Source: an uncultured Candidatus Saccharibacteria bacterium
GTDB lineage: Bacteria; Patescibacteriota; Minisyncoccia; Phycocordibacterales; DATDWN01
DNA length: 61,063 bases
Direction of reading: 5' to 3'
Assembly (NCBI GenBank): GCA_964603545.1
Contig: CAZRVD010000005.1
Coordinates: forward strand, 1-61,063
Positions 1-61,063 of the stretch are shown in pieces. Under the pieces are notes generated by a model that saw only the letters and a list, made by a program, of their open reading frames with translations, had not been told where the DNA came from and searched no databases. Both the position numbers and the translations under genes were made by a program. Numbering within the stretch: position 1 is the first letter of the stretch; each line of letters starts with the position of its first letter.

Positions 1-42
1 TTCAAGGCTGCAATCGGGGTTCGATTCCCCGTGAGGTCACCA
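1..42 (+). tRNA. 3' part of a tRNA gene cut by the window edge; isotype not determinable with confidence
   Basis: nt 15-31 form a canonical T-arm (CGGGG/TTCGATT/CCCCG). This is followed by acceptor strand TGAGGTC, discriminator A and an encoded CCA (40-42). If nt 1-3 (TTC) are the anticodon it would be tRNA-Glu, but the 5' half is outside the window. Confidence 0.7.
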
Positions 43-1720
43 TCAGGTTTTGATCGGGTACAAATCCCGAAGACAGTTCGAATACTAGCGACAATTTAGG
101 TGTTCCACTAACTATTTCTGGATAGGTGGGCATCTTCTCAAATACCAACCCAAACAGGTCCCGTAAAGAGCGCGGATCATCAGGGTTTAGTAACAATTCG
201 GCTGGGTGTTCCATTACGTATCTGGCATCTTTGATAAATGCCTTTATGTCATGCCTAGAGATCTGGATTTTATGCCGGACCCCCTGCGCTTCTTTGATTT
301 TTTTGTCACTCTCCTCGATTTCTCTCTCCAACTTTTCTCGAACAACAGCACTTTTAGTGGTCACAAGAACATCGAGTTTTGTGGCCTGCTCTGCTTCAAG
401 ATCTGCGATGTTTCGATGAATGTCACCCGAGGCTTTGACGATTTCCTTCTCACGCTGACGGTATTTATTCATAAACACCAGTTCAAGCGCATTGAGAACA
501 TCTGGCTGAAACTTCAGATTTGAGATGTACGCGTTTACAGCCTTTTCAAAATCCGCTTTCGGGATCCTGATTCCTTTGTGTTTGCGTGAGCAGTGATATG
601 CCGGGAACTTCTTTCCAGATTTACCTCGGGACGCACTCCCTAGAAATGGTTTTGAGCAACTAGGGCATAGAAGAAACTTGAATGGGTATAATGGGTTGTT
701 TCTTACCCTGACCTCGCCGGTTTTTGAAGATCTTTTTATCAACTCGAAACTTCCATCGGAGGCTTGTTTCAAAATCAATTTTCCGCGATTCGCTCTATTC
801 CAAAGATCAATGCTAACCAAGCCGTCATATTGCGCCTTGATAGGTTTGAAGTGTGTCCACAACTCACACATGACACCGGCATAGATTGGATTTTCTATGT
901 ATCTTTGAAATTGCTTTATGTTGAGGGGTTTGCCACCTCTTTTCGCGATAATCTCTGTATGTTCTTTGTTCCATCTGTTCCGGATCGGAGATTGGAAACC
1001 CATTGCATTTACTTGTGCGACACACTCCTCATCAGTTAGTCCACGAGCACGCAAGTCAAACATCGCTCGATAGAATTGTGCCCGATTCGGGTTTGGAACT
1101 TGAATAGTCTTTTTCTTTCCTTCCACGAATATCTTTTCGTTCTTGTATCCGTCGGAAGGTGAACGTGTACGATAACCCTGCTGCGCTAGCCGGATCTCTT
1201 GTCCTATCATGCGATGTAGAATCGTCGTCACTTCCTGTTTCGAAGTTGTTGCCAGCACATTTTCAGTGATCTCGCTCGGATAGAATCTACTCCAGTCGTA
1301 TTCGAAGCCGAGTTCTTCAAGAGTATTTATGGATGGCTGTATTACTCCGAGAGTATCGATCATCACCACACCGTATTTCAACAATTCCTTTTTCATTCGA
1401 TCATACTCACCGGTCCCTGCGCGAGTGAATCTGTCTATGGATTTGAATACATAATAGTTTACAAGTCCGGGATTTTCTTTTATGAAAGTGAGGACTTCTT
1501 CAAAGTCATCTCGATTAGTTTTTCGCCCTGAAATTGCACGGCCCCATACTTTCCCTTGCGGATACTCTTTTGTTTGTGGAACAATAGCCCACCCTCGGTC
1601 CAGTGCAAATCTGCGCAGACTCTCTTCCTGTCGCTCCAGACTTTCACCTTCACTCGACTGCTTGAGTGAACTGACACGACACTGCACTACGCATTTTTTA
1701 TTTTGTATTGATAAGTTCAT
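2..1720 (-). CDS. large serine recombinase (integrase), C-terminus runs off the window
   Basis: 572-aa ORF. N-terminal resolvase-type catalytic region (VVQCRVSSLKQ...ESLERQ), central recombinase region, Cys cluster CPSC...YHCSRKH (zinc-ribbon-like) and a coiled-coil-like C-terminal part. No stop codon before nt 2; the last codons overlap the tRNA 3' end. Confidence 0.85.
   Translation of the reverse strand: MNLSIQNKKCVVQCRVSSLKQSSEGESLERQEESLRRFALDRGWAIVPQTKEYPQGKVWGRAISGRKTNRDDFEEVLTFIKENPGLVNYYVFKSIDRFTRAGTGEYDRMKKELLKYGVVMIDTLGVIQPSINTLEELGFEYDWSRFYPSEITENVLATTSKQEVTTILHRMIGQEIRLAQQGYRTRSPSDGYKNEKIFVEGKKKTIQVPNPNRAQFYRAMFDLRARGLTDEECVAQVNAMGFQSPIRNRWNKEHTEIIAKRGGKPLNIKQFQRYIENPIYAGVMCELWTHFKPIKAQYDGLVSIDLWNRANRGKLILKQASDGSFELIKRSSKTGEVRVRNNPLYPFKFLLCPSCSKPFLGSASRGKSGKKFPAYHCSRKHKGIRIPKADFEKAVNAYISNLKFQPDVLNALELVFMNKYRQREKEIVKASGDIHRNIADLEAEQATKLDVLVTTKSAVVREKLEREIEESDKKIKEAQGVRHKIQISRHDIKAFIKDARYVMEHPAELLLNPDDPRSLRDLFGLVFEKMPTYPEIVSGTPKLSLVFELSSGFVPDQNLMVTSRGIEPRLQP
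18..40 (+). repeat. attL-like copy of tRNA T-loop/acceptor sequence GGTTCGATTCCCCGTGAGGTCAC
   Basis: Matches 7173-7194 except for one T indel and one C/T difference. Confidence 0.75.
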
Positions 1721-1916
1721 ATGCTTGATCGTCTTTTACATTATGCGCTTTACGATTTATTTTCTCCAGCCAGATATCAAAGTATTTATCTGCAATTCCA
1801 TCAAGCGCAATAAGCATCCGACGTAGTTGTTCATCGGTGTATTTGATTGCTGATGGTCCGAGGGATTTTTTGAATGCCTCGAACTCTGTGCCTGTTTGTT
1901 TCTTTTCCGGCTCCAT
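1698..1916 (-). CDS. small hypothetical protein upstream of and overlapping the recombinase start (possible directionality factor/regulator)
   Basis: ORF 1698..1937; start at Met-8 (MEPEKKQ...) assumed. Overlaps the recombinase start by 23 nt, suggesting one operon. No recognisable motif. Confidence 0.45.
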   Translation of the reverse strand: MEPEKKQTGTEFEAFKKSLGPSAIKYTDEQLRRMLIALDGIADKYFDIWLEKINRKAHNVKDDQAYELINTK

Positions 1917-2338
1917 GGTGGAGCGGATCCAGTACAACCAAAAAGGACCCGCGTACTTCCGTGTTGCATATCGGAAGTGATCGCGAGTCCTTTTATTTAT
2001 TCAAGAAGACTCTGGGGCCGGCGACTACGTTCATAACCCCATTTATTCAGTTGTACTCAAATTGTAGCAAGTTGGTAGTTTTCAGCAATGGCAATTTCCA
2101 CTATTTTTCGCTATCATTGAAAGACAACTGAATATCGGCCCCTTGAGGGCGGGATCTAACCCATCGGGAACAACCCGGTGGCATGATCTGGAAGTCGATC
2201 AAGCATAAAAAACCCGTCATGGGGTTGCTTGATCGCCGTATGGGGAAACCTGTACGAGAGGGTTCGCTCTCTACCCGTGGCGGGCTTTTTGTGTCTCGCC
2301 GTAGGTTTTATCAGGTTGATTAGCGATCAAGCCAACCT

Positions 2339-2767
2339 ATGAATAAAAGTAAAACTATCGTCGATAAAATAGTTCTCTGGTCACTTGTTGCATTTTGCGT
2401 TATGGGCGGAGGACTGATCCTTCTTGATAATTGGGTTGGAAGGGGCGACACACCCTCTTACACGGGCAATTTACCGCGACAGGAGGCAAAGGATGTGGTT
2501 ACTCCGGATCGTCAACAGGAGGCGGTGCGGGCAATGGCCGATTTTATGGTGAAAGACGACAATGTGATTGGACTCCGAATGTGGGCGCGATCACTTGGAA
2601 TATCTGCACCGGACTTTGCAAGCGCAGCGACACTTCGAGAGAACATCCGCCGCAACACGGACGACTTCTCACTTTATCGCGATAAAAAAGAACTCACACG
2701 CCTCGTAGAAACTCTTGCCAATCAAGACTCAATGCTTTTGGAAGTAGTGAACGAATCGATACGTTAG
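2339..2767 (+). CDS. hypothetical membrane-anchored protein (island cargo)
   Basis: 142-aa ORF with an N-terminal hydrophobic helix (IVLWSLVAFCVMGGGLILL). No recognised domain. Confidence 0.55.
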   Translation: MNKSKTIVDKIVLWSLVAFCVMGGGLILLDNWVGRGDTPSYTGNLPRQEAKDVVTPDRQQEAVRAMADFMVKDDNVIGLRMWARSLGISAPDFASAATLRENIRRNTDDFSLYRDKKELTRLVETLANQDSMLLEVVNESIR

Positions 2768-2794
2768 TCGGGTTGTTTGCAAATAACCAGAGAA

Positions 2795-5596
2795 CTAGTC
2801 TTTAGGGTGTTCATCCTCGTACTCTTGTCGTTCCTCCCGCATTTCTCGTTCGTGTTCCTGTTCTGATCTCGCAATATCTTTTGCGAGATTAGCAAGAACT
2901 TTTTCGCAAAACTTTATTATCTTTGGATTAGTCGATTTCGATTTTACATCCTCGATACGTGCTTGATTTTTTCGCATCTCGCGCGCAAAAATGTTTTCAC
3001 CGACAGCACCAGTTCCTCCACCAGTCTGACGCATTCTGGCGTCCACTCTAGCCAAGATCTGTCTGTCATCCGTAACAGCGACGATCTCAAGACAAAGTGA
3101 CGGATCCGCTGGATCAGAGATAGGCAGCATCTCCATAACCTTGAGGATATTTTCCTTCTTACCTGTGGCGATCAGGTCCGAGAGAGCGCCGCGCAACACG
3201 TCACCCCCTACGCGGTTGAAGAACTCGCCGAGGTGATAACCGATCATGCTGTCTTGTTCAGGATCTCGTTCTTCGAGCCAACGGCGAACGACGTCTTTTG
3301 TTCGTGGATCGTCGCGTATGAAAGCCGCTACGCCGGGCTCAATGTGATATGGGATTGCGTCATATCCACTATCGTACGAGTGCTTTATCCGACGCTCAAA
3401 AACTAACATCATCAGATTGAAGTCGACAACCCCAAGTGCGTGGAGAACTTGCAACTCGTTGTGGTCTAGGCGCTTTATGTTGACGAGCATCTCGGCAAGT
3501 GTCTCGAGATCTGTACGGTCCCACTCCTCAAGTTTGATCCATTTACAATGCAGAGCAAAACCAAGTTCGTGAGGATACATCGTGTCGAGTTCGGGGTACT
3601 CCTTTATTTTTTCAATCAGTGCTTTCCGAATGTCTTTATCTAGGGTCGACAAAAATGCGAGTGATCGGATCGAGTGATACTCGAGCGCACGGTTGATTTC
3701 GTCGCTCTTGAGAAACGCGAAACGACCTACTTTTCTTGCGATCTCAAGTGTGATCGCTATATCTTCCTTGCGGATTTTAGCCACAGAGAGTTCCGTGCCA
3801 CCTACAGAAAAATAAGACATGAGGATTCCATCGATCTGATCTGTAAGGTGATGTTTTGCGATGTAGTCGACGTACTCGTCCCACTGATCGAGTGAGCCTT
3901 TCCGAAGACCCCAGAGTATGCCGCGAAAAAAGAAGTACAGGCCAGTCTTGCTCGTGAGAGCATGCTTCGCAAATACTGCGGCTACTTTCGGTTTCTTTTC
4001 TGCGATTTGAGCGAGGAAATCCCGCAGAGTTTGGTAGAGCCAGTCCTCAACACAGTCGCGAAAGTTGGCTACCGCGTTGATACGCGCATACCACTCTTCG
4101 GCGTTTTTTTCAGTAATCGATTCAAGAACCTCCTTCAGTTCCTCCTCTTTTTGCTGCCGTCCCTCTTGCCACTCCATATCGCGTCGCAAACGCATCTCGT
4201 CTCCGGCAAGGAGGCTAAATAGCCGATAATCGCCCTTGTTTTCACGGATTTGTTGAAGCAACTCCTCAACGCCAGAGATCTTACGCTCTCTCGTGTTCAA
4301 AATTGATAGTTGTGTTTCTATCTCGTAGACTACCGGATAGTCGGCGATCATTTTACTTTTCGGGAAAAGTATTTTTTTGTACGCGGCAACAACATGTTCG
4401 GTGTCGGCTTCTACCATGTCCACAGATCTTTGAAGAAAATCAGGATCTCCGGTCGGCCAGTCAGTCTTATGCGTCGCGTAACCGATTGTATCCACCGTTT
4501 TGCTTTTCTCACGTATCGTATCTGCTATCTCGTATCGCTTCGTCAGGAGATCTATCGCATCGCGACGTAACTTTTTCAAGAACTTTGTCGCGTCGAGTGC
4601 CCCACGATGAAAAGTGAGCGTGTACATGTCCGTCTGCGACGTTCCATCGAAGTCGGGGCTAAATAGGTTGCGGAGCATCTCATGCGCGATCTCTGACGGG
4701 ACATCATGGCTTGTGATGAAGTCGAGCATGGCTCGGTATGGGCCGTAGCCGATCGCATTTAGCCAGTGGTAGTTATATTTTGTAGTGTTTTTCAACGCTT
4801 CCGCTGCTTTCTTTCGAACTTGCTCGCTCTCATCGGAGGCGAGTTTTGTGATGACCTCCAATGCTTCGGCCGTCTTGTCGTGAATGACCTGCTCGAGCAA
4901 CTCAATGTATGCGATTTTGACTAAAGCAGAGGTGCCACCGATCGTTCGCGCCATGTCGAGTACGATTTCAACTAGCGGGAACTCACCCTTGTTCGTTCGG
5001 TAATAAACGAGATCATGGAGAGTGCGGATTCGCTCGAGTAGAGTGTCCTCGTTGGCAGTTATGAGATTTTTCCTGACGCGCTTTTTGTATCGCAACGCGA
5101 GTCGATCGTTCGAAGTGTTCCGGTGATGCCCGCAAATACGTTTCCACTCTGCCACGTATGCGGCGGCGCCTTTTTTGATGGTGTGATTTTTGTTGAGACG
5201 AAAAGTGATCGTTTTCTTACCTGCAGAGACCTGTGCCTCGTACTGTGTCTTTACAGATTCCGGTGCTAAATACATCCAGTAAGCGACTTGCTCGTCCGGA
5301 TTCACGGCGATAAGAAATACAGGTATTGAAGATCCGTGCGCATGGCTCAAAAGATCGGTGCTACAAGTCGCAGAAAGAGAACCGTCTTTGTTTGTCTTGA
5401 GGGGTTTTATTTGCACCTTCAGCATGTTCCCACCAACCTCGTCTTGTTCGCCAAGTAGATGGACATACCCGTCGATTAGCGGAAAATCATCATCTCCTTT
5501 GGTGAGTTGCGTGAGCAGAGGGTGTGCATTCAGAAGAGTCTCCAGTACACCGATCTCTTGCTTTTCGGTTCTTTTGGCGCGACTGTATTTTGCCAT
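2795..5596 (-). CDS. 933-aa protein: N-terminal DUF4365/Mrr-like PD-(D/E)xK nuclease-like module fused to a long alpha-helical HEAT/ARM-like region
   Basis: Long uninterrupted ORF. The N-terminus LIDGYVHLLGEQDEVGGNMLKVQIKP resembles (from memory) the D...E/D...QxK core of DUF4365-type restriction-endonuclease-like domains. HEAT-like stretch ESEQVRKKAAEALKN. No P-loop seen. Confidence 0.6.
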   Translation of the reverse strand: MAKYSRAKRTEKQEIGVLETLLNAHPLLTQLTKGDDDFPLIDGYVHLLGEQDEVGGNMLKVQIKPLKTNKDGSLSATCSTDLLSHAHGSSIPVFLIAVNPDEQVAYWMYLAPESVKTQYEAQVSAGKKTITFRLNKNHTIKKGAAAYVAEWKRICGHHRNTSNDRLALRYKKRVRKNLITANEDTLLERIRTLHDLVYYRTNKGEFPLVEIVLDMARTIGGTSALVKIAYIELLEQVIHDKTAEALEVITKLASDESEQVRKKAAEALKNTTKYNYHWLNAIGYGPYRAMLDFITSHDVPSEIAHEMLRNLFSPDFDGTSQTDMYTLTFHRGALDATKFLKKLRRDAIDLLTKRYEIADTIREKSKTVDTIGYATHKTDWPTGDPDFLQRSVDMVEADTEHVVAAYKKILFPKSKMIADYPVVYEIETQLSILNTRERKISGVEELLQQIRENKGDYRLFSLLAGDEMRLRRDMEWQEGRQQKEEELKEVLESITEKNAEEWYARINAVANFRDCVEDWLYQTLRDFLAQIAEKKPKVAAVFAKHALTSKTGLYFFFRGILWGLRKGSLDQWDEYVDYIAKHHLTDQIDGILMSYFSVGGTELSVAKIRKEDIAITLEIARKVGRFAFLKSDEINRALEYHSIRSLAFLSTLDKDIRKALIEKIKEYPELDTMYPHELGFALHCKWIKLEEWDRTDLETLAEMLVNIKRLDHNELQVLHALGVVDFNLMMLVFERRIKHSYDSGYDAIPYHIEPGVAAFIRDDPRTKDVVRRWLEERDPEQDSMIGYHLGEFFNRVGGDVLRGALSDLIATGKKENILKVMEMLPISDPADPSLCLEIVAVTDDRQILARVDARMRQTGGGTGAVGENIFAREMRKNQARIEDVKSKSTNPKIIKFCEKVLANLAKDIARSEQEHEREMREERQEYEDEHPKD

Positions 5597-5654
5597 GAAT
5601 AAATCATACTCTTTTCATAAAAAATATGCTTATTTTCCAAGCCGCTTCACCTAT

Positions 5655-5683
5655 TTGACATAAACACTATAAGATGTTAGAAT
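5655..5683 (+). promoter_or_regulatory. sigma70-like promoter of GC-rich cassette 1
   Basis: TTGACA (5655-5660), 17-nt spacer, TAGAAT (5678-5683). About 80 nt upstream of the ATG at 5764. Confidence 0.55.
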
Positions 5684-5763
5684 AGCCATAGGAGTTTGTT
5701 TGGGGCTAACGCTAGGCGTTTCCCTTTGAAAGTAACCATCAACCGAAGAAAGAGAGGCACTGA

Positions 5764-6351
5764 ATGAACGCTCAACTCACGTGGGATGCGGTCCTTGCGA
5801 ACAAGGCCCTCATCGGCGGCGACATCGAGTCGCAGGAAGACGGCGTCGCTTACCGCGGCCCGATCGCGGAGATCAAGGTGGAAGGTGACTCCGTTCGCTT
5901 CAACTCGCCGTGGTGCGCCCGGATGAACCCGGACACCGGCGAGTGGGAGAAGTGGCACATCACCACCTCGTCCGTCAGCAAGAGCATGGTGCAACCGCAG
6001 GACATCGGCGACGGGAGGATCTTCTTCCAGATGCCGTTCCTCGGCGTCTGCACGATTTTCCCGAACGGCGGCAGCAAACTCGACACCCGCAAGGTGAAGG
6101 GCCTGCCGAAGGATTCGGAGCGCTTTCTCGCTCTGTTTCCGGATCTGCGCTTCGACCGCGCGATCGCCGAGAAAGTGCTCGTCGAGAAGTCGTTCTCACG
6201 GGCGGCTGAATCCTTCAAGGACAAGCCGGCCGACGCGACGCTGCAAGACTTGCTCGGCTGTTTCAAGCACGACAGCCAGGCCGAGGAGTTCCTCTGGCAC
6301 TACGTCGAAGCCGTCACCGGCGAGAAGGAAGTGCACCAGAAGGTGTACTGA
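5764..6351 (+). CDS. hypothetical protein, strongly GC-rich (cassette 1)
   Basis: 195-aa ORF with G/C-ending codons (GGC GAC ATC GAG TCG CAG...). Purine-rich AGAGAGG lies 6 nt upstream of the ATG. The high GC creates several shadow ORFs in other frames. No recognised domain. Confidence 0.7.
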   Translation: MNAQLTWDAVLANKALIGGDIESQEDGVAYRGPIAEIKVEGDSVRFNSPWCARMNPDTGEWEKWHITTSSVSKSMVQPQDIGDGRIFFQMPFLGVCTIFPNGGSKLDTRKVKGLPKDSERFLALFPDLRFDRAIAEKVLVEKSFSRAAESFKDKPADATLQDLLGCFKHDSQAEEFLWHYVEAVTGEKEVHQKVY

Positions 6352-6862
6352 TGTTGGTTGGAATGTCGTGTGATCTGGGGGTGCGTGTGGAGAAATCCGC
6401 ATGCACCTCTTTTGTTTTTCTTCTAGTAACGGCAATGGAGCGCTGATACAGAAGCAGTGTTTCTTTTTGCTCGATCTCAACTTTTGGAGTGGACTCCTCT
6501 GCAAAGAAAAGTGCCATATCCCATTTCAGTATTGAGTTTGCGGCTGCTATGCGATCCGCAAACGTCGGACCGGATTCTCCGTTGAGAATTGTGGCAAGTT
6601 TTTGCGTAATAAATCGATGTCGCTCTTTGAGACTTACCAACCTCTCTGTTCGACTTTGAGTAGAAAGTTCTTCGAGGTTTTCTATGCGGACCTTTTTCAG
6701 CAGTCTTGAGACATAGTGCCAGTCGAGTTCGCCTCGGAGTGATTGGTATCCTTGTCGATACAGAGAATTGCGAACTTGCGCCACCGACTTGAGAGGATAG
6801 AGTGCTACTTCATCGCGGATCGCTCGCTTGATCAGTTCTTCAATTTCTTTTGGCTTTCTCAT
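6314..6862 (-). CDS. hypothetical protein (island); 3' end probably altered or extended by cassette 1
   Basis: 182-aa ORF. The last ~35 codons run antisense through the cassette-1 terminator and CDS end and look non-native (low-complexity P/S/T/R tail). Confidence 0.5.
   Translation of the reverse strand: MRKPKEIEELIKRAIRDEVALYPLKSVAQVRNSLYRQGYQSLRGELDWHYVSRLLKKVRIENLEELSTQSRTERLVSLKERHRFITQKLATILNGESGPTFADRIAAANSILKWDMALFFAEESTPKVEIEQKETLLLYQRSIAVTRRKTKEVHADFSTRTPRSHDIPTNISTPSGALPSRR
6380..6420 (+). terminator. intrinsic terminator of cassette 1
   Basis: GGTGCGTG...CATGCACC stem (one G-U pair) followed by TCTTTTGTTTTTC. Confidence 0.6.
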
Positions 6863-7051
6863 GTTCGTGCTTATTCGTGGTTTTGCGCGCTCGCTACATA
6901 CAGTTCAATACCCCATAAGGTAAGATCTTTTCTAGTTTGTAAGTATGAAAAGTGGCTAAATAGCATGGGTTTCTGGTACCATTAGATAACTCGGATTGAG
7001 GGTCTGAAACACCGTTTTCCATTTCAATACTAGGTTTTCAATGGTGTTCCA

Positions 7052-7073
7052 TTCAAATCCCTCCGGGCTCACA
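7052..7073 (+). repeat. second tRNA-3'-end-like fragment inside the island right arm
   Basis: TTCAAAT-CCCTC-CGGGCTC-A looks like T-loop + T-stem 3' strand + acceptor strand. No intact tRNA can be folded around it. Confidence 0.4.
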
Positions 7074-7172
7074 TTTTTCATTTTGAAAAAAGTCTAAGGG
7101 GATCGAAGCCCGATTGAGATTTTTTAAGAACAAAGTGAATTAAAAATCCAATTGGGGTACTGACCGAGTAGC

Positions 7173-7194
7173 GGTCGATTCCCTGTGAGGTCAC
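7173..7194 (+). repeat. attR-like copy GGTCGATTCCCTGTGAGGTCAC
   Basis: Direct repeat of 18-40. Ends 5 nt before the tsaD ATG. Not followed by CCA. Confidence 0.75.
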
Positions 7195-7199
7195 ATTTA

Positions 7200-8390
7200 A
7201 TGAAAATCTTATCAATAGAAACCAGCTGCGATGAAACAGCAGTTAGTATTGTAGAGGCAACAGGTGGACTAGAATCCCCTACTTTTTCTGTACTTGGAAA
7301 CGCCATTTTTTCCCAAATTAAAACTCACACACAATATGGTGGAGTTTTCCCGATGATGGCAAAAAGAGAGCACGCAAAGAACCTTCCAAAACTCTTAAAA
7401 GTGGTTCTTGAACAAACTAAAGAATTCATATCATACGATATATCGTATGATATGAATAAGTGGCAAGAGATAGAAGATATTTTGAAGAGAGAAGATGGAT
7501 TATTTGAGGAACTTAAAAAAACTATTGAAAAAATAAAAAAACCGGATATTGATTTGATTGCAGTGACTTCAGGTCCAGGATTAGAACCAGCACTATGGGT
7601 AGGAATAAGTTTTGCAGTGGCCCTTGGAAAACTTTGGGACTTACCAGTAGTTCCTGCAAATCATATGGAAGGACACATTGCTTCTATCTTAATAAACGAA
7701 GATAAAACCCCTGTTGAATTTCCAGCTTTAGCTCTTCTTATTTCTGGAGGTCACACAGAAATTGTAGAAATAGAAAATTGGGGTAGTTACAAAATACTAG
7801 GTTCTACGGTGGATGACGCTGTTGGAGAAGCTTTTGATAAAGTGGCGAGACTTTTAGGACTTCCTTATCCAGGTGGTCCAGAAATTTCAAAGTTAGCAGA
7901 AAGAGCTCGATTAGAGGATGTTTCCAAAATAGCCAAATTTCCAAGGCCGATGATACATTCCAAAAACCTTAATTTCTCTTTTTCTGGGCTAAAAACAGCC
8001 GTTTTATACTATATTAGAGATAACTTTGAAGGAAAAACTGAGAATATAAGTGAGAACGAAAAAGCAGACATTGCTCGTGAGTTTGAAGACTCTGTTGTGG
8101 AAGTTCTAGTCCACAAAGTTGAAACTGTTTTAGAAAGCAATAACATTAGAACTCTTATTGTAGCTGGAGGAGTTATTGCTAACAAAAAAATTAGAGAAGC
8201 TTTTGCGGAACTTGCAAATAAATTTGAAGGACTCACTTTAAAAACCCCAACAAAAGAGTTATCCACAGACAACAGTATTATGATTGCCTGCGCCACATAC
8301 ATAAAAACCTTAGTATTTCCTGAATTAATTTCAAAAAATAATAAAATAATTGCGGAAGGAAATTTGAAATTAAAATATGAAATGTTATAA
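7200..8390 (+). CDS. tsaD: tRNA N6-adenosine threonylcarbamoyltransferase TsaD (Kae1/Gcp family)
   Basis: MKILSIETSCDETAVSIVE, HMEGH and VAGGVIANKK motifs. Start taken at ATG 7200 rather than the GTG at 7185, which lies inside the att repeat. Contains a ~50-aa insertion relative to typical TsaD. Confidence 0.9.
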   Translation: MKILSIETSCDETAVSIVEATGGLESPTFSVLGNAIFSQIKTHTQYGGVFPMMAKREHAKNLPKLLKVVLEQTKEFISYDISYDMNKWQEIEDILKREDGLFEELKKTIEKIKKPDIDLIAVTSGPGLEPALWVGISFAVALGKLWDLPVVPANHMEGHIASILINEDKTPVEFPALALLISGGHTEIVEIENWGSYKILGSTVDDAVGEAFDKVARLLGLPYPGGPEISKLAERARLEDVSKIAKFPRPMIHSKNLNFSFSGLKTAVLYYIRDNFEGKTENISENEKADIAREFEDSVVEVLVHKVETVLESNNIRTLIVAGGVIANKKIREAFAELANKFEGLTLKTPTKELSTDNSIMIACATYIKTLVFPELISKNNKIIAEGNLKLKYEML

Positions 8391-8405
8391 TATAGCTGGA
8401 GGTAC

Positions 8406-8446
8406 AAAAAGGAAAAGACCCGCACAATGTGGGTCTTTTCCTTTTT
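8406..8446. terminator. bidirectional intrinsic terminator between tsaD and the surface-protein gene
   Basis: GGAAAAGACCC...GGGTCTTTTCC stem flanked by an A-run and a T-run. Confidence 0.7.
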
Positions 8447-8461
8447 ACTATCCTTTTTAGT

Positions 8462-11400
8462 TTATTCTAGGTCTATTTGTTTATTTATCTCTTCTATTTT
8501 TTTGTTGTTCCAATATTCTCTATACCAGAGATACGAAACCAAAATAATAACTAGTATCAGAATGATGTTTAACCAGCCCAATCCAAGATAAGTATTAGGA
8601 CACTGTAAAGAATCGTCTACAGAAGATTTAAATGGCCAACCAAGTAAACCTAGTAAGTAGTTCGCGAATTTCTTTCCAGAAGCTATCACGTTAGCTGTCA
8701 GTCCAGAAACAAAACTCTGAGTTGTAGATGAATACCCAGCTAAAGTCCCCTGTAGACCATTGGTTCCAGTTGAATCATCACTTCCTACCTGCCCATCTAT
8801 TATTGGATTAGAAGGATTAGAAGGATTTACTGGAGTTATACCACCGTCTGGTAACAGAATTCCAGAATCTCGGAGTCCTTGTAGGAAGTTTCTATATGTA
8901 TCAATCTCTGTTTGCTGCCCAGGTGTTACTGGAAAAGCCATTCTACAATATATTTCGTTTACTTTCTTTTTAGTAAGGATGTATGTGTAAGAAGTAGCTT
9001 CTGTGTGTCCCCATGGAGTTAAAATATCTGATTTGTATCTTTCTTGGAAAGCGTCTAACGCAACTATTGTTTGATCATCATAGATACCAGTAATTTGTAC
9101 GTTACTGTATCCTTCTAAATCTCTCAAAAATACCTGAAGCTTTTTAACTTCTACGGGATTATTGTTGAAATCTTTTCTTAAGTAGTCGTATAAGTAGTAA
9201 CAACTATTTGGAATTTCTACCGGCTGTTGAACAAGTGGTCCACCACTAGAGGTTAGTGAGCCAACTATAGGACCGTTTCCACCCCCACCACCTCCACCAC
9301 CACCTCCGCCACCGCAATTAGAAGTACAAGGTGCTGGGTTTACATTCAAATCTACAGAGGACGTATTGTTTGTTGCTACTGGGTCCGCCTGAGTAGATGA
9401 GGCAATAGCTGTGTTTGTTATTTTTTGTCCTTCTGTGCCAGCGTTTACAGTTGCAACAATTGTTAAGGTTGTTGTGGCATTATTATTAGATAAGATTCCT
9501 ATTGTCCAAATACCAGTTGTTGTAGAGAAACTACCAACAGTAGACGTGCTTGATACAAGAGTTAATGTATTTGGAAGTAAATCAGTTAGAGTCACAGCTG
9601 GGGCATCATTTGGTCCCTTATTTAGTAAACTTATTATATAAGTTATCGTATCCCCAACGCTGGCAGTAGTTTTGTCAGATGTCTTTGTAACTTGCAAATC
9701 AGAAGATGGGTCTCCACCACCGCCCGCAGTAACAGTAATTACCAAAGTCTCTGAATCAAAACCGCAAGTATTTACGGCATTTAGTTCTACGTTATAAGTT
9801 CCTGCTACTGTTGGTACCCCACTCAATACGCTTGTAGTGGTTGCATAAGATAGCCAAGCAGGAAGTGTAGTTGTTCCTACTGACAAAATCACATCTGTTG
9901 TGGAACTAGCAGTAAGTGTATACGAAAATTGATTCCCCGCTACAACGCTAAGAGACAAAGGCGAAGTGATTGTAGGAAGTAAACATTGCTCTTCAGGATT
10001 GTATGTACTTAGCAACACAACAGTTCTTTCTCTCCTGTTCTCTGTCAAAGAAACACTTCCGTCAGAGTTCATACCACCAGCGGTACTTTTATACAAAAAC
10101 AAGTCAAAAATATTGTTTACTGGTTGAGTAGATTGATCATTATATTTAGCAACATTCCACGCTAGTCCATTAATAGCAAGTTCTGAATATTTATAATTAC
10201 CTAACTCTAGATTAGAAAAAGTTACACAATCTGCATCATTTACAGATGAAGATATTATTTTTGAATTAGGTAGAAATGCAGACGAAGTCCAAGTCTTAGA
10301 ATTAATAGTTGTGGAAGCAAAACTTGTTGAAGTTGCTAAGTTAATAGAGAAGGAACCGTTAGGTAGTGCGTACGATGATGTGGCTATTACATTCTGAGTA
10401 TCAGCAACCATCATACAGAAAGTTATCTTTCCTTTTAGTGTTGGTTCTACCTCAAGGACATTTACTGTCCTTGAAACCTGAGTTGCCTTTAATCCTTGTG
10501 AGTCGCTTACGTTATAAGTAACAACGTAACTTCCAGGAATACTTGTGTTGACAGTACTTGAAGCAACAATATTTGCTGTAATGTCTCCATCTTCCTGATC
10601 AAGAGCCGTTGCTCCAGGGTCAATATAAGTATTTCCAACATTCACACTTGCGGGGTTTGCTCCTATGAGTGTAATGACTGGTGGATGATTTTCTTCTTCT
10701 ATGTTCTCGCAAGATGTTACTGTTACTTGAACAACAACATCATTATAATCTTTGTCTGAAATAGCTAAGGCTAGATTTTCAAAAGCAAGCACGTATGAAC
10801 CAGTGTTAGATTCTGAACCAGCAGAATCTAACACATCGTATGAAACCATATGATCATTATCCCCTTCATTTAATGAATTCTCTGATGCTTGAAGATTATT
10901 CAAGGCGCCGTTTTGCACAGCAAAGCCGTAATCTCCATCTGGTAGTGTTACTGTATAAATTTGGCCAGGAGTTGCTGTTGCAACATTAGGATAAGCTTCA
11001 TTTGGACCACTTCCAGATTTAAACAGTGGCACAAAGGTATTTAACTCACCCTTTTTGTAATATCCAAATATATCCCCCGCAGCTGAATAGCCAGCAATAA
11101 ACTTAATTTGTACTGTTGTAGATTCTTTAGTTGTACTCCATACTTGATACTCTTTTTGAGGAGAAACGGAAAGTCCAGCAGTATTGATTATGTTCTCCAA
11201 GGTAGGTTCTGGACTTGTTCCAAAAACAACATGGTCCACATCTCCCAAAGTATCTGGAACGAGACATTGATTTTCTACAGGTTCTTCCTCTGGGACATTC
11301 CAAGCAACACAATGATATGTTTTACCCGCAACTGTTGGTACCAACCAATCATAGTTATCATAATGTAAAACGTCAGTATCGCAGTATAGTTCTGCGGATA

Positions 11401-12682
11401 CAGCTAGGGTAGTATTAACTCCAGTAAATGGAATGTAATTTGGTTTAAATTGTTCACGAACCCAGATTCTATCTCCAAGTGGTAATGTAGTAGTTCCGGT
11501 AAAAGGAAACCAGTTCCCGCCAGCAACTCCAACACTATCTCCGGGATTATCTGAACCATTTCCTTCCTTCACCCATTCGAAAACCCACGGTGCTAAGTGA
11601 CAGTTGGGATGATTTGCTAAAAATAAAGAAGCTGTGGTGCTAGATATTTGGTGCCCGCTAGCTCCCCAATTTGGCAAATCTGCCTCAGAATCACAAACTA
11701 TTTTTGTAGTGGAAACAATTGCTGTGTTCGACTGGTCAGGAGGAACAACCTCAACAACTCTTTCAACTTCTTCAGCTTTAAGACCTTTAGAGTCAGAAAC
11801 ATTGTATTCTATTGCGTAAGAACCAACAACACTAGCATTAACATTATCAGTCGAAACAATATTTTCTGTTATATCACCGTCCTCAAAGTCTGTAGCCGTT
11901 GCACCTGGATCTATAAATAAACTATTAACAGTTATTATGTATGGATTTGCTCCTACCAAAGTAATGACTGGTCGGTGATTTTCAACTTCTACGTTTTCAC
12001 AAGACGTTACTGTTACTTGAACAACAACATCATTGTAATCTTTGTCTGAGATAGATAGAGCTAGGTTTTCAAAACCTAGTAAGTATGAACCAGAATCTAC
12101 ATTTTCATTAGAACCCAATACTCCATATGAGGCCATGTGGTCATTACCACCTTCATTTAATGAATTCTCTGATGCCTGAAGATTATTTAAAGCACCATTT
12201 TGTATAGCAAAACCATAATCTCCACCTGGTAGTGTGACTGTATAAATCTGACCAGGAGTTGCTGTTGCAACATTAGGATAAGCTTCGTTTGTACCACTTC
12301 CAGATTTAAATAGTGGTACGAAAGTATTTAAATCACCCTTTTTGTAATATCCAAATATATCTCCTGAAGCTGAATAACCGTTAATGAATTTAATCTGTAC
12401 CGTTGTAGATGCTTTAGTAGTACCCCACACTTGATACTCTTTTTGAGAGGTAACAGAAAGTCCTGAAGTATTAATTATACTTTCAAGAGTAGGTTCTGGA
12501 CTTGTTCCAAAAACAATATGATCCTCATCACCTAAAGTGGCTGGAACGATACATTGGTTTTGAACATATTCAGAATCATTAGACAAAATTTCTGAATTTG
12601 CAGAGGCTAAAGAAGGTACTAGACCAGAAAAATTTGAGAGTAGTAGGGCGGTGATCAGAATGTTAGTAAATATTTTTTTCAT
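8462..12682 (-). CDS. 1406-aa secreted/anchored multidomain surface protein
   Basis: N-terminal signal-like helix. Two copies of a ~270-aa module ending in DKDYNDVVVQVTV (DUF4114-like) plus an Ig-like domain (PVITL.GANP...DPGATA.D.EDGDIT). Also a cadherin/He_PIG-like Ig domain (LPAWLSY...LSGVPT), a DUF11-like repeat (DLQVTKT...GDTITY), a G12 linker, a PG_binding_1-like segment (VKKLQVFLRDLEGY...) and a C-terminal TM helix. Confidence 0.85.
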   Translation of the reverse strand: MKKIFTNILITALLLSNFSGLVPSLASANSEILSNDSEYVQNQCIVPATLGDEDHIVFGTSPEPTLESIINTSGLSVTSQKEYQVWGTTKASTTVQIKFINGYSASGDIFGYYKKGDLNTFVPLFKSGSGTNEAYPNVATATPGQIYTVTLPGGDYGFAIQNGALNNLQASENSLNEGGNDHMASYGVLGSNENVDSGSYLLGFENLALSISDKDYNDVVVQVTVTSCENVEVENHRPVITLVGANPYIITVNSLFIDPGATATDFEDGDITENIVSTDNVNASVVGSYAIEYNVSDSKGLKAEEVERVVEVVPPDQSNTAIVSTTKIVCDSEADLPNWGASGHQISSTTASLFLANHPNCHLAPWVFEWVKEGNGSDNPGDSVGVAGGNWFPFTGTTTLPLGDRIWVREQFKPNYIPFTGVNTTLAVSAELYCDTDVLHYDNYDWLVPTVAGKTYHCVAWNVPEEEPVENQCLVPDTLGDVDHVVFGTSPEPTLENIINTAGLSVSPQKEYQVWSTTKESTTVQIKFIAGYSAAGDIFGYYKKGELNTFVPLFKSGSGPNEAYPNVATATPGQIYTVTLPDGDYGFAVQNGALNNLQASENSLNEGDNDHMVSYDVLDSAGSESNTGSYVLAFENLALAISDKDYNDVVVQVTVTSCENIEEENHPPVITLIGANPASVNVGNTYIDPGATALDQEDGDITANIVASSTVNTSIPGSYVVTYNVSDSQGLKATQVSRTVNVLEVEPTLKGKITFCMMVADTQNVIATSSYALPNGSFSINLATSTSFASTTINSKTWTSSAFLPNSKIISSSVNDADCVTFSNLELGNYKYSELAINGLAWNVAKYNDQSTQPVNNIFDLFLYKSTAGGMNSDGSVSLTENRRERTVVLLSTYNPEEQCLLPTITSPLSLSVVAGNQFSYTLTASSTTDVILSVGTTTLPAWLSYATTTSVLSGVPTVAGTYNVELNAVNTCGFDSETLVITVTAGGGGDPSSDLQVTKTSDKTTASVGDTITYIISLLNKGPNDAPAVTLTDLLPNTLTLVSSTSTVGSFSTTTGIWTIGILSNNNATTTLTIVATVNAGTEGQKITNTAIASSTQADPVATNNTSSVDLNVNPAPCTSNCGGGGGGGGGGGGNGPIVGSLTSSGGPLVQQPVEIPNSCYYLYDYLRKDFNNNPVEVKKLQVFLRDLEGYSNVQITGIYDDQTIVALDAFQERYKSDILTPWGHTEATSYTYILTKKKVNEIYCRMAFPVTPGQQTEIDTYRNFLQGLRDSGILLPDGGITPVNPSNPSNPIIDGQVGSDDSTGTNGLQGTLAGYSSTTQSFVSGLTANVIASGKKFANYLLGLLGWPFKSSVDDSLQCPNTYLGLGWLNIILILVIILVSYLWYREYWNNKKIEEINKQIDLE
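10460..11272 (-). repeat. copy 2 of the internal 813-bp duplicated module of the surface-protein gene
   Basis: aa 471-741 align with aa 42-312. DNA stretches such as 10711-10790 vs 12001-12080 are near-identical. Confidence 0.85.
11747..12559 (-). repeat. copy 1 of the internal 813-bp duplicated module
   Basis: Offset between the copies is 1287 nt (429 codons). Confidence 0.85.
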
Positions 12683-12889
12683 AATAGTGAATCTTTAAAT
12701 TTATAACTAAAATTATAATCTGTTTATAAAAGGAATAGTACAGTAATTCTTATTATTGTCAATAAGAAGAAAGTTTCGCTGTTACCATAAAACCCATATT
12801 TTTAGCCATTTTGTAAATTGTGTCCTTTAAACCAGAATATCAGTCCTTTAGATTTTAATATCAGACTAATACAAAAGCTTGTTTAGAAT

Positions 12890-12928
12890 GTTTTTATAAA
12901 GGACATTAGTAATGTCCTTTATAAAAAC
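12890..12928. repeat. 39-nt perfect palindrome in the surface-protein/valS divergent intergenic region
   Basis: GTTTTTATAAAGGACATTA-G-TAATGTCCTTTATAAAAAC. The core GTCCTTTA also occurs at 12822-12829 and 12843-12850. Confidence 0.8.
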
Positions 12929-13008
12929 ATTGTTAAAACTGTTTCTGCATATATAGCCGTACCACTAACCAATTTTATACAAAACGCTAAATATGCTATT
13001 CTGAATAA

Positions 13009-15135
13009 ATGAACGATGTATTCCTGTCTCCGTATAATCCAACAAGCACGGAAGATAAAATCTACAAGATATGGAAAGAGAGTGGTTTTTTTAACCCTGA
13101 TACACTAGTTGAAAAGGGTATAGTAAGTAGTGATGCAAAAACATTTACTATAATAATGCCCCCGCCAAACGCTAACGGTGATTTACATGCCGGGCATACG
13201 CTTTTTATAACCCTAGAAGACATAATGGTAAGGTTTAAGAGAATGAATGGATTTAGAGCTCTGTGGATACCTGGAGCAGATCATGCTGGATTTGAAACTC
13301 AAGTCGTGTACGAAAAAAAATTAGAAAAAGAAGGTCGTTCAAGATTTGGAATGGACCCGAAAGATTTATACAAAGAAATATTGAACTTTACACTACTAAA
13401 TAAGAAGAATATGGAAGCCCAAGTTGAATCTCTTGGAGCCTCTTGTGACTGGTCTCGAGAAAAGTTTACTCTAGACACCGATGTTGTAGAAAAAACTCAA
13501 AATGCTTTTATAAAAATGTACAACGAGGGTATAGTTTACCGTGGCAAAAGAACTATCAATTGGTGCAGTAAACACCAAACTTCCCTTTCTGAAGTTGAAA
13601 CTGATTCTGTAGAAGAAATTACACCTTTTTATTATTTCAAATATGGACCGTTCGAAATTGGTACTGTAAGGCCAGAAACAAAATTTGGAGATAAGTATGT
13701 AGTTATGCATCCAGATGATAAAAGATACAAAGATTATGAGCATGGTCAGAAACTAATTGTTGAATGGATAAATGGACCAATAGAAGCAACTGTTATCAAA
13801 GACCCAGTAGTAGACATGGAGTTTGGAACGGGGGTGATGACTATAACTCCTTGGCACTCACAAATAGACTACGAGATTGCTAAACGCCACAATCTAGATA
13901 TGGAACAGATTATAGATTGGCGTGGAAAACTTTTACCTATCGCTGGTGAATTTGAAGGGATGAATATAAAAGATGCTAGAGGAAAAATAGTAGAAAAACT
14001 GCAATCTAAGGGTTTAGTTATTAAGATAGATGAAAAATATAAAAATGTAGTAAAAAGGTGCTATAAATGCAATACCACAATCGAACCACAAATAAAAGAC
14101 CAATGGTTTGTTAAAATGGAACCTCTGGCAAAAATGGCCATAGAATCAGTGGACAAAGGAGAAATTAAATTTATTCCAGATAACTACGAAAAAATATTCA
14201 GATACTGGATGAACAACACTATAGATTGGAATATATCAAGACAAATAGTTTGGGGAATCCCTATTCCCGCTTGGCTTAAAAATGGTGAAGCTGTGGCTAG
14301 CAAAGAAAAACCAGAAGGAGAGGGTTGGATAGAAGATTCTGATACTTTTGATACTTGGTTTTCGTCTGGACAATGGCCATTAATGACGACAGGCTTTCCT
14401 CAAGGAGAAGATTTTTCAAAATTTTACCCAACTGATGTTATGGAAACTGGGCATGATCTTATATTTAAGTGGGTGCCAAGAATGGTAATCTTCGGTTTAT
14501 ATCTTGGTAAAAAAGCTCCATTCCACACCGTGTACTTACACGGATTAGTAAATGATGCTCAAGGAAAGAAAATGAGTAAATCTAAAGGCAATGTTATTAA
14601 TCCGCTTACACTTACAAAAAAATATGGAACAGATAGTCTGCGCATGGCTCTTATTGTAGGAAATACTCCAGGAACAGACCTTGCTCTACAAGAAGATAAA
14701 GTAAAAGCCTATAAAAACTTTGCTAATAAAATATGGAACATAACTCGATTTGTATTGACAAGCACAGAGAGCTTTGATGGAAAAAAGCCGGAGCTACTAG
14801 TAGAATCAGACCTTGCAAACATCTCGGAACTTGATGAACTAACCAAAGATGTAACAAAAGATATGGATGAATACAGATTTTACCTAGCTGCAGAAAAGTT
14901 ATACCACTATGTATGGCACTCTTTTGCTGATAAAATAATAGAGGGTTCAAAGGAAAAACTTAAAAATAAGGATCCTGAAGTTGTAAAATCTACACAATAC
15001 ACCCTTGTTTACCTACTTAAAACCTCCTTAAAACTCCTGCACCCATTTATGCCTTTCATTACAGAAGAAATCTGGTCACATGTAAAAAATACCGACGAGA
15101 ACCTACTCCTAGTTACTAAATGGCCAACTCAGTAG
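13009..15135 (+). CDS. valS: valyl-tRNA synthetase (short form, no long C-terminal coiled coil)
   Basis: PPPNANGDLHAGH (HIGH), KMSKSKGNVI (KMSKS), DTWFSSGQWP, TINWCSKHQTSLSEVE. Confidence 0.92.
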   Translation: MNDVFLSPYNPTSTEDKIYKIWKESGFFNPDTLVEKGIVSSDAKTFTIIMPPPNANGDLHAGHTLFITLEDIMVRFKRMNGFRALWIPGADHAGFETQVVYEKKLEKEGRSRFGMDPKDLYKEILNFTLLNKKNMEAQVESLGASCDWSREKFTLDTDVVEKTQNAFIKMYNEGIVYRGKRTINWCSKHQTSLSEVETDSVEEITPFYYFKYGPFEIGTVRPETKFGDKYVVMHPDDKRYKDYEHGQKLIVEWINGPIEATVIKDPVVDMEFGTGVMTITPWHSQIDYEIAKRHNLDMEQIIDWRGKLLPIAGEFEGMNIKDARGKIVEKLQSKGLVIKIDEKYKNVVKRCYKCNTTIEPQIKDQWFVKMEPLAKMAIESVDKGEIKFIPDNYEKIFRYWMNNTIDWNISRQIVWGIPIPAWLKNGEAVASKEKPEGEGWIEDSDTFDTWFSSGQWPLMTTGFPQGEDFSKFYPTDVMETGHDLIFKWVPRMVIFGLYLGKKAPFHTVYLHGLVNDAQGKKMSKSKGNVINPLTLTKKYGTDSLRMALIVGNTPGTDLALQEDKVKAYKNFANKIWNITRFVLTSTESFDGKKPELLVESDLANISELDELTKDVTKDMDEYRFYLAAEKLYHYVWHSFADKIIEGSKEKLKNKDPEVVKSTQYTLVYLLKTSLKLLHPFMPFITEEIWSHVKNTDENLLLVTKWPTQ

Positions 15136-15153
15136 AACATTGAATAAAGAATA

Positions 15154-15870
15154 ATGATACTAGAATTTATACAAAACTACCCCTTTATTCTTGCATTCTT
15201 TTTAGGACTAATACCGGCACTTATATGGCTTTGGTTTTGGCTTAAGGAGGATATTCACCCAGAACCAGCGAAAATACTAACTTTGGCTTTCCTTGGAGGT
15301 ATGTTGTCTGTGCTTTTTGTACTTCCTATACAAAAGGTTGTATACGACTATTTGAAAGACTACCAATTTATCTCCTTTACGTTATGGGCAACTATAGAGG
15401 AAGTGACTAAATTTAGCTTTGTATATTACATAGCCCTTAAACGTAAAATCGTAGATGAGCCGGTAGATGATATGATTTATCTTATTGTGTCAGCACTTGG
15501 TTTTGTAACGTTTGAAAACACTCTATTTTTGACCGAATTACTTAAGGATGGGGACTTTGTTGGCACAATAATAAATGGAAATATGAGATTTATAGGTGCC
15601 AGTCTCATACACATAATGTCTTCAGCCACAATAGGAACAATGTTGGGTCTAGCCTTCTATAAAACAAAAACCAAAAAAATAATCTATACAACTATCGGAA
15701 TGATTATAGCAATAATCTTGCATACTGCGTTCAATTTATTTATAATTAGCGGAGCACCGGGAAATATTTTCCTTATATTCGGATGCGTTTGGTTTGGTAT
15801 CGTAATATTGTTATTATTGTTTGAAAAAATTAAACATTTGAGACGTGAAGGAACAAAAATAAATTTATGA
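15154..15870 (+). CDS. PrsW-family intramembrane metalloprotease
   Basis: Polytopic 238-aa protein with EEVTK (ExxK-type) and HTAFN motifs. Confidence 0.7.
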   Translation: MILEFIQNYPFILAFFLGLIPALIWLWFWLKEDIHPEPAKILTLAFLGGMLSVLFVLPIQKVVYDYLKDYQFISFTLWATIEEVTKFSFVYYIALKRKIVDEPVDDMIYLIVSALGFVTFENTLFLTELLKDGDFVGTIINGNMRFIGASLIHIMSSATIGTMLGLAFYKTKTKKIIYTTIGMIIAIILHTAFNLFIISGAPGNIFLIFGCVWFGIVILLLLFEKIKHLRREGTKINL

Positions 15871-16319
15871 AAGACAACAGATCATTCTTTGAAAAACTAA
15901 CCGGTAGCGTCCGAATGGACGACATGGAAGATGCTGAAGAAAACGTACTCCCTGCAAGAAACGGTGCAGGAATTCTTGGAGACGAAGCTGAAGAAGGAGA
16001 ACTGACTATAGATGTATACCAGACACCTTCTGAAATTATTATAAAAAGTATGGTTGCAGGGGTTAAACCAGAAGATTTAGATATTTCTATTACTCGCGAT
16101 ATGGTTGTTATAAAGGGGAAGAGAGAAACTGAGAAATTTGTTAAAGATGATGATTATTTTCACAGAGAACTGTATTGGGGATCATTTTCAAGGTCCATAA
16201 TGTTGCCGGCAGAGGTAGAAGTTGAAGAAGCAGACGCCATAGAAAAGCATGGGTTACTTATTATAAGACTACCTAAAATTGATAAAAATAAACAAACCCG
16301 CCTACGCGTTAAAGGTTAA
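15867..16319 (+). CDS. Hsp20/alpha-crystallin small heat-shock protein
   Basis: 150 aa with an alpha-crystallin-like core (LTIDVYQTPSEIIIKSMVAGVKPEDLDISI...HGLLIIRLPK). Start overlaps the upstream stop (ATGA). Confidence 0.85.
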   Translation: MKDNRSFFEKLTGSVRMDDMEDAEENVLPARNGAGILGDEAEEGELTIDVYQTPSEIIIKSMVAGVKPEDLDISITRDMVVIKGKRETEKFVKDDDYFHRELYWGSFSRSIMLPAEVEVEEADAIEKHGLLIIRLPKIDKNKQTRLRVKG

Positions 16320-16330
16320 AAGTTTTCACA

Positions 16331-16360
16331 ACAAAACCACTCAATTGAGTGGTTTTGTTT
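16331..16360 (+). terminator. intrinsic terminator after hsp20
   Basis: AAAACCACTC-AATT-GAGTGGTTTT followed by GTTT. Confidence 0.7.
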
Positions 16361-16362
16361 AA

Positions 16363-16490
16363 TGTGCCGAGACCCAGGGTTGGTCACAGGTTTTGAGTTC
16401 ACCGTCGTTCACTCAAACCTGCGACCCCGCCTCACGTTTTATTTCTGCTGAAATAAAAACCGTTCCGGCTTTCGACCCCGGGCTTAAAAG
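16363..16490 (-). repeat. structured repeat copy A (tRNA-Phe trailer) ending in an 18-nt duplicate of the tRNA-Phe 3' end
   Basis: 16363-16380 is identical to 16542-16559 (TGTGCCGAGACCCAGGGT). Core read on the minus strand: GAGGCGGGGTCGC-hairpin-GTGACCA (16430->16381). Confidence 0.7.
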
Positions 16491-16516
16491 CTTTGCTTTT
16501 ATTCTCGTCAACTAAT

Positions 16517-16541
16517 AATACTCCTTACGGAGTATTTTTAT
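16517..16541. terminator. hairpin plus T/A runs just 3' of tRNA-Phe
   Basis: AATACTCC-TTAC-GGAGTATT flanked by T-rich (plus strand) and A/T-rich (minus strand) tracts. Confidence 0.5.
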
Positions 16542-16543
16542 TG

Positions 16544-16616
16544 TGCCGAGACCCAGGGTCGAACTGGGGACCTATTCCTCTTCAGGGAAGCGCTCTACCA
16601 ACTGAGCTATCTCGGC
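16544..16616 (-). tRNA. tRNA-Phe (anticodon GAA), no encoded CCA
   Basis: Minus-strand fold: GCCGAGA TA GCTC AGTTGGTA GAGC G CTTCC CTGAAGA GGAAT AGGTC CCCAG TTCGACC CTGGG TCTCGGC A (73 nt). Confidence 0.92.
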
Positions 16617-16631
16617 ATGATATTAAATTTT

Positions 16632-23491: not shown

Positions 23492-25675
23492 TTATTGGCT
23501 CAAAATCTGGTTAATATAGAATTCCCCCTGATCTTTGAAACTTGGATCGTCTGCGATAATCTCCCTCAAAATACTGACGGCCTTTTGTTTTTGACCAATC
23601 GTTGCATAGACAGAGGCAAGAGACAGTTTGCTGTCCTTATTTTTTGGATCTTTAAGGAGTCTTGCATTCAATATATTTATTGCACTGCCATAATCACCAA
23701 TATTTGCGTAGGTGTTTAAGAAACGATTATCATACACGATTGTATCTGGATCTAGTTTTGTTGATAACTCTTTTAAAACGACTTCATTTTTTGTATAAAT
23801 GGCTCCAAGCGCATAAAGAATTTGAGATTCTCTGGATGAAGGTTTTAATTCATAAGCCGTTTTGAGTAGTTCAAATGCTTTCTTGTAATCTTTTTTGCCT
23901 AAGTAGGATGTTCCTAATTCAAAGTAAATAGTTTGTTTTTTAGGTGACTCTATTAGAGCTCGTTCTAAATATTTAATAGCTTCGTCATGCTGACCAAAAC
24001 GATTAAAGAAGCTTCCTGCAAAAACCAAATATCTTGCATCTTTCGGTGACTGGGCAACTTTCTCCTCAACTTTTGTTCTTGCTAAATCATAAAAGGCTTG
24101 TTTCTGAGCATCACTAATACCTGACTGAGCAGTCATTATTTGAGTAGCCGTAGTAACTAACTGCTCAACAGCTTCACTATCAGCAAAAGAATTGTAAGCA
24201 AAAACTTCTTTAAACAATTTGAGATTTTCATCTACTCCTTCTTTTTGGGGTGAAATTGCTTGTATGAGTGTAGTATTAGCTTTAAGTGGAGGAATGTTAA
24301 CAAAATAAACCGAACCAACAGTTAAAATCGCTACTAGTGGAAAAACTATATAATTCACACTCTCATCGCCAAAAGTTTTTGTGTAGAAGCTTCCCCCGCT
24401 ATCAACCGTATCCTTATTTTTATAATGAATAAGAGCCAGTACAGTAAAGAACATGATGTAGCTTATAAGGTTGTCAAATACAAATAGATTGTGGAACACG
24501 TAAGCGATCATCATCCCGCTTAATATACTTTTTTGTGAAATAGTAAGCAGGGACTCCTTTCTCCAAACGTAGTAGAAAAATGCAAGATAAATTAAAGCAT
24601 AAGAACTAAAACCTAAAATACCTCCAGCAATAAGCCAATCTAACACAACATTGTGTGTCCTATCAAACCATTCCTCCTGTCCAAACATATTTGGATTATA
24701 GTTTTTATTGAATACAAAATTAAAATTCTCTTGTCCCCAACCAAGAACTGGTCTCTCAGCAATTCCCTTTAGTGCCATAGGCCATACAAAATATCTACCC
24801 TGAGTTTTGAATTCCGAGGTTCCTAGTGTTGAAAATCTTGATAGCACTGGACTATTTTTTATCATAGGAGTATTGCGTAGCAATATGAAGCCTAGTACGA
24901 GAATCGCCATCAAACCTAAAATTGAGTACCCTGCCTTTTTTAATATTTTATTCTCTCTCTCTTTCCAAGCAATGAGAAGCCCAGTAAACATAAGGCCTCC
25001 GATAATACCCAATATAGCTCCTCTGGTTGCTGTAAAATAAAGTATTATTATCTCAAAAACTACAATTACTCCATAAGTCCATTTCAACCATTTTTTCGTC
25101 GCCTCATCAACGATCATATATATAGACAGAAATATATGAAACACTAGGTATATAGCAAAGTATGAAGCATTTCCCAACCTAGCATCTACACGATCAATAC
25201 CTTGATTTATTTGAAACTTACCAGCAAGTTGCAGAACCGCATAAAATGACATCAAAACACTAGCACCAATTGTGGTATTTAAGTATTTATTCCAAAGACT
25301 TTTAGTGTTTAACACTGATGACAAAACAACATAATATAGAAGTAAGTGAATTATCAAAACAAAACCTTCCATTCTCTCGAAGTTGCTCCAGAGACTTTTG
25401 TATGGATTAGCACCAAATAAGTCAGCAATTAACACAACAAAAGTAAAGAGAAATACTGCTTTTGTTATTCGAGTCATCCTTGGTCTATAAGCAGGCTCCA
25501 TTAAAGCTAGTGCCACAAATAAACCAAAAACTATTTCTATTAAAATCCTGAAGGTAAACCCTTTTCCTGTTATAAAAGGGAAAAACATTGTTCCAGGAAC
25601 AATAAAGGGTATAAAAGGGATGATAAATAAACCTACCAAAATTCCATACTTAAGAATATTTTTTGTTGTTGTCAT
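23492..25675 (-). CDS. O-antigen ligase/polymerase (Wzy_C)-like polytopic membrane protein with C-terminal TPR repeats
   Basis: 727 aa; ~12 TM segments, then TPR-like repeats (AIKYLERALIESP..., AFELLKTAYELKP...). Confidence 0.7.
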   Translation of the reverse strand: MTTTKNILKYGILVGLFIIPFIPFIVPGTMFFPFITGKGFTFRILIEIVFGLFVALALMEPAYRPRMTRITKAVFLFTFVVLIADLFGANPYKSLWSNFERMEGFVLIIHLLLYYVVLSSVLNTKSLWNKYLNTTIGASVLMSFYAVLQLAGKFQINQGIDRVDARLGNASYFAIYLVFHIFLSIYMIVDEATKKWLKWTYGVIVVFEIIILYFTATRGAILGIIGGLMFTGLLIAWKERENKILKKAGYSILGLMAILVLGFILLRNTPMIKNSPVLSRFSTLGTSEFKTQGRYFVWPMALKGIAERPVLGWGQENFNFVFNKNYNPNMFGQEEWFDRTHNVVLDWLIAGGILGFSSYALIYLAFFYYVWRKESLLTISQKSILSGMMIAYVFHNLFVFDNLISYIMFFTVLALIHYKNKDTVDSGGSFYTKTFGDESVNYIVFPLVAILTVGSVYFVNIPPLKANTTLIQAISPQKEGVDENLKLFKEVFAYNSFADSEAVEQLVTTATQIMTAQSGISDAQKQAFYDLARTKVEEKVAQSPKDARYLVFAGSFFNRFGQHDEAIKYLERALIESPKKQTIYFELGTSYLGKKDYKKAFELLKTAYELKPSSRESQILYALGAIYTKNEVVLKELSTKLDPDTIVYDNRFLNTYANIGDYGSAINILNARLLKDPKNKDSKLSLASVYATIGQKQKAVSILREIIADDPSFKDQGEFYINQILSQ

Positions 25676-25747
25676 GCAAATGAGTATAACAAATGACTCA
25701 GAAGCTTGCTAGTAAACTGCCCAGAAATGAGCTAAAATGGGTAAATT

Positions 25748-27028
25748 ATGGATTATTTTAGAGATAGAACAGTAGGTGGACTAAAATGGCTGGAAACCTA
25801 TGCTAAAACGGATATGGTCTATCTTGCTTCTGGTGGATTTTGGACCATTTTTAGCCAAGTAGTTATATCTTTTGGAACCTTTCTACTTGCCATATCATTT
25901 GCCCACTTTGTCTCAAAAGAAGCGTATGGGGAGTATAAATACATCCTATCTATTTCCAGTATTTTAGGAACTCTCACTCTTACTGGTTTGGGCAACGCAG
26001 TACTGAAATCAGTAGTTCAGGGCAACGAGGGCACGCTACAGTATGCTTTCTGGACAAATATGAAATGGAGTGTGTTTTCTTTTCTTTTAGCACTTGGTCT
26101 ATCTGCATACTATTTCTTAAACGATAACCAGTCACTTGGTATTGCACTTATAATAATAGGTGCATTTTCTCCTCTTTGGAGTAGTACCAATCTCTATGAT
26201 GCCTACTTAGCTGCAAAAAAAGACTTCAGGCGTAGCGCTATCTACTTCGGAATAATAGGAAACTTTTTTCCACTAATTTGTATATTCATTACACTTCTTC
26301 TTACTGACAACACTCTATGGCTAGTGTTTGTGTATTTTGCTTCTAATACCCTTATCGGGATAATTCTATATCTAAGGATATTCAAAATATACAAACCAAA
26401 CGATAAGGTAGATAAGGGTATTGTTAGTTATAGTAAACATTTAAGTATTATTAAGATACTGAGTGGATTAGCAAATAATATTGACCAGATATTAATCTTC
26501 CACTTCATTGGGCCAATTCAATTGGCGTTATACAACTTTGCCTTAGCAATGCCTAGCCAAATAAAGGGACCAGTTAAGGGAATAGCCACTATTGCACTCC
26601 CGAAATTTACTGAACGAGATGATTTAGAAATAAGAACCGGAATGAAAAATAAATATATTGTAGTCTTTGTATTGAGTATCATAATGATTGCTGTTTATAT
26701 TTTAATCGCTCCTTATGTTTTCAAAATATTTTTTCCAAAATACCTAGAGTCAATCTTCTACTCTCAAATACTCTCACTGTCACTGCTATCTATAATTTCT
26801 ATTCCCGTGGAAACATATTTTGTTGCAAAAGAAAAAATAAAAGAGCAGTATATCGCAAACATCACCGTACCAATACTACAAATGATAATTATGTTTGTAT
26901 TTATTTTGTGGAAAGGCCTTATTGGTATAGTAATTGCAAAAGTTATTACTAAAATCTTATGGAGTATAATAAACATTGCCCTCTTTCAAAAATTCCCAAA
27001 CAAAAATAATCCCGTCTCTGTAGCATAA
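25748..27028 (+). CDS. polysaccharide flippase (Wzx/MOP superfamily)
   Basis: 426-aa polytopic protein with ~12 TM segments at the head of the glycan locus. Confidence 0.7.
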   Translation: MDYFRDRTVGGLKWLETYAKTDMVYLASGGFWTIFSQVVISFGTFLLAISFAHFVSKEAYGEYKYILSISSILGTLTLTGLGNAVLKSVVQGNEGTLQYAFWTNMKWSVFSFLLALGLSAYYFLNDNQSLGIALIIIGAFSPLWSSTNLYDAYLAAKKDFRRSAIYFGIIGNFFPLICIFITLLLTDNTLWLVFVYFASNTLIGIILYLRIFKIYKPNDKVDKGIVSYSKHLSIIKILSGLANNIDQILIFHFIGPIQLALYNFALAMPSQIKGPVKGIATIALPKFTERDDLEIRTGMKNKYIVVFVLSIIMIAVYILIAPYVFKIFFPKYLESIFYSQILSLSLLSIISIPVETYFVAKEKIKEQYIANITVPILQMIIMFVFILWKGLIGIVIAKVITKILWSIINIALFQKFPNKNNPVSVA

Positions 27029-27048
27029 TGCAGAGATAATAAAAAAAT

Positions 27049-28134
27049 ATGAGTGAAACAAAAACAAAAAAACATCTACCCAACGTTACTCTGATTACTT
27101 TTGACTGTGTGAACCTAAAGCAGACACTAGCTGCCGCAGATATTTGTGAAAGAGAATTTTCATTTGGAGCAGTCAAAGTTTTGTCATCCATCCCTTCAGA
27201 CGACCCCAGAGTGGTTCCTGTTCCAGAATTGCTTAACAACTGGCAAAAATATTCAGAATTTTACATAAGAGAGTTTGCTAAACATGTTGATACAGAATAT
27301 GCACTTTGTTTTCATCCAGACAGTTTTATCGCTAACCCTTCTGCTTGGGAAGATGATTTCTTAAAATATGACTACCTGGGTTCACCATGGTATCAATTTG
27401 GAGGAGTAAAAGTCGGTGGCGGAGGTTTTAGTGTACGAAGTAAAAGGCTATTAGACTATATTTCAAATAATTATTTAAAAATAGGTGGGCCATTTCACCC
27501 GGAAGATCTATGGATTTGCAAAACAGCTAGGCCTTTTTTGGAAAAGGAGGGAATGACCTTTGGTCCACCAGAATTAGCTACACGCTTTAGTAAAGAAGGA
27601 AGCTTAAGAGGAGTCCATTGGAATGGAGAGTTTGGTTGGCACGGATCAAATTCAACGGACATGTCAAAATGGTTTGAGAAAAACCCGCAGTACAGAGAGA
27701 TTTTTCCACAAAAGTTTGATGATTTTACAGAGTTTATGCGCAGATACCCTGTGGAGGATAAAACTTTTCACGTCCTTCAGTGCAAACCTATCCAAGTTGA
27801 ACACTATAAAGAATTAGCAAGTGGAAAGAAGAATTATGACGCCAGAATAAATACTGACCTAGTAGATATCCCGGGCACCGCACTTGGACACAAACTTGTT
27901 TACAAGCTATTCAGAATTTCCGTGAAGCAAGTTGGTGTAGGAACATTTGAGCGCAAAATAAAAAGTATTGAAAAATTTAACACCAAAAAAGAACTGCTTG
28001 AGAAACACCCGGAAGTTAAAATCACCCCATCTTTCTCACTACCTAAATGGAAACAAAGATTAGTTAAGATATTTGGTAATATAATTTTTCCAAACAACAA
28101 GTCTTATACCCTATTTAATTTCGAACAAATCTAA
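27049..28134 (+). CDS. DUF5672-like (glycosyltransferase-like) protein with a C-terminal ASCH/DUF3850-like domain
   Basis: YDYLGSPW...GGGGFSVRSKRLL resembles the DUF5672 pattern. The C-terminal FHVLQCKPIQVEHYKELASGKKNYDARIN resembles the ASCH/DUF3850 N-terminal strand pattern. Both calls are from memory. Confidence 0.55.
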   Translation: MSETKTKKHLPNVTLITFDCVNLKQTLAAADICEREFSFGAVKVLSSIPSDDPRVVPVPELLNNWQKYSEFYIREFAKHVDTEYALCFHPDSFIANPSAWEDDFLKYDYLGSPWYQFGGVKVGGGGFSVRSKRLLDYISNNYLKIGGPFHPEDLWICKTARPFLEKEGMTFGPPELATRFSKEGSLRGVHWNGEFGWHGSNSTDMSKWFEKNPQYREIFPQKFDDFTEFMRRYPVEDKTFHVLQCKPIQVEHYKELASGKKNYDARINTDLVDIPGTALGHKLVYKLFRISVKQVGVGTFERKIKSIEKFNTKKELLEKHPEVKITPSFSLPKWKQRLVKIFGNIIFPNNKSYTLFNFEQI

Positions 28135-29367
28135 CTAAACAATTCTAACTGTTGGAACAGGAATTATAAATTTCACTCCCTTTTCCCGAAGTTCTTTTTC
28201 TTTTTCCAAAATACTGTCAGCATAATTCCAAGATAGAAGTAGAATATAATCTGGTATTTCTTTTTTTAGATTTTCTGGAGATACTATCAAGATGCGGGAA
28301 CCCGGAGTAAATGCTCCTTGTTTTGATGGTGTGGTATCTGTTATGTAGTCAATAATATCTGGCCCTATTTTAAAATAGTTGAGTAATGTGTTCCCTTTTG
28401 CTGGCGCACCATAACCTACTATTCTTTTACCAGTTTCCTTTAGCCTAGACAGCAGACTCTTGAGTTCGTGTTTATTTGATTCAACTTTTTTGGAAAAATC
28501 CTGATAAGTTTTCACATCCGCTAATCCCATATCTACTTCTCGCTTAAGAAAATTTTCTACATTTTTTGAACTATCGCCAGAGAGCCCAACATAAACTCGA
28601 ATAGACTCGCCATGAATTGGAATGGACTTTACATCTCGCACAACCATACCAAGGGAATCAATAAGATGTTTTAGACTATGAAGAGAATGATAATAAAAAT
28701 GTTCGTGATAAATCTGGTCAAAGCCTCCATCTGTAAGTAAATTACCAACCCAGTGGACTTCAAAAATAAACTGCCCTTTGGGAGAAAGTAGTATTTTTAC
28801 TCCAGTAAAAACATCCTTTATGTTATTTATGTGAGCCATGACATTGTTGGCCACGATTACTTTGGCAGGACCTTCATTGTGTAGAATATCTTCTGCTAGT
28901 TTGGAGTCAAAAAAATCTACACGAGTCGGGACACTGTTATCTTCAGCAAGTTTTGCGATGTTATCTGCTGGATCAATACCAAGTATTCTTGTCTTTCCTT
29001 TTAGGCGAGAAAGCAAACTACCGTCATTACTACCTATTTCAATTACCAATTCATTTTGATTTTCAATATGATTTTCTGCTATATCATCCGCTAATCTGTG
29101 GAAATGTTCTACCAATGGTTTACTTGCTCCAGTTGTATAACTATAATTTTTAAAAATGAGTTCAGAAGGCACAATGTGTACTAACTGAAGCGACTTACAG
29201 TTTGTACAAACTTGAACTGAAAGTGGATAAAATGGCTCACGTAAGTTAAGATCTTCTTTTTTTAAGAATGCATTTGAAACTGGCATCTCGCCAAGATCAA
29301 GAACTGGAACAAGACCTGTCCCTTCACACATCCCACAAATTTCTTTTTTATAAACAGATTGACTCAT
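28135..29367 (-). CDS. NDP-hexose C-methyltransferase (TylCIII-like: Zn-ribbon + SAM MTase + C-terminal domain)
   Basis: N-terminal CGMCEGTG...CTNCKSLQL zinc-binding pattern and SAM-binding VIEIGSNDG. Size and architecture are typical of sugar C3-methyltransferases. Confidence 0.75.
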   Translation of the reverse strand: MSQSVYKKEICGMCEGTGLVPVLDLGEMPVSNAFLKKEDLNLREPFYPLSVQVCTNCKSLQLVHIVPSELIFKNYSYTTGASKPLVEHFHRLADDIAENHIENQNELVIEIGSNDGSLLSRLKGKTRILGIDPADNIAKLAEDNSVPTRVDFFDSKLAEDILHNEGPAKVIVANNVMAHINNIKDVFTGVKILLSPKGQFIFEVHWVGNLLTDGGFDQIYHEHFYYHSLHSLKHLIDSLGMVVRDVKSIPIHGESIRVYVGLSGDSSKNVENFLKREVDMGLADVKTYQDFSKKVESNKHELKSLLSRLKETGKRIVGYGAPAKGNTLLNYFKIGPDIIDYITDTTPSKQGAFTPGSRILIVSPENLKKEIPDYILLLSWNYADSILEKEKELREKGVKFIIPVPTVRIV

Positions 29368-29376
29368 AGTTTAAAA

Positions 29377-30201
29377 CTATTTCCACTCCGTCTCCAAGTA
29401 TTCTTTTAAAGCAACTTTCCAATGTCTAGAGGTTGATATTTTAGAAATCATGCCTTCGTTGTATGTTCGGAATGCATCCATTTTGAAATCGCTCATTTTA
29501 ACTGGTAGAACTTTTGTTTTCTTTCCTAATATTTTTACTATAGCTTCTGCAAATTCATATCTTGAACAAACTCCTTTTCCAGCTAGGTTATGTATCCCCC
29601 TGCTATCCTCTTTCAAAAGTTTTTTTATTCCAGCGACTAAATCCTTGCCAAAAGTCGGCGAACCTATTTGGTCTGTAACCACTTTGATTTCTTTACCATC
29701 AAGTTGTTTGATTATTTTCGCCACAAATTTTTGGTCTTTCTCTGGACCACCTCCAAACATCCAGCATACTCTTGCAATGACGTAGTCTTTTAACATGCCT
29801 TGTATAGCTAATTCTCCCAAATGTTTTGTTCTTCCATAATAATTTGTTGGATTTGGAATATCTTTTTCTGTGTAAGAAGTCTTTTTCGTTCCATCAAAAA
29901 CACCCGCTGTAGAAACGTAGACTAGTTTAATTCCAAGTTCTTTGGCAACGAGAGCCATGTGGTAAGTACCAACCGCGTTAACCATATAAGCATGTTCAGA
30001 GTCTCTTTCACATCTATCAACATCTGTTTCGGCAGCGAGGTGAACTATGGCCGATGGTTTGTATTTTCTACAAACAGCCTGAACTTCCTTAAGGTCCGTT
30101 ACATCAAGTGATCGCCTGTTTGTCTTTATGCCAAAATCTACGTAACTTCCAACCATACCGTCGCTACCCGTTACCAGAACTTTGTTTAAGTCTATTTTCA
30201 T
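29377..30201 (-). CDS. rfbD: dTDP-4-dehydrorhamnose reductase-like NAD(P)-dependent sugar reductase
   Basis: VLVTGSDGMVGSYV Rossmann motif, IVHLAAETDVDRCERD, 274 aa. Confidence 0.7.
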   Translation of the reverse strand: MKIDLNKVLVTGSDGMVGSYVDFGIKTNRRSLDVTDLKEVQAVCRKYKPSAIVHLAAETDVDRCERDSEHAYMVNAVGTYHMALVAKELGIKLVYVSTAGVFDGTKKTSYTEKDIPNPTNYYGRTKHLGELAIQGMLKDYVIARVCWMFGGGPEKDQKFVAKIIKQLDGKEIKVVTDQIGSPTFGKDLVAGIKKLLKEDSRGIHNLAGKGVCSRYEFAEAIVKILGKKTKVLPVKMSDFKMDAFRTYNEGMISKISTSRHWKVALKEYLETEWK

Positions 30202-30282
30202 AAAATGAATTATCTCTTAAGTACAAACATTATCAAATCTCACTAATATTATCAATTTCTGATTTAAATTTTTGAAACAAAA

Positions 30283-30328
30283 AAACAGCAGGCCGGAGGG
30301 GGTGAATTCACCCCTCCATTCCCGCTGG
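30283..30328 (-). terminator. intrinsic terminator of GC-rich cassette 2
   Basis: Minus strand: CAGCGGG..GGAGGGGTG-AATT-CACCCCCTCC..CCTGCTG followed by TTTTTTTG. Confidence 0.7.
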
Positions 30329-30356
30329 TAGCTCGTGAGCTCAGGGAGACCCTTGT

Positions 30357-30941
30357 TCAGACCTTTCCGTGGAACTCACCGTAGTATGGCATGGCGCCAT
30401 TCAGCATCACGTTGATGGCCATCTGGAGGTAGAATCTGTTTGAGGGAACCATGGCTACTTCCCCCAACCGGCTGACCGGAACCCAGTCACGTCGATACTC
30501 ACCGTCTTGTATTGTTGCCGGCCGACCCGGCAACAATCTGGCGAATACCACGACATAAGCGTGATCACGTTTGGTGTGTGGTGAGACTCCCAGACCACAG
30601 AATCTGAAGTCTCCAGCAATCGTTGGAATGTAGGACTCTTCCGCGCAGTGACGCTCAAAAAGTCCTTGGAGAACATCCCCGGTCATAACGGTAAACCCTT
30701 GGGTACCGTACATGCTGGGAAAGTGTGGATCGTCGGGAGGCCTCAAATCGAGAAGAACCTCCCACCCGGTGCCATCAGCCGACGGACAGAACTCTACGCA
30801 CTCGTGGTGCACTGTTGGGAAGGTTTTCAATCTTTCCCAGTAGATAGAAGCAGGAAGATACCCACCCTGCTTTCTAATCCACTGAAACACTTCAACGAGC
30901 AACGCCTCTCTTTCGCCCTGCTCCATCTTTTCCAGTTCCAC
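30357..30941 (-). CDS. hypothetical GC-rich protein (cassette 2); weak degenerate Nudix-box-like stretch
   Basis: ORF 30357..30956. GTG at 30941 is preferred because GGAGG lies 8 nt upstream. The stretch GDVLQGLFERHCAEESYI loosely resembles the Nudix box (Ex7REUxEExGU) but lacks several invariant residues. Confidence 0.65.
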   Translation of the reverse strand: MELEKMEQGEREALLVEVFQWIRKQGGYLPASIYWERLKTFPTVHHECVEFCPSADGTGWEVLLDLRPPDDPHFPSMYGTQGFTVMTGDVLQGLFERHCAEESYIPTIAGDFRFCGLGVSPHTKRDHAYVVVFARLLPGRPATIQDGEYRRDWVPVSRLGEVAMVPSNRFYLQMAINVMLNGAMPYYGEFHGKV

Positions 30942-30958
30942 CTGAATAACCTCCAATC

Positions 30959-30976
30959 AGCACGAAATCTCGTGCT
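30959..30976 (-). promoter_or_regulatory. 7-bp hairpin in the cassette-2 5' leader immediately upstream of its SD
   Basis: AGCACGA-(4 nt)-TCGTGCT. Confidence 0.4.
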
Positions 30977-30987
30977 TCCTGGCACAA

Positions 30988-31016
30988 AAATAACACACTA
31001 AATACTAGTTTGTCAA
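30988..31016 (-). promoter_or_regulatory. putative promoter of cassette 2
   Basis: Minus strand: TTGACA (31016-31011), 17-nt spacer, weak -10 TTATTT. Confidence 0.4.
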
Positions 31017-31021
31017 ATATT

Positions 31022-31735
31022 TTATTTTTTCTTACTTTTCTCCACCGCCCAGTTAATAGAATTAACCATTGAATCAAAAGTCCCAGCATCAGACCAGAAA
31101 CCATCTACCATTTCCGCTTTCATGGTTCCGGCTTTTACGTATGCATTGTTTACATCTGTCAGCTCAAGCTCCCCTCTCCAAGAAGGTTTTAATTTTTTTA
31201 TAATATCAAAAACTTTATTGTCGTATTGATACAGTCCAGTTGTAACAAAATTTGATTCTGGTTTCTTTGGCTTTTCAACAATTTTAATAATTTTATTACC
31301 TTTTAGAGTTGCTACACCAAATCTTTCTGGATCAGGCACCTCTTTCAAAAAAACTTTTGCTCCTTTTTTAAAACTTGAAAGCTCTGATTTAAAATTATCT
31401 TCATAAATGTTGTCTCCAAGAATAACAGTCATTGGCCCGCCATCAGCAAAGTCTTCTGCTAAGAGAAGTGCGTGAGCAATACCTCCTGCCTGTACCTGAA
31501 CTTTATATGTAAATTTTACTCCATAGTCCGAACCAGAACCTAAATACTCCACAAAGTCCCCCGCGTGCTCTCTTCCAGAAACTATGAGTATATCCTTGAT
31601 CCCTGCCTGAAGAAGAACCCGCAGTGGATACTCAATCATTGCCTTGTCAAAAATAGGGAGTAAATGTTTGTTTGTAATTTTTGTAAGTGGTAGAAGTCTT
31701 GTCCCCTTACCCCCAGCCAATATAATTCCTTTCAT
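31022..31735 (-). CDS. sugar-1-phosphate nucleotidylyltransferase (short-form glucose-1-phosphate thymidylyltransferase-like)
   Basis: MKGIILAGGKGTRLLPLT signature; 237 aa; directly downstream of rfbB. Confidence 0.8.
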   Translation of the reverse strand: MKGIILAGGKGTRLLPLTKITNKHLLPIFDKAMIEYPLRVLLQAGIKDILIVSGREHAGDFVEYLGSGSDYGVKFTYKVQVQAGGIAHALLLAEDFADGGPMTVILGDNIYEDNFKSELSSFKKGAKVFLKEVPDPERFGVATLKGNKIIKIVEKPKKPESNFVTTGLYQYDNKVFDIIKKLKPSWRGELELTDVNNAYVKAGTMKAEMVDGFWSDAGTFDSMVNSINWAVEKSKKK

Positions 31736-31736
31736 A

Positions 31737-32801
31737 TTATTTCTTTATTTTTTTACTTTCTTGTAATTTATGCTTTCTCCACAAATCAATATGTGGATTA
31801 AATACCCCCGTCTTTTTCCTAACACCATCTATCCACTTCGGGTTATCCAGGTACCATTTTATTGTCTCATTAAAAGCTTTTTCAAAACTATATTTCGGTT
31901 TCCATCCTAATTCCTTTTTTATTTTTGATGAATCAACTGCGTACCTTCTGTCGTGACCTGGCCTGTCCGTTACAAACTCAAAAATAGATTTGTCTTTCTT
32001 GAAATACTTGGCAATTTTCTCTGCGATTATTAAATTGTTAATCTCGTTATCAGCTCCTATATTGTAAACTTCTCCTGGTTTACCTCTAAACAAACACAGC
32101 TCTAGCGCACTACAGTGGTCTAAAACATAAATCCAATCTCTTACATTTTTACCATCTCCATATAAAGGCAAGGTTTTATTTTCCAACATTCTTAAAATGA
32201 AAAAAGGTATGAGTTTTTCTGGGTACTGAAATGGACCATAGTTATTTGAACAATGTGTCACCACTACTGGAACTTTCCAAGTACTGTAATAAGCATTACA
32301 CAATAAATCTGCTCCAGCCTTGGTTGCCGAATATGGAACATTTGGAGAAAAAGCTGTTGTTTCCTTGAAAGATTTTTTAGAATCAAGTGGTAAGCTACCA
32401 AAAACTTCGTCAGTACTAACTTGAACAAACTTTTTAGCTCCATATTTCTTGACAGCCTCAAGGATATTAAAAACTCCAACAATATTTGTATCAATAAACT
32501 CTTTCGCGCCAACATGAATACTCCTATCAACATGAGTTTCTGCAGCGAAGTTTACTATATATGTTGGCTTGTACTTTTTAAAAACCTTTTCTATTACACT
32601 ACTGCTCGCGACATCACCTTTTATAAAAGCGTACCTAGGAGATTTTTCAACATCTTTTAAATTATCCTTATTACCAGAATAAGTCAGACTATCTAAATTA
32701 ATAACCTTAACTTCCTTATGTTTGCCCAGTATGTATTTAATAAAGTTAGAACCTATGAAACCAGCACCGCCCGTAACTAGTACAATTTCTTGTGTTTTCA
32801 T
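31737..32801 (-). CDS. rfbB: dTDP-glucose 4,6-dehydratase
   Basis: VTGGAGFIGSNF, YSATKAG, DRPGHDRRYAVDSSKIKKELGW. Confidence 0.9.
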   Translation of the reverse strand: MKTQEIVLVTGGAGFIGSNFIKYILGKHKEVKVINLDSLTYSGNKDNLKDVEKSPRYAFIKGDVASSSVIEKVFKKYKPTYIVNFAAETHVDRSIHVGAKEFIDTNIVGVFNILEAVKKYGAKKFVQVSTDEVFGSLPLDSKKSFKETTAFSPNVPYSATKAGADLLCNAYYSTWKVPVVVTHCSNNYGPFQYPEKLIPFFILRMLENKTLPLYGDGKNVRDWIYVLDHCSALELCLFRGKPGEVYNIGADNEINNLIIAEKIAKYFKKDKSIFEFVTDRPGHDRRYAVDSSKIKKELGWKPKYSFEKAFNETIKWYLDNPKWIDGVRKKTGVFNPHIDLWRKHKLQESKKIKK

Positions 32802-32854
32802 GTGAATTACAATATAGACCTAAAAAGGCCTAAAATCAACCCCCTCTCTGCTGG

Positions 32855-33601
32855 TTATACTGGACTACAAATAGCCAGTAAGTGCTCACCTCTTTTTGAA
32901 TCCGAAATAAGATAAAACCGTTTGTATAAACTTACCAATAGCTTTCTTAGGGGCTCAAAACGAAGTACATAAAAACGATTTATTAAAAGAAAACGAAGAA
33001 ACCAAGAGCCTCTACCATCATGTAGCCATTCAAACTTTTCTACCTTAAATTTGCCAGACAGCTGAGCCGACATAACATTCTCGTCATAATGCCTATAATG
33101 TTTTTTATTGAGTGGTAAAACTGTAGATGGTACTGTTATTATAAGTTTTCCGTTACTTGATATTTTTTCTCGAAGCATACTCACGAACCCAGGAATAATT
33201 TCGTCCGGTATATGCTCCATAGTTTCAATACAAGTAATCACATCAAAAGTATTTATCCTACTGTTTGAAAAATCCTCAGCATAAAATTCTACATTACTAG
33301 ACCCATAAGAATATGCTTTAGCAAAATTTATACCGCGAGTAGATAGGTCGTACCCATAAAAGTTAGTAGCAGGGTATATTTTGGATAATTCTAAAATCAG
33401 TTTTCCGTCCCCACAACCAACATCAGCAACTTTTTTTAAACTACTTGTACTATCTATATAACTCATAACCCTTGAGATGTATCCAAAATATCCTAGTCCC
33501 CACGACAAAGCCTTGTATACACCGCCATCCATTGATACAAAATGGTGATAGGGCTCTTCGTATTGATTATCCTGTAGGTCAAACTTGTCGTATTTTTCCA
33601 T
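32855..33601 (-). CDS. class I SAM-dependent methyltransferase
   Basis: VADVGCGDGKL motif I; 248 aa. Confidence 0.75.
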   Translation of the reverse strand: MEKYDKFDLQDNQYEEPYHHFVSMDGGVYKALSWGLGYFGYISRVMSYIDSTSSLKKVADVGCGDGKLILELSKIYPATNFYGYDLSTRGINFAKAYSYGSSNVEFYAEDFSNSRINTFDVITCIETMEHIPDEIIPGFVSMLREKISSNGKLIITVPSTVLPLNKKHYRHYDENVMSAQLSGKFKVEKFEWLHDGRGSWFLRFLLINRFYVLRFEPLRKLLVSLYKRFYLISDSKRGEHLLAICSPV

Positions 33602-33607
33602 ATAATA

Positions 33608-35362
33608 TTATTCTACCTTATACACAATAAAACCGTTTTTCTCTACCATTGGCAAAAGAAAAGAATATTTTTTAAATTTGTCAGCCAAGTTTTTATATCT
33701 GTCATCTTTTGTGTCTAAAATAACATAATTGACCTCATAAGTCTTTAAAGATTTTTCAAACCCAGCCTTTTTATATTGTGCTGATTTTTCTAAAACTGTG
33801 TCTACATATTTATTTTCTAAAAGGACATTCTCTGGATATTTGTTTCCCGTCAACTTTTCAAATATCTTTCTTCTTACTTCTTTATTGGCATAAGTATCTT
33901 GAAACTTATTTATCCATATACTCCTATGTGACTCATTTACAAACTCAGGATCTATATCGTCCCAAAAATGTTGTATTACCCACCTGTTTTCTAATTCATT
34001 GTCTGGTATTAGAGACATCCCTGTATACCAACTCAAATAAACATTGTTGTTGGTATAGATAGGAACATAAACATCATATTTGCCCCCTAAACCGTAAACG
34101 ACCGACTCTGTTTCAGTATTTTTATTTAACCAATCAAGTGCGGGCGAAATTCTTTGTAGTTCTGTTATGTCGGGCGGATAGACTATGTTTTTAAATGGAA
34201 TAACAATATCATTCTTTTGTTTGTAAATAATAACCAGTAGTAAAGTAGCTGACATGGCAATCGCAAGCCACTTTTTATAAGATAAATTTTCCTGATTAAA
34301 AAGTGAAGACAATAAATTTTTTAGAACGATAGATATAATCAAAAATATAAAGAAAATCGTTATTAAATAGTAATGAGAAGAAAATTGAAGCACTTGACCC
34401 GTTATAATATTTTGCCAGTTTAAAACTACCCCACTTATGATAAGAGCATAACTAAATATTAAGTGTCTTTTATTAGAAAAGTGTGAGGTTAATAGATATA
34501 CAATTGGAAAGCAAAATAAAATAAAAGCAGTATTAAAAAAAGCCCCGGGCCAATGTGTCAAAACAAGACCATTTCGAACAGAGGCTTCAAAAAGTGATGG
34601 ATCCTTAAAAATTTTTAAAACATTTAGAATATAAGGCAAGTGAATGAGTAAGGATACTAAAGAAAAAACAAAATAACCCTTAACCCAATATAAATACTGC
34701 CTCTCCTTAAAAATTACTAACAAAGAACTCACGCCATATAAAACAATTAAAGTCGTCCAGTAAAATGGATAAACGTATACCAAAAGGCCAAAAACAAAAC
34801 CTAAAAGAGAATTCAATATTAAAAACTTCTCTAGCTCGTAACTTTTACTAATTGTTTTCCATATAAGAAAAACCCCAACTAAAAGAAAGACGAAACCCAA
34901 CTGAGGGCTAATTGGTCTGTTAAAAACTCCTAGGAATATAAAATAAAAAGAAAAAGAAAATATATTTGAAATTAATCTGCTTTCTGTTATAGAAAAAAGA
35001 ATTATATATAATAGAATTACACCGAGCAGGGGCAGAATTAGGTCATTTAAAACAAATGCCTCGGGGACAGAAATACCGAATAATTTAGCTTCAAACGCAG
35101 GGATAGTTTCAAAATATAGAGGTTGCAAAGCTGGACTATTTTTATATTCCTTAATAAAAGTATTACCAGAATTATAGCTACCCTCATAAACTTCTTTTGT
35201 AATGGCCAGGTAATAAGACTCATCGTCATTAAACATTGGGTAAATTCCAGAAAACTTATCCCCTGTTTTTATAATAGACGTAATATTGGGGAGAAAAATT
35301 ATTAAGCCAATCACAAATGCAGAAAGAAAAACAAGCCAATGATTTTTCAAAAGATTCTTCAT
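33608..35362 (-). CDS. large polytopic membrane protein, hypothetical (glycan-locus associated)
   Basis: 584 aa; >10 TM segments and a C-terminal soluble domain. Confidence 0.6.
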   Translation of the reverse strand: MKNLLKNHWLVFLSAFVIGLIIFLPNITSIIKTGDKFSGIYPMFNDDESYYLAITKEVYEGSYNSGNTFIKEYKNSPALQPLYFETIPAFEAKLFGISVPEAFVLNDLILPLLGVILLYIILFSITESRLISNIFSFSFYFIFLGVFNRPISPQLGFVFLLVGVFLIWKTISKSYELEKFLILNSLLGFVFGLLVYVYPFYWTTLIVLYGVSSLLVIFKERQYLYWVKGYFVFSLVSLLIHLPYILNVLKIFKDPSLFEASVRNGLVLTHWPGAFFNTAFILFCFPIVYLLTSHFSNKRHLIFSYALIISGVVLNWQNIITGQVLQFSSHYYLITIFFIFLIISIVLKNLLSSLFNQENLSYKKWLAIAMSATLLLVIIYKQKNDIVIPFKNIVYPPDITELQRISPALDWLNKNTETESVVYGLGGKYDVYVPIYTNNNVYLSWYTGMSLIPDNELENRWVIQHFWDDIDPEFVNESHRSIWINKFQDTYANKEVRRKIFEKLTGNKYPENVLLENKYVDTVLEKSAQYKKAGFEKSLKTYEVNYVILDTKDDRYKNLADKFKKYSFLLPMVEKNGFIVYKVE

Positions 35363-35363
35363 C

Positions 35364-36104
35364 CTATTTCTTCTTTAAAATGATTACGGCGGATACCCCA
35401 AATGGAAAATTTAGATATTTAAAAATACGTCTTTCAATATCAAAGATGATAAAAAATAAACCATTTAAAAACCAATTATTCATATTCAAATCAGAATCTC
35501 TTGATTTTGGTGGAAAAATCCTTGCCCATAAACGAACAAGAGCAATGGGAATAAAAAGTGTTGTGTTGAAATAAGTTTTTCTTATTATTTCTAACCCACC
35601 AACCTCATTCGCCAATTTAGTCAAAGTTGAAAGTGTATACCTCCTGTAGTGCTGTGAGATTACATCCTGAATACCCCACATAAACATAAAAGCTGGAACC
35701 ATAATAACAATATATCCCCCCGGCTTCACAACTTCGGTCAAATACCTAAGCGCTCCCTTATCATCCTCAATATGTTCCAGAACATCTAAGGAAATAACTG
35801 CATCAAAATGATTTTTTGGAAAGGTTTTTTCAGAATCCAAATAAATATTTTCAATCTTCAAGGACTTTCCAAAACTTATAGCTTCCCTAGAAACATCCAC
35901 CCCTAGAGCGTTGTACCCCCAATCATTCAATAATTTAACAGAATGACCATAATTGCATCCGAAGTCTAACACGGTAGCACCCTTGAAATACTTTTTTGCA
36001 ATATCTTTCAAAAGATTATCTTTTACTCTAAACCACCAGTGAGTGGCTTGGACTTCCTGATGTAGTTTGTGAAGTTTAATATCCATATTCGTATTATAAC
36101 TCAA
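35364..36104 (-). CDS. class I SAM-dependent methyltransferase
   Basis: VLDFGCNYGH motif I; DVLEHIED. Confidence 0.75.
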   Translation of the reverse strand: MSYNTNMDIKLHKLHQEVQATHWWFRVKDNLLKDIAKKYFKGATVLDFGCNYGHSVKLLNDWGYNALGVDVSREAISFGKSLKIENIYLDSEKTFPKNHFDAVISLDVLEHIEDDKGALRYLTEVVKPGGYIVIMVPAFMFMWGIQDVISQHYRRYTLSTLTKLANEVGGLEIIRKTYFNTTLFIPIALVRLWARIFPPKSRDSDLNMNNWFLNGLFFIIFDIERRIFKYLNFPFGVSAVIILKKK

Positions 36105-37235
36105 TCAAAGCATTGACTGTATATTTTTTAAAATATTTTTAACCCTTTTATCCCAAGAATATTGCACCACTTTACTATATGCACTCTGTGATATTAACTG
36201 AGTTAAATCTGGATTATTTATAACTTTTTTAATAGCCTCTGCGAAAGACTCTGGATCATCCGGCTCCGCAAAAACGCAATCATTCTCACTTACAATTTCT
36301 CTAATTGACGGAAGGTTTGATGCAACTATTGGCTTTTTTGAAGTCATATACTCAAAAAGCTTTAATGGAGATGTGTAATGAGAAGAAATTCTTGATTTAC
36401 CGGAGTTTGGAATAACCAAAACGTCAGAGACTAACATAAACTGCAGACTTTTTTCTTTCGGTTGAAACTCTAATACTTTTATATTATGAACATTCTTATA
36501 TTTCTCCACAAAGGAAGAGAATTCTGGCTCAGCCCCACCCACAAAAACAAAACAAGTCTCTGGCACAAGCTTTGCAGAATCTGCAAGAGTTTCTACTCCC
36601 TTCCAAGAATAGAACTGCCCACTATATAAAACAATTTTCTTGTCTAGTGGCAAACCAAAACTTTTTTTAAATTCTTCCTGCGACACCGCCATTTTGTTGA
36701 GATTCACATCCACCCCACTTGGTGATATAAAAATTTTTTCAGGGTTCACTCCCATAGAAACCAAATCTTGCTTTATATAATCATTTAGAACAAAGAATAT
36801 CTTTGGCTTTTTTAGTGCAAGTTTAAATAAAAATCTTGAAGTTGGAACACTGTGAAGTTCTAGTGCGATAAAATCTTTTTTTGAAAAAAATAAAGTTGTT
36901 ATAAAATCACGGGTGTAAAGTATATCTCCTGCCGTTAAGTTTATTTTTAACTTAGCAGAGAGTAGAAAGGATAGGCTATCTATCCAATAAAAAATCCTTC
37001 CAAATTTCAAAGTTGATCCCAACAAATCCAGACTTGGAATTTTTTCAATTTTAAAGTTTCTATCTATTTTGTAATAATCAAAAGGATCTTCTTTGTTTTC
37101 ATTATTACCCTTGCTTGGTATAAAAAGCTCTGTTTGTACACCAGCTTTTGCAAACTCATTACACATTTTCATTATGGCGAAACCATGTGCTCTGGAAGTT
37201 GGAATTCGAACGTTTGTAATGTACTTTATTCTCAT
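36105..37235 (-). CDS. GT4-family glycosyltransferase
   Basis: 376 aa; C-terminal SPLKLFEYMTSKKPIV (Ex7E-like GT-B motif). Confidence 0.75.
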   Translation of the reverse strand: MRIKYITNVRIPTSRAHGFAIMKMCNEFAKAGVQTELFIPSKGNNENKEDPFDYYKIDRNFKIEKIPSLDLLGSTLKFGRIFYWIDSLSFLLSAKLKINLTAGDILYTRDFITTLFFSKKDFIALELHSVPTSRFLFKLALKKPKIFFVLNDYIKQDLVSMGVNPEKIFISPSGVDVNLNKMAVSQEEFKKSFGLPLDKKIVLYSGQFYSWKGVETLADSAKLVPETCFVFVGGAEPEFSSFVEKYKNVHNIKVLEFQPKEKSLQFMLVSDVLVIPNSGKSRISSHYTSPLKLFEYMTSKKPIVASNLPSIREIVSENDCVFAEPDDPESFAEAIKKVINNPDLTQLISQSAYSKVVQYSWDKRVKNILKNIQSML

Positions 37236-37240
37236 ATTCT

Positions 37241-38101
37241 TTATTTTTTAGTCCCGATGAAATAAATACAGCTTGCAATGTTTTCACTACTTTTAAATTT
37301 TTTAAAAATAAAATCAAGGTAACTAAGTGGTGTAGTCAAAACTAAAAAAATCATGAATAAAATCTGATGAAGTTTTTTTGACCCAAAAGACAAAATGGTA
37401 CCCAGGTATTCGGACAGAGTCCAAGAAACTGCATGTCCCGCACCATAATATATACCTGAGTCAATTTTTTTAAAGTCTTTAAGCTCTTCTTGAAGTCCCA
37501 TCTTGCTCCAACGATAAAAGTCATTTGGAGATGAATGAAAAGCAAAAACAAAAGGCACAACTATATAAATCAGTCCTCCTGGCCTTAGAACTCTATGCAT
37601 CTCCGTAACTACCACTTTAGGGTTAGGAACATGTTCAAGCACAGTCTCACAAACAATCGCGTCAACTGAAGCTGGAGCAAAAGGGAGGTTGGCAATGTCA
37701 GCCACGAAATTTACGTTTTGAAATGGATAAAAATCAACGTTAATAATATCTGGCCGGACTACCGTTACTCCTGACCCTAGATTTAAAATGACGCTCCCTG
37801 GCGCAAACTGACTGACAGCTTTATTGCTACTTACCCCACTCCAAGTTGGATTCATTATTTTATAAATAGTAGAAAAAACCCACGGCACTTTTTTGAGCAG
37901 TAGTTTTATTTTATTTACAATAACATCAGTATTTTCATCATTAAACCCATCCCCAGCAATTTCCATAAAATAAACTTTTTTATCTTTTATTTTAAAGATT
38001 TTAGAACTATCCTTAAAAACAATATTACGAAAAGCCTTCCTCTGATCGAGCACTTCTGTAAGATTGTCTATTTCTTGGTTGAATAAATTTTTTGTTTCCA
38101 T
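37241..38101 (-). CDS. SAM-dependent methyltransferase (type 11-like)
   Basis: ILNLGSG...VLEHVPNP...LRPGG pattern. Confidence 0.7.
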   Translation of the reverse strand: METKNLFNQEIDNLTEVLDQRKAFRNIVFKDSSKIFKIKDKKVYFMEIAGDGFNDENTDVIVNKIKLLLKKVPWVFSTIYKIMNPTWSGVSSNKAVSQFAPGSVILNLGSGVTVVRPDIINVDFYPFQNVNFVADIANLPFAPASVDAIVCETVLEHVPNPKVVVTEMHRVLRPGGLIYIVVPFVFAFHSSPNDFYRWSKMGLQEELKDFKKIDSGIYYGAGHAVSWTLSEYLGTILSFGSKKLHQILFMIFLVLTTPLSYLDFIFKKFKSSENIASCIYFIGTKK

Positions 38102-38127
38102 ATTTTCAAGTTTTAATTTAGGGCTAC

Positions 38128-39261
38128 TTACTCCAGAGTATCTCTGTACAACTTTTCTGTTTTCTCTACCATTTTAGCCCATGTAAACTCCTTTGCCCTA
38201 TTTAGACCCAATTCTACCATCTCAAGCTTCTTTTTTTCGTCAATAAGTAAATTATGCATAACTTCAGCCAAACCGTTAATGTCCAATGGATTAGTTGTAA
38301 TTACCGCTTTCCCGCCTATCTCCCCCATAGAGGCTAAATTTGAGGTAATAACTGGTGTTCCTGAGGCCATTGCCTCCAAAACAGGCAGACCAAACCCCTC
38401 TGAAAGTGATGGAAAAACGAAAATCTCCGAAGCTGAATAAATCGCATTTAAATCACTAGAATCAACATAATCAACAAAAACAATATCTTCTTTAAAAATT
38501 GATCGTTCTTTTGCATTGTCCTCATCTCTATTGTTTGAACCCTTTCCACCAACTATAACTAGTTTCTGTGAGTGTTCCGGATATTTATTCCGCAACTGGT
38601 CATAAGATTTAATTAGAGTCACTATATTTTTGTGTGGTAAGAAACGAGAAACATCCAAAATATATGGACCAGAAATACCATACTTACTTGAAACCACTTT
38701 CATAGCTTCAGTTTTTTGGAGTTGTTTATAATTTTCTCCACCGCCGTTGTAAATAGAAATCACCTTATCAGGAGAAAAATTGTAATACTTTACCACTTCA
38801 AGCTTCGCATCTTCCGAAACAACAATAACTTTACTAACCCATTTATGTAAATATTTTAAAACAAAGTTAAAAATCAACCTAGAAAATACAAAATATTTTG
38901 GTGCGGTTATATCCCCCGCTCCATGCATTGTTATTATTATTTTTTTTGCAGGAACTAACCAATAAAAAGGATAAACTCTTGGTTGAAACCAGTGCACGAT
39001 ATCAAATGGAGTTTTTCTATATTTCCAAAAAAATAAAAGTTGAGAGATAAAATGTGATCCGTAAGGAAGTCTGACTTTCGGCATAATAATTTCCTTTGTT
39101 TTTTCGTACAACGGGTCCGAGACTTTATCATAATGGACTAAATAATAATCAAAAATAGGTGAGTGGAGTAACCCCTCAATAAGTTTACGAGTGTAGAGGG
39201 CTGTTCCTTTACCCTTTCTGTTATCCATAGGATAACTCATCAAAGCGATTTTTTCTTTCAT
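38128..39261 (-). CDS. GT4-family glycosyltransferase
   Basis: FPSLSEGFGLPVLEAMASGTPVI motif. Confidence 0.85.
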   Translation of the reverse strand: MKEKIALMSYPMDNRKGKGTALYTRKLIEGLLHSPIFDYYLVHYDKVSDPLYEKTKEIIMPKVRLPYGSHFISQLLFFWKYRKTPFDIVHWFQPRVYPFYWLVPAKKIIITMHGAGDITAPKYFVFSRLIFNFVLKYLHKWVSKVIVVSEDAKLEVVKYYNFSPDKVISIYNGGGENYKQLQKTEAMKVVSSKYGISGPYILDVSRFLPHKNIVTLIKSYDQLRNKYPEHSQKLVIVGGKGSNNRDEDNAKERSIFKEDIVFVDYVDSSDLNAIYSASEIFVFPSLSEGFGLPVLEAMASGTPVITSNLASMGEIGGKAVITTNPLDINGLAEVMHNLLIDEKKKLEMVELGLNRAKEFTWAKMVEKTEKLYRDTLE

Positions 39262-39266
39262 ATAGA

Positions 39267-39908
39267 TTATTTATAGGCCACCAACATTAATCTTTTTTTT
39301 AAAAAATTTAGCCTAAGTTTTGATGATGGATATTCCCCATAATAAATAATAGTTTTTACTTTCCACCCATTTCTTTCAAACAATCCCCGTAAACTGACCA
39401 CATCATACAATTTTTTTGCTGTTTCATCATATTGAAATTTTGGAATTAGTTTAAAAAATGACAAAATTCTGTACAGGTAGACCGGCCATTTGTTGTTGGT
39501 TGTAATTAACACTTCTCCATTAGATATACGATACATCTCCTTAACAGCCTTATCTATATCGTCCACATGACTTATGGTACTTAGGGAATAAATCTTTTGG
39601 AAAGTATTATCTTCAAATGGAGTATTTGTCATTGAGCACTCCACAAAGTTAAGCCCTGATAAATAATTACCTGCAGTTTTAGAAACATCACTAAAAGTAA
39701 CATCACAATTTTTCTCCTTACTCAAAATAAATAACCCCGCTCTACCCTTGCCACAACCCAAATCAAGAATTTTATCTCCAGCTTTTGGTGGTAACAATTG
39801 CATAATCAAATCAAACTCTTCTTTAAAAGTTTTATCAGAAAAATCACTACTGAGTTTAGAAAAATAGCTTTCACCAAACTGAAGATTTTCTTCAATTAAA
39901 TCTGACAT
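39267..39908 (-). CDS. SAM-dependent methyltransferase
   Basis: ILDLGCGKGR motif I. Confidence 0.75.
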   Translation of the reverse strand: MSDLIEENLQFGESYFSKLSSDFSDKTFKEEFDLIMQLLPPKAGDKILDLGCGKGRAGLFILSKEKNCDVTFSDVSKTAGNYLSGLNFVECSMTNTPFEDNTFQKIYSLSTISHVDDIDKAVKEMYRISNGEVLITTNNKWPVYLYRILSFFKLIPKFQYDETAKKLYDVVSLRGLFERNGWKVKTIIYYGEYPSSKLRLNFLKKRLMLVAYK

Positions 39909-39909
39909 A

Positions 39910-41085
39910 TTATTTATTTTTTACTAAAATTTCTCTAACGCTACTCACTATTCTTTTGGCTTCTTCCATTGTTAATTTCGCACTGAGAGGCAAAGAAACG
40001 GTTCTACTGCCTATATATTCTGCATTTGGATAATCTCCTTTCTTATATGCATAAGTGTTTCTGTAATACTGATGCAAGTGTACTGGGTTATAGTGAACCC
40101 CCGTACCTATGCCACGATTATGCATCTCCTGCATAAACTTATCCCTGTTTATTCCTGACTGCTTTTCGTCGACCAATATTGTATACAAATGCATAACATG
40201 TTTTATTTTGCTACCTTTATACTTTGCCTTGTAACTTGGTAAACCTATAGGCAGGGAAGCTAATTCCTTATTATAAAAATCCCAAAGTTTCTTTCTCTTT
40301 AGATCGCCTTTTTTTATTGTTTTTAATTGATGAATTCCAATACTAGCCTGTATATCCATCATATTATATTTAAACCCGGGATAAACCACTTCGTAATGCT
40401 TGTAACCATCATCAGAAAACCTCTTCCAGGCGTCTTTAGACATACCGTGAAGAGCAAGGACTTTTATTTTGTCTGCGAATTCTTTGTTGTTTGTTAAAAC
40501 CATTCCTCCTTCTCCTGTTGTGATATTTTTTGTGACGTAAAAACTAAGACATGTTAAATCACCAATGCTTCCAATCATTTTACCTTTATACTGTGCATTT
40601 ATTGCGTGCGCAGCATCTTCTATTACTAAAAGTTTGTGTTTTTTTGCAATTGCCATGATCTTATCCATTTCAGCAGGTCTCCCCGCAAAATGAACAGGCA
40701 TTATAGCTTTTGTTTTTTTAGTAATAGCTTTTTCAATTTTAGTTTCATCTATATTCATTGTCTCAGGGTTAACATCCACAAAAACTGGAGTTGCGCCACT
40801 ATGAATAATAGAGTTTGCTGTCGCACAAAAGGTAAGTGGGGTTGTTATAACCTCGTCACCCTCTCCGATTCCAGAGGCAATCATTGAAAGATGTAATGCG
40901 GCGGTACAAGAATTAACAGCCATACAATACTTTGCTCCAGTTAGTTGACTTATCATTTTTTCAAACTGAGCAACTTTTGGACCTGTTCCAAGCCACCCAG
41001 AACGTAGAGTTTTTACAACCTCATTTATTTCTGGCTCGCCTATAAGTGGTGCCCCAAAAACTATGTATTTATTTTGTTTCTTCAT
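39910..41085 (-). CDS. DegT/DnrJ/EryC1/StrS-family PLP-dependent sugar aminotransferase
   Basis: 391 aa; FGAPLIGEPEI..., SFYVTKNITTGEGG (PLP-lysine region). Confidence 0.85.
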   Translation of the reverse strand: MKKQNKYIVFGAPLIGEPEINEVVKTLRSGWLGTGPKVAQFEKMISQLTGAKYCMAVNSCTAALHLSMIASGIGEGDEVITTPLTFCATANSIIHSGATPVFVDVNPETMNIDETKIEKAITKKTKAIMPVHFAGRPAEMDKIMAIAKKHKLLVIEDAAHAINAQYKGKMIGSIGDLTCLSFYVTKNITTGEGGMVLTNNKEFADKIKVLALHGMSKDAWKRFSDDGYKHYEVVYPGFKYNMMDIQASIGIHQLKTIKKGDLKRKKLWDFYNKELASLPIGLPSYKAKYKGSKIKHVMHLYTILVDEKQSGINRDKFMQEMHNRGIGTGVHYNPVHLHQYYRNTYAYKKGDYPNAEYIGSRTVSLPLSAKLTMEEAKRIVSSVREILVKNK

Positions 41086-41882
41086 TTCTTTTCAATTATA
41101 AACATCAGCTGTTTTAAAAATATAGTGTAATGAATATTAAGTTTCTTTAGAACTAATGTCAAAAACTTTTTAATTCCTGTTGTTTTAGATAAATTTGAAT
41201 ACAATAATTCAAATTTATAACTAGTTTTTCTGAGCATTCGTAAAACAGCAAAATAACTATAAAAATGAAGGTTATCCTGCTCAAGTGGACTACGTTTTAA
41301 TAACTTCAAATACAAGTTTGCCATGCGTCTTGGCATATAACTAACAAAATAGGCAAGCGTGTGAGTTTCCTTTGGATAGTACCTATTAGGTAGTGTCAGA
41401 AACATTCTACCTCCCACCTTTAATACTCTAAAACTGTCAGCGAGTAACTCATTTGGAAAACTGACATGCTCTAAAACGCTTGAACAGACAATGTAATCAA
41501 AATAATTATCTGGATATGGCAAATCAATACCGTTATATATTTGTAAATCAGCAGAAACATTGTTTGCTCTTAAATTCTCTTTTGCAATTTCTTTTAACTC
41601 CAAATCAACATCAACACCGGAAACAACTCCCCCTGCAAGCCCGAAAGAAATAACTATCCCCCCACTTCCAAAACCAACATCCAATATCTTCTTACCCGAA
41701 ACATTACCTATTCTTTCTTTAAAAAAATCAACTATTTTACTGCCGACACTAATTTTGTTTTTCCAGTCTAAAACTTGTTTGGCAATTTCCTCATCACTTG
41801 CTTCTGGGTAATGTTTTGTAAAATATTTTGTTGCCTCCTCTTCCAAATTAAATGGTTTATTTGTTTCTGGCATGATGTTCAT
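41082..41882 (-). CDS. SAM-dependent methyltransferase
   Basis: ILDVGFGSGG motif I; SVLEHV. Confidence 0.75.
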   Translation of the reverse strand: MNIMPETNKPFNLEEEATKYFTKHYPEASDEEIAKQVLDWKNKISVGSKIVDFFKERIGNVSGKKILDVGFGSGGIVISFGLAGGVVSGVDVDLELKEIAKENLRANNVSADLQIYNGIDLPYPDNYFDYIVCSSVLEHVSFPNELLADSFRVLKVGGRMFLTLPNRYYPKETHTLAYFVSYMPRRMANLYLKLLKRSPLEQDNLHFYSYFAVLRMLRKTSYKFELLYSNLSKTTGIKKFLTLVLKKLNIHYTIFLKQLMFIIEKK

Positions 41883-42984
41883 TTATGAAGTACTCTTCAA
41901 GCTTGTTTATATAGACTGGTAGACTAAACGACCGAGCCATTTCTTTTGCGTTTTGACTTACCCTTACTCTTAAATCATCGCTTTCAATCATTTTAATAAT
42001 TCCGCTTGAGAGTGATTCAGAATCTTTTGGTTCTGCTAGAATTCCCTCCTTACCGTCAAATAATATTTCTGGAATGCCCCCAACTTTTGTTGCTACAACA
42101 GGAACTCCATAAGCCATCGCCTCAAGCATTGCGATTGGCTGTCCTTCCCATAGAGATGAAATGACAAATACATCTAAAATAGGTAGAACTTCCTTTATAT
42201 CCATTGCTGGACGGATGAGTAATCTAGAATCTAATTTAAGCTCTCTCGCCAAATCTTGCAATTCGTCTTGCATTTTACCATATCCAACTATAAGAAAATA
42301 AACGTCATCCCTTCTAATTTTCTCTAGAATCTTTGGGATGGATCGGATTAAATATGGTAAGCCTTTTTGTTCTACAAACCTGGCTACTGACCCAACTACA
42401 AAACTACTGGCAGGAAGACCAAGTTCTTGTTTTATTTTTGTTTTATCAAAATTTTTTTGTTCAGATAATTCAATCGGGTATGGTAAAATTGCAAACTTAC
42501 TTTTGGAAATGTTTTCTTGATTTGAAGTAAAGTCCAGTATAGCTTGCGAGTCTACAAAAATCTTACTCGTTCTTTTTGCAAAAATTTTGTCTGCGACAAT
42601 CTTCCACCATTGCTTTTTAGAATAAACATTATGCTCAAAAATAAAAACTGGTTTTGAACCTACAAAGTAATTTAGGAGTCTGATGATAAAATTAGACTCA
42701 AACAAATGACAGCAGAAAATATCAAACTTCTCTTTTTTTAGAAATGTGTATACTTTTAACCAACTTGAAACATCCAAGGGGCCCTTAAAGCTAAACTTTT
42801 GGTAAGGAATGCCCTTTAACTCCTCAAAAACCTTAGAATAATCATGTGGGCCATATGGAAAAAGCGTACACAAACATGGCTCAAACTTGTCTTTGTCTAT
42901 ATTTTTAACCTGGTTAATTATCAGCTTTTCAGCTCCCCCCACGTCCAAATTACCAATTGTAAAGAGAATTTTGATTTTTTCCAT
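41857..42984 (-). CDS. GT4-family glycosyltransferase
   Basis: SSLWEGQPIAMLEAMAYGVPVV motif. Start taken at MEKIKILF (the tracked ORF extends to 43002). Confidence 0.85.
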   Translation of the reverse strand: MEKIKILFTIGNLDVGGAEKLIINQVKNIDKDKFEPCLCTLFPYGPHDYSKVFEELKGIPYQKFSFKGPLDVSSWLKVYTFLKKEKFDIFCCHLFESNFIIRLLNYFVGSKPVFIFEHNVYSKKQWWKIVADKIFAKRTSKIFVDSQAILDFTSNQENISKSKFAILPYPIELSEQKNFDKTKIKQELGLPASSFVVGSVARFVEQKGLPYLIRSIPKILEKIRRDDVYFLIVGYGKMQDELQDLARELKLDSRLLIRPAMDIKEVLPILDVFVISSLWEGQPIAMLEAMAYGVPVVATKVGGIPEILFDGKEGILAEPKDSESLSSGIIKMIESDDLRVRVSQNAKEMARSFSLPVYINKLEEYFINEHHARNK

Positions 42985-43094
42985 CAATATGGATACTACC
43001 ACAAAATGCCAAAATATAAAGCCCTGACTGGTTTTTCACAAAATGGAGTCGCAGAGTTAACTATGATATTATTATTCTTAATAATATCAATTTA

Positions 43095-43838
43095 ATGCCT
43101 TCACCTCAGATTTCAGTGGTTATTCTATGTTACAAAGCTGGCAATTTTGCCAGGACTTTTTATAAGCAAGTTGTGGAAATTTTAAACAAAGAAAATCTAA
43201 ATTATGAAATAGTACTTGTTGGTAATTACATAGAGGGAAAAGGTGACATCACCCCAGAAGTTGTCAAAGAAATCGCAGACACTAATCCGAGAACATTGTA
43301 CACTGCAGTAGAGAAAAAAGATCTACAAACGCAAGGTATGGGATGGGACCTGCGTACCGGACTAAATCTAGCAACGGGAAAAACCATTGCCTTTATTGAT
43401 GGTGATGGACAAATGCCTCCTGAAGACATCCCCAAATTATATAGAAAACTGGTAAACGATAATCTAGATCTTTGTAAGGCAAAACGTATTACTCGGGGTG
43501 ATGGACCTTATCGTAAATTTATTTCTGGTATTTTTAATAACCTTATGAAAATACTATTTCCTGGGATTCTTGCAACCGACATAAATGCGAAGCCAAAACT
43601 ATTTACTCGTGAAGCTTATGAAAAGCTACATCTAGAGTCAAACACTTGGTTTATAGATGGAGAAATAATGATTAAAGCAAGAAGACATAGTTTTCGTACT
43701 GGTGAAGTTGAAACAATATTTTTGGAAAACTCAGAGAGACGCTCCTTTATATCACTTAAAGCAAATGTTGAATTTGTTAAAAATATATTTTATTGGAGGT
43801 TGAAAGAGTTTGGATTTTTCCCAAGTAAGAATCTTTGA
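43095..43838 (+). CDS. GT2-family glycosyltransferase (polyprenol-phosphate sugar transferase-like)
   Basis: ISVVILCYKAGN... and FIDGDGQ (DxD) motifs. Confidence 0.8.
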   Translation: MPSPQISVVILCYKAGNFARTFYKQVVEILNKENLNYEIVLVGNYIEGKGDITPEVVKEIADTNPRTLYTAVEKKDLQTQGMGWDLRTGLNLATGKTIAFIDGDGQMPPEDIPKLYRKLVNDNLDLCKAKRITRGDGPYRKFISGIFNNLMKILFPGILATDINAKPKLFTREAYEKLHLESNTWFIDGEIMIKARRHSFRTGEVETIFLENSERRSFISLKANVEFVKNIFYWRLKEFGFFPSKNL

Positions 43839-45187
43839 TATAAATACACTCCCCCTTCGGCAAAAAGTAGAAACATATAAGGCCAAGCCTGGAAAGAAAG
43901 TCTTGGCCCCGCCGCTGGTCCAGAAAGTACCATAAGATAAGCAAATATAAAAATAAATACCCATGTCAGTCGACTTTGTCTATTTTTCCAAATTCCAAAT
44001 AGTGAAACAAAATAAGCAAACAACCATAAAATCCTTTCGGCAAATTTCCACCATACTTCCTTTATGCTTTTATAAAAAGTACCCCAATCTCCTGAAATAA
44101 GTGCATTGATAGCCCCGTATTGAAACTCTCTTTTTTGGTCTACAGCTGAATCATATGCATCTCTCATAAAAAGAATTGATGATGGAAAAAGGAATGGAAT
44201 AGAAGATGTTAGGTGAAATTTTAGATATGAAAATGGCATGTCTAAAATTATTTTCTCTCCTGCCTTACTTATTTGTTTAGCATAATTAATGTTACGCCCA
44301 CCGTAATCCTGCCAAATGTAGTTGGGGACTCCTGCAACTTTCAGAAAATTTGCTATCTCCTCTTCTTCTTTCGTGCCGTTTTTATAAGAAAGAAACTTTG
44401 GAATAGCAAAGCTTAGATTTTCCGCTTCGAAAGTATTAAAACTCCTGATACCAGTTTGAACAGAATTTCGCGCTATCCAAGGAACTATTGATAGAAGTAT
44501 CATAAAAAACATTACGCCCAAAAGTTTAGCCTGTAATTTAAACGGTAATTTTGTGACCAAAATAGGTAGCATAAAAATAGGGAGAGCAAAAAGCCCCATA
44601 CCTCTAACATATATTGCTGATATAAAAATTAAAGAAACCATAATAACTTTTATAAATGGCTTCCTTTCATTAATTGTGATAGCTAGATAAAATCCGAGAG
44701 TAAAAAGAAAAATAAAAAGCACATCTGTTAGTATAAGAAGAGAAAGAGTCATGGTCACCGGGTTAACAAGCAAAAGTGTAGCTGAAATCTCTCCAACTTT
44801 ATTTCCAGAAAAAACGATGCCTATTCTTCGCAGAATTAAGATTGTGACAAAAACAAGTAAAATTTGAACGAAAGTCACAACAAAGTAAGACCGGCCAACT
44901 GTTTTTAAAATCCCTACAAATAGTGGGTAACCAGGCATCCTAAGTGTCTCAATTCTCCCGTTTGAAGAAAGCCCATCGCCCCGCATTAGAGACTGTGAAA
45001 GCAAAACATACTCGTGACTATCTTTTGGAGCTGTGGGTAATACTGGTTCAAAATTTTTTACTGTTTGGTTAGAAGACAACTTAATGGTATAAAACCACAA
45101 ACCGAGATAGATAAACGCCATTACAATTAAAACAATTTTAAACCAAGGAGACAGGGAGTCTATTTCTTTTTTTAGTTTTGAAAACAT
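43790..45187 (-). CDS. polytopic membrane glycosyltransferase (ArnT/PMT-like, GT-C fold)
   Basis: 465 aa; multiple TM segments; LRMPGYPLFVG loop typical of the ArnT/PMT_2 family (from memory). Confidence 0.6.
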   Translation of the reverse strand: MFSKLKKEIDSLSPWFKIVLIVMAFIYLGLWFYTIKLSSNQTVKNFEPVLPTAPKDSHEYVLLSQSLMRGDGLSSNGRIETLRMPGYPLFVGILKTVGRSYFVVTFVQILLVFVTILILRRIGIVFSGNKVGEISATLLLVNPVTMTLSLLILTDVLFIFLFTLGFYLAITINERKPFIKVIMVSLIFISAIYVRGMGLFALPIFMLPILVTKLPFKLQAKLLGVMFFMILLSIVPWIARNSVQTGIRSFNTFEAENLSFAIPKFLSYKNGTKEEEEIANFLKVAGVPNYIWQDYGGRNINYAKQISKAGEKIILDMPFSYLKFHLTSSIPFLFPSSILFMRDAYDSAVDQKREFQYGAINALISGDWGTFYKSIKEVWWKFAERILWLFAYFVSLFGIWKNRQSRLTWVFIFIFAYLMVLSGPAAGPRLSFQAWPYMFLLFAEGGVYLYQRFLLGKNPNSFNLQ

Positions 45188-45193
45188 AAATCT

Positions 45194-46885
45194 TTATATT
45201 TTTATGTCTGGAATATCCCTGCAGTCATACACAACGGCAGACATTTTTTTATCAACCTTACTATATATATTTTTACATGAATTAAAATATTTCTGATACA
45301 CACTAGTAGGATCAATACGTGGCACATCAAGAACAAAATAATGCTCTTTGTATTTATTCAGAGTTTCAATTTTATTGTTTATATCAAATTTAGGATCAAC
45401 GTAGAGACGTTTCCTGTACTTACCAATCTGTTGTATTTCATTCCCTCCATTATCATTGTACACAGTAACCATTTTTATATCTGGATTATCTTTAATATAA
45501 ATAACTGCTTCTTTTAATAAACCTGGAGCATAACCATTAAAGTAGCCTGTTAAATATTCCAGGGTAAAAACTAAGTTATAGGTAAGTCCGATTGGTATAA
45601 GAAAAACCAATACAAGTTTCTTGTAATCTGTTTTTATTTTTCCAAATGCTACAAAAATAAATGTCACTAACCAACTTAATGCAATAAATAAGAAAGAGAT
45701 GTAAAAACCTAAAGGCCCAGAACCGCCAGAAAATGGGTAAACAAAATTCCATTTTAATGAAAGCACTCTACCTATCCAATCTGATTTGGGATGAAGTGAC
45801 GGCACATAATGAGGCACAGATTGAAGTAAAATCAGTATTAAACCTACAATCATACCTAGACATAAAAATCCTTTATATTTTCTATCGTCACCATCAAGTA
45901 TTTTTGAAATAACTGCCGTAGAAATAACAGTAAGAGGTAAAATCAGAAGCTGTAAATATCTATCTAGTGCTCCAATCGAAAAATCAAAAAGTAATATGTA
46001 AAAGATAAATGAAAATAATAGAAAAAATACAAACGCTCCTACCTTAGAAAAGCTATTTTTACTTCCAAGAAATGGGATTAAAACTAGAAATGGAGATGTA
46101 TAGAAAAGTGCTTTTATACACTGAATAGTAGTTTGAAACCACCCTCTGTCTCCAATTAAAAAATGTTTCCAGTATTCAAAAGAAGCAGAAAGATCAAAAA
46201 ACGGAAAAATAAACTTAGCTAGAAATAAAAGCAACCCAAGCCCAAAAACTCCAACCATTATAAACGTAAAATATTTAAGTGCCTGGTTTTTTGAAAGCAG
46301 GTGTTTCTTTGACCAAAGAAAATCTACCAGAATTGCACAAATAGCTAAAAGAAAACTAACCTTAACAAAAAACCCGCAAATGGAAGAAGCTAATAGTAAA
46401 CCACCCCACAGGTATCTTTTGTTACCTTCAGACTCCAGTAATTTATAATAACCAATGAGTGATAGAAGAAAGAAAAAAGGTAAAATCTGTCCGTCAGTAT
46501 CAACCATAAGTGATGCCAAAACCGAGAAGTAGGAAAATATCCAGATAAAGGAAGCTATAAGAGCCTCTTTCCTTCCAAATAAAATCTTCATTAGAAAGTA
46601 GAGTAAAATCAGATTAACTGCACCAAAAAATAAAGGTATAAATCTGAAGTTAACATTGTAGCCGACAATCTGACCAGCGTTCCTGTAAATAAATTCGGAT
46701 AGTGGAGGATGCGGTATAAGCATATCTCCTGTGTTTGCTGGGTTAACAATAATAGGCCATTTATATTCGTCTTGGTGAAGCGGTAAATCCACCCCAGGTA
46801 GGCGGATTAGAACAAAAATTAAGACAAGACAAACAACAAGAAGCCATTCGTTTTGTACCAAAAAATCTCTTATTTTTGGAGCCAT
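45194..46885 (-). CDS. polytopic membrane glycosyltransferase (PMT_2/ArnT-like, GT-C fold)
   Basis: 563 aa; first-loop LHQDEYKW (DE motif); >10 TM segments. Confidence 0.65.
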   Translation of the reverse strand: MAPKIRDFLVQNEWLLVVCLVLIFVLIRLPGVDLPLHQDEYKWPIIVNPANTGDMLIPHPPLSEFIYRNAGQIVGYNVNFRFIPLFFGAVNLILLYFLMKILFGRKEALIASFIWIFSYFSVLASLMVDTDGQILPFFFLLSLIGYYKLLESEGNKRYLWGGLLLASSICGFFVKVSFLLAICAILVDFLWSKKHLLSKNQALKYFTFIMVGVFGLGLLLFLAKFIFPFFDLSASFEYWKHFLIGDRGWFQTTIQCIKALFYTSPFLVLIPFLGSKNSFSKVGAFVFFLLFSFIFYILLFDFSIGALDRYLQLLILPLTVISTAVISKILDGDDRKYKGFLCLGMIVGLILILLQSVPHYVPSLHPKSDWIGRVLSLKWNFVYPFSGGSGPLGFYISFLFIALSWLVTFIFVAFGKIKTDYKKLVLVFLIPIGLTYNLVFTLEYLTGYFNGYAPGLLKEAVIYIKDNPDIKMVTVYNDNGGNEIQQIGKYRKRLYVDPKFDINNKIETLNKYKEHYFVLDVPRIDPTSVYQKYFNSCKNIYSKVDKKMSAVVYDCRDIPDIKI

Positions 46886-46926
46886 ATACGAAAAATATTA
46901 ACAAAATAAGACCGTTTTAGATACTC

Positions 46927-46955
46927 TTGCTTTTTGTGGCAATATGTGATACAAT
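46927..46955 (+). promoter_or_regulatory. sigma70-like promoter of GC-rich cassette 3
   Basis: TTGCTT (46927-46932), 17-nt spacer, TACAAT (46950-46955). GAGGAGG SD at 46963-46969. Confidence 0.55.
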
Positions 46956-46976
46956 TATCGTAGAGGAGGTGGAGAA

Positions 46977-47579
46977 ATGCTCGTTGACTGGCTTGCCAAT
47001 AAGTGGGCCGTTAACGACCCACTCCCACACAGATGCGATCTGTTGGTCCCCGTCGCCCATGGAGCAACTTCAGATAGGCTGACCTGTGGCGCAGAGTCCG
47101 TAGCCCGCAAAACAGTTGAAATCCGTTCGCAACTGCGGGGTATCGGACAACTCCCGTATTTGGTTTTTGGAGCCTTTACTGGATCCGAAAAACCCGAACT
47201 GGAGAAAGTCGAGAAACACAAGATCTTCAGAACAGGAAAGTATGTTGGCACGGTCATTAGCACAATTGAGGAGTGCCTGAAGGTGAAGAGAAATCTTCCC
47301 GATGGGTTTACTCCAAGAAACATTGTGGTTGTGACCGATGAAGCTCACTCCAGGCGGTGTCGTATTGTGTGGCGAACTTTCTTCCCACAATCCAACGTGA
47401 AAATGATATCGGTAAAGTTGTCCGATGCGATCGACGCCAAAAGTCCAATGACTGCGTATGGTAACCCTTGGAAGGCTTTGTTCTTTCAAGCAGGGCCGAC
47501 GCCAGTGTACTGGCTGTTCAGCCGTGGTGGAGCGAAATGCCTTTCGAGGCTATCGCATCTACACACACCGACTAAGTAA
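46977..47579 (+). CDS. DUF218/YdcF-like protein, GC-rich (cassette 3)
   Basis: 200 aa; IVVVTDEAHSRRCRIVWRTFFP resembles the conserved VTS..H..R segment of DUF218 (ElyC/YdcF) proteins. Strong SD 7 nt upstream of the ATG. Confidence 0.7.
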   Translation: MLVDWLANKWAVNDPLPHRCDLLVPVAHGATSDRLTCGAESVARKTVEIRSQLRGIGQLPYLVFGAFTGSEKPELEKVEKHKIFRTGKYVGTVISTIEECLKVKRNLPDGFTPRNIVVVTDEAHSRRCRIVWRTFFPQSNVKMISVKLSDAIDAKSPMTAYGNPWKALFFQAGPTPVYWLFSRGGAKCLSRLSHLHTPTK

Positions 47580-47582
47580 CCC

Positions 47583-47621
47583 CGAGCCCCCGTCACAGCG
47601 ACGTGGGGCTCGTTCTTTTTT
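47583..47621 (+). terminator. intrinsic terminator of cassette 3
   Basis: CGAGCCCC-CGTC..GACG-GGGGCTCG followed by TTCTTTTTT. Overlaps the stop of the convergent methyltransferase gene. Confidence 0.75.
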
Positions 47622-48264
47622 ATTTAGAAAGTTTTGCAATAAAGAGCATTTGACCGGCCAGTGGCTTCCACGGTGAATTCAAATATGCTCGAATCAGAAC
47701 TGGAAACACCGGGATAAAACTTGGTCTAGATTTTAAAGAGAAAGGGAGAAACTTTGGTTTTTTTAATTCAATTTCCATACCATGACTTAGTAAAAATGTC
47801 TCAAGTGACACATCTGAAAAAACCTTTTTATGTGTATGATCATCAAAATAAGTTTTGTATGACAATCTATAGTTTGGTTGCATTAAAATTAATCTTCCAC
47901 CTTTTTTTAATACTCTTTTAATCTCCCCCATTGTAGTTTCAAGTTCACCATCTGAAAGATGTTCAAATAAATTACTTGCAAACACAACATCAACTGTGGC
48001 ATCACCTACTGCGCTCATATCTGTTACACTAGAATTAACAATTCTAACTCCCTCTTTTGCGTAGTTTTTTAAATCTGGAGAATAATCAAGAGCTATTCTG
48101 TTTTTTGAATTAACATTATTAATAAAATCACAGTAACCTGCACCAATATCCATTACTGTTCCATCGATAGGTAAAAAACTAGACAGATACCTAACTATCT
48201 CCTTCCACACAACTTCCCTATCGTTATCCCAAACATATCTAGATTTATAATATGGATCTGTCAT
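47620..48264 (-). CDS. SAM-dependent methyltransferase
   Basis: VMDIGAGYCD motif I; NLFEHL; LKKGGRL. Confidence 0.75.
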   Translation of the reverse strand: MTDPYYKSRYVWDNDREVVWKEIVRYLSSFLPIDGTVMDIGAGYCDFINNVNSKNRIALDYSPDLKNYAKEGVRIVNSSVTDMSAVGDATVDVVFASNLFEHLSDGELETTMGEIKRVLKKGGRLILMQPNYRLSYKTYFDDHTHKKVFSDVSLETFLLSHGMEIELKKPKFLPFSLKSRPSFIPVFPVLIRAYLNSPWKPLAGQMLFIAKLSK

Positions 48265-48977
48265 TATATTTTTTTAAATTTATATTTAAAAATAAGTGGA
48301 AGCATTTTGAAACCAAGTATAGCCGCCCGTATAGTGCTTCCTGTATAACCAGACACACCAACTCTTTCTTTATATATTACAGGGATCTCTATTATCTTCT
48401 TCTCTAACCTAACTAGCCATATCATTATCTCTGGAGAAAAAGTCCCGTCACCCCTTGATTCTGGGAAATATTTTTTTATTTTTTCTAGCGCCTCTCTATT
48501 TAATAATTTACACGTACAACCAACATCGGTTAAAACTGGTCCGTTATAAAGCACCTCTATTATTTTTGCCCAAAGCCAATTTGCGAACCTCACTGGAAAA
48601 GGCATAAAAGCACCAGACCATATAGCAGCACGAGACGTTCTAGTTCCAAAAACAACAGGAAAGTCATCGCTATAAAGTAAAAACTTATGCAAGTCACTCG
48701 GTTTAAAAGTTCCATCCACTTCCGTCATAAAAATCAAATCCCCTGTTGCCTCTGACAGAGCTCTCATGTATGCAAAACCATAACCCTGTTTTGATTCCAG
48801 CACTCTAACTGCTTTTGTCTTTGCTATTTCTTCTTTTGTATTACCCTTGGCGTTATTGTCAACAGCTATAACCTCATCAACCAATCCTGTTGCAAAATAC
48901 CCTTCAATTTCAGACCGAATAGAGTCTGCCTCGTTATAGGTACCGAACACAACACTGACTTTTTTATTTTTATACAT
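48264..48977 (-). CDS. GT2-family glycosyltransferase
   Basis: VSVVFGTYNEADSI; DNNAKGNT; 237 aa. Confidence 0.8.
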   Translation of the reverse strand: MYKNKKVSVVFGTYNEADSIRSEIEGYFATGLVDEVIAVDNNAKGNTKEEIAKTKAVRVLESKQGYGFAYMRALSEATGDLIFMTEVDGTFKPSDLHKFLLYSDDFPVVFGTRTSRAAIWSGAFMPFPVRFANWLWAKIIEVLYNGPVLTDVGCTCKLLNREALEKIKKYFPESRGDGTFSPEIMIWLVRLEKKIIEIPVIYKERVGVSGYTGSTIRAAILGFKMLPLIFKYKFKKI

Positions 48978-48978
48978 T

Positions 48979-50001
48979 TTAATTTATTTCTTCAAATAAC
49001 TTTTTCATTAAACTATCCAGACTTTGAGATTCAACAAATTTTGTAAGATCTTTTTGAATTTTTATTTGCTCAGTTGGATCAATTAGTTGCTTAATGGAAT
49101 CTGCGATACTTTGTGGACTAGTATCTGTAATGCAAACCTGGGGTAACAGTCCATCAAATGAATGACTTGAAACAAGTGGTATAACACCACAACCAGCTGC
49201 TTCAACAATTGTTTTGTCAAAAGATCCAGGCTCGGTTAGATTTAAACATATTTCAAAGCTACTGTATATTTCTGGAAGTTTATTAGGTGAAACAGCTCCA
49301 CCAAAACTGACTATCTTTGACAAATTATTATCTTCAACATATTTATGAAGCTTTTTGGAAAAATCGACATCTCTGTCCAAAATGCCTCCAATAAAACTCA
49401 TAGACACCTGAACTCCTTGTGAAGTCAGAATATTTAAAGCCTCTAGTGCCAATTCATTGTGTTTTATTGGTGAAAGTCTACCCACCATACAAACGGAATA
49501 TTTCTTTCTGACCGCCCCTGAAACTTGTCTAAATATTTCTGTGTTAATACCTGCTGGCATTATTTTCACTTTTTTAAACCTGGCTGTAAAAGAATGTATT
49601 GATGTACAAAAAACTTTTGTAGAAATCAAAATAGCTAAATAAGTTAAAAGGTTTCCCTTTGGATGATTTCTCCAAAGAAATACCGGAGTACCTTTCCATT
49701 TCCAATACAAACCCAGAGAAAATACATACTCTTGGTTCATATGAACAAAAACTGTGTCATACTTACCCCGCAATAAAAACAGATACCGGTAGACACCAAA
49801 TATATATTTCAATCTACCAATTCCATAACCCTTGCCGATTTGATGAATTTTTACATTATCTCCAAAACTGTATTCTCCTGATTCAATACAAATAACTTCC
49901 ACCGATTCACATCTTTCAGATATTTTTATTACCCAGTCATGAAAAAACCCAAGCACTGAATCATTCCTATCTATTTTTTGCGTAAAAACTAAAAGTCTCA
50001 T
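48979..50001 (-). CDS. GT-B fold glycosyltransferase (GT4/GT1-like)
   Basis: 340 aa; EPGSFDKTIVEAAGCGVIPL C-terminal motif. Confidence 0.7.
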   Translation of the reverse strand: MRLLVFTQKIDRNDSVLGFFHDWVIKISERCESVEVICIESGEYSFGDNVKIHQIGKGYGIGRLKYIFGVYRYLFLLRGKYDTVFVHMNQEYVFSLGLYWKWKGTPVFLWRNHPKGNLLTYLAILISTKVFCTSIHSFTARFKKVKIMPAGINTEIFRQVSGAVRKKYSVCMVGRLSPIKHNELALEALNILTSQGVQVSMSFIGGILDRDVDFSKKLHKYVEDNNLSKIVSFGGAVSPNKLPEIYSSFEICLNLTEPGSFDKTIVEAAGCGVIPLVSSHSFDGLLPQVCITDTSPQSIADSIKQLIDPTEQIKIQKDLTKFVESQSLDSLMKKLFEEIN

Positions 50002-50447
50002 TGTAAAATATTATTTTCGGGTTTATATTTGAAGACAAAATTTCGAGAAATAAAAAAACTAACACAGGCGACAAGAAGCCCAACGATAATCTGTGACAAA
50101 ATAACTTGAACGTGAATATGATCTACAAAAATATACATTAAGATTGTATTTAGAGATAAACCAAAAAGAGAAGTCAGTAGGTAAATCGCCATTTGTCTGT
50201 GAGTAGCCTCTTCATGACTTTTAAAAGTCCAGAACTTATGAAGTAGAAAACTAACAAAAAAAGCTACGAGAAACGCCAGTATAGCCGAGATTAAGTAATA
50301 AATACCTAAAATAGTGTTTAAAATATATAAGACAGCAATATCTGTAACCCCAGCAGTGCTACCAGATATGAAGTACCTAAGACCCACATATCTAGAAGTT
50401 ATTTCAAAAAAGAGACTGATGTATTTATCCATATATTCTTTAGGCAT
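49998..50447 (-). CDS. GtrA-family membrane protein
   Basis: 149 aa; four TM helices; size and topology typical of GtrA. Confidence 0.65.
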   Translation of the reverse strand: MPKEYMDKYISLFFEITSRYVGLRYFISGSTAGVTDIAVLYILNTILGIYYLISAILAFLVAFFVSFLLHKFWTFKSHEEATHRQMAIYLLTSLFGLSLNTILMYIFVDHIHVQVILSQIIVGLLVACVSFFISRNFVFKYKPENNILQ

Positions 50448-51591
50448 TTTTTGTAAGTTCTTCTAGCAAACCTATATATCTATCCACATAATCCTCTTTT
50501 GATATCACTACTTCTTTAATACTATCACGCATGTTATCACTAAACGACTTGCGTTTTTCTTCATTTGTTATTAAATCTTTGAGCCTTTCTCCCAGACAAT
50601 CTGTATCTCCTACAGGGCAAACATATGAGTTAAAACCGTCCTTAAATAGGCCAGTTTGGGCTATACCCACATTAGTAGTAACAATGGGGCAACCAGAGGC
50701 CCCTGCCTCTATTAGAGTCATCCCGTAGCCCTCATATTCAGAGGTAAGGAGGAAAATATCTGACTGCCTGTAAAAAAGTGCAAGTATATCAATATTGTCC
50801 ATCCATCCCTTGAACACAACTCGATTATCTATTCCAAGTTCTTTAGCCATTTTTTTTATATTATTCTCTTCAGGACCAACTCCAAATATAACCAGTCCAG
50901 AATCTGGGTAGGTATTCGTAACTTTTTTAATAACATTGAGAGCAATATCAAACCTCTTCTCTTTTGTTAAACGAGAATACATAAATATATTATTTTTAAA
51001 TGGTAGTGACGAAGGAGTTAATTGTTCTTTGTTTGTCACTAAATTTTCAATTCTCTCAACGTCAACAAAAACAGGTAAGATTTTTATAATTGGTTTAAGT
51101 TTAGGATATTTACTTTCAATAGAAGTTTTTATAGGCTCACTTACCACCCTTATTTGACTTGCATTCTTTAAAACAAACCAGGATATTATTTTCCTAATAG
51201 AATTAAAAAATCCCTTAAAGTATGGGCTCAAAAAATCCGTGTGAACCTGAACTTGTAATGGCAGACTAAAATACCAAGCAAAGACAGCCCCCACGAACCC
51301 AGTTTGAAATGCGTCTTGAGTTGATATTACTGAATTTTTTGAGAAACTATTTGTTTTAATTATTTTTCGGCCCAAAAAATAAGCATCTAAAACGTAAAAC
51401 CATTGACTAATAGAGTTGGTGGGATAAATAAAAAGATTACCCTCTTTTTTATAAACACACCCCTCCTTTTTTAAAGTAAAGACTAGGACATGAAGTTCGT
51501 CCATTTTCTTCGCATACTCGTTTTGACGCGTAAAAACAGCACTTTTCTCATCAAACAACTTCCTGTCTGTACCAATGGATAATACTTTCAT
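50440..51591 (-). CDS. GT4-family glycosyltransferase
   Basis: LTSEYEGYGMTLIEAGASGCPIV motif. Confidence 0.85.
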   Translation of the reverse strand: MKVLSIGTDRKLFDEKSAVFTRQNEYAKKMDELHVLVFTLKKEGCVYKKEGNLFIYPTNSISQWFYVLDAYFLGRKIIKTNSFSKNSVISTQDAFQTGFVGAVFAWYFSLPLQVQVHTDFLSPYFKGFFNSIRKIISWFVLKNASQIRVVSEPIKTSIESKYPKLKPIIKILPVFVDVERIENLVTNKEQLTPSSLPFKNNIFMYSRLTKEKRFDIALNVIKKVTNTYPDSGLVIFGVGPEENNIKKMAKELGIDNRVVFKGWMDNIDILALFYRQSDIFLLTSEYEGYGMTLIEAGASGCPIVTTNVGIAQTGLFKDGFNSYVCPVGDTDCLGERLKDLITNEEKRKSFSDNMRDSIKEVVISKEDYVDRYIGLLEELTKNA

Positions 51592-52607
51592 TTTATTCTA
51601 TTAAAAATAGTTATATATTCTTGTGCTATTTCTTCCCAGGTATGTACAAAAGAAAAATTTCTTATTTTTTCCACTTGTCTTTTATAGTTTTCTTCGTTTA
51701 AAATCCAGAGTATCTTTTCCTTTATATCATTTTCATCTTTTGGATTTATCATTATTGATATATCCTTTATTCGATCAGTTAATCCGTTTTCTTCAGTCAG
51801 GATAAAAGGCTTATCTAGATTTATTGCATCAGATATCATGTGTGGGCTAATATCACTTAAAGAAGCTTGAATTACTGCATAAGCATCTCTCATTTTTTCT
51901 ACAAATTCATTAAAAGGTGCATTGTTTATATCCAACCTAGCCCCAGTAGATTTTATTTCTTCTTTGTCAAAAACATTTTGTAATAGAATATTATTTTTTA
52001 ATTTGAGTTTTCTTGCTCCGGCTACAAAAGTTCTATTTTTTGGTATGGAAATTTCATAATTATTTTTTTCTTTTCTATCATAATGATTCTCTACGATATA
52101 TGTTTTGTCTTTATTAAGGCCATAAGGTTCAAGAAAAATATTCATTTGCCAGCTTGTACTAAAAACTAAAAGGTTGGTATTACTTAATGTCCATTTTGTA
52201 ATTGAAAAAGTTATTTTATCTTTAAAAGAAAATCTGTTCATTCTAGTTTTATAAAAATCTTTTAACAAAACCATATCCCCTGTACGTTCAATGTAGTTTT
52301 CCCAAATAAAATCACCTCCGGTTCTTATTACAACCTTCTTTTTCAAAATCTTTGCAATTAGAACTGATGGAAAACCAACACTAAAAGTATCGAGAGAAAA
52401 GATTACTTCTGACCTTAAAACACTGGGTAGTATTTTAACTAAGAACCATAAATGCCGAAAACCAGTCGGTAATAAGTTTTCTGTTGTATAAGTTTTAATA
52501 ATAACTTCATGACCCATCTTCCGCCATAAATCCTCCATATTTTTAGCATATTGAGCAGGACCTGAAGTCTTTGGAGGGTATATGCCAGTTGTTATAAGTA
52601 TTCTCAT
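51588..52607 (-). CDS. GT-B fold glycosyltransferase-like protein
   Basis: 339 aa; MRILITTGIYPPKTSGPAQY N-terminus typical of GT4-like enzymes. Confidence 0.65.
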   Translation of the reverse strand: MRILITTGIYPPKTSGPAQYAKNMEDLWRKMGHEVIIKTYTTENLLPTGFRHLWFLVKILPSVLRSEVIFSLDTFSVGFPSVLIAKILKKKVVIRTGGDFIWENYIERTGDMVLLKDFYKTRMNRFSFKDKITFSITKWTLSNTNLLVFSTSWQMNIFLEPYGLNKDKTYIVENHYDRKEKNNYEISIPKNRTFVAGARKLKLKNNILLQNVFDKEEIKSTGARLDINNAPFNEFVEKMRDAYAVIQASLSDISPHMISDAINLDKPFILTEENGLTDRIKDISIMINPKDENDIKEKILWILNEENYKRQVEKIRNFSFVHTWEEIAQEYITIFNRIK

Positions 52608-52627
52608 GGTTTGTTTATTGTATTTAC

Positions 52628-53803
52628 TTAGAGAGCCTTGTCAAAGACCTCTTTCATTTGAACCGATACATGATTCCAGTCATACCTGTCTTTCACTCTG
52701 TTGTATGCATTTTCTACCATTTGATTCCGCAAACTATCATCTTCCAAAATAAGATTAACCGCCTTAGCTATACTCTGCGGGTTATTAGGAGAACAATAAA
52801 CTCCAGTCTCTTTGTCATTAATAAAATCCACTATTCCTCCAACGGGCGTTGCTATCACGGGTAGTTTGGCGGCCATTGCCTCTATAAATGAATTTCCAAA
52901 ACCCTCTGAACGACTTGGTCGAATAAAAATATCACACGTCGAAAAATATTTTGGAATGTCAGTATATGGAACAAAGCCAAGAAATTTTACTCTATGTGCG
53001 ACACCTAAATCATTTGCTAGTTTTTGCAATTTAGGACCATCATCCCCCCTCCCTATTACAACCAAACTAATGTCTTTATTTAGTTTTGGAAGAGCGGAAA
53101 TAATATCGTCTGTTGCATTTTTGTGGGTTAATCTACCAGTAGTTACAAGAAATATCTCGCCGTCCTTCTTTCCTAAAGTGTTTTTCATATCTACCCTAAC
53201 ATTCTCATCAATTTCTTTTCCAAATAGATCAACGTCCACACCATTTGGCACAAGAAAACTCTCACCCTTATATCCATTTTTCTCTGCTCTGTTAAGTAGA
53301 AAATTACTTATCGCGGTTAATACATCTGTATTTCTAAGCGCAAGTTTCCATGACAGAGCGATAAGGCCAAGCCATCTAAAATTCAAATGCGCCTCTGAGT
53401 CCCCTTCTTGTAGAGTCAAAATCATAGGAATTCTTTTTTGAAAAGTAAGTTTTCTATAAATATTAAAAATATACCCCGCTCCACTTCCAAAAGTAGCCAT
53501 CATTCCCCACATACAAAAATATTCATTTCTCTTATTTAATTTTCTAACAAGCAGAAAACCTCTAAATGGTAGGAGTATTTTATCCCAAGTCACATTTCCA
53601 TTTCCTATTCTATACACAGTTACATTCCCGACCTTCTCAATTTTCGGAAGCCCCTTTTTTAATTTCGCTGTTATTAAATCAAAATCAAAATCATTTCCAA
53701 GTCTGTCTGTAATTTCCTTTATGGCAACTTCAGCCCCCCCAACAAAAGGATAGTACGCTGTAGACAAAATTAGAATTCTTTTTTTGTTATTTTTTTCCGT
53801 CAT
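52628..53803 (-). CDS. GT4-family glycosyltransferase
   Basis: PSRSEGFGNSFIEAMAAKLPVI motif. Start taken at MTEKNNKKRILIL (the tracked ORF extends to 53845 and would overlap the upstream gene further). Confidence 0.85.
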   Translation of the reverse strand: MTEKNNKKRILILSTAYYPFVGGAEVAIKEITDRLGNDFDFDLITAKLKKGLPKIEKVGNVTVYRIGNGNVTWDKILLPFRGFLLVRKLNKRNEYFCMWGMMATFGSGAGYIFNIYRKLTFQKRIPMILTLQEGDSEAHLNFRWLGLIALSWKLALRNTDVLTAISNFLLNRAEKNGYKGESFLVPNGVDVDLFGKEIDENVRVDMKNTLGKKDGEIFLVTTGRLTHKNATDDIISALPKLNKDISLVVIGRGDDGPKLQKLANDLGVAHRVKFLGFVPYTDIPKYFSTCDIFIRPSRSEGFGNSFIEAMAAKLPVIATPVGGIVDFINDKETGVYCSPNNPQSIAKAVNLILEDDSLRNQMVENAYNRVKDRYDWNHVSVQMKEVFDKAL

Positions 53804-55646
53804 CCATTTTAAGCAAGTTCCGAAGTACACCTTCTGGGACTTCATTCGTAACTGTCGTCTCTGATGTTATTGAGCCTCCACTTCGTTTCGGCGGATATAC
53901 GGTCTTATTCGAAGCTTTCGTCTCAGATATCGTATCGCTTTCACTTCGTTTTGCTGGAGAAACCGGTTCTGATTTTTTACTTAAAACTCCTGCCAATGCA
54001 TTTTTTAAACTAGAAAGGTTCTCCTTGCTCGGATGTTTTTTACCCACCTGTGCAGATAATTCTTTTTCCTTCACAATACTAGAAAGAGAAACTGTTTCTT
54101 GTTTTGGCACTTCTTCCTGTACCTTCTGTCTACTACGAAGCTCCTCGGCTACTCTCATTAGGGCCAACCTATTTTCATCTGGTGTGCCTAGTGGTTCTAC
54201 CTTTGAAGCTTCACTTCGTTTCGGCGAAGAATTTGAGTTGTAATTTCTGTCGCCTTTGTCTTGTTTAAATTCTTTTTCTCTTTTTTCATTCCCCCCGTTA
54301 TCATTACTATTTCCATTGCCACTATCGTGCCAATCTGATATTAATTTCTCAATTTTCTCTCTAGGATGGGCGAACTGTTCTCTTGAACTTTTTATAACCT
54401 CGTTTCTATAAGAAATATCTGGTTTAGCAATAGGAGCCATAGTCATTGCGGAAAAAGGTTTGGAAGACACTCCGTCTATCATTAGTTTCAGATATATCTG
54501 TATGAACCCAAGGTTGACCATATCTTCTGCGGTAAATGTTGGTGCAAATTCCTTTTCCAAAACCTCGGCATCAAGAGCTCCAACTCTAAACATTATCATT
54601 GTTCCTACGTTTCCAAACACAGCGTCTCTCACTTCCTCCTCCATTTGTTCAATATACTGATGAGCAATAGTTAAATTTAATTTATATTTTCTTGCTTCAG
54701 ACAAAATATCTGCAAAAGATTTGTTGGCAAAAGACTGAAACTCGTCCACGTACAAATAAAAATTCGGAAGTTTTGCCAACTCTTTTTCATCTCTGTCTGC
54801 ACGACTCATGGCTGCTAGATATATTTTTGTAATTAGCATCGAGCCGAGAAGATTTGCATTACCCTCTCCCACCTTACCTTTGGAAAGGTTTATTATCATT
54901 ATCTTGCTATTGTCCATGATGTCCCGGAAATCAAATGAAGATTTTTCCTGACCTATTATGTTTCGAACTAAAGGGTTTGAAGTAAACTGACCTATTTTGT
55001 TTTGAATCGCAGGTATAGCTTCTGCAGCAAATCTCTCTGTGTACCCTGCGTACTCTTTTGTCCAGTAACTTTTAACCGATGAGTCAGTAATATTTGCAAT
55101 GACTTTGTTGCGATACTCTTTTTCCACAAGCATTTTGTTTATACCAAGCATCGTTGCTCCCGGATACTCTAGAAGCGCCAAAATAGTGTTTTGTAAAATG
55201 TATTGCATTCTGTCGGAGAAACTTTCCTCTCCGAAAAGTTTTTTGAATGCACTCATGAGTCCACTGACCACCAAGTGTCTTTTTTCTACACCAATATCTT
55301 CCATAACATTGAAAGAAATCGGGTAGTCTATATCAAAAGGTGCAAAATATATAACATCTTTTACTCTGTGCTCTGGCACATAATCCAAAAGCTTTTCTGC
55401 TGTACCTCCGTGTGGGTCAATAAAAACAGTCCCATTGCCGTTCTGGATGTCCTGGATGGCCATATTCTCAAGAAGGGTAGATTTCCCCATTCCAGTCTTA
55501 CCAATCACATAGACGTGTTTTAGACGGTCTTTGGCTTTAATACCAAACTTTATCTTCTTATTTCTAGCGTCAGTTTCACCAAAATATGTAATAGCATTGG
55601 GGTCCATAGTTTGAAATATTGTACCATAAAATTTCTTTCTCGCCAT
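53787..55646 (-). CDS. VirD4/TraD-like (type IV coupling-protein-like) P-loop NTPase with a disordered K/S/E-rich C-terminal tail
   Basis: VIGKTGMGKSTL (Walker A), FYLYVDEFQSF (Walker B), ARKYKLNLTIAHQY. The last ~190 aa are low complexity. Confidence 0.7.
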   Translation of the reverse strand: MARKKFYGTIFQTMDPNAITYFGETDARNKKIKFGIKAKDRLKHVYVIGKTGMGKSTLLENMAIQDIQNGNGTVFIDPHGGTAEKLLDYVPEHRVKDVIYFAPFDIDYPISFNVMEDIGVEKRHLVVSGLMSAFKKLFGEESFSDRMQYILQNTILALLEYPGATMLGINKMLVEKEYRNKVIANITDSSVKSYWTKEYAGYTERFAAEAIPAIQNKIGQFTSNPLVRNIIGQEKSSFDFRDIMDNSKIMIINLSKGKVGEGNANLLGSMLITKIYLAAMSRADRDEKELAKLPNFYLYVDEFQSFANKSFADILSEARKYKLNLTIAHQYIEQMEEEVRDAVFGNVGTMIMFRVGALDAEVLEKEFAPTFTAEDMVNLGFIQIYLKLMIDGVSSKPFSAMTMAPIAKPDISYRNEVIKSSREQFAHPREKIEKLISDWHDSGNGNSNDNGGNEKREKEFKQDKGDRNYNSNSSPKRSEASKVEPLGTPDENRLALMRVAEELRSRQKVQEEVPKQETVSLSSIVKEKELSAQVGKKHPSKENLSSLKNALAGVLSKKSEPVSPAKRSESDTISETKASNKTVYPPKRSGGSITSETTVTNEVPEGVLRNLLKMDDGKK

Positions 55647-55753
55647 ATCTTTTTTTAGACCCCGCAGACCTGAAGCTTGGTTCTGTCAACGACTTGAGTG
55701 AAACGAAAGCTCATTGACAGATTCAGGTCGAGGACTAAGTGAACTCTCCGCAG

Positions 55754-55785
55754 GTGAGATTGGATTGGGACCCAATCGCAAGACC
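55754..55785 (+). repeat. module F: GTGAG-hairpin-CGCAAGACC shared with tRNA-Phe leader repeat B
   Basis: GTGAGATTGGATTGGGACCCAATCGCAAGACC here, versus minus-strand 16740->16709 GTGAGTTTGGGTTGGGACCCAAACGCAAGACC. Confidence 0.65.
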
Positions 55786-55877
55786 TTGAACATTTTGTAA
55801 TCAAAATGTGAAAGGTGTACTGCTCCTGTAAGGAGAGAGTGAACGGTCTTAAAAAGATATGCGGGAGAAAGAGATTT

Positions 55878-57059
55878 TTAATTCGGATTAAGTGCACCCT
55901 TTGTGTATTTATTGCTTGGACTCCATAAAATCCAGGAGGATAATCCAACATCATTCGTCGCTTTTATTTGTGCTCTAACTTCAGTCGCTCCATAACTCAT
56001 CTTCAGTCCAAAATCCTGTAACCACGGTCTTAACTCCCCCACTACTTGCCCAGTTGTACTTGCTAATAATTCTGATCTATCTACCGCAGATTTCATAGCA
56101 TATTTCACGACTTCATATGGATATTTTTCTGGGTCGCTAAAACCTTCAAACGTTGGTGGATAATGTGATGGATAAACCATAGGCATTATGTAATCAAAAT
56201 AAGGTAACGTATTTTCTAAAAGTTGTCCAATACCCATATCGTCATTTGCACTAGTTGTCATACCAAATAAATCAGCTGAAGTTTTTAGTCCAGTGCCAAT
56301 CAATTCGTTGTGTAAATATTCAAAGAAATTTTTCATTACTATTGCCTTTGTAGTAGAAGAACTGAATGGGTATGAAATGTCTTGCATATTTCCATCTGAT
56401 GGAAATCTAATGTAATCAAAATTAATTTCATCAAAACCAAGTTTTCTACTCTCTTTCGCGAGTAATATTATATAATCCCAATATTCTTTTGATCCTGGAT
56501 CTATCCAAGAAATTCCTTTTCTATCTTTCCACACAGCACTTTTGTCTTCTGTTTTCACTGCCAAGTCTGGTCTGTGTTTTACAAAATAAGCATCTTGAAA
56601 AACTGCGACACGACCAACGACGTATATATTTTTCTTATGTAATGTTTCTATAAAATCTTGTAAATCTTTTATCCTGATTTCTTCCGAACCATAATTTTTT
56701 AGCTCTGGTGAACTAACCTTAAAAACAATTTTACCGCTATAGTCCTTTATATCGATTACTAAAGTATTTATCTCTGTTTCATCTATAAGTTTCACCAGTC
56801 CACCTCTCAGTTGCTCATTTGAAGCTACCCAGCTTGTCATATATATGCCCCTCACAGGCTCCGGAGTAGATACGTAAGACGGTACAAAAACAACTTCTTT
56901 TGGAGTTGAAGTAGCTATGGGGATAGTCGCATCGCCAGCAATTACATAATGGTCACTAAATATTCTAGGTAAAGCAAAAATAATTATAACTAAAAATATT
57001 GGGAGTAAAACTACAAACAAATATGTAGCTTGTTTGTTGTTTTTTAATACACCTTTCAT
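55878..57059 (-). CDS. putative TIM-barrel glycoside hydrolase (DUF4015/GHL-type), membrane-anchored
   Basis: N-terminal TM helix; INFDYIRFP and VIDIKDYSGKI segments recalled from DUF4015-type proteins. Confidence 0.6.
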   Translation of the reverse strand: MKGVLKNNKQATYLFVVLLPIFLVIIIFALPRIFSDHYVIAGDATIPIATSTPKEVVFVPSYVSTPEPVRGIYMTSWVASNEQLRGGLVKLIDETEINTLVIDIKDYSGKIVFKVSSPELKNYGSEEIRIKDLQDFIETLHKKNIYVVGRVAVFQDAYFVKHRPDLAVKTEDKSAVWKDRKGISWIDPGSKEYWDYIILLAKESRKLGFDEINFDYIRFPSDGNMQDISYPFSSSTTKAIVMKNFFEYLHNELIGTGLKTSADLFGMTTSANDDMGIGQLLENTLPYFDYIMPMVYPSHYPPTFEGFSDPEKYPYEVVKYAMKSAVDRSELLASTTGQVVGELRPWLQDFGLKMSYGATEVRAQIKATNDVGLSSWILWSPSNKYTKGALNPN

Positions 57060-57060
57060 T

Positions 57061-57453
57061 TTATTTATCCTTTACGTTCGATTTGCGAATTGAATCAACT
57101 TTTACAGAAACTTTTTTTGTTTTTTTGGGAGCGGAGATTGGTTTAAAATCTTTTTCAACAATTTGAATTGGTTCTTTGTGCTCTTCTGGTTTAGCTACGT
57201 GCGGAGTTTCTATTTTTACAACTTCTATTTCTGGCGTGTGCGTCTCTTTTTTTATTTTATTTCTAAATATTTTCCTAGGAGTTGGAATTCTAATTGAAGT
57301 TAAAACTAAAGTGACTCCAGCAAACACAACAAGACCCATCTTCCACATAGTTGGGAAACCAAGAAAAGGTATGAGAAAAACAAAAACTCCTAAATAAAAA
57401 CTACCTTTATGATTTATCATTACGTAATTATACTCCAAAAAAACTTTTCGCAA
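57061..57453 (-). CDS. small membrane protein with a lysine-rich tail, hypothetical
   Basis: 130-aa ORF (start possibly Met-11); two TM helices followed by a K/E/P-rich tail. Confidence 0.55.
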   Translation of the reverse strand: MRKVFLEYNYVMINHKGSFYLGVFVFLIPFLGFPTMWKMGLVVFAGVTLVLTSIRIPTPRKIFRNKIKKETHTPEIEVVKIETPHVAKPEEHKEPIQIVEKDFKPISAPKKTKKVSVKVDSIRKSNVKDK

Positions 57454-57491
57454 AATTTTTTTTAATTAGACCACAAAAAAGAATTTTTGTT

Positions 57492-58838
<1,347 letters not shown>

Positions 58839-58879
58839 TTAAAAGTCTAATTTTCTGTTATATTCACTTAGTTGCCTTT

Positions 58880-58987
58880 GGGCTCATGGTCACGGATATT
58901 TTGATTGTCGCCACAAATCAAAATTCCTCGACCCCGTCTCGCTTGTTTTGTTTACTAACAAAACGTAGCTGTGACTCGCATGAGTCC
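58880..58987 (-). repeat. structured repeat copy D, upstream of tRNA-Ile on the opposite strand
   Basis: Closing stem GGGCTCATGGTCAC (58880-58893) pairs with GTGACTCGCATGAGTCC (58971-58987). Minus-strand core GAGACGGGGTCGAGG-hairpin-ATCCGTGACCA. GGCTCATG (58881-58888) is repeated at 59017-59024, abutting the tRNA 5' end. Confidence 0.65.
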
Positions 58988-58989
58988 AT

Positions 58990-59016
58990 AAAAACACAAA
59001 GAAGTTTGTGTTTTTA
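58990..59016. terminator. bidirectional hairpin with A/T runs between repeat D and tRNA-Ile
   Basis: AAAAACACAAA-GAAG-TTTGTGTTTTT. Confidence 0.55.
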
Positions 59017-59023
59017 GGCTCAT

Positions 59024-59100
59024 GCGCGCATAGCTCAGTTGGCTAGAGCAATCGACTGATACTCGGTAGGTCCCAGGTTCGAATCCTGGTGCGCGCACCA
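59024..59100 (+). tRNA. tRNA-Ile (anticodon GAT), CCA encoded
   Basis: GCGCGCA TA GCTC AGTTGGCTA GAGC A ATCGA CTGATAC TCGGT AGGTC CCAGG TTCGAAT CCTGG TGCGCGC A CCA (77 nt). Confidence 0.92.
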
Positions 59101-59104
59101 GATG

Positions 59105-59131
59105 AAAAGACTCCCTAAACGGGAGTTTTTT
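59105..59131. terminator. intrinsic terminator 3' of tRNA-Ile (bidirectional)
   Basis: AAAAGACTCCC-TAAAC-GGGAGTTTTTT. Confidence 0.7.
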
Positions 59132-59136
59132 CTTAC

Positions 59137-59207
59137 TGGTGCGAGCCGGAGCGCGACGGCGCGAGGCCGGGTCGGGAAAGTTTTTAGTAAAAAACTATTC
59201 CTGACCA
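59137..59207 (+). repeat. structured repeat copy E at the left border of GC-rich cassette 4
   Basis: Starts with TGGTGCG (same as tRNA-Ile 59089-59095). Then CCGGA-GCGC-GACG-GCGC-GAGGCCGGGTCGGG-hairpin-TCCTGACCA, collinear with minus-strand copy B and carrying compensatory GCCC/GGGC -> GCGC/GCGC changes. Confidence 0.65.
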
Positions 59208-59247
59208 CAAGACGAATATTTTAACAAACGGAAAGGGTGGCCGACTC

Positions 59248-59517
59248 TCATCGTCCACCCTGAAGTTTCCGGAACAACCCATTCTCGAGCATCTCAACGA
59301 TTCTCAAGTGTCTCAAGTAAGTATCGCGGAGACTCTCTGTTGCCCCCGTCATGTCCATGGCCTCTGTTGCTCGTTTGTACCTTTCTATATCATCCAAATA
59401 CCTTGCGGCCAGCTCACAAAGCGAGATGACTGAACCTGGTATTTCTTGACTGTAGTAAATCACCAAGAGAGCTTCTTTCTCCCCTCTGGACAATTTCAGC
59501 AACTCTGCTTTTGTCAC
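59248..59517 (-). CDS. hypothetical soluble helical protein, GC-rich (cassette 4, distal gene)
   Basis: ORF 59248..59580. The first ATG lies inside the upstream terminator hairpin, so GTG at 59517 (AGAGG 6 nt upstream) is preferred. 89 aa, no recognised motif. Confidence 0.5.
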   Translation of the reverse strand: MTKAELLKLSRGEKEALLVIYYSQEIPGSVISLCELAARYLDDIERYKRATEAMDMTGATESLRDTYLRHLRIVEMLENGLFRKLQGGR

Positions 59518-59560
59518 AGCACACCTCTGTCGACACACTAACATATAAAAAAATAAACTC

Positions 59561-59590
59561 AAGAAAAAGGCGAGGTGCATGCACCCCGCC
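59561..59590 (-). terminator. intrinsic terminator between the two cassette-4 genes
   Basis: Minus strand: GGCGGGGTGC/GCACCTCGCC palindromic hairpin followed by TTTTTCTT. Confidence 0.65.
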
Positions 59591-59611
59591 CTGCGTCCGA
59601 GACAAACCGGA

Positions 59612-59854
59612 CTAGCGAACCCGGATCTTCACGACGGGTCGTTCCCAGAATCTCGTGAAGGCGTTGTAACCCCGAGACATCAGGATGTGGACCTGCTCAC
59701 GCAGTGCCACCACGATGAGCGTGACTCCGCTGGCTTGGCTCGCGAAAAACGTCTCATCGAGGTCCTTACTTTGGGCTTCATAGCCCCCGAGAAGCCCAGC
59801 CATCATGACCAGGATCACCAGAACCACAGCTTTCTGCTCAGTACGCACTTCCAT
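59612..59854 (-). CDS. hypothetical small membrane protein, GC-rich (cassette 4, proximal gene)
   Basis: Start at MEVRTEQK with GGAGG 6 nt upstream. 80 aa with a hydrophobic helix AVVLVILVMMAGLLGG. Confidence 0.6.
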   Translation of the reverse strand: MEVRTEQKAVVLVILVMMAGLLGGYEAQSKDLDETFFASQASGVTLIVVALREQVHILMSRGYNAFTRFWERPVVKIRVR

Positions 59855-59902
59855 CGTGTCTCCTCCCAGTACTGGCCTCATTACCTGTACTGTCTGTAAA
59901 GT

Positions 59903-59931
59903 ATTATATCACAATACTTATCCACAGTCAA
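59903..59931 (-). promoter_or_regulatory. near-consensus sigma70 promoter of cassette 4
   Basis: Minus strand: TTGACT (59931-59926), 17-nt spacer, TATAAT (59908-59903). Confidence 0.65.
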
Positions 59932-59934
59932 GCA

Positions 59935-59967
59935 CCAAAAAACCGCTATATTACTAGCGGTTTTTTG
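59935..59967. terminator. bidirectional terminator hairpin separating the 16S downstream region from cassette 4
   Basis: AAAAAACCGCTA-(loop)-TAGCGGTTTTTT. Confidence 0.65.
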
Positions 59968-60169
59968 ATATATCATCCTTTATTTTGTTCCGTTCATACT
60001 GTCTTTCCAGTAGTCGTACTGTTTTAGGACTACAGTAATTGTCCATTGTAAATCCTTGCTTACCCTTAAGTCTGGCAGGCAGGGACCTACAATATCGACA
60101 CACATTTATATTTCTCTTTCGAAAAACATAACTTTCCTTTCGCAAAGCGAAAAGTATTTCAAATTGAAT

Positions 60170-60291
60170 TATTCCACGACCAGCTTCCGCTAGCCGTGCC
60201 TTGTTACGACTTACTCCCTGTTACCGAATTTACCGTGGTCTAGGCAAACCTAGCCTTCGGGTATTCCCGGTTCCCTTGAGTTGACGGGCGG
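60170..60291 (-). rRNA. 16S rRNA, 3'-terminal segment (about E. coli 1399 to helix 45)
   Basis: Minus strand reads CCGCCCGTCAAC...AAGTCGTAACAAGGCACGGCTAGCGGAAGCTGGTCGTGGA, containing the universal 1400 region, the 1492R primer site and helix 45. The exact 3' end is uncertain. Confidence 0.85.
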
Positions 60292-60441
60292 ATTGCAATA
60301 ACTATTTAAGTTTCGCATCCCCTGAATTATTTTCATAATTCATCATATCGCTTCCCATCATTTCACGACTTTGAACGTAGCGAGCGGATTTCCCGCACTA
60401 CGCGAGTTCAATAATTTCTGAAACTATCGATTTTGTCCTTC

Positions 60442-60476
60442 CTAGTTTCCCAAAGGTCCTTCCTTTGGGAAACTAG
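60442..60476. repeat. perfect 15-bp hairpin inside the 16S insertion
   Basis: CTAGTTTCCCAAAGG-TCCTT-CCTTTGGGAAACTAG. Confidence 0.8.
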
Positions 60477-60529
60477 TACTACGACGCAGCTGACTTCCAG
60501 CACTAATTTTTGGAGTCAAGATTTTATAC

Positions 60530-60558
60530 TTGACAAATAAATTTATAACCGACATCAT
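60530..60558 (+). promoter_or_regulatory. putative promoter of cassette 5
   Basis: TTGACA (60530-60535), 17-nt spacer, CATCAT (weak -10). Confidence 0.4.
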
Positions 60559-60588
60559 TCCGTTAGATAACGCCTAGGAGGACCTACA

Positions 60589-60768
60589 ATGAAACATGAC
60601 TTGGCCGACGCTTGCGACTACGTTGTCACTTTCGTGGTTGTCATGATCGGTTGCCTGATGACACTGCCGATCTGGATCGTCATTGGATCAGTCCGATTCT
60701 TCCTGTTCGTCGATGAGATTCGACAAAACAGTCACGCCTCTCCGTTTCGTGCGCGCTACCTCGGGTAG
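60589..60768 (+). CDS. 59-aa hydrophobic peptide (cassette 5), antisense to the 16S rRNA gene
   Basis: Not in the ORF track (<60 aa). AGGAGG lies 7 nt upstream of the ATG. Encodes MKHDLADACDYVVTFVVVMIGCLMTLPIWIVIGSVRFFLFVDEIRQNSHASPFRARYLG. The stop codon is embedded in the terminator stem. Confidence 0.5.
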   Translation: MKHDLADACDYVVTFVVVMIGCLMTLPIWIVIGSVRFFLFVDEIRQNSHASPFRARYLG

Positions 60769-60782
60769 CGCGTTTCTTTTTT
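60751..60782 (+). terminator. intrinsic terminator of cassette 5
   Basis: GCGCGCTACC-TCG-GGTAGCGCG followed by TTTCTTTTTT. Confidence 0.75.
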
Positions 60783-61052
60783 CCAAAAATTAGTGCTGGA
60801 TCTCCTTGGGTCATTTGTCATTCTATTCCAAACATCCTTATCGAGACTTTCTAGACGTATAGTCTAGGTACTTCTTTCTGACTCACCGCAGAAATCGTAC
60901 ATCTTTTTTGTGATAGGGCTGCTTTTTGCTACTAGGATCCTTCAGTCCATTCATTACTGCTGTGGACCTATCTTTTCGCTACTTTCACACTCCTATGAAA
61001 GGTTGGACTTTAACCAACTAGACCTTGACAAACTGCCAAGCGCATTTTATTC

Positions 61053-61063
61053 TGAGTACAAGA
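61053..61063 (-). rRNA. 16S rRNA, last bases of the segment upstream of the insertion (continues beyond the window)
   Basis: Minus strand TCTTGTACTCA matches the universal TTGTACACA element with one mismatch. Only 11 nt are visible. Confidence 0.5.

Follow-up and report, generated by a model that had tools for sequence, protein, structure and literature searches.

The first 7.2 kb of the window (the whole 61,063-nt stretch of DNA analysed, from an uncultured Candidatus Saccharibacteria bacterium) most probably form a composite locus, in which a large serine recombinase (LSR) island at about 43–7073 sits at the end of a tRNA-Glu gene and is followed by a separate module at 7075–7194 that was there before it. 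A sequence-only reading had proposed a horizontally acquired LSR island associated with a tRNA 3′ end, which is supported, and had taken two copies of that 3′ end as the ends of one 7.2-kb element, which is not: the island ends at 7073/7074, 97 nt before the second copy.

The window opens inside the tRNA. Positions 1–42 (forward strand) read as the 3′ part of tRNA-Glu(UUC), with the anticodon TTC at 1–3, the T-arm at 15–31, the acceptor 3′ strand at 32–38, the discriminator A at 39 and an encoded CCA at 40–42. In the closest relative (L002), tRNA-Glu(TTC) agrees with positions 1–40 at 40/40 letters. The 5′ half is absent, and ARAGORN makes no tRNA call at 1–42 because the contig (C5) begins within the gene. 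Neither another Glu-TTC gene nor its 5′ half was found in the rest of the assembly, many of whose contigs break in tRNAs; the locus presumably holds an intact tRNA-Glu whose 5′ half was not assembled.

The repeat itself is present as first described: positions 18–40 read GGTTCGATTCCCCGTGAGGTCAC and positions 7173–7194 read GGTCGATTCCCTGTGAGGTCAC. Without gaps, the 20-mer at 21–40 recurs at 7175–7194 with one mismatch. No further copies occur in the window at up to two mismatches, and two matches were reached in 0/100 dinucleotide shuffles, so the repeat is non-random. The right copy (7171–7194, forward), which runs from the T-loop to the 3′ end, stops 5 nt (ATTTA) short of the ATG at 7200 of tsaD (7200–8390, forward; Pfam TsaD, E=9.1e-79), the first backbone gene, with orthologues in 38 of 41 genomes searched. 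It occupies the place of the native tRNA-Glu end, as had been suggested: tRNA-Glu(TTC) ends 2–21 nt upstream of the tsaD start in four of ten relatives. The left copy encodes CCA, and the right copy and the tRNA-Phe and tRNA-Arg of the window do not, again in agreement with the earlier description. CCA is encoded by just six of the 34 tRNAs of this genome, and by none of the ten tRNA-Glu(TTC) genes of genus relatives.

The 572-aa LSR (2–1720, reverse strand) had been described as tail-to-tail with the tRNA. The recombinase is real, and the arrangement is closer than that: its last 13 codons (VTSRGIEPRLQP) and stop lie at 2–42, antisense within the tRNA, an overlap of 41 nt. Three domain families had been named as a check by HMM search, and two are matched: Resolvase (PF00239, E=3.9e-10), which is also found in 14 of 14 aligned homologues, and Recombinase (PF07508, E=3.4e-4; 21.3 bits, cut-off 21.1), found in 12 of the 14 with a best E of 1.1e-7. 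The zinc ribbon (PF13408) gave no match in the LSR at E≤0.01; six of the 14 homologues match it (best E=0.0011). Residues invariant in the homologue alignment are R15, S17, Q21, C352, C355, H376 and C377, of which we take S17 to be the nucleophilic serine. A profile of the 14 homologues finds the TP901-1 integrase catalytic domain (3bvp, E=3.1e-13); the single protein gave no match against the PDB, and its score against NCBIfam XisF, 27 bits, is far under the cut-off of 375. The LSR is the sole Resolvase-domain gene in the genome, whose single Phage_integrase match (a tyrosine recombinase) is outside the island, on contig C2.

LSR homologues occur in 17 of 401 genomes of the phylum, this one included, and in none of 40 other genomes of the genus. 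At 29 of 34 other homologue loci, phylum-wide, the 3′ end of the LSR ORF overlaps a convergent tRNA, by 22–90 nt; these tRNAs are 19 Glu, three Gln, two Arg and one each of Lys, Ser, Gly, Phe and Trp. The remaining five loci have no tRNA call, although in one of them, cut by a contig end, an antisense tRNA-Glu is visible by eye. CCA is encoded by 24 of the 29 overlapped tRNAs versus 6 of 15 other tRNAs at the same loci (hand-classified). The clade has spread through the phylum with its members almost always at a tRNA gene, mostly tRNA-Glu, and it is strongly supported that the tRNA is its target. A far-end tRNA repeat was found at 0/13 related LSR-tRNA loci, searched within 9–20 kb with 14-mers (≤1 mismatch) of the tRNA’s last 40 nt. 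This does not bear out the use of the two copies as element boundaries; the sequence-only reading had itself remarked that identity blocks of this length are less typical of serine recombinases, a justified doubt.

The island boundaries come from comparison with two related islands in GC-rich hosts, L020 (LSR identity 91%; host GC 0.53–0.57) and L062 (85%). Both match the window at 12–2337/2343 and again up to 7073, with nothing beyond; identity is 79% to L020 over 6438–7073 and 90% to L062 over 6777–7073. The final 90 nt, a conserved right end or P arm (6984–7073, forward) ending in GGGCTCACA, are nearly identical in all three, which past 7073 diverge at once into differing host-like sequence. 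This loss of similarity exactly at 7073/7074 delimits what appears to be an integrative, horizontally acquired island of ~7.03 kb, at about 43–7073. On the left, the putative attL crossover zone (36–44) joins the tRNA end ...GGTCACCA to the island sequence TCAGG...; the reading ...GGTCACCA then TCAGGTTTT... is the same in the window as in L020 and L062, the tRNA bodies of the three are host-specific, and the island sequence common to them begins after CCA. The acceptor 3′ strand varies with the host and fits the host’s own 5′ strand wherever that is assembled (L018, L019, L020, L062). The last ~21 nt of the P arm are tRNA-3′-end-like, with 14 of 21 letters in common with the tRNA-Glu end by eye, and the two junctions have only the letters CA/CAC in common. 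The lack of a far-end repeat and the minimal junction identity are consistent with a 2-bp crossover between attP and attB. The crossover dinucleotide probably lies within the letters CACCA/CACA, where two free-form reconstructions fit equally well. A crossover in the T-loop, as first suggested, is probably not what happened. Neither a circular junction nor a same-strain empty site was seen in the source runs, which are kept as contigs and are blind to rare forms.

GC content is 0.477 at 43–7074 and 0.359 in the backbone (7195–61063), so that the sequence between the copies is indeed less AT-rich. A 79-aa ORF (1698–1937, reverse) overlapping the recombinase start is part of a module conserved between islands and has no family match; calling it a regulator or a directionality factor would be guesswork. 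A LOOT RNA (Rfam RF03000; 2153–2272, forward), oriented divergently to the recombinase gene, was found by covariance model with 72.1 bits (gathering score 46.4), covering model positions 1–121 of 121; it also lies near the recombinase in L018, L020, L021, L022 and L062. The cargo begins with a 142-aa ORF (2339–2767, forward; N-terminus hydrophobic by eye, no family match), followed by a 933-aa protein (2795–5596, reverse) with an N-terminal, restriction-endonuclease-like DUF4365 (Pfam, E=3.4e-9) and HEAT repeats (HEAT_2, E=1.7e-5, below its cut-off); PADLOC matches the latter protein to Aga_REase-PNTD1-PNTD2 (E=3.1e-8) over residues 41–140 only. A 195-aa ORF (5764–6351, forward) without a family match lies in the GC-richest stretch (0.52–0.57), and the 182-aa ORF at the right island end (6314–6862, reverse), partly conserved in related islands, has only a weak match, to RmrA in PADLOC (E=0.001). 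No replication genes were recognised in the island.

Beyond the island lies the module. Its body (7075–7170, forward) comprises, by alignment and pairing, hairpins P2, P4, P5 and P6 and the 5′ strand of P3, and the tRNA copy at 7171–7194 supplies the 3′ strand of its outer helix. The whole of 7075–7194 can be aligned with modules located behind tRNA-Val(GAC) in three relatives and behind tRNA-Val(TAC), tRNA-Leu(GAG) and tRNA-Gln(CTG) in this genome, and within the body 19/19 nt match exactly the module behind the tRNA-Val of a relative (G020). Other tRNA genes, both here and in relatives that lack an LSR, are followed by such modules of ~120–170 nt, and a similar one lies 3′ of the 5S rRNA gene; each ends in a 3′-end copy of the RNA gene preceding it. 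Homologues follow other tRNAs in genomes without this LSR; the module is a separate element and not the island end. Pairing is found in 93.1% of cells versus 76.1 ± 2.0 in shuffles, and four helices keep their pairing through compensatory change. Such change affects 14 of 28 predicted pairs, a level reached by 0/500 shuffles (slid controls gave at most 6), in a test that favours the structure because the structure was derived from the same seven sequences.

The comparisons show the island boundaries, the association of recombinase and tRNA, and the homology and conserved pairing of the module; the recombination reaction, the crossover dinucleotide, the order of events and the function of the module are what we infer from these observations. 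The LSR would insert the island at the outermost 3′ end of tRNA-Glu(UUC), either at CCA or immediately ahead of it, leaving a tRNA body that is entirely host-derived and forming no long target repeat. Its gene lies at the left edge of the island, and once integrated would therefore take its last 13 codons from the strand antisense to the tRNA. The module (~120 nt) would already have been present between tRNA-Glu and tsaD when the island arrived. A bolder extension, possible but clearly the less favoured, has two parts. In the first, the LSR clade is specialised on tRNA 3′ ends and uses a C-terminal swap as a switch: since the C-terminal tail is read from antisense tRNA, integration and excision would swap the last residues, which could give a built-in directionality or stability switch. 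In the second, the module represents a structured element of a novel type: perhaps a small mobile unit, guided by RNA or by a hairpin, that inserts into the terminal loops of stable-RNA genes and regenerates them, in a genome that may encode no recombinase dedicated to it, or else a novel RNA-processing module. If either were true, the module would mimic a classic tRNA island without being one.

It is unlikely that the module is instead a shrunken older integrative element, a cis-mobilisable leftover that entered by T-loop crossover and supplied a new 3′ end, which the LSR island, arriving later, then used. A tRNA, a short insert and a 3′-end copy make up the classic signature of a tDNA island according to the Islander paper (PMC4383910), and the copy beside tsaD is at the ancestral position of the tRNA end. 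In two relatives, moreover, the full tRNA-Val before the module encodes CCA and the copy behind it does not, and at tRNA-Val(TAC) there are two identical units in tandem. Against this, modules that share a homologous core terminate in copies of differing RNAs (Glu, Val, Leu, Gln and 5S rRNA), and the copy therefore follows the neighbour, not the element; the conservation of four helices by compensatory change would not be expected of a decaying remnant; the genome has only one tyrosine recombinase and this serine recombinase; and of 31 core-motif copies sampled, 21 have no adjacent tRNA gene.

Less probable still is a single 7.2-kb element (about 20–7174) that crossed over in the T-loop, supplied a new CCA end and displaced the native end to tsaD. 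The repeat and the distribution of CCA between its copies, in a genus with no CCA in this gene, would fit, and there is a precedent in the Dehalococcoides ssrA islands, for which PMC3146451 reports the serine recombinase DsiB, a gene-embedded att repeat of 20 bp and an inferred T-loop insertion; with that CcrB-like recombinase in mind, T-loop crossover by such an enzyme is not impossible. However, the likeness to L020 and L062 ends short of the repeat, the intervening 7075–7170 has a backbone-like GC (0.344) and is homologous to modules at other tRNAs in genomes without this recombinase, related loci have no far-end repeat, and the acceptor 3′ strand of the left copy is host-specific. That another organism’s island was joined to the contig via the shared tRNA-like sequence by an assembly or binning artefact is very improbable: the contig does begin inside a tRNA, where many in this assembly break, and the island GC is unlike the backbone, but one source-run unitig (6673–7452) covers the island end, the module and the tsaD start at a depth of 10.4, compared with 9.3–10.3 for the island and 8.1 for the flanking backbone, and the assembler overlaps observed (55 nt) exceed the length of the 20-nt repeat.

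The composite locus, as preferred here, resembles several known systems in part. With serine integrases of the TP901-1, phiC31, Bxb1, CcrB and XisF types it shares the Resolvase and Recombinase domains, the invariant R-x-S...Q motif and CxxC...HC cysteines, a gene at the element edge beside the attachment site, no long target repeat, and a far-end half-site loosely resembling the target half-site. Unlike them, it has the 3′ end of a tRNA gene as its target, an LSR ORF extending 13 codons into the antisense tRNA, and an LSR sequence remote from solved structures. Serine integrases were not known to target tRNA or tmRNA genes according to the 2015 Islander database paper (PMC4383910), and full-text literature searches found no later report of a tRNA-targeting serine integrase clade. 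The Dehalococcoides islands, as described by McMurdie et al. (2011; PMC3146451), have a ~540-aa serine recombinase on the reverse strand directly at attL and are similar in having the att site embedded in the end of the recombinase gene, a target in the 3′ part of a stable, tRNA-like RNA gene, variable cargo behind a conserved integration module, and tandem arrays with recombinase-less units. They differ, by the same account, in their tmRNA target, the 20-bp direct repeat bounding each island, the T-loop insertion point, and a module that also includes a small serine recombinase (DsiA), ParB and Mom-like genes; here there is no bounding repeat and only one Resolvase-domain gene.

The Islander signature of a tDNA, an island and a displaced fragment is superficially an exact match to this locus, although the integrase is of the serine and not the tyrosine family. 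Bounding by tDNA in this way was rejected, the 3′ fragment at 7171–7194 being part of another element. The tycheposons of Prochlorococcus are likewise small cargo islands at tRNA genes, in arrays holding partial tRNAs and degenerate remnants, and in 27 of 937 a large serine recombinase replaces the tyrosine recombinase (preprint 10.1101/2020.12.28.424599). Unlike tycheposons, the present island is in a different phylum and has no recognised replication genes.

tRNA genes are textbook targets of tyrosine integrases, and a whole clade of serine recombinases that settles at tRNA 3′ ends in bacteria with small genomes would extend this target rule. Serine integrases are favoured tools for one-way DNA insertion, and a clade with conserved, universal targets would offer potential landing sites in organisms in which engineering is difficult. 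Near-identical integration modules are found in hosts with GC contents of 0.37 and 0.55, and the island therefore documents gene flow between very dissimilar members of the phylum. Here a tRNA with a downstream copy of its 3′ end does not prove where an island ends, because the same signature arises from a separate repeated module. This module and the association of LOOT RNA with mobile elements give testable leads on two unexplained RNA-like elements.

All of the features listed in the sequence-only reading are found in the window. It is the entire contig C5 of an assembly of 672 kb in 12 contigs (GC ~0.37), and it starts within a tRNA gene; several other contigs likewise break in tRNAs, with neighbors overlapping by 55 nt. 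ARAGORN gives no tRNA call at the window start because the contig begins inside the gene, but positions 1–42 can be read as tRNA-Glu(UUC), beginning at the anticodon TTC and running through an encoded CCA, a feature of only 6 of the 34 tRNAs in this genome. In the closest relative, tRNA-Glu(TTC) has the same sequence as window positions 1–40, and no second Glu-TTC gene or copy of the tRNA 5' half was found in the assembly. The 20-mer at 21–40 is repeated once, at 7175–7194, with one mismatch and no other site (0 of 100 shuffles gave two matches); this right copy (7171–7194) stops 5 nt ahead of the tsaD ATG at 7200. The 572-aa ORF at 2–1720 on the reverse strand has Pfam Resolvase and Recombinase matches. 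Its last 13 codons and stop lie antisense within the tRNA, the stop codon being the complement of the anticodon-loop letters UCA. GC content is 0.477 for positions 43–7074, vs. 0.359 for the remainder of the window.

The same locus was compared in related genomes. Orthologues of tsaD were found in 38 of the 41 genomes searched, and tRNA-Glu(TTC) lies near tsaD in 10 of the 11 relatives' loci scanned. In four of these 10 it ends 2–21 nt ahead of the tsaD start, and in the rest tRNA-Val(GAC) or other sequence separates the two; none of the 10 tRNAs encodes CCA. The right copy thus lies at the place that the native tRNA end occupies in relatives. No recombinase homologue was found at E ≤ 1e-10 in the 40 other genomes of the genus, so that the island is, as had been proposed from the sequence, a sporadic insertion. 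The neighborhood itself seems rearranged or broken by assembly, since tRNA-Val(GAC), which adjoins tRNA-Glu(TTC) and tsaD in relatives, is here on contig C6. That contig opens (C6:1–113) on a class II tRNA 3' end that includes CCA, and tRNA-Val(GAC) follows one base later.

The limits of the island were drawn from two close relatives with long flanks found by recombinase scans: L020, in a Candidatus Saccharibacteria MAG (91% recombinase protein identity), and L062, on a metagenome contig (85%). In both, host GC is 0.53–0.57 and island GC 0.41–0.51. Both match the window over 12–2337/2343, which includes the recombinase, a 79-aa ORF, and an RNA; the central cargo is not common to the three islands, and similarity resumes at the island right end and stops at 7073. 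The final 90 nt up to this point are nearly identical in all three and terminate in GGGCTCACA, past which the sequences diverge, each resembling its own host and each beginning with a hairpin. On the left side all three read ...GGTCACCA then TCAGGTTTT, and the tRNA bodies are host-specific, down to the 3' strand of the acceptor stem. These shared limits therefore place the island at ~43–7073 (7,031 bp). The island is real, but the right copy, which the sequence-only reading had taken as its far boundary, is not a boundary, since similarity to L020 and L062 ends at 7073. The same reading had placed the crossover in or near the T-loop. Among 13 related loci having 9–20 kb beyond the tRNA, none has a 14-mer (≤1 mismatch) of the last 40 nt of the tRNA at a far end, which argues against crossover deep in the tRNA for this recombinase clade. 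A T-loop crossover is unlikely.

The right copy instead belongs to a structured module at 7075–7194, separate from the island. Positions 7075–7170 have a GC of 0.344 and share a 19-nt word (19/19) with sequence behind tRNA-Val(GAC) in a relative, G020. Behind tRNA-Val(GAC), four relatives have ~120–170 nt that lead into a repeat of the tRNA's 3' end, and the same pattern is found in this genome behind Thr(TGT), Val(TAC), Ser(TGA), Phe(GAA), Leu(TAG), and Gln(CTG), with a degenerate copy behind Leu(GAG). After tRNA-Val(TAC) (L025, C4:45220–45495) there are two identical 138-nt tandem units, each ending in a tRNA 3'-end copy. The module following tRNA-Phe (16543–16616) in the window, at 16364–16542 on the reverse strand, consists of ~150 nt with hairpins and closes with 16 nt identical to the 3' end of tRNA-Phe; its sequence type differs from that of 7075–7194 and is common to the module behind tRNA-Thr on contig C1. 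By eye, part of the 3' domain of the 5S rRNA gene (L031, C10:4035–4300, reverse strand) is also repeated behind that gene, with a ~200-nt insert inside that carries the core motif of the tRNA modules. In L020 and L062, the host sequence directly past the island resembles, by eye, a second type of this module.

Seven units, including window 7075–7194, align and have a predicted common fold of 28 pairs. Pairing holds in 93.1% of cells vs. 76.1 ± 2.0 in shuffles, a lenient test because the structure was derived from the same alignment. Fourteen pairs have two-sided changes (0 of 500 shuffles reach 14), and slid-partner controls gave at most 57% pairing and six two-sided pairs. In the predicted fold, the tRNA-end copy supplies the 3' side of the outer helices, and its pairing partner is an upstream stretch resembling the T-stem and acceptor 5' strands of the tRNA. 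The unit looks like a degenerate second tRNA 3' domain with a T-loop insert of roughly 50–70 nt, as counted from the seven-unit alignment. Within the genus, 33 of 41 genomes contain the core motif, with no occurrence in the reversed control. Of 31 sampled copies, 10 are within 400 nt behind a tRNA, and in five of these the end of that tRNA is copied over 11 nt or more. Copies of the core motif (GGTGTACTG plus hairpin) are also found away from tRNAs, at window 55700–55850 (forward strand), C2:23400–23600, and C7:4180–4400 (reverse strand), and two of the three have a further, structured-looking upstream stretch in common. No Rfam family for the module was found at E ≤ 1, either within the window or across seven further genomic regions that hold module copies or flanking tRNA genes, including the C2 and C7 copies; the scan of window 55700–55850 was at the gathering threshold only. 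No published report of the module was found in a search of a limited literature collection. The genome has one tyrosine and one serine recombinase.

The association of the recombinase with tRNA genes extends through its clade. Besides the window, 34 homologue loci were collected: four from a family search, three from genome records, 18 from a phylum sample of 401 genomes, and nine from metagenome contigs. In 29 of them, the 3' end of the recombinase ORF overlaps a convergent tRNA (19 Glu, three Gln, two Arg, and one each of Lys, Ser, Gly, Phe, and Trp). Among the five without a tRNA call, L068 is cut by a contig end and an antisense tRNA-Glu can be made out there by eye, L049 matches in part, and L016, L022, and L038 have no tRNA within 400 nt. 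By hand classification, 24 of these 29 neighboring tRNA genes encode CCA, vs. six of 15 other tRNAs at the same loci. A profile of 14 homologues matches the TP901-1 integrase catalytic domain (E = 3.1e-13); the profile was needed, as a PDB search with the single recombinase sequence gave no match. Resolvase domains were identified in 14 of the 14 homologues, Recombinase in 12, and a zinc ribbon in six, with R15, S17, Q21, C352, C355, H376, and C377 invariant. Elsewhere in this genome (L029, C1:151256–152100), a tRNA-Glu(CTC) with encoded CCA overlaps a GC-rich ORF of 194 aa on the opposite strand (local GC 0.51), an arrangement like that of the recombinase and tRNA in the window. As to whether this ORF is a decayed recombinase copy, BLASTP gave no significant match, Pfam gave only Zn_ribbon_recom (E = 0.055), and blastx against 27 recombinase homologues gave no match.

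Half-sites bound by one protein are expected to look alike, and the last ~21 nt of the island right end agree loosely with the tRNA-Glu 3' end (14 of 21 letters by eye), as would be expected for two such sites. The junctions have in common only the letters CA or CAC, and the free form can be reconstructed equally well in two ways. In the first, the recombinase ORF would end at the junction, 13 codons before the stop of the integrated form; in the second, it would continue for 38 different codons. The second implies that the CCA is supplied by the element, a reading that is consistent with its absence from all 10 relatives' tRNAs in the genus but is not proven.

Sequencing runs were examined at the contig level: X1, the probable source run, which holds 98% of sampled words; two runs of the same study; and X2, an unrelated sediment run. 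No circular-form joint or same-strain empty site is listed in these contig-level data, which cannot show rare forms, and the predicted free-form junction had no matches in viral contigs. The sole joint across the island connects 36 to 7196 with 11 other letters between (depth 51.9). It was rejected as a same-strain empty site: it comes from another, more abundant organism, whose tsaD matches in pieces only. An X1 unitig covers 6673–7452 at a depth of 10.4, similar to that of the island, so chimeric joining of the island, the module, and tsaD can be dismissed. Over window 1–9000, X1 depths are 9.3–10.4 for island unitigs and 8.1 and 6.4 for adjoining backbone; the higher island depth could reflect GC bias, a second host, or extra copies, among which contigs cannot discriminate. 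X2 has 151-nt island pieces with 0–1 differences, and also a module-like piece, in a different context. A viral contig (L101, IMGVR_UViG_3300042286_000458) encodes a 45%-identical recombinase; it is uniformly AT-rich, with no tRNA within 6 kb, and by eye the DNA beneath the recombinase C-terminal tail is loosely like an antisense tRNA 3' end. It could be a related element in its free form.

The RNA of the island is a LOOT RNA (2153–2272, forward strand, Rfam). One is found near the recombinase in five of seven closer loci and none of seven distant ones. A role as recombinase-specific partner was ruled out: LOOT RNA is present in 32 of 63 family genomes vs. four of 63 for the recombinase clade, and so is not specific to that clade. 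Among 10 other LOOT loci (L102–L111), a different large serine recombinase adjoins the RNA in two and a ParB-methylase fusion in two. LOOT RNA is seen in mobile-element contexts, and in three contigs lies 146–147 nt from the contig start. The cargo includes a 933-aa protein with a DUF4365 nuclease-like domain and HEAT repeats; the remaining cargo ORFs had no family match.

According to the Islander paper (2015; PMC4383910), tRNA and tmRNA genes are not among the known targets of serine integrases. Full-text search of a limited literature collection turned up no clade of serine recombinases at tRNA genes. In the tycheposon preprint (10.1101/2020.12.28.424599), 27 of 937 elements are reported to carry a large serine recombinase. 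The closest precedent is the Dehalococcoides ssrA islands (PMC3146451), which have a CcrB-like serine recombinase at attL and an att repeat inside the gene. They differ in being bounded by a 20-bp repeat and in an insertion point inferred to lie in the T-loop. The starting observation, of a serine-recombinase island at a tRNA 3' end ahead of tsaD, is confirmed, and the tRNA gene as the target of this recombinase is both unusual and well supported.

Follow-up and report, generated by a model that had tools for sequence, protein, structure and literature searches.

A DREN-type nuclease head on a HEAT/ARM-like solenoid: a probable one-protein antiviral sensor carried on a small mobile island

The window, a 61,063-nucleotide stretch of DNA, carries a gene encoding a 933-aa protein, P0001, in which a DREN-type nuclease head is fused to a HEAT/ARM-like alpha-solenoid. 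We consider it fairly probable that P0001 acts as a single-chain abortive-infection sensor-effector with DSR2-like logic, the DREN domain being the effector and the solenoid the sensor. Because its relatives combine this body with other cell-killing heads, P0001 is probably a one-protein antiviral sensor that has no name yet. An earlier reading of this DNA, made from its letters alone, had seen in the gene a large repeat scaffold with a nuclease head, borne as cargo by a small integrative element, and this core claim held in every computational test available. The open reading frame was confirmed and the peptides quoted there were present in its 933-aa translation, and the statement that the combination is not a named system agrees with the PADLOC result, in which the head alone was recognized. 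A literature search, with most subscription papers outside its coverage, found no named system combining a HEAT solenoid with DREN, toxSAS or TIR heads. The features of the gene are as follows.

2795..5596, minus strand: whole gene P0001, 933 aa, DREN-type nuclease head and alpha-solenoid (ATG ORF, translation)
5126..5596, minus strand: DUF4365/DREN PD-(D/E)xK nuclease domain, residues 1-157 (Pfam, PADLOC, profile against PDB, Foldseek)
5405..5473, minus strand: catalytic residues D42 (5471-5473), Q62 (5411-5413) and K64 (5405-5407) (alignment to NbaDREN and TmuRE)
2810..5125, minus strand: HEAT/ARM-like alpha-solenoid, residues 158-929, ending in a long acidic helix (AF2 model, Foldseek)
4787..4933, minus strand: the sole repeat recognizable by sequence as HEAT/ARM, residues 222-270 (Pfam HEAT_2)
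4598..4654, minus strand: beta-hairpin within the solenoid, residues 315-333 (strands 315-323 and 326-333 of the AF2 model)

The nuclease head and its catalytic residues

Pfam DUF4365 (PF14280) matched residues 37-133 of P0001 (E 3.4e-9; 37.3 bits against a cutoff of 24.3), and the PADLOC model Aga_REase matched the head with E 3e-8, covering only positions 39-139 of its 429 positions. A search of PDB sequences with a head profile retrieved the SPARDA DREN-APAZ entries 9qbq (E 7.5e-10) and 9jsb (E 1.8e-7), whose DG and VQ[IV]K motifs lined up with those of P0001 in the profile alignment. With a head-only model of modest quality (pLDDT 66; TM-scores to DREN 0.38-0.48), Foldseek placed SPARDA chains at ranks 1-9 (best E 2.2e-4), followed by I-Ssp6803I, PrfA/RecU, Hjc and PvuII. 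The nuclease fold proposed earlier is thus matched by SPARDA DREN nucleases, as far as a moderate model allows. The head had been called "DUF4365/Mrr-type"; the DUF4365 part stands, with Pfam above its cutoff, and the Mrr part does not, since the head is of the DREN type and, according to the SPARDA authors, the topology of the DUF4365/DREN head is Hjc-like and differs from that of Mrr (bioRxiv 10.1101/2023.06.08.544223).

Residues D42, Q62 and K64 of P0001 aligned with D41, Q60 and K62 of NbaDREN, and Q62 and K64 aligned with Q62 and K64 of TmuRE. All three lie inside the motif quoted by the sequence-only reading, D42 in IDGY and Q62-x-K64 in VQIK. The NbaDREN residues are essential in NbaSPARDA, where the triple D41/Q60/K62 mutant lacks nuclease activity (bioRxiv 10.1101/2023.06.08.544223), and TmuRE Q62/K64 is an inactivating mutant (PMC10810196). 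Conservation of the catalytic residues was borne out among 50 DUF4365-headed relatives, with D42 kept in all 50 and Q62 and K64 in 49 each. The head is a DUF4365/DREN PD-(D/E)xK domain with an intact site, and we predict that it has nuclease activity.

The solenoid body and its exchangeable heads

In the AlphaFold2 model of P0001 (pLDDT 85.4, pTM 0.67), helices run from residue 161 to 929, with pLDDT mostly above 85. Foldseek returned 182 matches at E<=1e-3, and among the 50 matches listed there were HEAT/ARM proteins only, including, at fold level, SF3B1, PP2A-A, Kap95 and CRM1. Pfam HEAT_2 matched residues 222-270 just under its cutoff (25.5 against 27.7 bits, E 1.7e-5); a search of PDB sequences with the family profile gave armadillo repeats only, with designed armadillo repeats at profile positions 245-275. 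The earlier description of this region as all-helical, HEAT-like and free of an NTPase motif therefore fits the model except at the hairpin 315-333, the only non-helical part of the solenoid, and no NTPase domain was found in P0001 with Pfam, NCBIfam or PADLOC.

We propose that the solenoid is the sensor or regulatory body. Hairpin residues G318, S320 and T326 are invariant across the solenoid family, as are the polar residues R344, E427, R609 and R736 and an IPYH motif; such invariant polar residues could indicate a conserved ligand or interface instead of varied phage proteins. P0001 has 13 full-length homologues, each of about 933 aa and 50-86% identical to it, and no hypervariable patch of the solenoid was found among these 13, identity being 0.61-0.88 in all 30-residue windows. 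This even spread of variation might count against an arms-race sensor surface.

The solenoid family comprises 468 clusters (50% identity; E<=1e-3) and has no entry in Pfam, NCBIfam or PADLOC 2.0, with PHROGs likewise lacking coverage. Many of the recovered genome records are of candidate-phyla-radiation bacteria (Moranbacteria and Saccharibacteria labels), and the family also occurs in proteobacterial and Bdellovibrionales-labelled genomes. Its solenoids bear DUF4365, RelA_SpoT (E 3.6e-12), TIR_2 (E 1e-11) or NB-ARC (E 1.5e-9) heads, or none. The RelA/SpoT head, present on 35 of the 150 listed representatives (about a quarter), matches the PADLOC candidate PDC-S33. NB-ARC was seen in one distant relative only, P0158, in which the solenoid is C-terminal, where STAND/NLR proteins carry their sensor repeats.

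Headless solenoids sit directly 3' of a small gene at the loci checked by sequence search. One such gene encodes an HNH-like head (PADLOC ZorE-like, E 3e-7) and another a Mrr-like head with a DGGVD..QYK motif; both share an adaptor of about 100 aa, which is also found behind the head in long fused forms. A headless and a RelA-fused solenoid are 62% identical over 786 aa and have different effectors. When the adaptor profile was compared by hhalign with the post-head region of the 933-aa class, the probability was below 1%, and the same comparison for the RelA class also gave less than 1%. The 933-aa class, having no adaptor, is therefore a direct fusion.

A broader reading, whose chances we place a little short of even, takes the solenoid to be the recognition module shared by a large unnamed family of NTPase-free bacterial immune receptors, with DREN, toxSAS-like RelA/SpoT, TIR or STAND heads plugged onto it, or split HNH-like or Mrr-like heads through the adaptor. 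If this is true, the family would constitute a new class of pattern-recognition receptor, similar in scope to Avs or DSR, in which sensor and effector are coupled by a new rule. Near-identical bodies that bear nuclease, alarmone-synthetase-like, TIR and STAND heads, in fused or split form, would offer a natural experiment on the control of chemically unrelated effectors by one sensor.

Proposed mechanism and related systems

In the mechanism that we favor for P0001, the N-terminal DREN domain would be the effector, a metal-dependent PD-(D/E)xK nuclease with the D42/Q62/K64 site, which once switched on would degrade DNA, and possibly RNA, indiscriminately. The solenoid of about 770 residues would keep the head inactive until an infection cue arrives, for which a phage protein that docks on the surface of the repeats is the likeliest candidate. 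The trigger may then alter the assembly state, so that the heads are brought together and become active. These steps would mirror two precedents, the tetramerization by which DREN of SPARDA is activated (PMC12205087) and the HEAT-repeat region of DSR2, which binds a phage protein and switches on an N-terminal enzyme. If P0001 is a defense protein, it adds a sensor family of hundreds of clusters that none of Pfam, NCBIfam, PADLOC 2.0 and PHROGs covers, together with a second, Argonaute-independent context of DREN regulation.

The N-terminal domain of P0001 is homologous to DREN-APAZ, the effector subunit of short-Argonaute SPARDA systems (PDB 9jsb, 9qbq, 9qcc), with the same D and QxK residues, and by analogy its activity is probably also regulated via assembly state (PMC12205087). 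However, P0001 lacks an APAZ domain and an Argonaute partner, and no PIWI or APAZ match was found in P0001 or its neighbors with Pfam, NCBIfam, PADLOC or PHROGs; SPARDA senses with guide RNA and target DNA, whereas P0001 would sense by a protein solenoid. DSR2 (defense-associated sirtuin 2) resembles P0001 in size and domain logic, being a single chain of about 1000 aa in which the killing enzyme is N-terminal and a long helical HEAT-repeat region comes after it. Its HEAT-repeat region and C-terminal cavity bind the phage tail tube protein, which activates Sir2 (PMC11263360). The head of DSR2 is Sir2, whereas that of P0001 is a nuclease, and P0001 had no SIR2 match in Pfam or PADLOC. Homology of the solenoid to the helical region of DSR2 was considered and rejected, as neither sequence nor fold gave a link: there was no PADLOC Dsr match (E<=1) and no DSR2 in the profile search against PDB, nor was DSR2 present in the 50 listed Foldseek matches.

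Avs and other bacterial NLR-like STAND proteins likewise place an effector before a repeat sensor and have swappable N-terminal effectors, including nuclease and TIR, and one member of the solenoid family has NB-ARC before the same solenoid. They differ in their central NTPase (NB-ARC/NACHT), since P0001 and most of the solenoid family are without any NTPase domain. CapRel and other fused toxSAS proteins combine an autoinhibited effector and a sensor in a single chain (PMC9712102), and they share the RelA/SpoT head with about a quarter of the listed relatives. In CapRel, however, the regulatory domain is small and C-terminal, compared with a solenoid of about 750 aa, and the head of P0001 is a nuclease rather than RelA/SpoT. 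PANGU (NAP-sensor and toxSAS; bioRxiv 10.64898/2026.04.06.716658) is unrelated to the P0001 family.

The island, its neighborhoods and alternative explanations

The 7.2-kb island that carries the P0001 gene as cargo has integrated in a tRNA, and a 20-bp direct repeat marks each of its ends. GC content is 44-57% over positions 1-7000 and 31-40% in the flank. The repeat TCGATTCCCYGTGAGGTCAC is present at both 21-40 and 7175-7194 (chance expectation, 0 matches), and the tsaD ORF lies at 7185-8390. The features of the island are as follows.

21..40, plus strand: left island repeat, in the 3' portion of a tRNA gene that the contig end truncates, overlapping the recombinase 3' end (repeat search; sequence GGTTCGATTCCCCGTGAGGTCACCA)
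7175..7194, plus strand: right island repeat, matching the left one at 19 of 20 positions, immediately upstream of tsaD (repeat search)
2..1720, minus strand: large serine recombinase of the island, outside the candidate defense gene (Pfam Resolvase and Recombinase; phrog_95 integrase, E 1e-38)

A tRNA also overlaps the 3' end of the recombinase gene at L001, L002, L009 and L010, the L numbers denoting loci of the comparison. The neighborhood sample was small, 12 non-redundant loci without a formal background; the profile search of genome contigs seeded with alignment A1 gave 5 loci. Relatives often lie on serine-recombinase elements. Their neighbors include DpnII R-M and a recombinase (L003), an OLD-TOPRIM ATPase (OLD/Gabija-like) with GmrSD (L005), type I R-M (L006/L007), Shedu, a methyltransferase with helicase, and Fic (L009), and EcoRI methylase with GmrSD_N and MmeI-like with T5orf172 (L012, L013). 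L004, from a betaproteobacterium and beside groES/groEL, has no defense or mobility genes. On the whole, the homologs are found in variable, defense-rich and recombinase-associated settings, as the defense proposal had anticipated.

The mobile setting raises the question of whether P0001 serves the element rather than the cell, as a stabilization or addiction module of the island or a weapon between mobile elements; it would then be a toxin fused to its regulator, with a nuclease that kills any cell in which the element is lost or disturbed. The recurrence on serine-recombinase elements favors such a role, as does movement of the gene between unrelated element backbones, for the L002 orthologue is 86% identical, yet its recombinase is unrelated. 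Fused toxin-antitoxins such as CapRel also share the layout of head plus regulator (PMC9712102). However, the fused toxin-antitoxins known to have this layout function in defense against phages, so that the addiction and defense readings overlap; at least one homolog (L004) is chromosomal with no element in view, and R-M, GmrSD, Shedu and OLD-like genes often adjoin, which is typical of defense cargo. We therefore regard a role confined to the element as unlikely.

It is quite improbable that P0001 is a type IV or Mrr-kind DNA-directed restriction-like enzyme, in which the solenoid would bind foreign or modified DNA and position the head against the invader and not the host. Some HEAT-like repeat proteins are nucleic acid binders, PD-(D/E)xK heads are typical of restriction enzymes, and R-M systems and GmrSD often adjoin the gene. 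Nevertheless, closely related solenoids bear RelA/SpoT or TIR heads, neither of which has DNA as its target, making a DNA-positioning role unlikely. In addition, the solenoid is net acidic (charge about -10, pI 6.0), and SPARDA DREN is an indiscriminate collateral nuclease (bioRxiv 10.1101/2023.06.08.544223). Searches of P0001 with Pfam, NCBIfam and PADLOC gave no known DNA-modification reader domain. A guard-type sensor, whose solenoid binds a conserved host factor or small molecule and which a phage sets off by removing or altering that partner, would account for the family-wide invariant polar residues, the conserved hairpin and the even divergence among close homologs. We give it little credence, because the 933-aa class has no conserved partner gene and no ligand-binding domain was detected in P0001 with Pfam or NCBIfam. 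The single-chain abortive-infection sensor-effector is the reading that we prefer.

The genes for a 142-aa (2339-2767) and a 182-aa protein (6314-6862), which flank P0001, had been suggested as possible partners in the system. This suggestion was rejected, since both are missing beside the 86%-identical orthologue (L002) and the 73%-identical orthologue (L001) and recur only in L009, the one island with the same backbone; being tied to this type of backbone, they are therefore island backbone genes. A contig joint from 36 to 7196 was discarded as evidence from reads for excision of the island, as it has 25-nt flanks and five-fold higher depth and probably comes from the tRNA of another organism. 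The host is a groundwater bacterium of the candidate-phyla-radiation type.

Nuclease head and solenoid body

The sequence-only reading had described a 933-aa protein with a nuclease head on a solenoid, encoded in an island, and both the ORF and this architecture were confirmed.

2795-5596, - strand: nuclease-solenoid ORF, ATG start, 933 residues

The head matched Pfam DUF4365 (residues 37-133, E 3.4e-9, above the curated threshold), and in PADLOC only the nuclease part of a REase model associated with Argonaute was matched. A profile built on 21 diverse family heads (the family being proteins having a related body, whatever their head) matched three solved DREN-APAZ sequences of SPARDA, a short-Argonaute system (9qbq, E 7.5e-10; 9jsb, E 1.8e-7); the alignments bring the 'iDG' and 'vQvK' motifs into register. 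The head-only AlphaFold2 model (pLDDT 66; order alpha-beta-beta-beta-alpha-beta) had SPARDA chains as its top structural matches (E 2.2e-4), followed by the PD-(D/E)xK enzymes I-Ssp6803I, PrfA/RecU, Hjc and PvuII, supporting the proposed nuclease fold. The 'Mrr-type' label was not borne out, the matches being to SPARDA DREN and DUF4365. D42, Q62 and K64 are the counterparts of NbaDREN D41/Q60/K62, whose triple mutation abolished nuclease activity (bioRxiv 10.1101/2023.06.08.544223); Q62/K64 of TmuRE are further counterparts (PMC10810196). These catalytic residues were conserved among DUF4365-headed family members (D in 50/50, Q in 49/50 and K in 49/50).

The full-length model was confident (pLDDT 85.4, pTM 0.67), with helices spanning residues 161-929. 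The sole non-helical part of the modelled body is a beta-hairpin (315-333) carrying the family-invariant G318, S320 and T326. Among the matches listed by Foldseek against the PDB, all were generic HEAT/ARM solenoids (TM-scores 0.13-0.35), sequence methods recognised one repeat alone (~222-275), and none of the libraries searched contains a model of the body. Its net charge is acidic, and no NTPase domain was detected in the 933-aa protein.

Exchange of heads on a common body

Word-index searches recovered 13 full-length orthologues (50-86% identity, all ~933 aa); those with source names were labelled Moranbacteria or Moraniibacteriota. An exhaustive phmmer search of 1.84 billion representatives yielded 468 clusters at E<=1e-3, of which 87 reach E<=1e-30, with matches nearly all confined to the body (~residues 220-927). 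The best 150 representatives were sorted by what precedes the body.

Heads preceding the body in the best 150 representatives
Headless (~800 aa): 56/150
RelA/SpoT: 35/150
DUF4365, direct fusion like the 933-aa protein: 14/150
DUF4365 with an extra ~100-aa segment: 18/150
TIR: 1/150
NB-ARC: 1/150
Unknown head: 3/150
Fragments: 22/150

As one headless and one RelA-fused body are 62% identical over 786 residues, sequence comparison indicates that heads are exchanged on a short evolutionary scale. A small gene lay directly upstream of the headless gene in both headless loci checked by sequence search (2/2). Its product has 220 aa and an HNH-like head at L006/L007 (PADLOC ZorE-like, E 3e-7), and 290 aa and a DGGVD...QYK motif, Mrr-like by eye and without a library match, at L008. 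These small proteins have a C-terminal ~100-aa segment in common (E 2e-8), which also directly follows the head in the long fusions with DUF4365, TIR or NB-ARC and was not found in the 933-aa or RelA classes. L014 and L015 are laid out alike, with a 220-aa ORF followed by a ~815-aa ORF; Pfam gave no match for the L014 220-aa ORF.

Directly upstream of the L014 ORF pair, which is laid out like the HNH-adaptor and headless-solenoid pair of L006, lies a gene (3654-7196) whose 1181-aa product has a NUDIX domain at its centre; it may belong with the pair as a third component or represent a separate system next to it.

A putative single-chain sensor-effector

The best-supported reading is that the 933-aa protein acts as a single-chain sensor-effector: the body would sense an infection cue and control the head, which would degrade nucleic acid indiscriminately, stopping the infection and sacrificing the cell. 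The head is the likely effector because it is homologous to a characterised collateral nuclease. The body is the likely sensor because it is the constant part under chemically unrelated heads, because it occupies the sensor-repeat position in the NB-ARC member, and because of the precedent of DSR2, whose HEAT-repeat and C-terminal cavity binds phage tail tube protein (PMC11263360). Divergence is even along the body and several of its polar residues are invariant, which weakens the phage-protein-binding version; these features would suit a guarded host ligand or a conserved interface just as well. TIR heads, one of which is carried on the same body (one representative), are generally regarded as working in oligomeric form. 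Activation of the sensor-effector might proceed via clustering of heads, as suggested by SPARDA, in which the monomeric DREN is activated by tetramerisation (PMC12205087).

The working principle would resemble that of DSR2, CapRel and Avs, but the defining feature of each is missing: the 933-aa protein has neither the SIR2 of DSR2, with no homology to the DSR2 helical region detected, nor the NTPase of Avs, and its head is not RelA/SpoT, unlike that of CapRel. Its head is shared with SPARDA, but APAZ and Argonaute are absent. Literature searches, with incomplete coverage of subscription journals, turned up no named system built on such a body. It is credible that the solenoid proteins constitute an unnamed candidate defence family, and that this family adds a variant to single-chain sensor-effector proteins.

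Island and genomic neighbourhoods

2-1720, - strand: large serine recombinase, left end of block (Pfam Resolvase and Recombinase; phrog_95 integrase, E 1e-38)
21-40 and 7175-7194, bounding the block: 20-bp direct repeat TCGATTCCCYGTGAGGTCAC, 0 expected by chance

The G+C content is 44-57% across window 1-7000, compared with 31-40% across the following 8 kb. The left repeat copy corresponds to the 3' end (T-arm and acceptor) of a tRNA gene truncated by the contig edge, and the recombinase 3' end is overlapped by a tRNA in four related loci too. Given the G+C block, recombinase, bounding repeats and tRNA overlap, the nuclease-solenoid gene is cargo of a 7.2-kb tRNA-integrating island immediately upstream of tsaD. 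The DNA derives from a groundwater metagenome.

At window 1-43, where the contig begins within the tRNA gene, the tRNA 3' end GGTTCGATTCCCCGTGAGGTCACCA overlaps the final recombinase codons, which explains the odd C-terminus '...GIEPRLQP'. One contig of the source run tentatively extends the tRNA gene by a D-arm-like sequence resembling tRNA-Glu. Since the GTG start called for tsaD (7185) falls within the right repeat (window 7175-7196), the true start is probably an ATG a few codons downstream.

Neighbourhoods were compared across 12 non-redundant loci.

Neighbours of family members
L003, RelA-headed: DpnII R-M, serine recombinase
L005, TIR-headed: OLD-TOPRIM/Gabija-like ATPase, GmrSD
L006/L007/L015, headless: Type I R-M
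L009, DUF4365-headed: Shedu SduA_C, methyltransferase and helicase, Fic
L012, RelA-headed: EcoRI methylase, GmrSD_N
L013, 1010-aa ORF: MmeI-like enzyme, helicase, T5orf172
L001, L002, L010, DUF4365-headed: serine recombinases, tRNA at element end
L004, RelA-headed: groES/groEL, nothing suggestive

Pooled scans of 85 neighbours gave mainly R-M methyltransferases, Old/GajA/AriA-like ATPases and recombinases; in this small sample, which has no background model, the setting runs counter to the housekeeping neighbourhoods that the sequence-only reading had named as grounds for refutation.

In L006 (10726-11622) and L015 (10654-11550), the second gene downstream of the headless-solenoid gene encodes a 298-aa protein of the DUF4238 family, which is listed among single-gene defence candidates (Rst_DUF4238); PADLOC 2.0 gave no match for it. 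A metal repressor of the CsoR type and a P-type ATPase for copper or heavy metals adjoin the nuclease-solenoid gene in two unrelated loci (L002, 9649-9924 and 7334-9643; L010, 10953-13567); they may travel together as cargo on the same elements or reflect a shared insertion neighbourhood.

The sequence-only interpretation held largely, apart from the head label and the suggested partners, the 142-aa (2339-2767) and 182-aa (6314-6862) proteins. Together with the 79-aa protein and recombinase, these are present in L009 (55-85% identity, order kept); none of the four was found beside the 86%-identical orthologue in L002, and only the recombinase and 79-aa protein reappear beside the 73%-identical one in L001. 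On this comparison, the four make up one island backbone, separate from the nuclease-solenoid gene.

Between the 182-aa and nuclease-solenoid genes, the window has a ~765-bp insertion (~5635-6400, G+C 52-57%) relative to the syntenic L009 island; its 195-aa ORF (5764-6351, + strand) has no family match in Pfam, NCBIfam, PADLOC or PHROGs. The insertion takes the place of the final ~25 codons of the homologue of the 182-aa gene, so that the ~40 residues at the C-terminus of the 182-aa ORF are unlikely to be native.

Within the island, at 2153-2272 (+ strand), is a full-length match to the Rfam LOOT RNA (RF03000; 72 bits, gathering score 46.4), directly upstream of the 142-aa membrane-protein ORF on the same strand. 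It recurs at L001 12955-13075 (+) and L009 13310-13431 (-), both islands with a related recombinase, each copy immediately 5' of an ORF that is small or membrane-like and adjoins the nuclease-solenoid gene, and looks like a backbone element of these tRNA-integrating serine-recombinase islands.

Follow-up and report, generated by a model that had tools for sequence, protein, structure and literature searches.

Five GC-rich segments with predicted expression signals of their own in an AT-rich Candidatus Saccharibacteria contig whose resident genes are SD-less

The window analysed, a stretch of 61,063 nt of contig CAZRVD010000005.1 from an uncultured Candidatus Saccharibacteria bacterium (GCA_964603545.1), harbors five short GC-rich segments, designated C1 to C5. 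C1 lies near a serine recombinase gene, C2 within a dTDP-sugar operon, C3 in a glycosylation cluster, C4 between a tRNA-Ile gene (59024–59100) and the 3' end of the 16S rRNA gene, and C5 inside an insertion of the 16S gene. The features are as follows.

2–1720, minus strand: large serine recombinase (Pfam Resolvase, Recombinase and Zn_ribbon_recom), in the 44–49% GC island carrying C1
5655–5683, plus strand: predicted C1 promoter, read from the sequence (TTGACA 5655–5660, 17-nt spacer, TAGAAT 5678–5683)
5684–5763, plus strand: C1 5' leader, SD-like GAGAGG at 5752–5757, 6 nt ahead of the ATG
5764–6351, plus strand: C1 coding sequence, conserved uncharacterised two-domain protein of 195 aa (beta-rich N domain, helical C domain)
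6376–6420, plus strand: C1 intrinsic terminator by RNA folding, 15-bp stem (6376–6409) followed by a T-run, conserved in L003
6314–6862, minus strand: neighbouring ORF of 182 aa, its last ~36 codons (6314–6420) made up of the antisense strand of the C1 3' end and terminator
30280–31016, minus strand: C2 unit (-35 TTGACA 31011–31016, leader hairpin 30960–30975, SD GGAGG 30950–30954, terminator hairpin 30296–30318 with T-run to 30280)
30357–30929 (ATG) or 30357–30941 (GTG), minus strand: C2 ORF
46927–47621, plus strand: C3 unit (-35 TTGCTT 46927–46932, extended -10 TGTGATACAAT ending at 46955, SD GAGGAGG 46963–46969, terminator 47584–47611 plus T-run)
46977–47579, plus strand: C3 ORF, 200 aa, DUF218-like
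59137–59967, minus strand: C4 (bidirectional hairpin 59936–59967, TTGACT-17-TATAAT 59931–59903, SD GGAGGA, terminator 59592–59567)
59612–59854, minus strand: C4a ORF, 80 aa, hydrophobic
59248–59517, minus strand: C4b ORF, 89 aa
60150–60297, minus strand: 16S rRNA gene, 3' terminal portion from CCGCCCGTCA through helix 45, tail AAUAAUUCAAUU, as placed by aligning it with the 3' end of E. coli 16S
60298–61053, minus strand: 16S intervening sequence of ~755 nt between ...CTTGTAC(TCA) and CCGCCCGTC, highly structured
60496–60800, plus strand: C5, with perfect 18-nt inverted repeats TCCAGCACTAATTTTTGG at 60496–60513 and 60783–60800
within C5, plus strand: TTGACA-17-CATCAT 60530–60558, AGGAGG 60576–60581, 59-codon ORF 60589–60768, hairpin plus T-run 60751–60783

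The GC content of C1 to C5 was 0.578, 0.525, 0.505, 0.502, and 0.459, respectively, against 0.350 ± 0.030 (maximum 0.452) in 485 background windows of 600 bp, so that all five lay above every background window (z = 3.7 to 7.7). Their tetranucleotide distances were 0.61–0.84 compared with a control maximum of 0.454. The GC3 was 0.87 for C1 (overall GC of the coding sequence, 0.619), 0.59 for C2, 0.54 for C3, 0.70 for C4a, 0.52 for C4b, and 0.67 for C5, as against 0.20–0.35 in resident genes. The existence of five GC-rich outlier segments in an AT-rich genome, as proposed in an earlier note on this DNA, was thus upheld by GC, GC3, and tetranucleotide distance. Sharp GC steps in a metagenome-assembled genome could reflect an assembly chimera or contamination by co-assembled GC-rich organisms. 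However, the cassette junctions were identical in the NCBI, Logan, and ENA assemblies (99.99–100% identity), every unit was argued to fit an intergenic gap (C5 itself being placed inside the 16S insertion), and the same GC islands occur at the same loci in orthologues from independent genomes. The contig ended at the same place in all assemblies. With three assemblies in agreement, chimeric assembly as the source of the segments is taken to be excluded, and we regard it as next to impossible.

Around 40 resident genes were found to lack an SD, and a correctly spaced SD ahead of a whole ORF was present only within the five segments, in agreement with the earlier description of resident genes as SD-less and the cassettes as SD-led. 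Outside the five units, the leaders of the host, a Parcubacteria genome, were A-rich and SD-less. The CCUCC anti-SD was not found at the 16S 3' end, and CCTCC did not occur in the 300 nt downstream; loss of the anti-SD has also been reported in the literature (PMC9297842). A re-coded pairing of the SD with the new 16S tail was considered and rejected, as the enriched upstream 5-mers AATAA and ATAAA are not complementary to the tail.

Promoter-like hexamer pairs occurred in this AT-rich DNA at chance frequency (47 found, 47.1 expected), and hence it is conservation among homologues alone that speaks for the promoters. Such conservation of both promoter and terminator signals was observed for C1 and C3. 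The TTGACA-type -35 box with a 17-nt spacer, which had been ascribed to all five segments, was located in C1, C4, and C5; the -35 of C3 is TTGCTT and the -10 of C2 is poor. Likewise, a stem with a T-run was found for C1, C2, C3, C4a, and C5, the terminators of C4a and C5 being the two best in a 16-kb scan, but C4b is without a terminator of its own. Otherwise the promoter-like and terminator sites lay where the earlier note had placed them. A -35/-10 pair followed by a hairpin with a T-run, i.e., a predicted independent transcription unit, was present for C1, C2, C3, C4a, and C5. As read from the sequence, the five segments would be autonomous transcription units in which one or two ORFs follow a sigma-70-type promoter and an SD-like leader, mostly with an intrinsic terminator behind them. 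Among all the cassette proteins, screening with Pfam, NCBIfam, PHROGs, and PADLOC gave a sole match, a weak DUF218 hit for C3. In the same screening, an adjoining 933-aa protein showed a defence-like match.

C4b has no homologues, its sole match being to a repeat in one giant protein, and no phage matches were found for C4. The tRNA-Ile gene was considered as an integration site for C4 and discarded, only an 11-nt partial repeat, judged insignificant, being present. C4 is an orphan two-ORF unit beside rRNA and tRNA genes. The cassettes had been described as sitting exactly in intergenic gaps, which does not hold for C5: it lies antisense inside the 16S intervening sequence and is bounded by the 18-nt inverted repeat. 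RNA folding of the 16S insertion gave z = -7.7, and on the minus strand the C5 repeats formed the closing stem of a domain of the insertion. Intervening sequences and introns occur in the rRNA genes of CPR and other bacteria. C5 resembles these in being part of an insertion that is long and structured, interrupts a conserved stretch of the 16S, and contains a stem-closed domain; it differs from rRNA introns in that no Rfam intron family was matched at threshold (weak sub-threshold group-II D1–D4 hits only), its single ORF is short and runs antisense to the rRNA, and no homing-endonuclease domain was found. CPR rRNAs with insertions have been treated elsewhere (PMC9297842). C5 is most likely a stem-closed domain of the structured 16S intervening sequence and not an expression cassette.

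C1 had been described as an orphan; the search recovered ~50 homologues of its protein with 41–100% identity, distributed in Saccharibacteria, Moranbacteria, Parcubacteria, and mid-GC bacteria including a 54%-GC contig. The SD was present in 7/7 homologues examined, and the -35 box and the bases after it were conserved in L003 and L009. The protein was modeled by AlphaFold with a pLDDT of 94, and no PDB or viral match was obtained at E ≤ 1e-3, the N domain showing only a weak Sm-like resemblance. The dN/dS was ~0.07 against L003. The block from the -35 box to the terminator shared ~90% nucleotide identity with L003 in an unrelated genomic context: the homology began 5 nt upstream of the promoter at CCTAT (start, CCTATTTGACA) and stopped at the terminator T-run, and the flanks were unrelated. 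The dS between the C1 copies of the window and L003 was ~0.6–0.7, and therefore the transfer was not very recent. A decayed C1 3' remnant was detected in L013, and single-domain versions of the protein also occur.

The placement of C1 inside a recombinase island, noted earlier, agrees with the serine recombinase identified by Pfam at 2..1720, and the C1 homologue in L009 is flanked by fragments of a related recombinase. The earlier suggestion that the cassette rewrote the 3' end of the adjacent ORF was also borne out, its last ~36 codons being antisense cassette DNA: residues 148–178 of the ORF at 6314–6862 matched antisense C1-cassette DNA in L013 and L003 by tblastn, the ORF itself being absent there. 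C1 showed neither terminal repeats nor target duplications. The C1 contexts differed between genomes, with no empty C1 site among those recovered and none found for the other four units; the insertion of C1 is consequently deduced from differences in context only. These comparisons support C1 as a horizontally mobile single-gene unit that moved between CPR genomes as a block whose limits are exactly the -35 box and the terminator T-run. Here, it would have landed in the serine-recombinase island, replacing the 3' end of the adjacent ORF, and its joining may have occurred by illegitimate recombination or by carriage as island cargo.

The morons of phages, reportedly attributed to Juhala and Hendrix, provide a described analogue of C1. 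A moron possesses its own promoter and terminator and a deviant GC (PMC3594210; Cumby, Davidson and Maxwell, 2012), whereas the earlier note knew of no described element class with such an appearance. C1 is similar in its own predicted promoter and terminator, its GC unlike that of its neighbours, its position between genes, its horizontal spread, and its boundaries at the -35 box and the terminator. The deviant GC is shared by all five units (z = 3.7–7.7 vs background). Morons, however, are defined in (pro)phage genomes and by presence or absence between collinear relatives; C2 and C3 occupy the same slot in all nine relatives and are therefore not "more DNA" in that sense. The units had no PHROG matches, no IMG/VR relatives, and no GenBank phage matches by tblastn, and no recognisable phage genes were found by Pfam in the serine-recombinase island of C1.

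That the segments are not integron cassettes, IS, or MITEs, as stated earlier, was confirmed on testing the defining features of each. In contrast to integron cassettes, the units have their own promoters, their 3' hairpins with T-runs are mutually dissimilar, and they are scattered rather than arrayed; a tyrosine integrase was absent from the window, its sole recombinase being the serine recombinase. The ends of C1 to C4 were without terminal inverted or direct repeats, and C5 has inverted repeats but no flanking duplication, a single copy in the window, and no transposase. GIY-YIG, HNH, LAGLIDADG, and PD-(D/E)XK homing-endonuclease domains were not found with Pfam and NCBIfam, and the only likeness of the units to free-standing homing endonuclease genes is a conserved slot beside a conserved gene.

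The common architecture of promoter, SD, short ORF, and terminator, the C1 boundaries lying exactly at expression signals, and the serine recombinase nearby could suggest that the five belong to one mobile cassette class of a new kind with its own mobilising machinery, a mechanism the earlier note had held possible. No common sequence, terminal repeats, target duplications, or boundary motifs were found among the five, and the proteins are mutually unrelated. In addition, C2 and C3 have not moved within the clade, C2 to C5 have no recombinase in their vicinity, and the inverted repeats, present only in C5, are explained as an RNA stem. Such a class is very improbable.

C2 is placed between rmlA (31022–31735) and rmlD (29377–30201) in the slot rmlB-rmlA-[X]-rmlD of the dTDP-sugar operon and was found in the identical slot in three relatives. 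Its structure model (pLDDT 84) showed a Nudix fold on Foldseek search against the PDB (E 6e-7; 202 matches at E ≤ 1e-3), the top matches being the MUTYH C-terminal domain, NrtR, MTH1, and GDP-mannose mannosyl hydrolase, with a probability of 1.0 and TM-scores up to 0.59 normalised to the query and 0.71 to the target. The Nudix box GX5EX7REUXEEXGU was not found: no Pfam NUDIX match was obtained, the alignment showed only an R-x3-E-E remnant, and E97 alone is invariant. C2 is accordingly a Nudix-fold protein by its model and at most a candidate hydrolase. A role as a non-orthologous RmlC, suggested by the rmlA-rmlD slot, was rejected as the fold is Nudix and not cupin.

C3 was observed in the same slot, PMT_2-[C3]-MT-GT2, of a glycosylation cluster in six relatives, with promoter, SD, and terminator conserved in all six. 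Pfam DUF218 was matched by 18/23 members of the C3 family (best E 6e-7); the window protein itself scored 17.7 bits (E 0.0035) against DUF218 (PF02698; YdcF/SanA/ElyC-like), below the gathering score of 27.6. A profile search found no solved structure for C3.

C2 and C3 kept their loci in every one of the nine relatives recovered, even where amino-acid identity fell to 49%. Their orthologues had 47–54% GC against backgrounds of 32–42% and kept the promoter and SD, C3 also the terminator. Synonymous sites were saturated in the C2 and C3 units as well as in their flanks, and their relative divergence was congruent with that of the flanking genes. The gene GC did not depend on that of the host (slope 0.12, not significant, n = 20). 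L007, a mid-GC relative, has the same synteny, and its C2 orthologue is not compositionally anomalous. Given the common locus and the saturated synonymous sites, C2 and C3 are not recent acquisitions. The earlier note had named conservation at the same loci across the lineage, combined with the lack of a compositional anomaly, as the finding that would speak against its view; for C2 and C3 the loci are indeed conserved, but the anomaly persists in the relatives. Partial amelioration of an ancient transfer was rejected, since synonymous sites of unit and flank are saturated, yet GC3 is still 0.46–0.62. C2 and C3 would be old genes, fixed and functional within the clade's cell-envelope glycan clusters, and their high GC would be a maintained, family-intrinsic state rather than the scar of an un-ameliorated transfer.

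The O-antigen and capsule clusters of Enterobacteria have an atypical GC, the whole cluster deviating, usually towards low GC. A surface-glycan composition anomaly persisting across a lineage is common to both; here, it concerns one gene per cluster, is directed towards high GC, and comes with its own promoter, SD, and terminator.

All five segments could alternatively be recent independent acquisitions from higher-GC, SD-using donors, with GC, codons, and SD as un-ameliorated donor traits. Their codon-position GC patterns resemble ordinary genes of 50–65% GC genomes, the SD motifs are useless to a ribosome without anti-SD, C1 moved as a unit, and single-gene horizontal transfer, mostly among Patescibacteria lineages, is documented (PMC12455944). 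The spread of the C1 family across Saccharibacteria, Moranbacteria, and Parcubacteria is similar to the islets of that study (PMC12455944), which expects old transfers to blend compositionally; C2 and C3 do not, despite their saturated divergence. Against recent acquisition, C2 and C3 are at one locus in all relatives with divergence congruent with the flanks and saturated synonymous sites, an acquisition so old should have ameliorated, and gene GC does not track host GC. For C2 and C3, nothing pointed to a donor among non-CPR hosts. Of the recurrent single-gene acquisition proposed earlier, horizontal transfer is supported for C1, with its block in L003 and homologues in the 54%-GC contig, and not for C2 and C3, which are fixed at their loci. 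As an account of all five segments, recent acquisition is unlikely.

The slots could also have been overwritten repeatedly by homologous recombination from mid-GC syntenic relatives (xenologous replacement), and GC-biased gene conversion at hot spots of recombination might contribute; the two together would hold the genes at high GC. Glycan clusters are well-known targets of recombination, the mid-GC syntenic relative L007 exists, and a slight excess of shared synonymous codons was seen in C2 and C3 compared with expectation and some flanks. However, the GC boundaries are sharp at promoter and terminator and do not spread into the conserved flanks that must supply the homology, the relative distances match the flanks with dS saturated, and an excess of folding under codon permutation is left unexplained. 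We consider replacement to be as doubtful as recent acquisition.

This folding excess was observed in C3. Its coding sequences gave folding z of -3.2 to -6.5 against dinucleotide shuffles (21 control genes, -2.3 to +1.3) and of -1.1 to -6.1 against synonymous-codon permutation (5 control genes, -1.65 to +0.33). The consensus fold of C3 had z = -6.8 as compared with +0.4 and -1.1 for the flanking genes. No excess was present in the C2 orthologues of L006 and L007 (z about -0.7) or in the C1 homologues of L009 (-0.95) and L015 (+0.4). A specific conserved C3 RNA fold was not found, the RNAalifold covariation term over six sequences being net positive with few compensatory pairs. The folding excess of C3 suggests selection on nucleic-acid structure; as it is strong and consistent only in C3, such selection cannot be the general explanation. 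The synonymous codons of C3, and less clearly those of C1 and C2, are arranged for much more stable transcript folding than expected, and the maintaining force would then most likely be selection for an mRNA that folds strongly and is presumably long-lived or under tight control.

GC-rich islands in AT-rich genomes are often structured non-coding RNA genes, and the segments could primarily be such genes with incidental or secondary ORFs. The strongly negative folding z of C3 and of the C5-bearing 16S insertion agrees with this, as does a segment GC similar to that of the tRNA and rRNA of this genome. On the other hand, the ORFs of C1, C2, and C3 are length-conserved with dN much lower than dS, the protein models are confident, with a Nudix fold and DUF218 matches, and no Rfam family was matched. 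Non-coding RNA is an improbable reading for the segments as a whole; C5 is the one unit for which it stays plausible, and C3 might have such a role in addition to its coding one.

Taken together, the five units would form three groups and not one mobile-element family: C1, a moron-like transfer; C2 and C3, old fixed genes with maintained GC; and C4, an orphan, with C5, a 16S-insertion domain. To this reading we assign a probability of roughly 50%. The SD motifs conserved in a lineage devoid of anti-SD count against it and are not accounted for by it. A few SD-led genes also occur in SD-poor lineages, e.g., rpsU in Bacteroidia, and the Bacteroidia 16S rRNA keeps the anti-SD. Genome-wide SD-independent initiation with rare conserved SD-led exceptions is the common feature; the anti-SD, kept there, is absent from the 16S of this genome (PMC9297842), and so canonical pairing cannot be the reason for SD retention here.

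A more speculative possibility, to which we give little credence, is that Parcubacteria lacking the anti-SD express a small conserved set of genes (those like C3, and perhaps C2 and C1 as well) under a regime of their own. These genes would share a sigma-70 promoter of consensus type, a conserved leader with an SD-like GGAGG, a strong terminator, and an mRNA that is rich in GC and strongly folded. If so, the reader of the SD-like motif and the structure could not be the canonical 16S tail; it might be a protein, a different segment of rRNA, an intramolecular switch, or, at the far end of speculation, the translation machinery of a different cell, and GC-richness would be a selected property of the transcript and not a foreign trace.

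GC-rich islands with foreign-looking signals are routinely scored as recent horizontal transfer, which here would be right for one unit and wrong for two, C2 and C3 having held both locus and anomaly through saturating divergence. Promoter-to-terminator, moron-like units circulate among CPR chromosomes outside recognisable phages. The window documents a bacterial genome that has no anti-SD and yet retains conserved SD-led genes, one or more of which show synonymous-site evidence for mRNA-structure selection, and may offer a testable entry to initiation and mRNA stability in anti-SD-less CPR.

Five segments of the window, C1 to C5, differ in composition from the AT-rich DNA around them:

5655-6420, plus strand: C1
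30280-31016, minus strand: C2
46927-47621, plus strand: C3
59137-59967, minus strand: C4, with the ORFs C4a and C4b
60496-60800, plus strand: C5

Their GC contents (57.8, 52.5, 50.5, 50.2, and 45.9%, C1 to C5) exceed the background of 35.0 ± 3.0% and its maximum of 45.2% (7-58.8 kb, 600-bp windows), the tetranucleotide distances of all five lie above the largest control value, and GC3 is 0.52-0.87 in their ORFs as against 0.20-0.35 in resident genes, so that the compositional anomaly was borne out by all three measures. Well-spaced GGAGG-type motifs ahead of complete ORFs occurred in the five segments only, and a Shine-Dalgarno (SD) motif preceded none of the ∼40 resident genes examined. The promoter and terminator coordinates of the earlier note were found to be correct, as was, largely, its observation overall. 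Since hexamer pairs resembling promoters are no more frequent in the AT-rich window DNA than chance predicts (47 found, 47.1 expected), promoters are credible only where they are kept in homologues. The interpretation of the segments as five foreign expression cassettes fared less evenly: horizontal transfer is upheld for C1, but a common cassette mechanism is not, as no sequence or end motif shared by the five units was found and the encoded proteins are mutually unrelated, and the units are more diverse, and of greater age, than proposed. By the defining tests of integron cassettes, IS elements/MITEs, and homing-endonuclease genes, the five units belong to none of these classes; C2 and C3, in addition, fall outside the morons (phage genes with their own promoter and terminator) on presence/absence. 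Single-gene transfer among Patescibacteria is already documented (PMC12455944).

Chimeric assembly was considered as a source of the junctions. The window was matched by NCBI GCA_007376085.1 (99.994% identity across 16.3 kb), by a Logan contig from SRR8863434 spanning C1 (100%, 1.3 kb), and by an ENA contig over its final 13.6 kb (100%); the junctions are therefore reproducible across three assemblies. One resident glycosyltransferase falls into a cluster (≥90% identity) with proteins of "Parcubacteria group bacterium," and among named relatives Parcubacteria bacterium C7867-003 comes nearest at the C3 locus; the host is therefore a CPR/Parcubacteria bacterium. L004 (GCA_040384425.1) carries at 18198-20627 a single ORF of >2285 aa in which RpoB and RpoC Pfam domains occur together, indicative of a fused rpoBC gene.

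The 16S rRNA gene lies at the window end on the minus strand (3′ end at 60150-60297), with helix 45 intact and followed by AAUAAUUCAAUU in place of AUCACCUCCUUA; no CCUCC anti-SD was found within 300 nt of the 16S 3′ end. This is in agreement with the reported absence of the anti-SD from about half of the Parcubacteria (PMC9297842), and the SD-less genome described earlier is thus real and has a known cause. Across 39 resident genes, the 25 nt ahead of the start codon were strongly enriched in the 5-mers AATAA/ATAAA (18 of 39 genes vs ∼3 expected from coding sequence). A re-coded SD was rejected, as these 5-mers are not complementary to the 16S tail, and they appear to represent an A-rich leader. 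In L003, a largely SD-less CPR-like contig, small ORFs at 8191-8418 and 9134-9463 are preceded by strong SD motifs, with a raised GC3 (0.70) in one of the two; small ORFs led by an SD may be more widespread in CPR-like genomes of this kind.

The same 16S gene accounts for the setting of C5, which lies antisense and mid-insertion in DNA splitting the gene between ...CTTGTAC and CCGCCCGTC:

60298-61053, minus strand: 16S insertion of ∼755 nt, interrupting the universally conserved 1390-1400 region

The insertion is highly structured (fold z = -7.7). The ends of C5 are perfect 18-nt inverted repeats that close a domain stem in this fold, where the C5 "terminator" forms one hairpin; the most economical reading, therefore, is that C5 belongs to a structured intervening sequence of the rRNA, with a putative 59-codon ORF. 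Rfam returned only below-threshold group-II D1-D4 matches for the insertion, no endonuclease ORF was found in it, and all assemblies stop inside it. C4, placed between tRNA-Ile and the 16S 3′ end, has the region's best promoter match and, internally, a strong terminator. A search of 1.8 billion representative proteins gave a single relative of C4b (59248-59517, minus strand), a 3862-aa protein (P0085), in which 30 separate stretches match C4b residues 26-58; phage relatives were found for neither C4a nor C4b. The tRNA-Ile 3′ end CTGGTGCGCGC (59086-59096) has an imperfect repeat, CTGGTGCGAGC (59136-59146), 50 nt downstream at the C4 edge, which is too short to be called an att site.

C1 provides the case for mobility. 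Its 195-aa product, earlier regarded as an orphan, has about 50 homologues (41-89% identity) of conserved length with an invariant C-terminal motif, EEFLWxY...KVY. Comparison with the L003 copy gave dN 0.05 and dS about 0.6-0.7, and the protein is under purifying selection. The confident structure model (pLDDT 94) shows two domains, and comparison with PDB and viral structures gave no significant neighbour; the N domain also stands alone in other proteins, and the C domain is fused to a different N-terminal region in a Moranbacteria genome. The window unit shares ∼90% nucleotide identity with L003 (47% GC, other neighbours), starting at CCTATTTGACA, 5 nt upstream of the -35 box, and stopping in the terminator T-run, with unrelated flanks on either side. 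A Saccharibacteria MAG of 36% GC (L009) carries a 64% identical homologue of 62% GC that shares the TTGACATAAACA promoter and is flanked on both sides by recombinase fragments, related to the C-terminal end of the serine recombinase encoded in the window:

L009 (CAZQUI010000002.1) 5098-5661: recombinase fragment
L009 (CAZQUI010000002.1) 6819-7088: recombinase fragment

This arrangement hints that C1 may travel with, or insert into, recombinase islands. In another contig (L013), only the final 33 codons of C1 and the terminator are left. In the window, ORF 6314-6862 ends in ∼36 codons of cassette DNA read antisense, so the suggestion that C1 had rewritten the 3′ end of this ORF holds. As a unit running from promoter to terminator, C1 circulates among CPR genomes and undergoes decay; neither terminal repeats nor duplications were found at its ends. 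Among described concepts, the phage moron (PMC3594210) comes nearest: C1 shares its architecture but has nothing phage-like alongside.

The serine-recombinase island also holds a full-length LOOT RNA (2153-2272, plus strand; Rfam RF03000, 72 bits, gathering score 46) immediately 5′ of ORF 2339-2767, which has an internal GTG at 2495 with AGGAGG ahead. Oriented divergently to C1, the gene of a 933-aa protein (2795-5596, minus strand) encodes an N-terminal DUF4365 (restriction-endonuclease-like) domain and HEAT repeats; with its match to Aga_REase-PNTD1-PNTD2 in PADLOC (E 3e-8), this gene may serve in defence. ORF 8462-12682 (1406 aa, no Pfam domain recorded) contains a ∼620-bp segment twice (10653-11274 and 11943-12561, 84% identity).

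C2 and C3 are not recent insertions and occupy the same slots in relatives. C2 sits in the operon rmlB-rmlA-[C2]-rmlD-C-methyltransferase, and the identical rmlA-rmlD slot in three other contigs holds homologues at 58% and 49% identity; its predicted structure is a Nudix fold, with structural matches (best E 6e-7) that include GDP-mannose mannosyl hydrolase, and its Nudix box is degenerate. C3 is predicted to be a divergent DUF218 protein (PF02698 matched by 18 of 23 family members). Its direction of transcription is opposite to that of its neighbours, a PMT_2 glycosyltransferase on one side and a methyltransferase-GT2-GT1-GtrA block on the other, an arrangement kept in contigs L020, L023, L026, and L022, in a 79-kb contig carrying the protein P0071, and, with one neighbour changed, in C7867-003. 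The relative divergences of C3 follow those of the flanking genes. In every AT-rich relative recovered, the C2/C3 orthologues are GC islands (47-54% vs 32-42%). The -35 box, extended -10 box, short leader, SD (GGAGGTG, AAGGAGGA, or AGAGGTG), and terminator are kept in all six C3 orthologues, and SD motifs are also present in the C2 orthologues. Synonymous sites are saturated between orthologues, likewise in the flanks, and across 20 loci from the C1, C2, and C3 families gene GC (0.47-0.62) did not vary with host GC (0.32-0.54; non-significant slope of 0.12). These observations indicate that the C2/C3 anomaly is an equilibrium property of the genes rather than an un-ameliorated trace of transfer. 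No description was found of GC-rich, SD-led genes persisting at fixed loci in anti-SD-less genomes through saturating divergence, C3 being also highly folded.

SD motifs and high GC are both retained although the ribosome cannot pair with those motifs. As a candidate force behind the high GC, mRNA folding was considered. The six C3 coding sequences folded far more stably than dinucleotide shuffles (z = -4.3, -5.7, -6.5, -3.2, -6.5, and -3.5; 21 resident, island, and mid-GC control genes, -2.3 to +1.3), and the excess persisted against synonymous-codon permutations preserving protein and codon usage (-2.7, -6.0, -4.0, -1.1, -6.1, and -3.0; controls, -1.65 to +0.33). The consensus fold of the C3 codon alignment exceeded column-shuffled alignments in stability by 6.8 sd (z = -6.8), as against +0.4 (MT) and -1.1 (GT2) for flanking genes. 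As the RNAalifold covariation term was slightly positive and compensatory pairs were few (six C3 sequences only), excess structure is claimed rather than a defined conserved fold. Codon permutation gave -2.4 to -3.0 for C1 and -3.3 for the window copy of C2, and no excess folding was seen in the remaining C2 orthologues and some C1 homologues. Selection for a folded transcript would explain C1 and C2 in part only; for C3, a strongly folded transcript under selection appears to be the best explanation.
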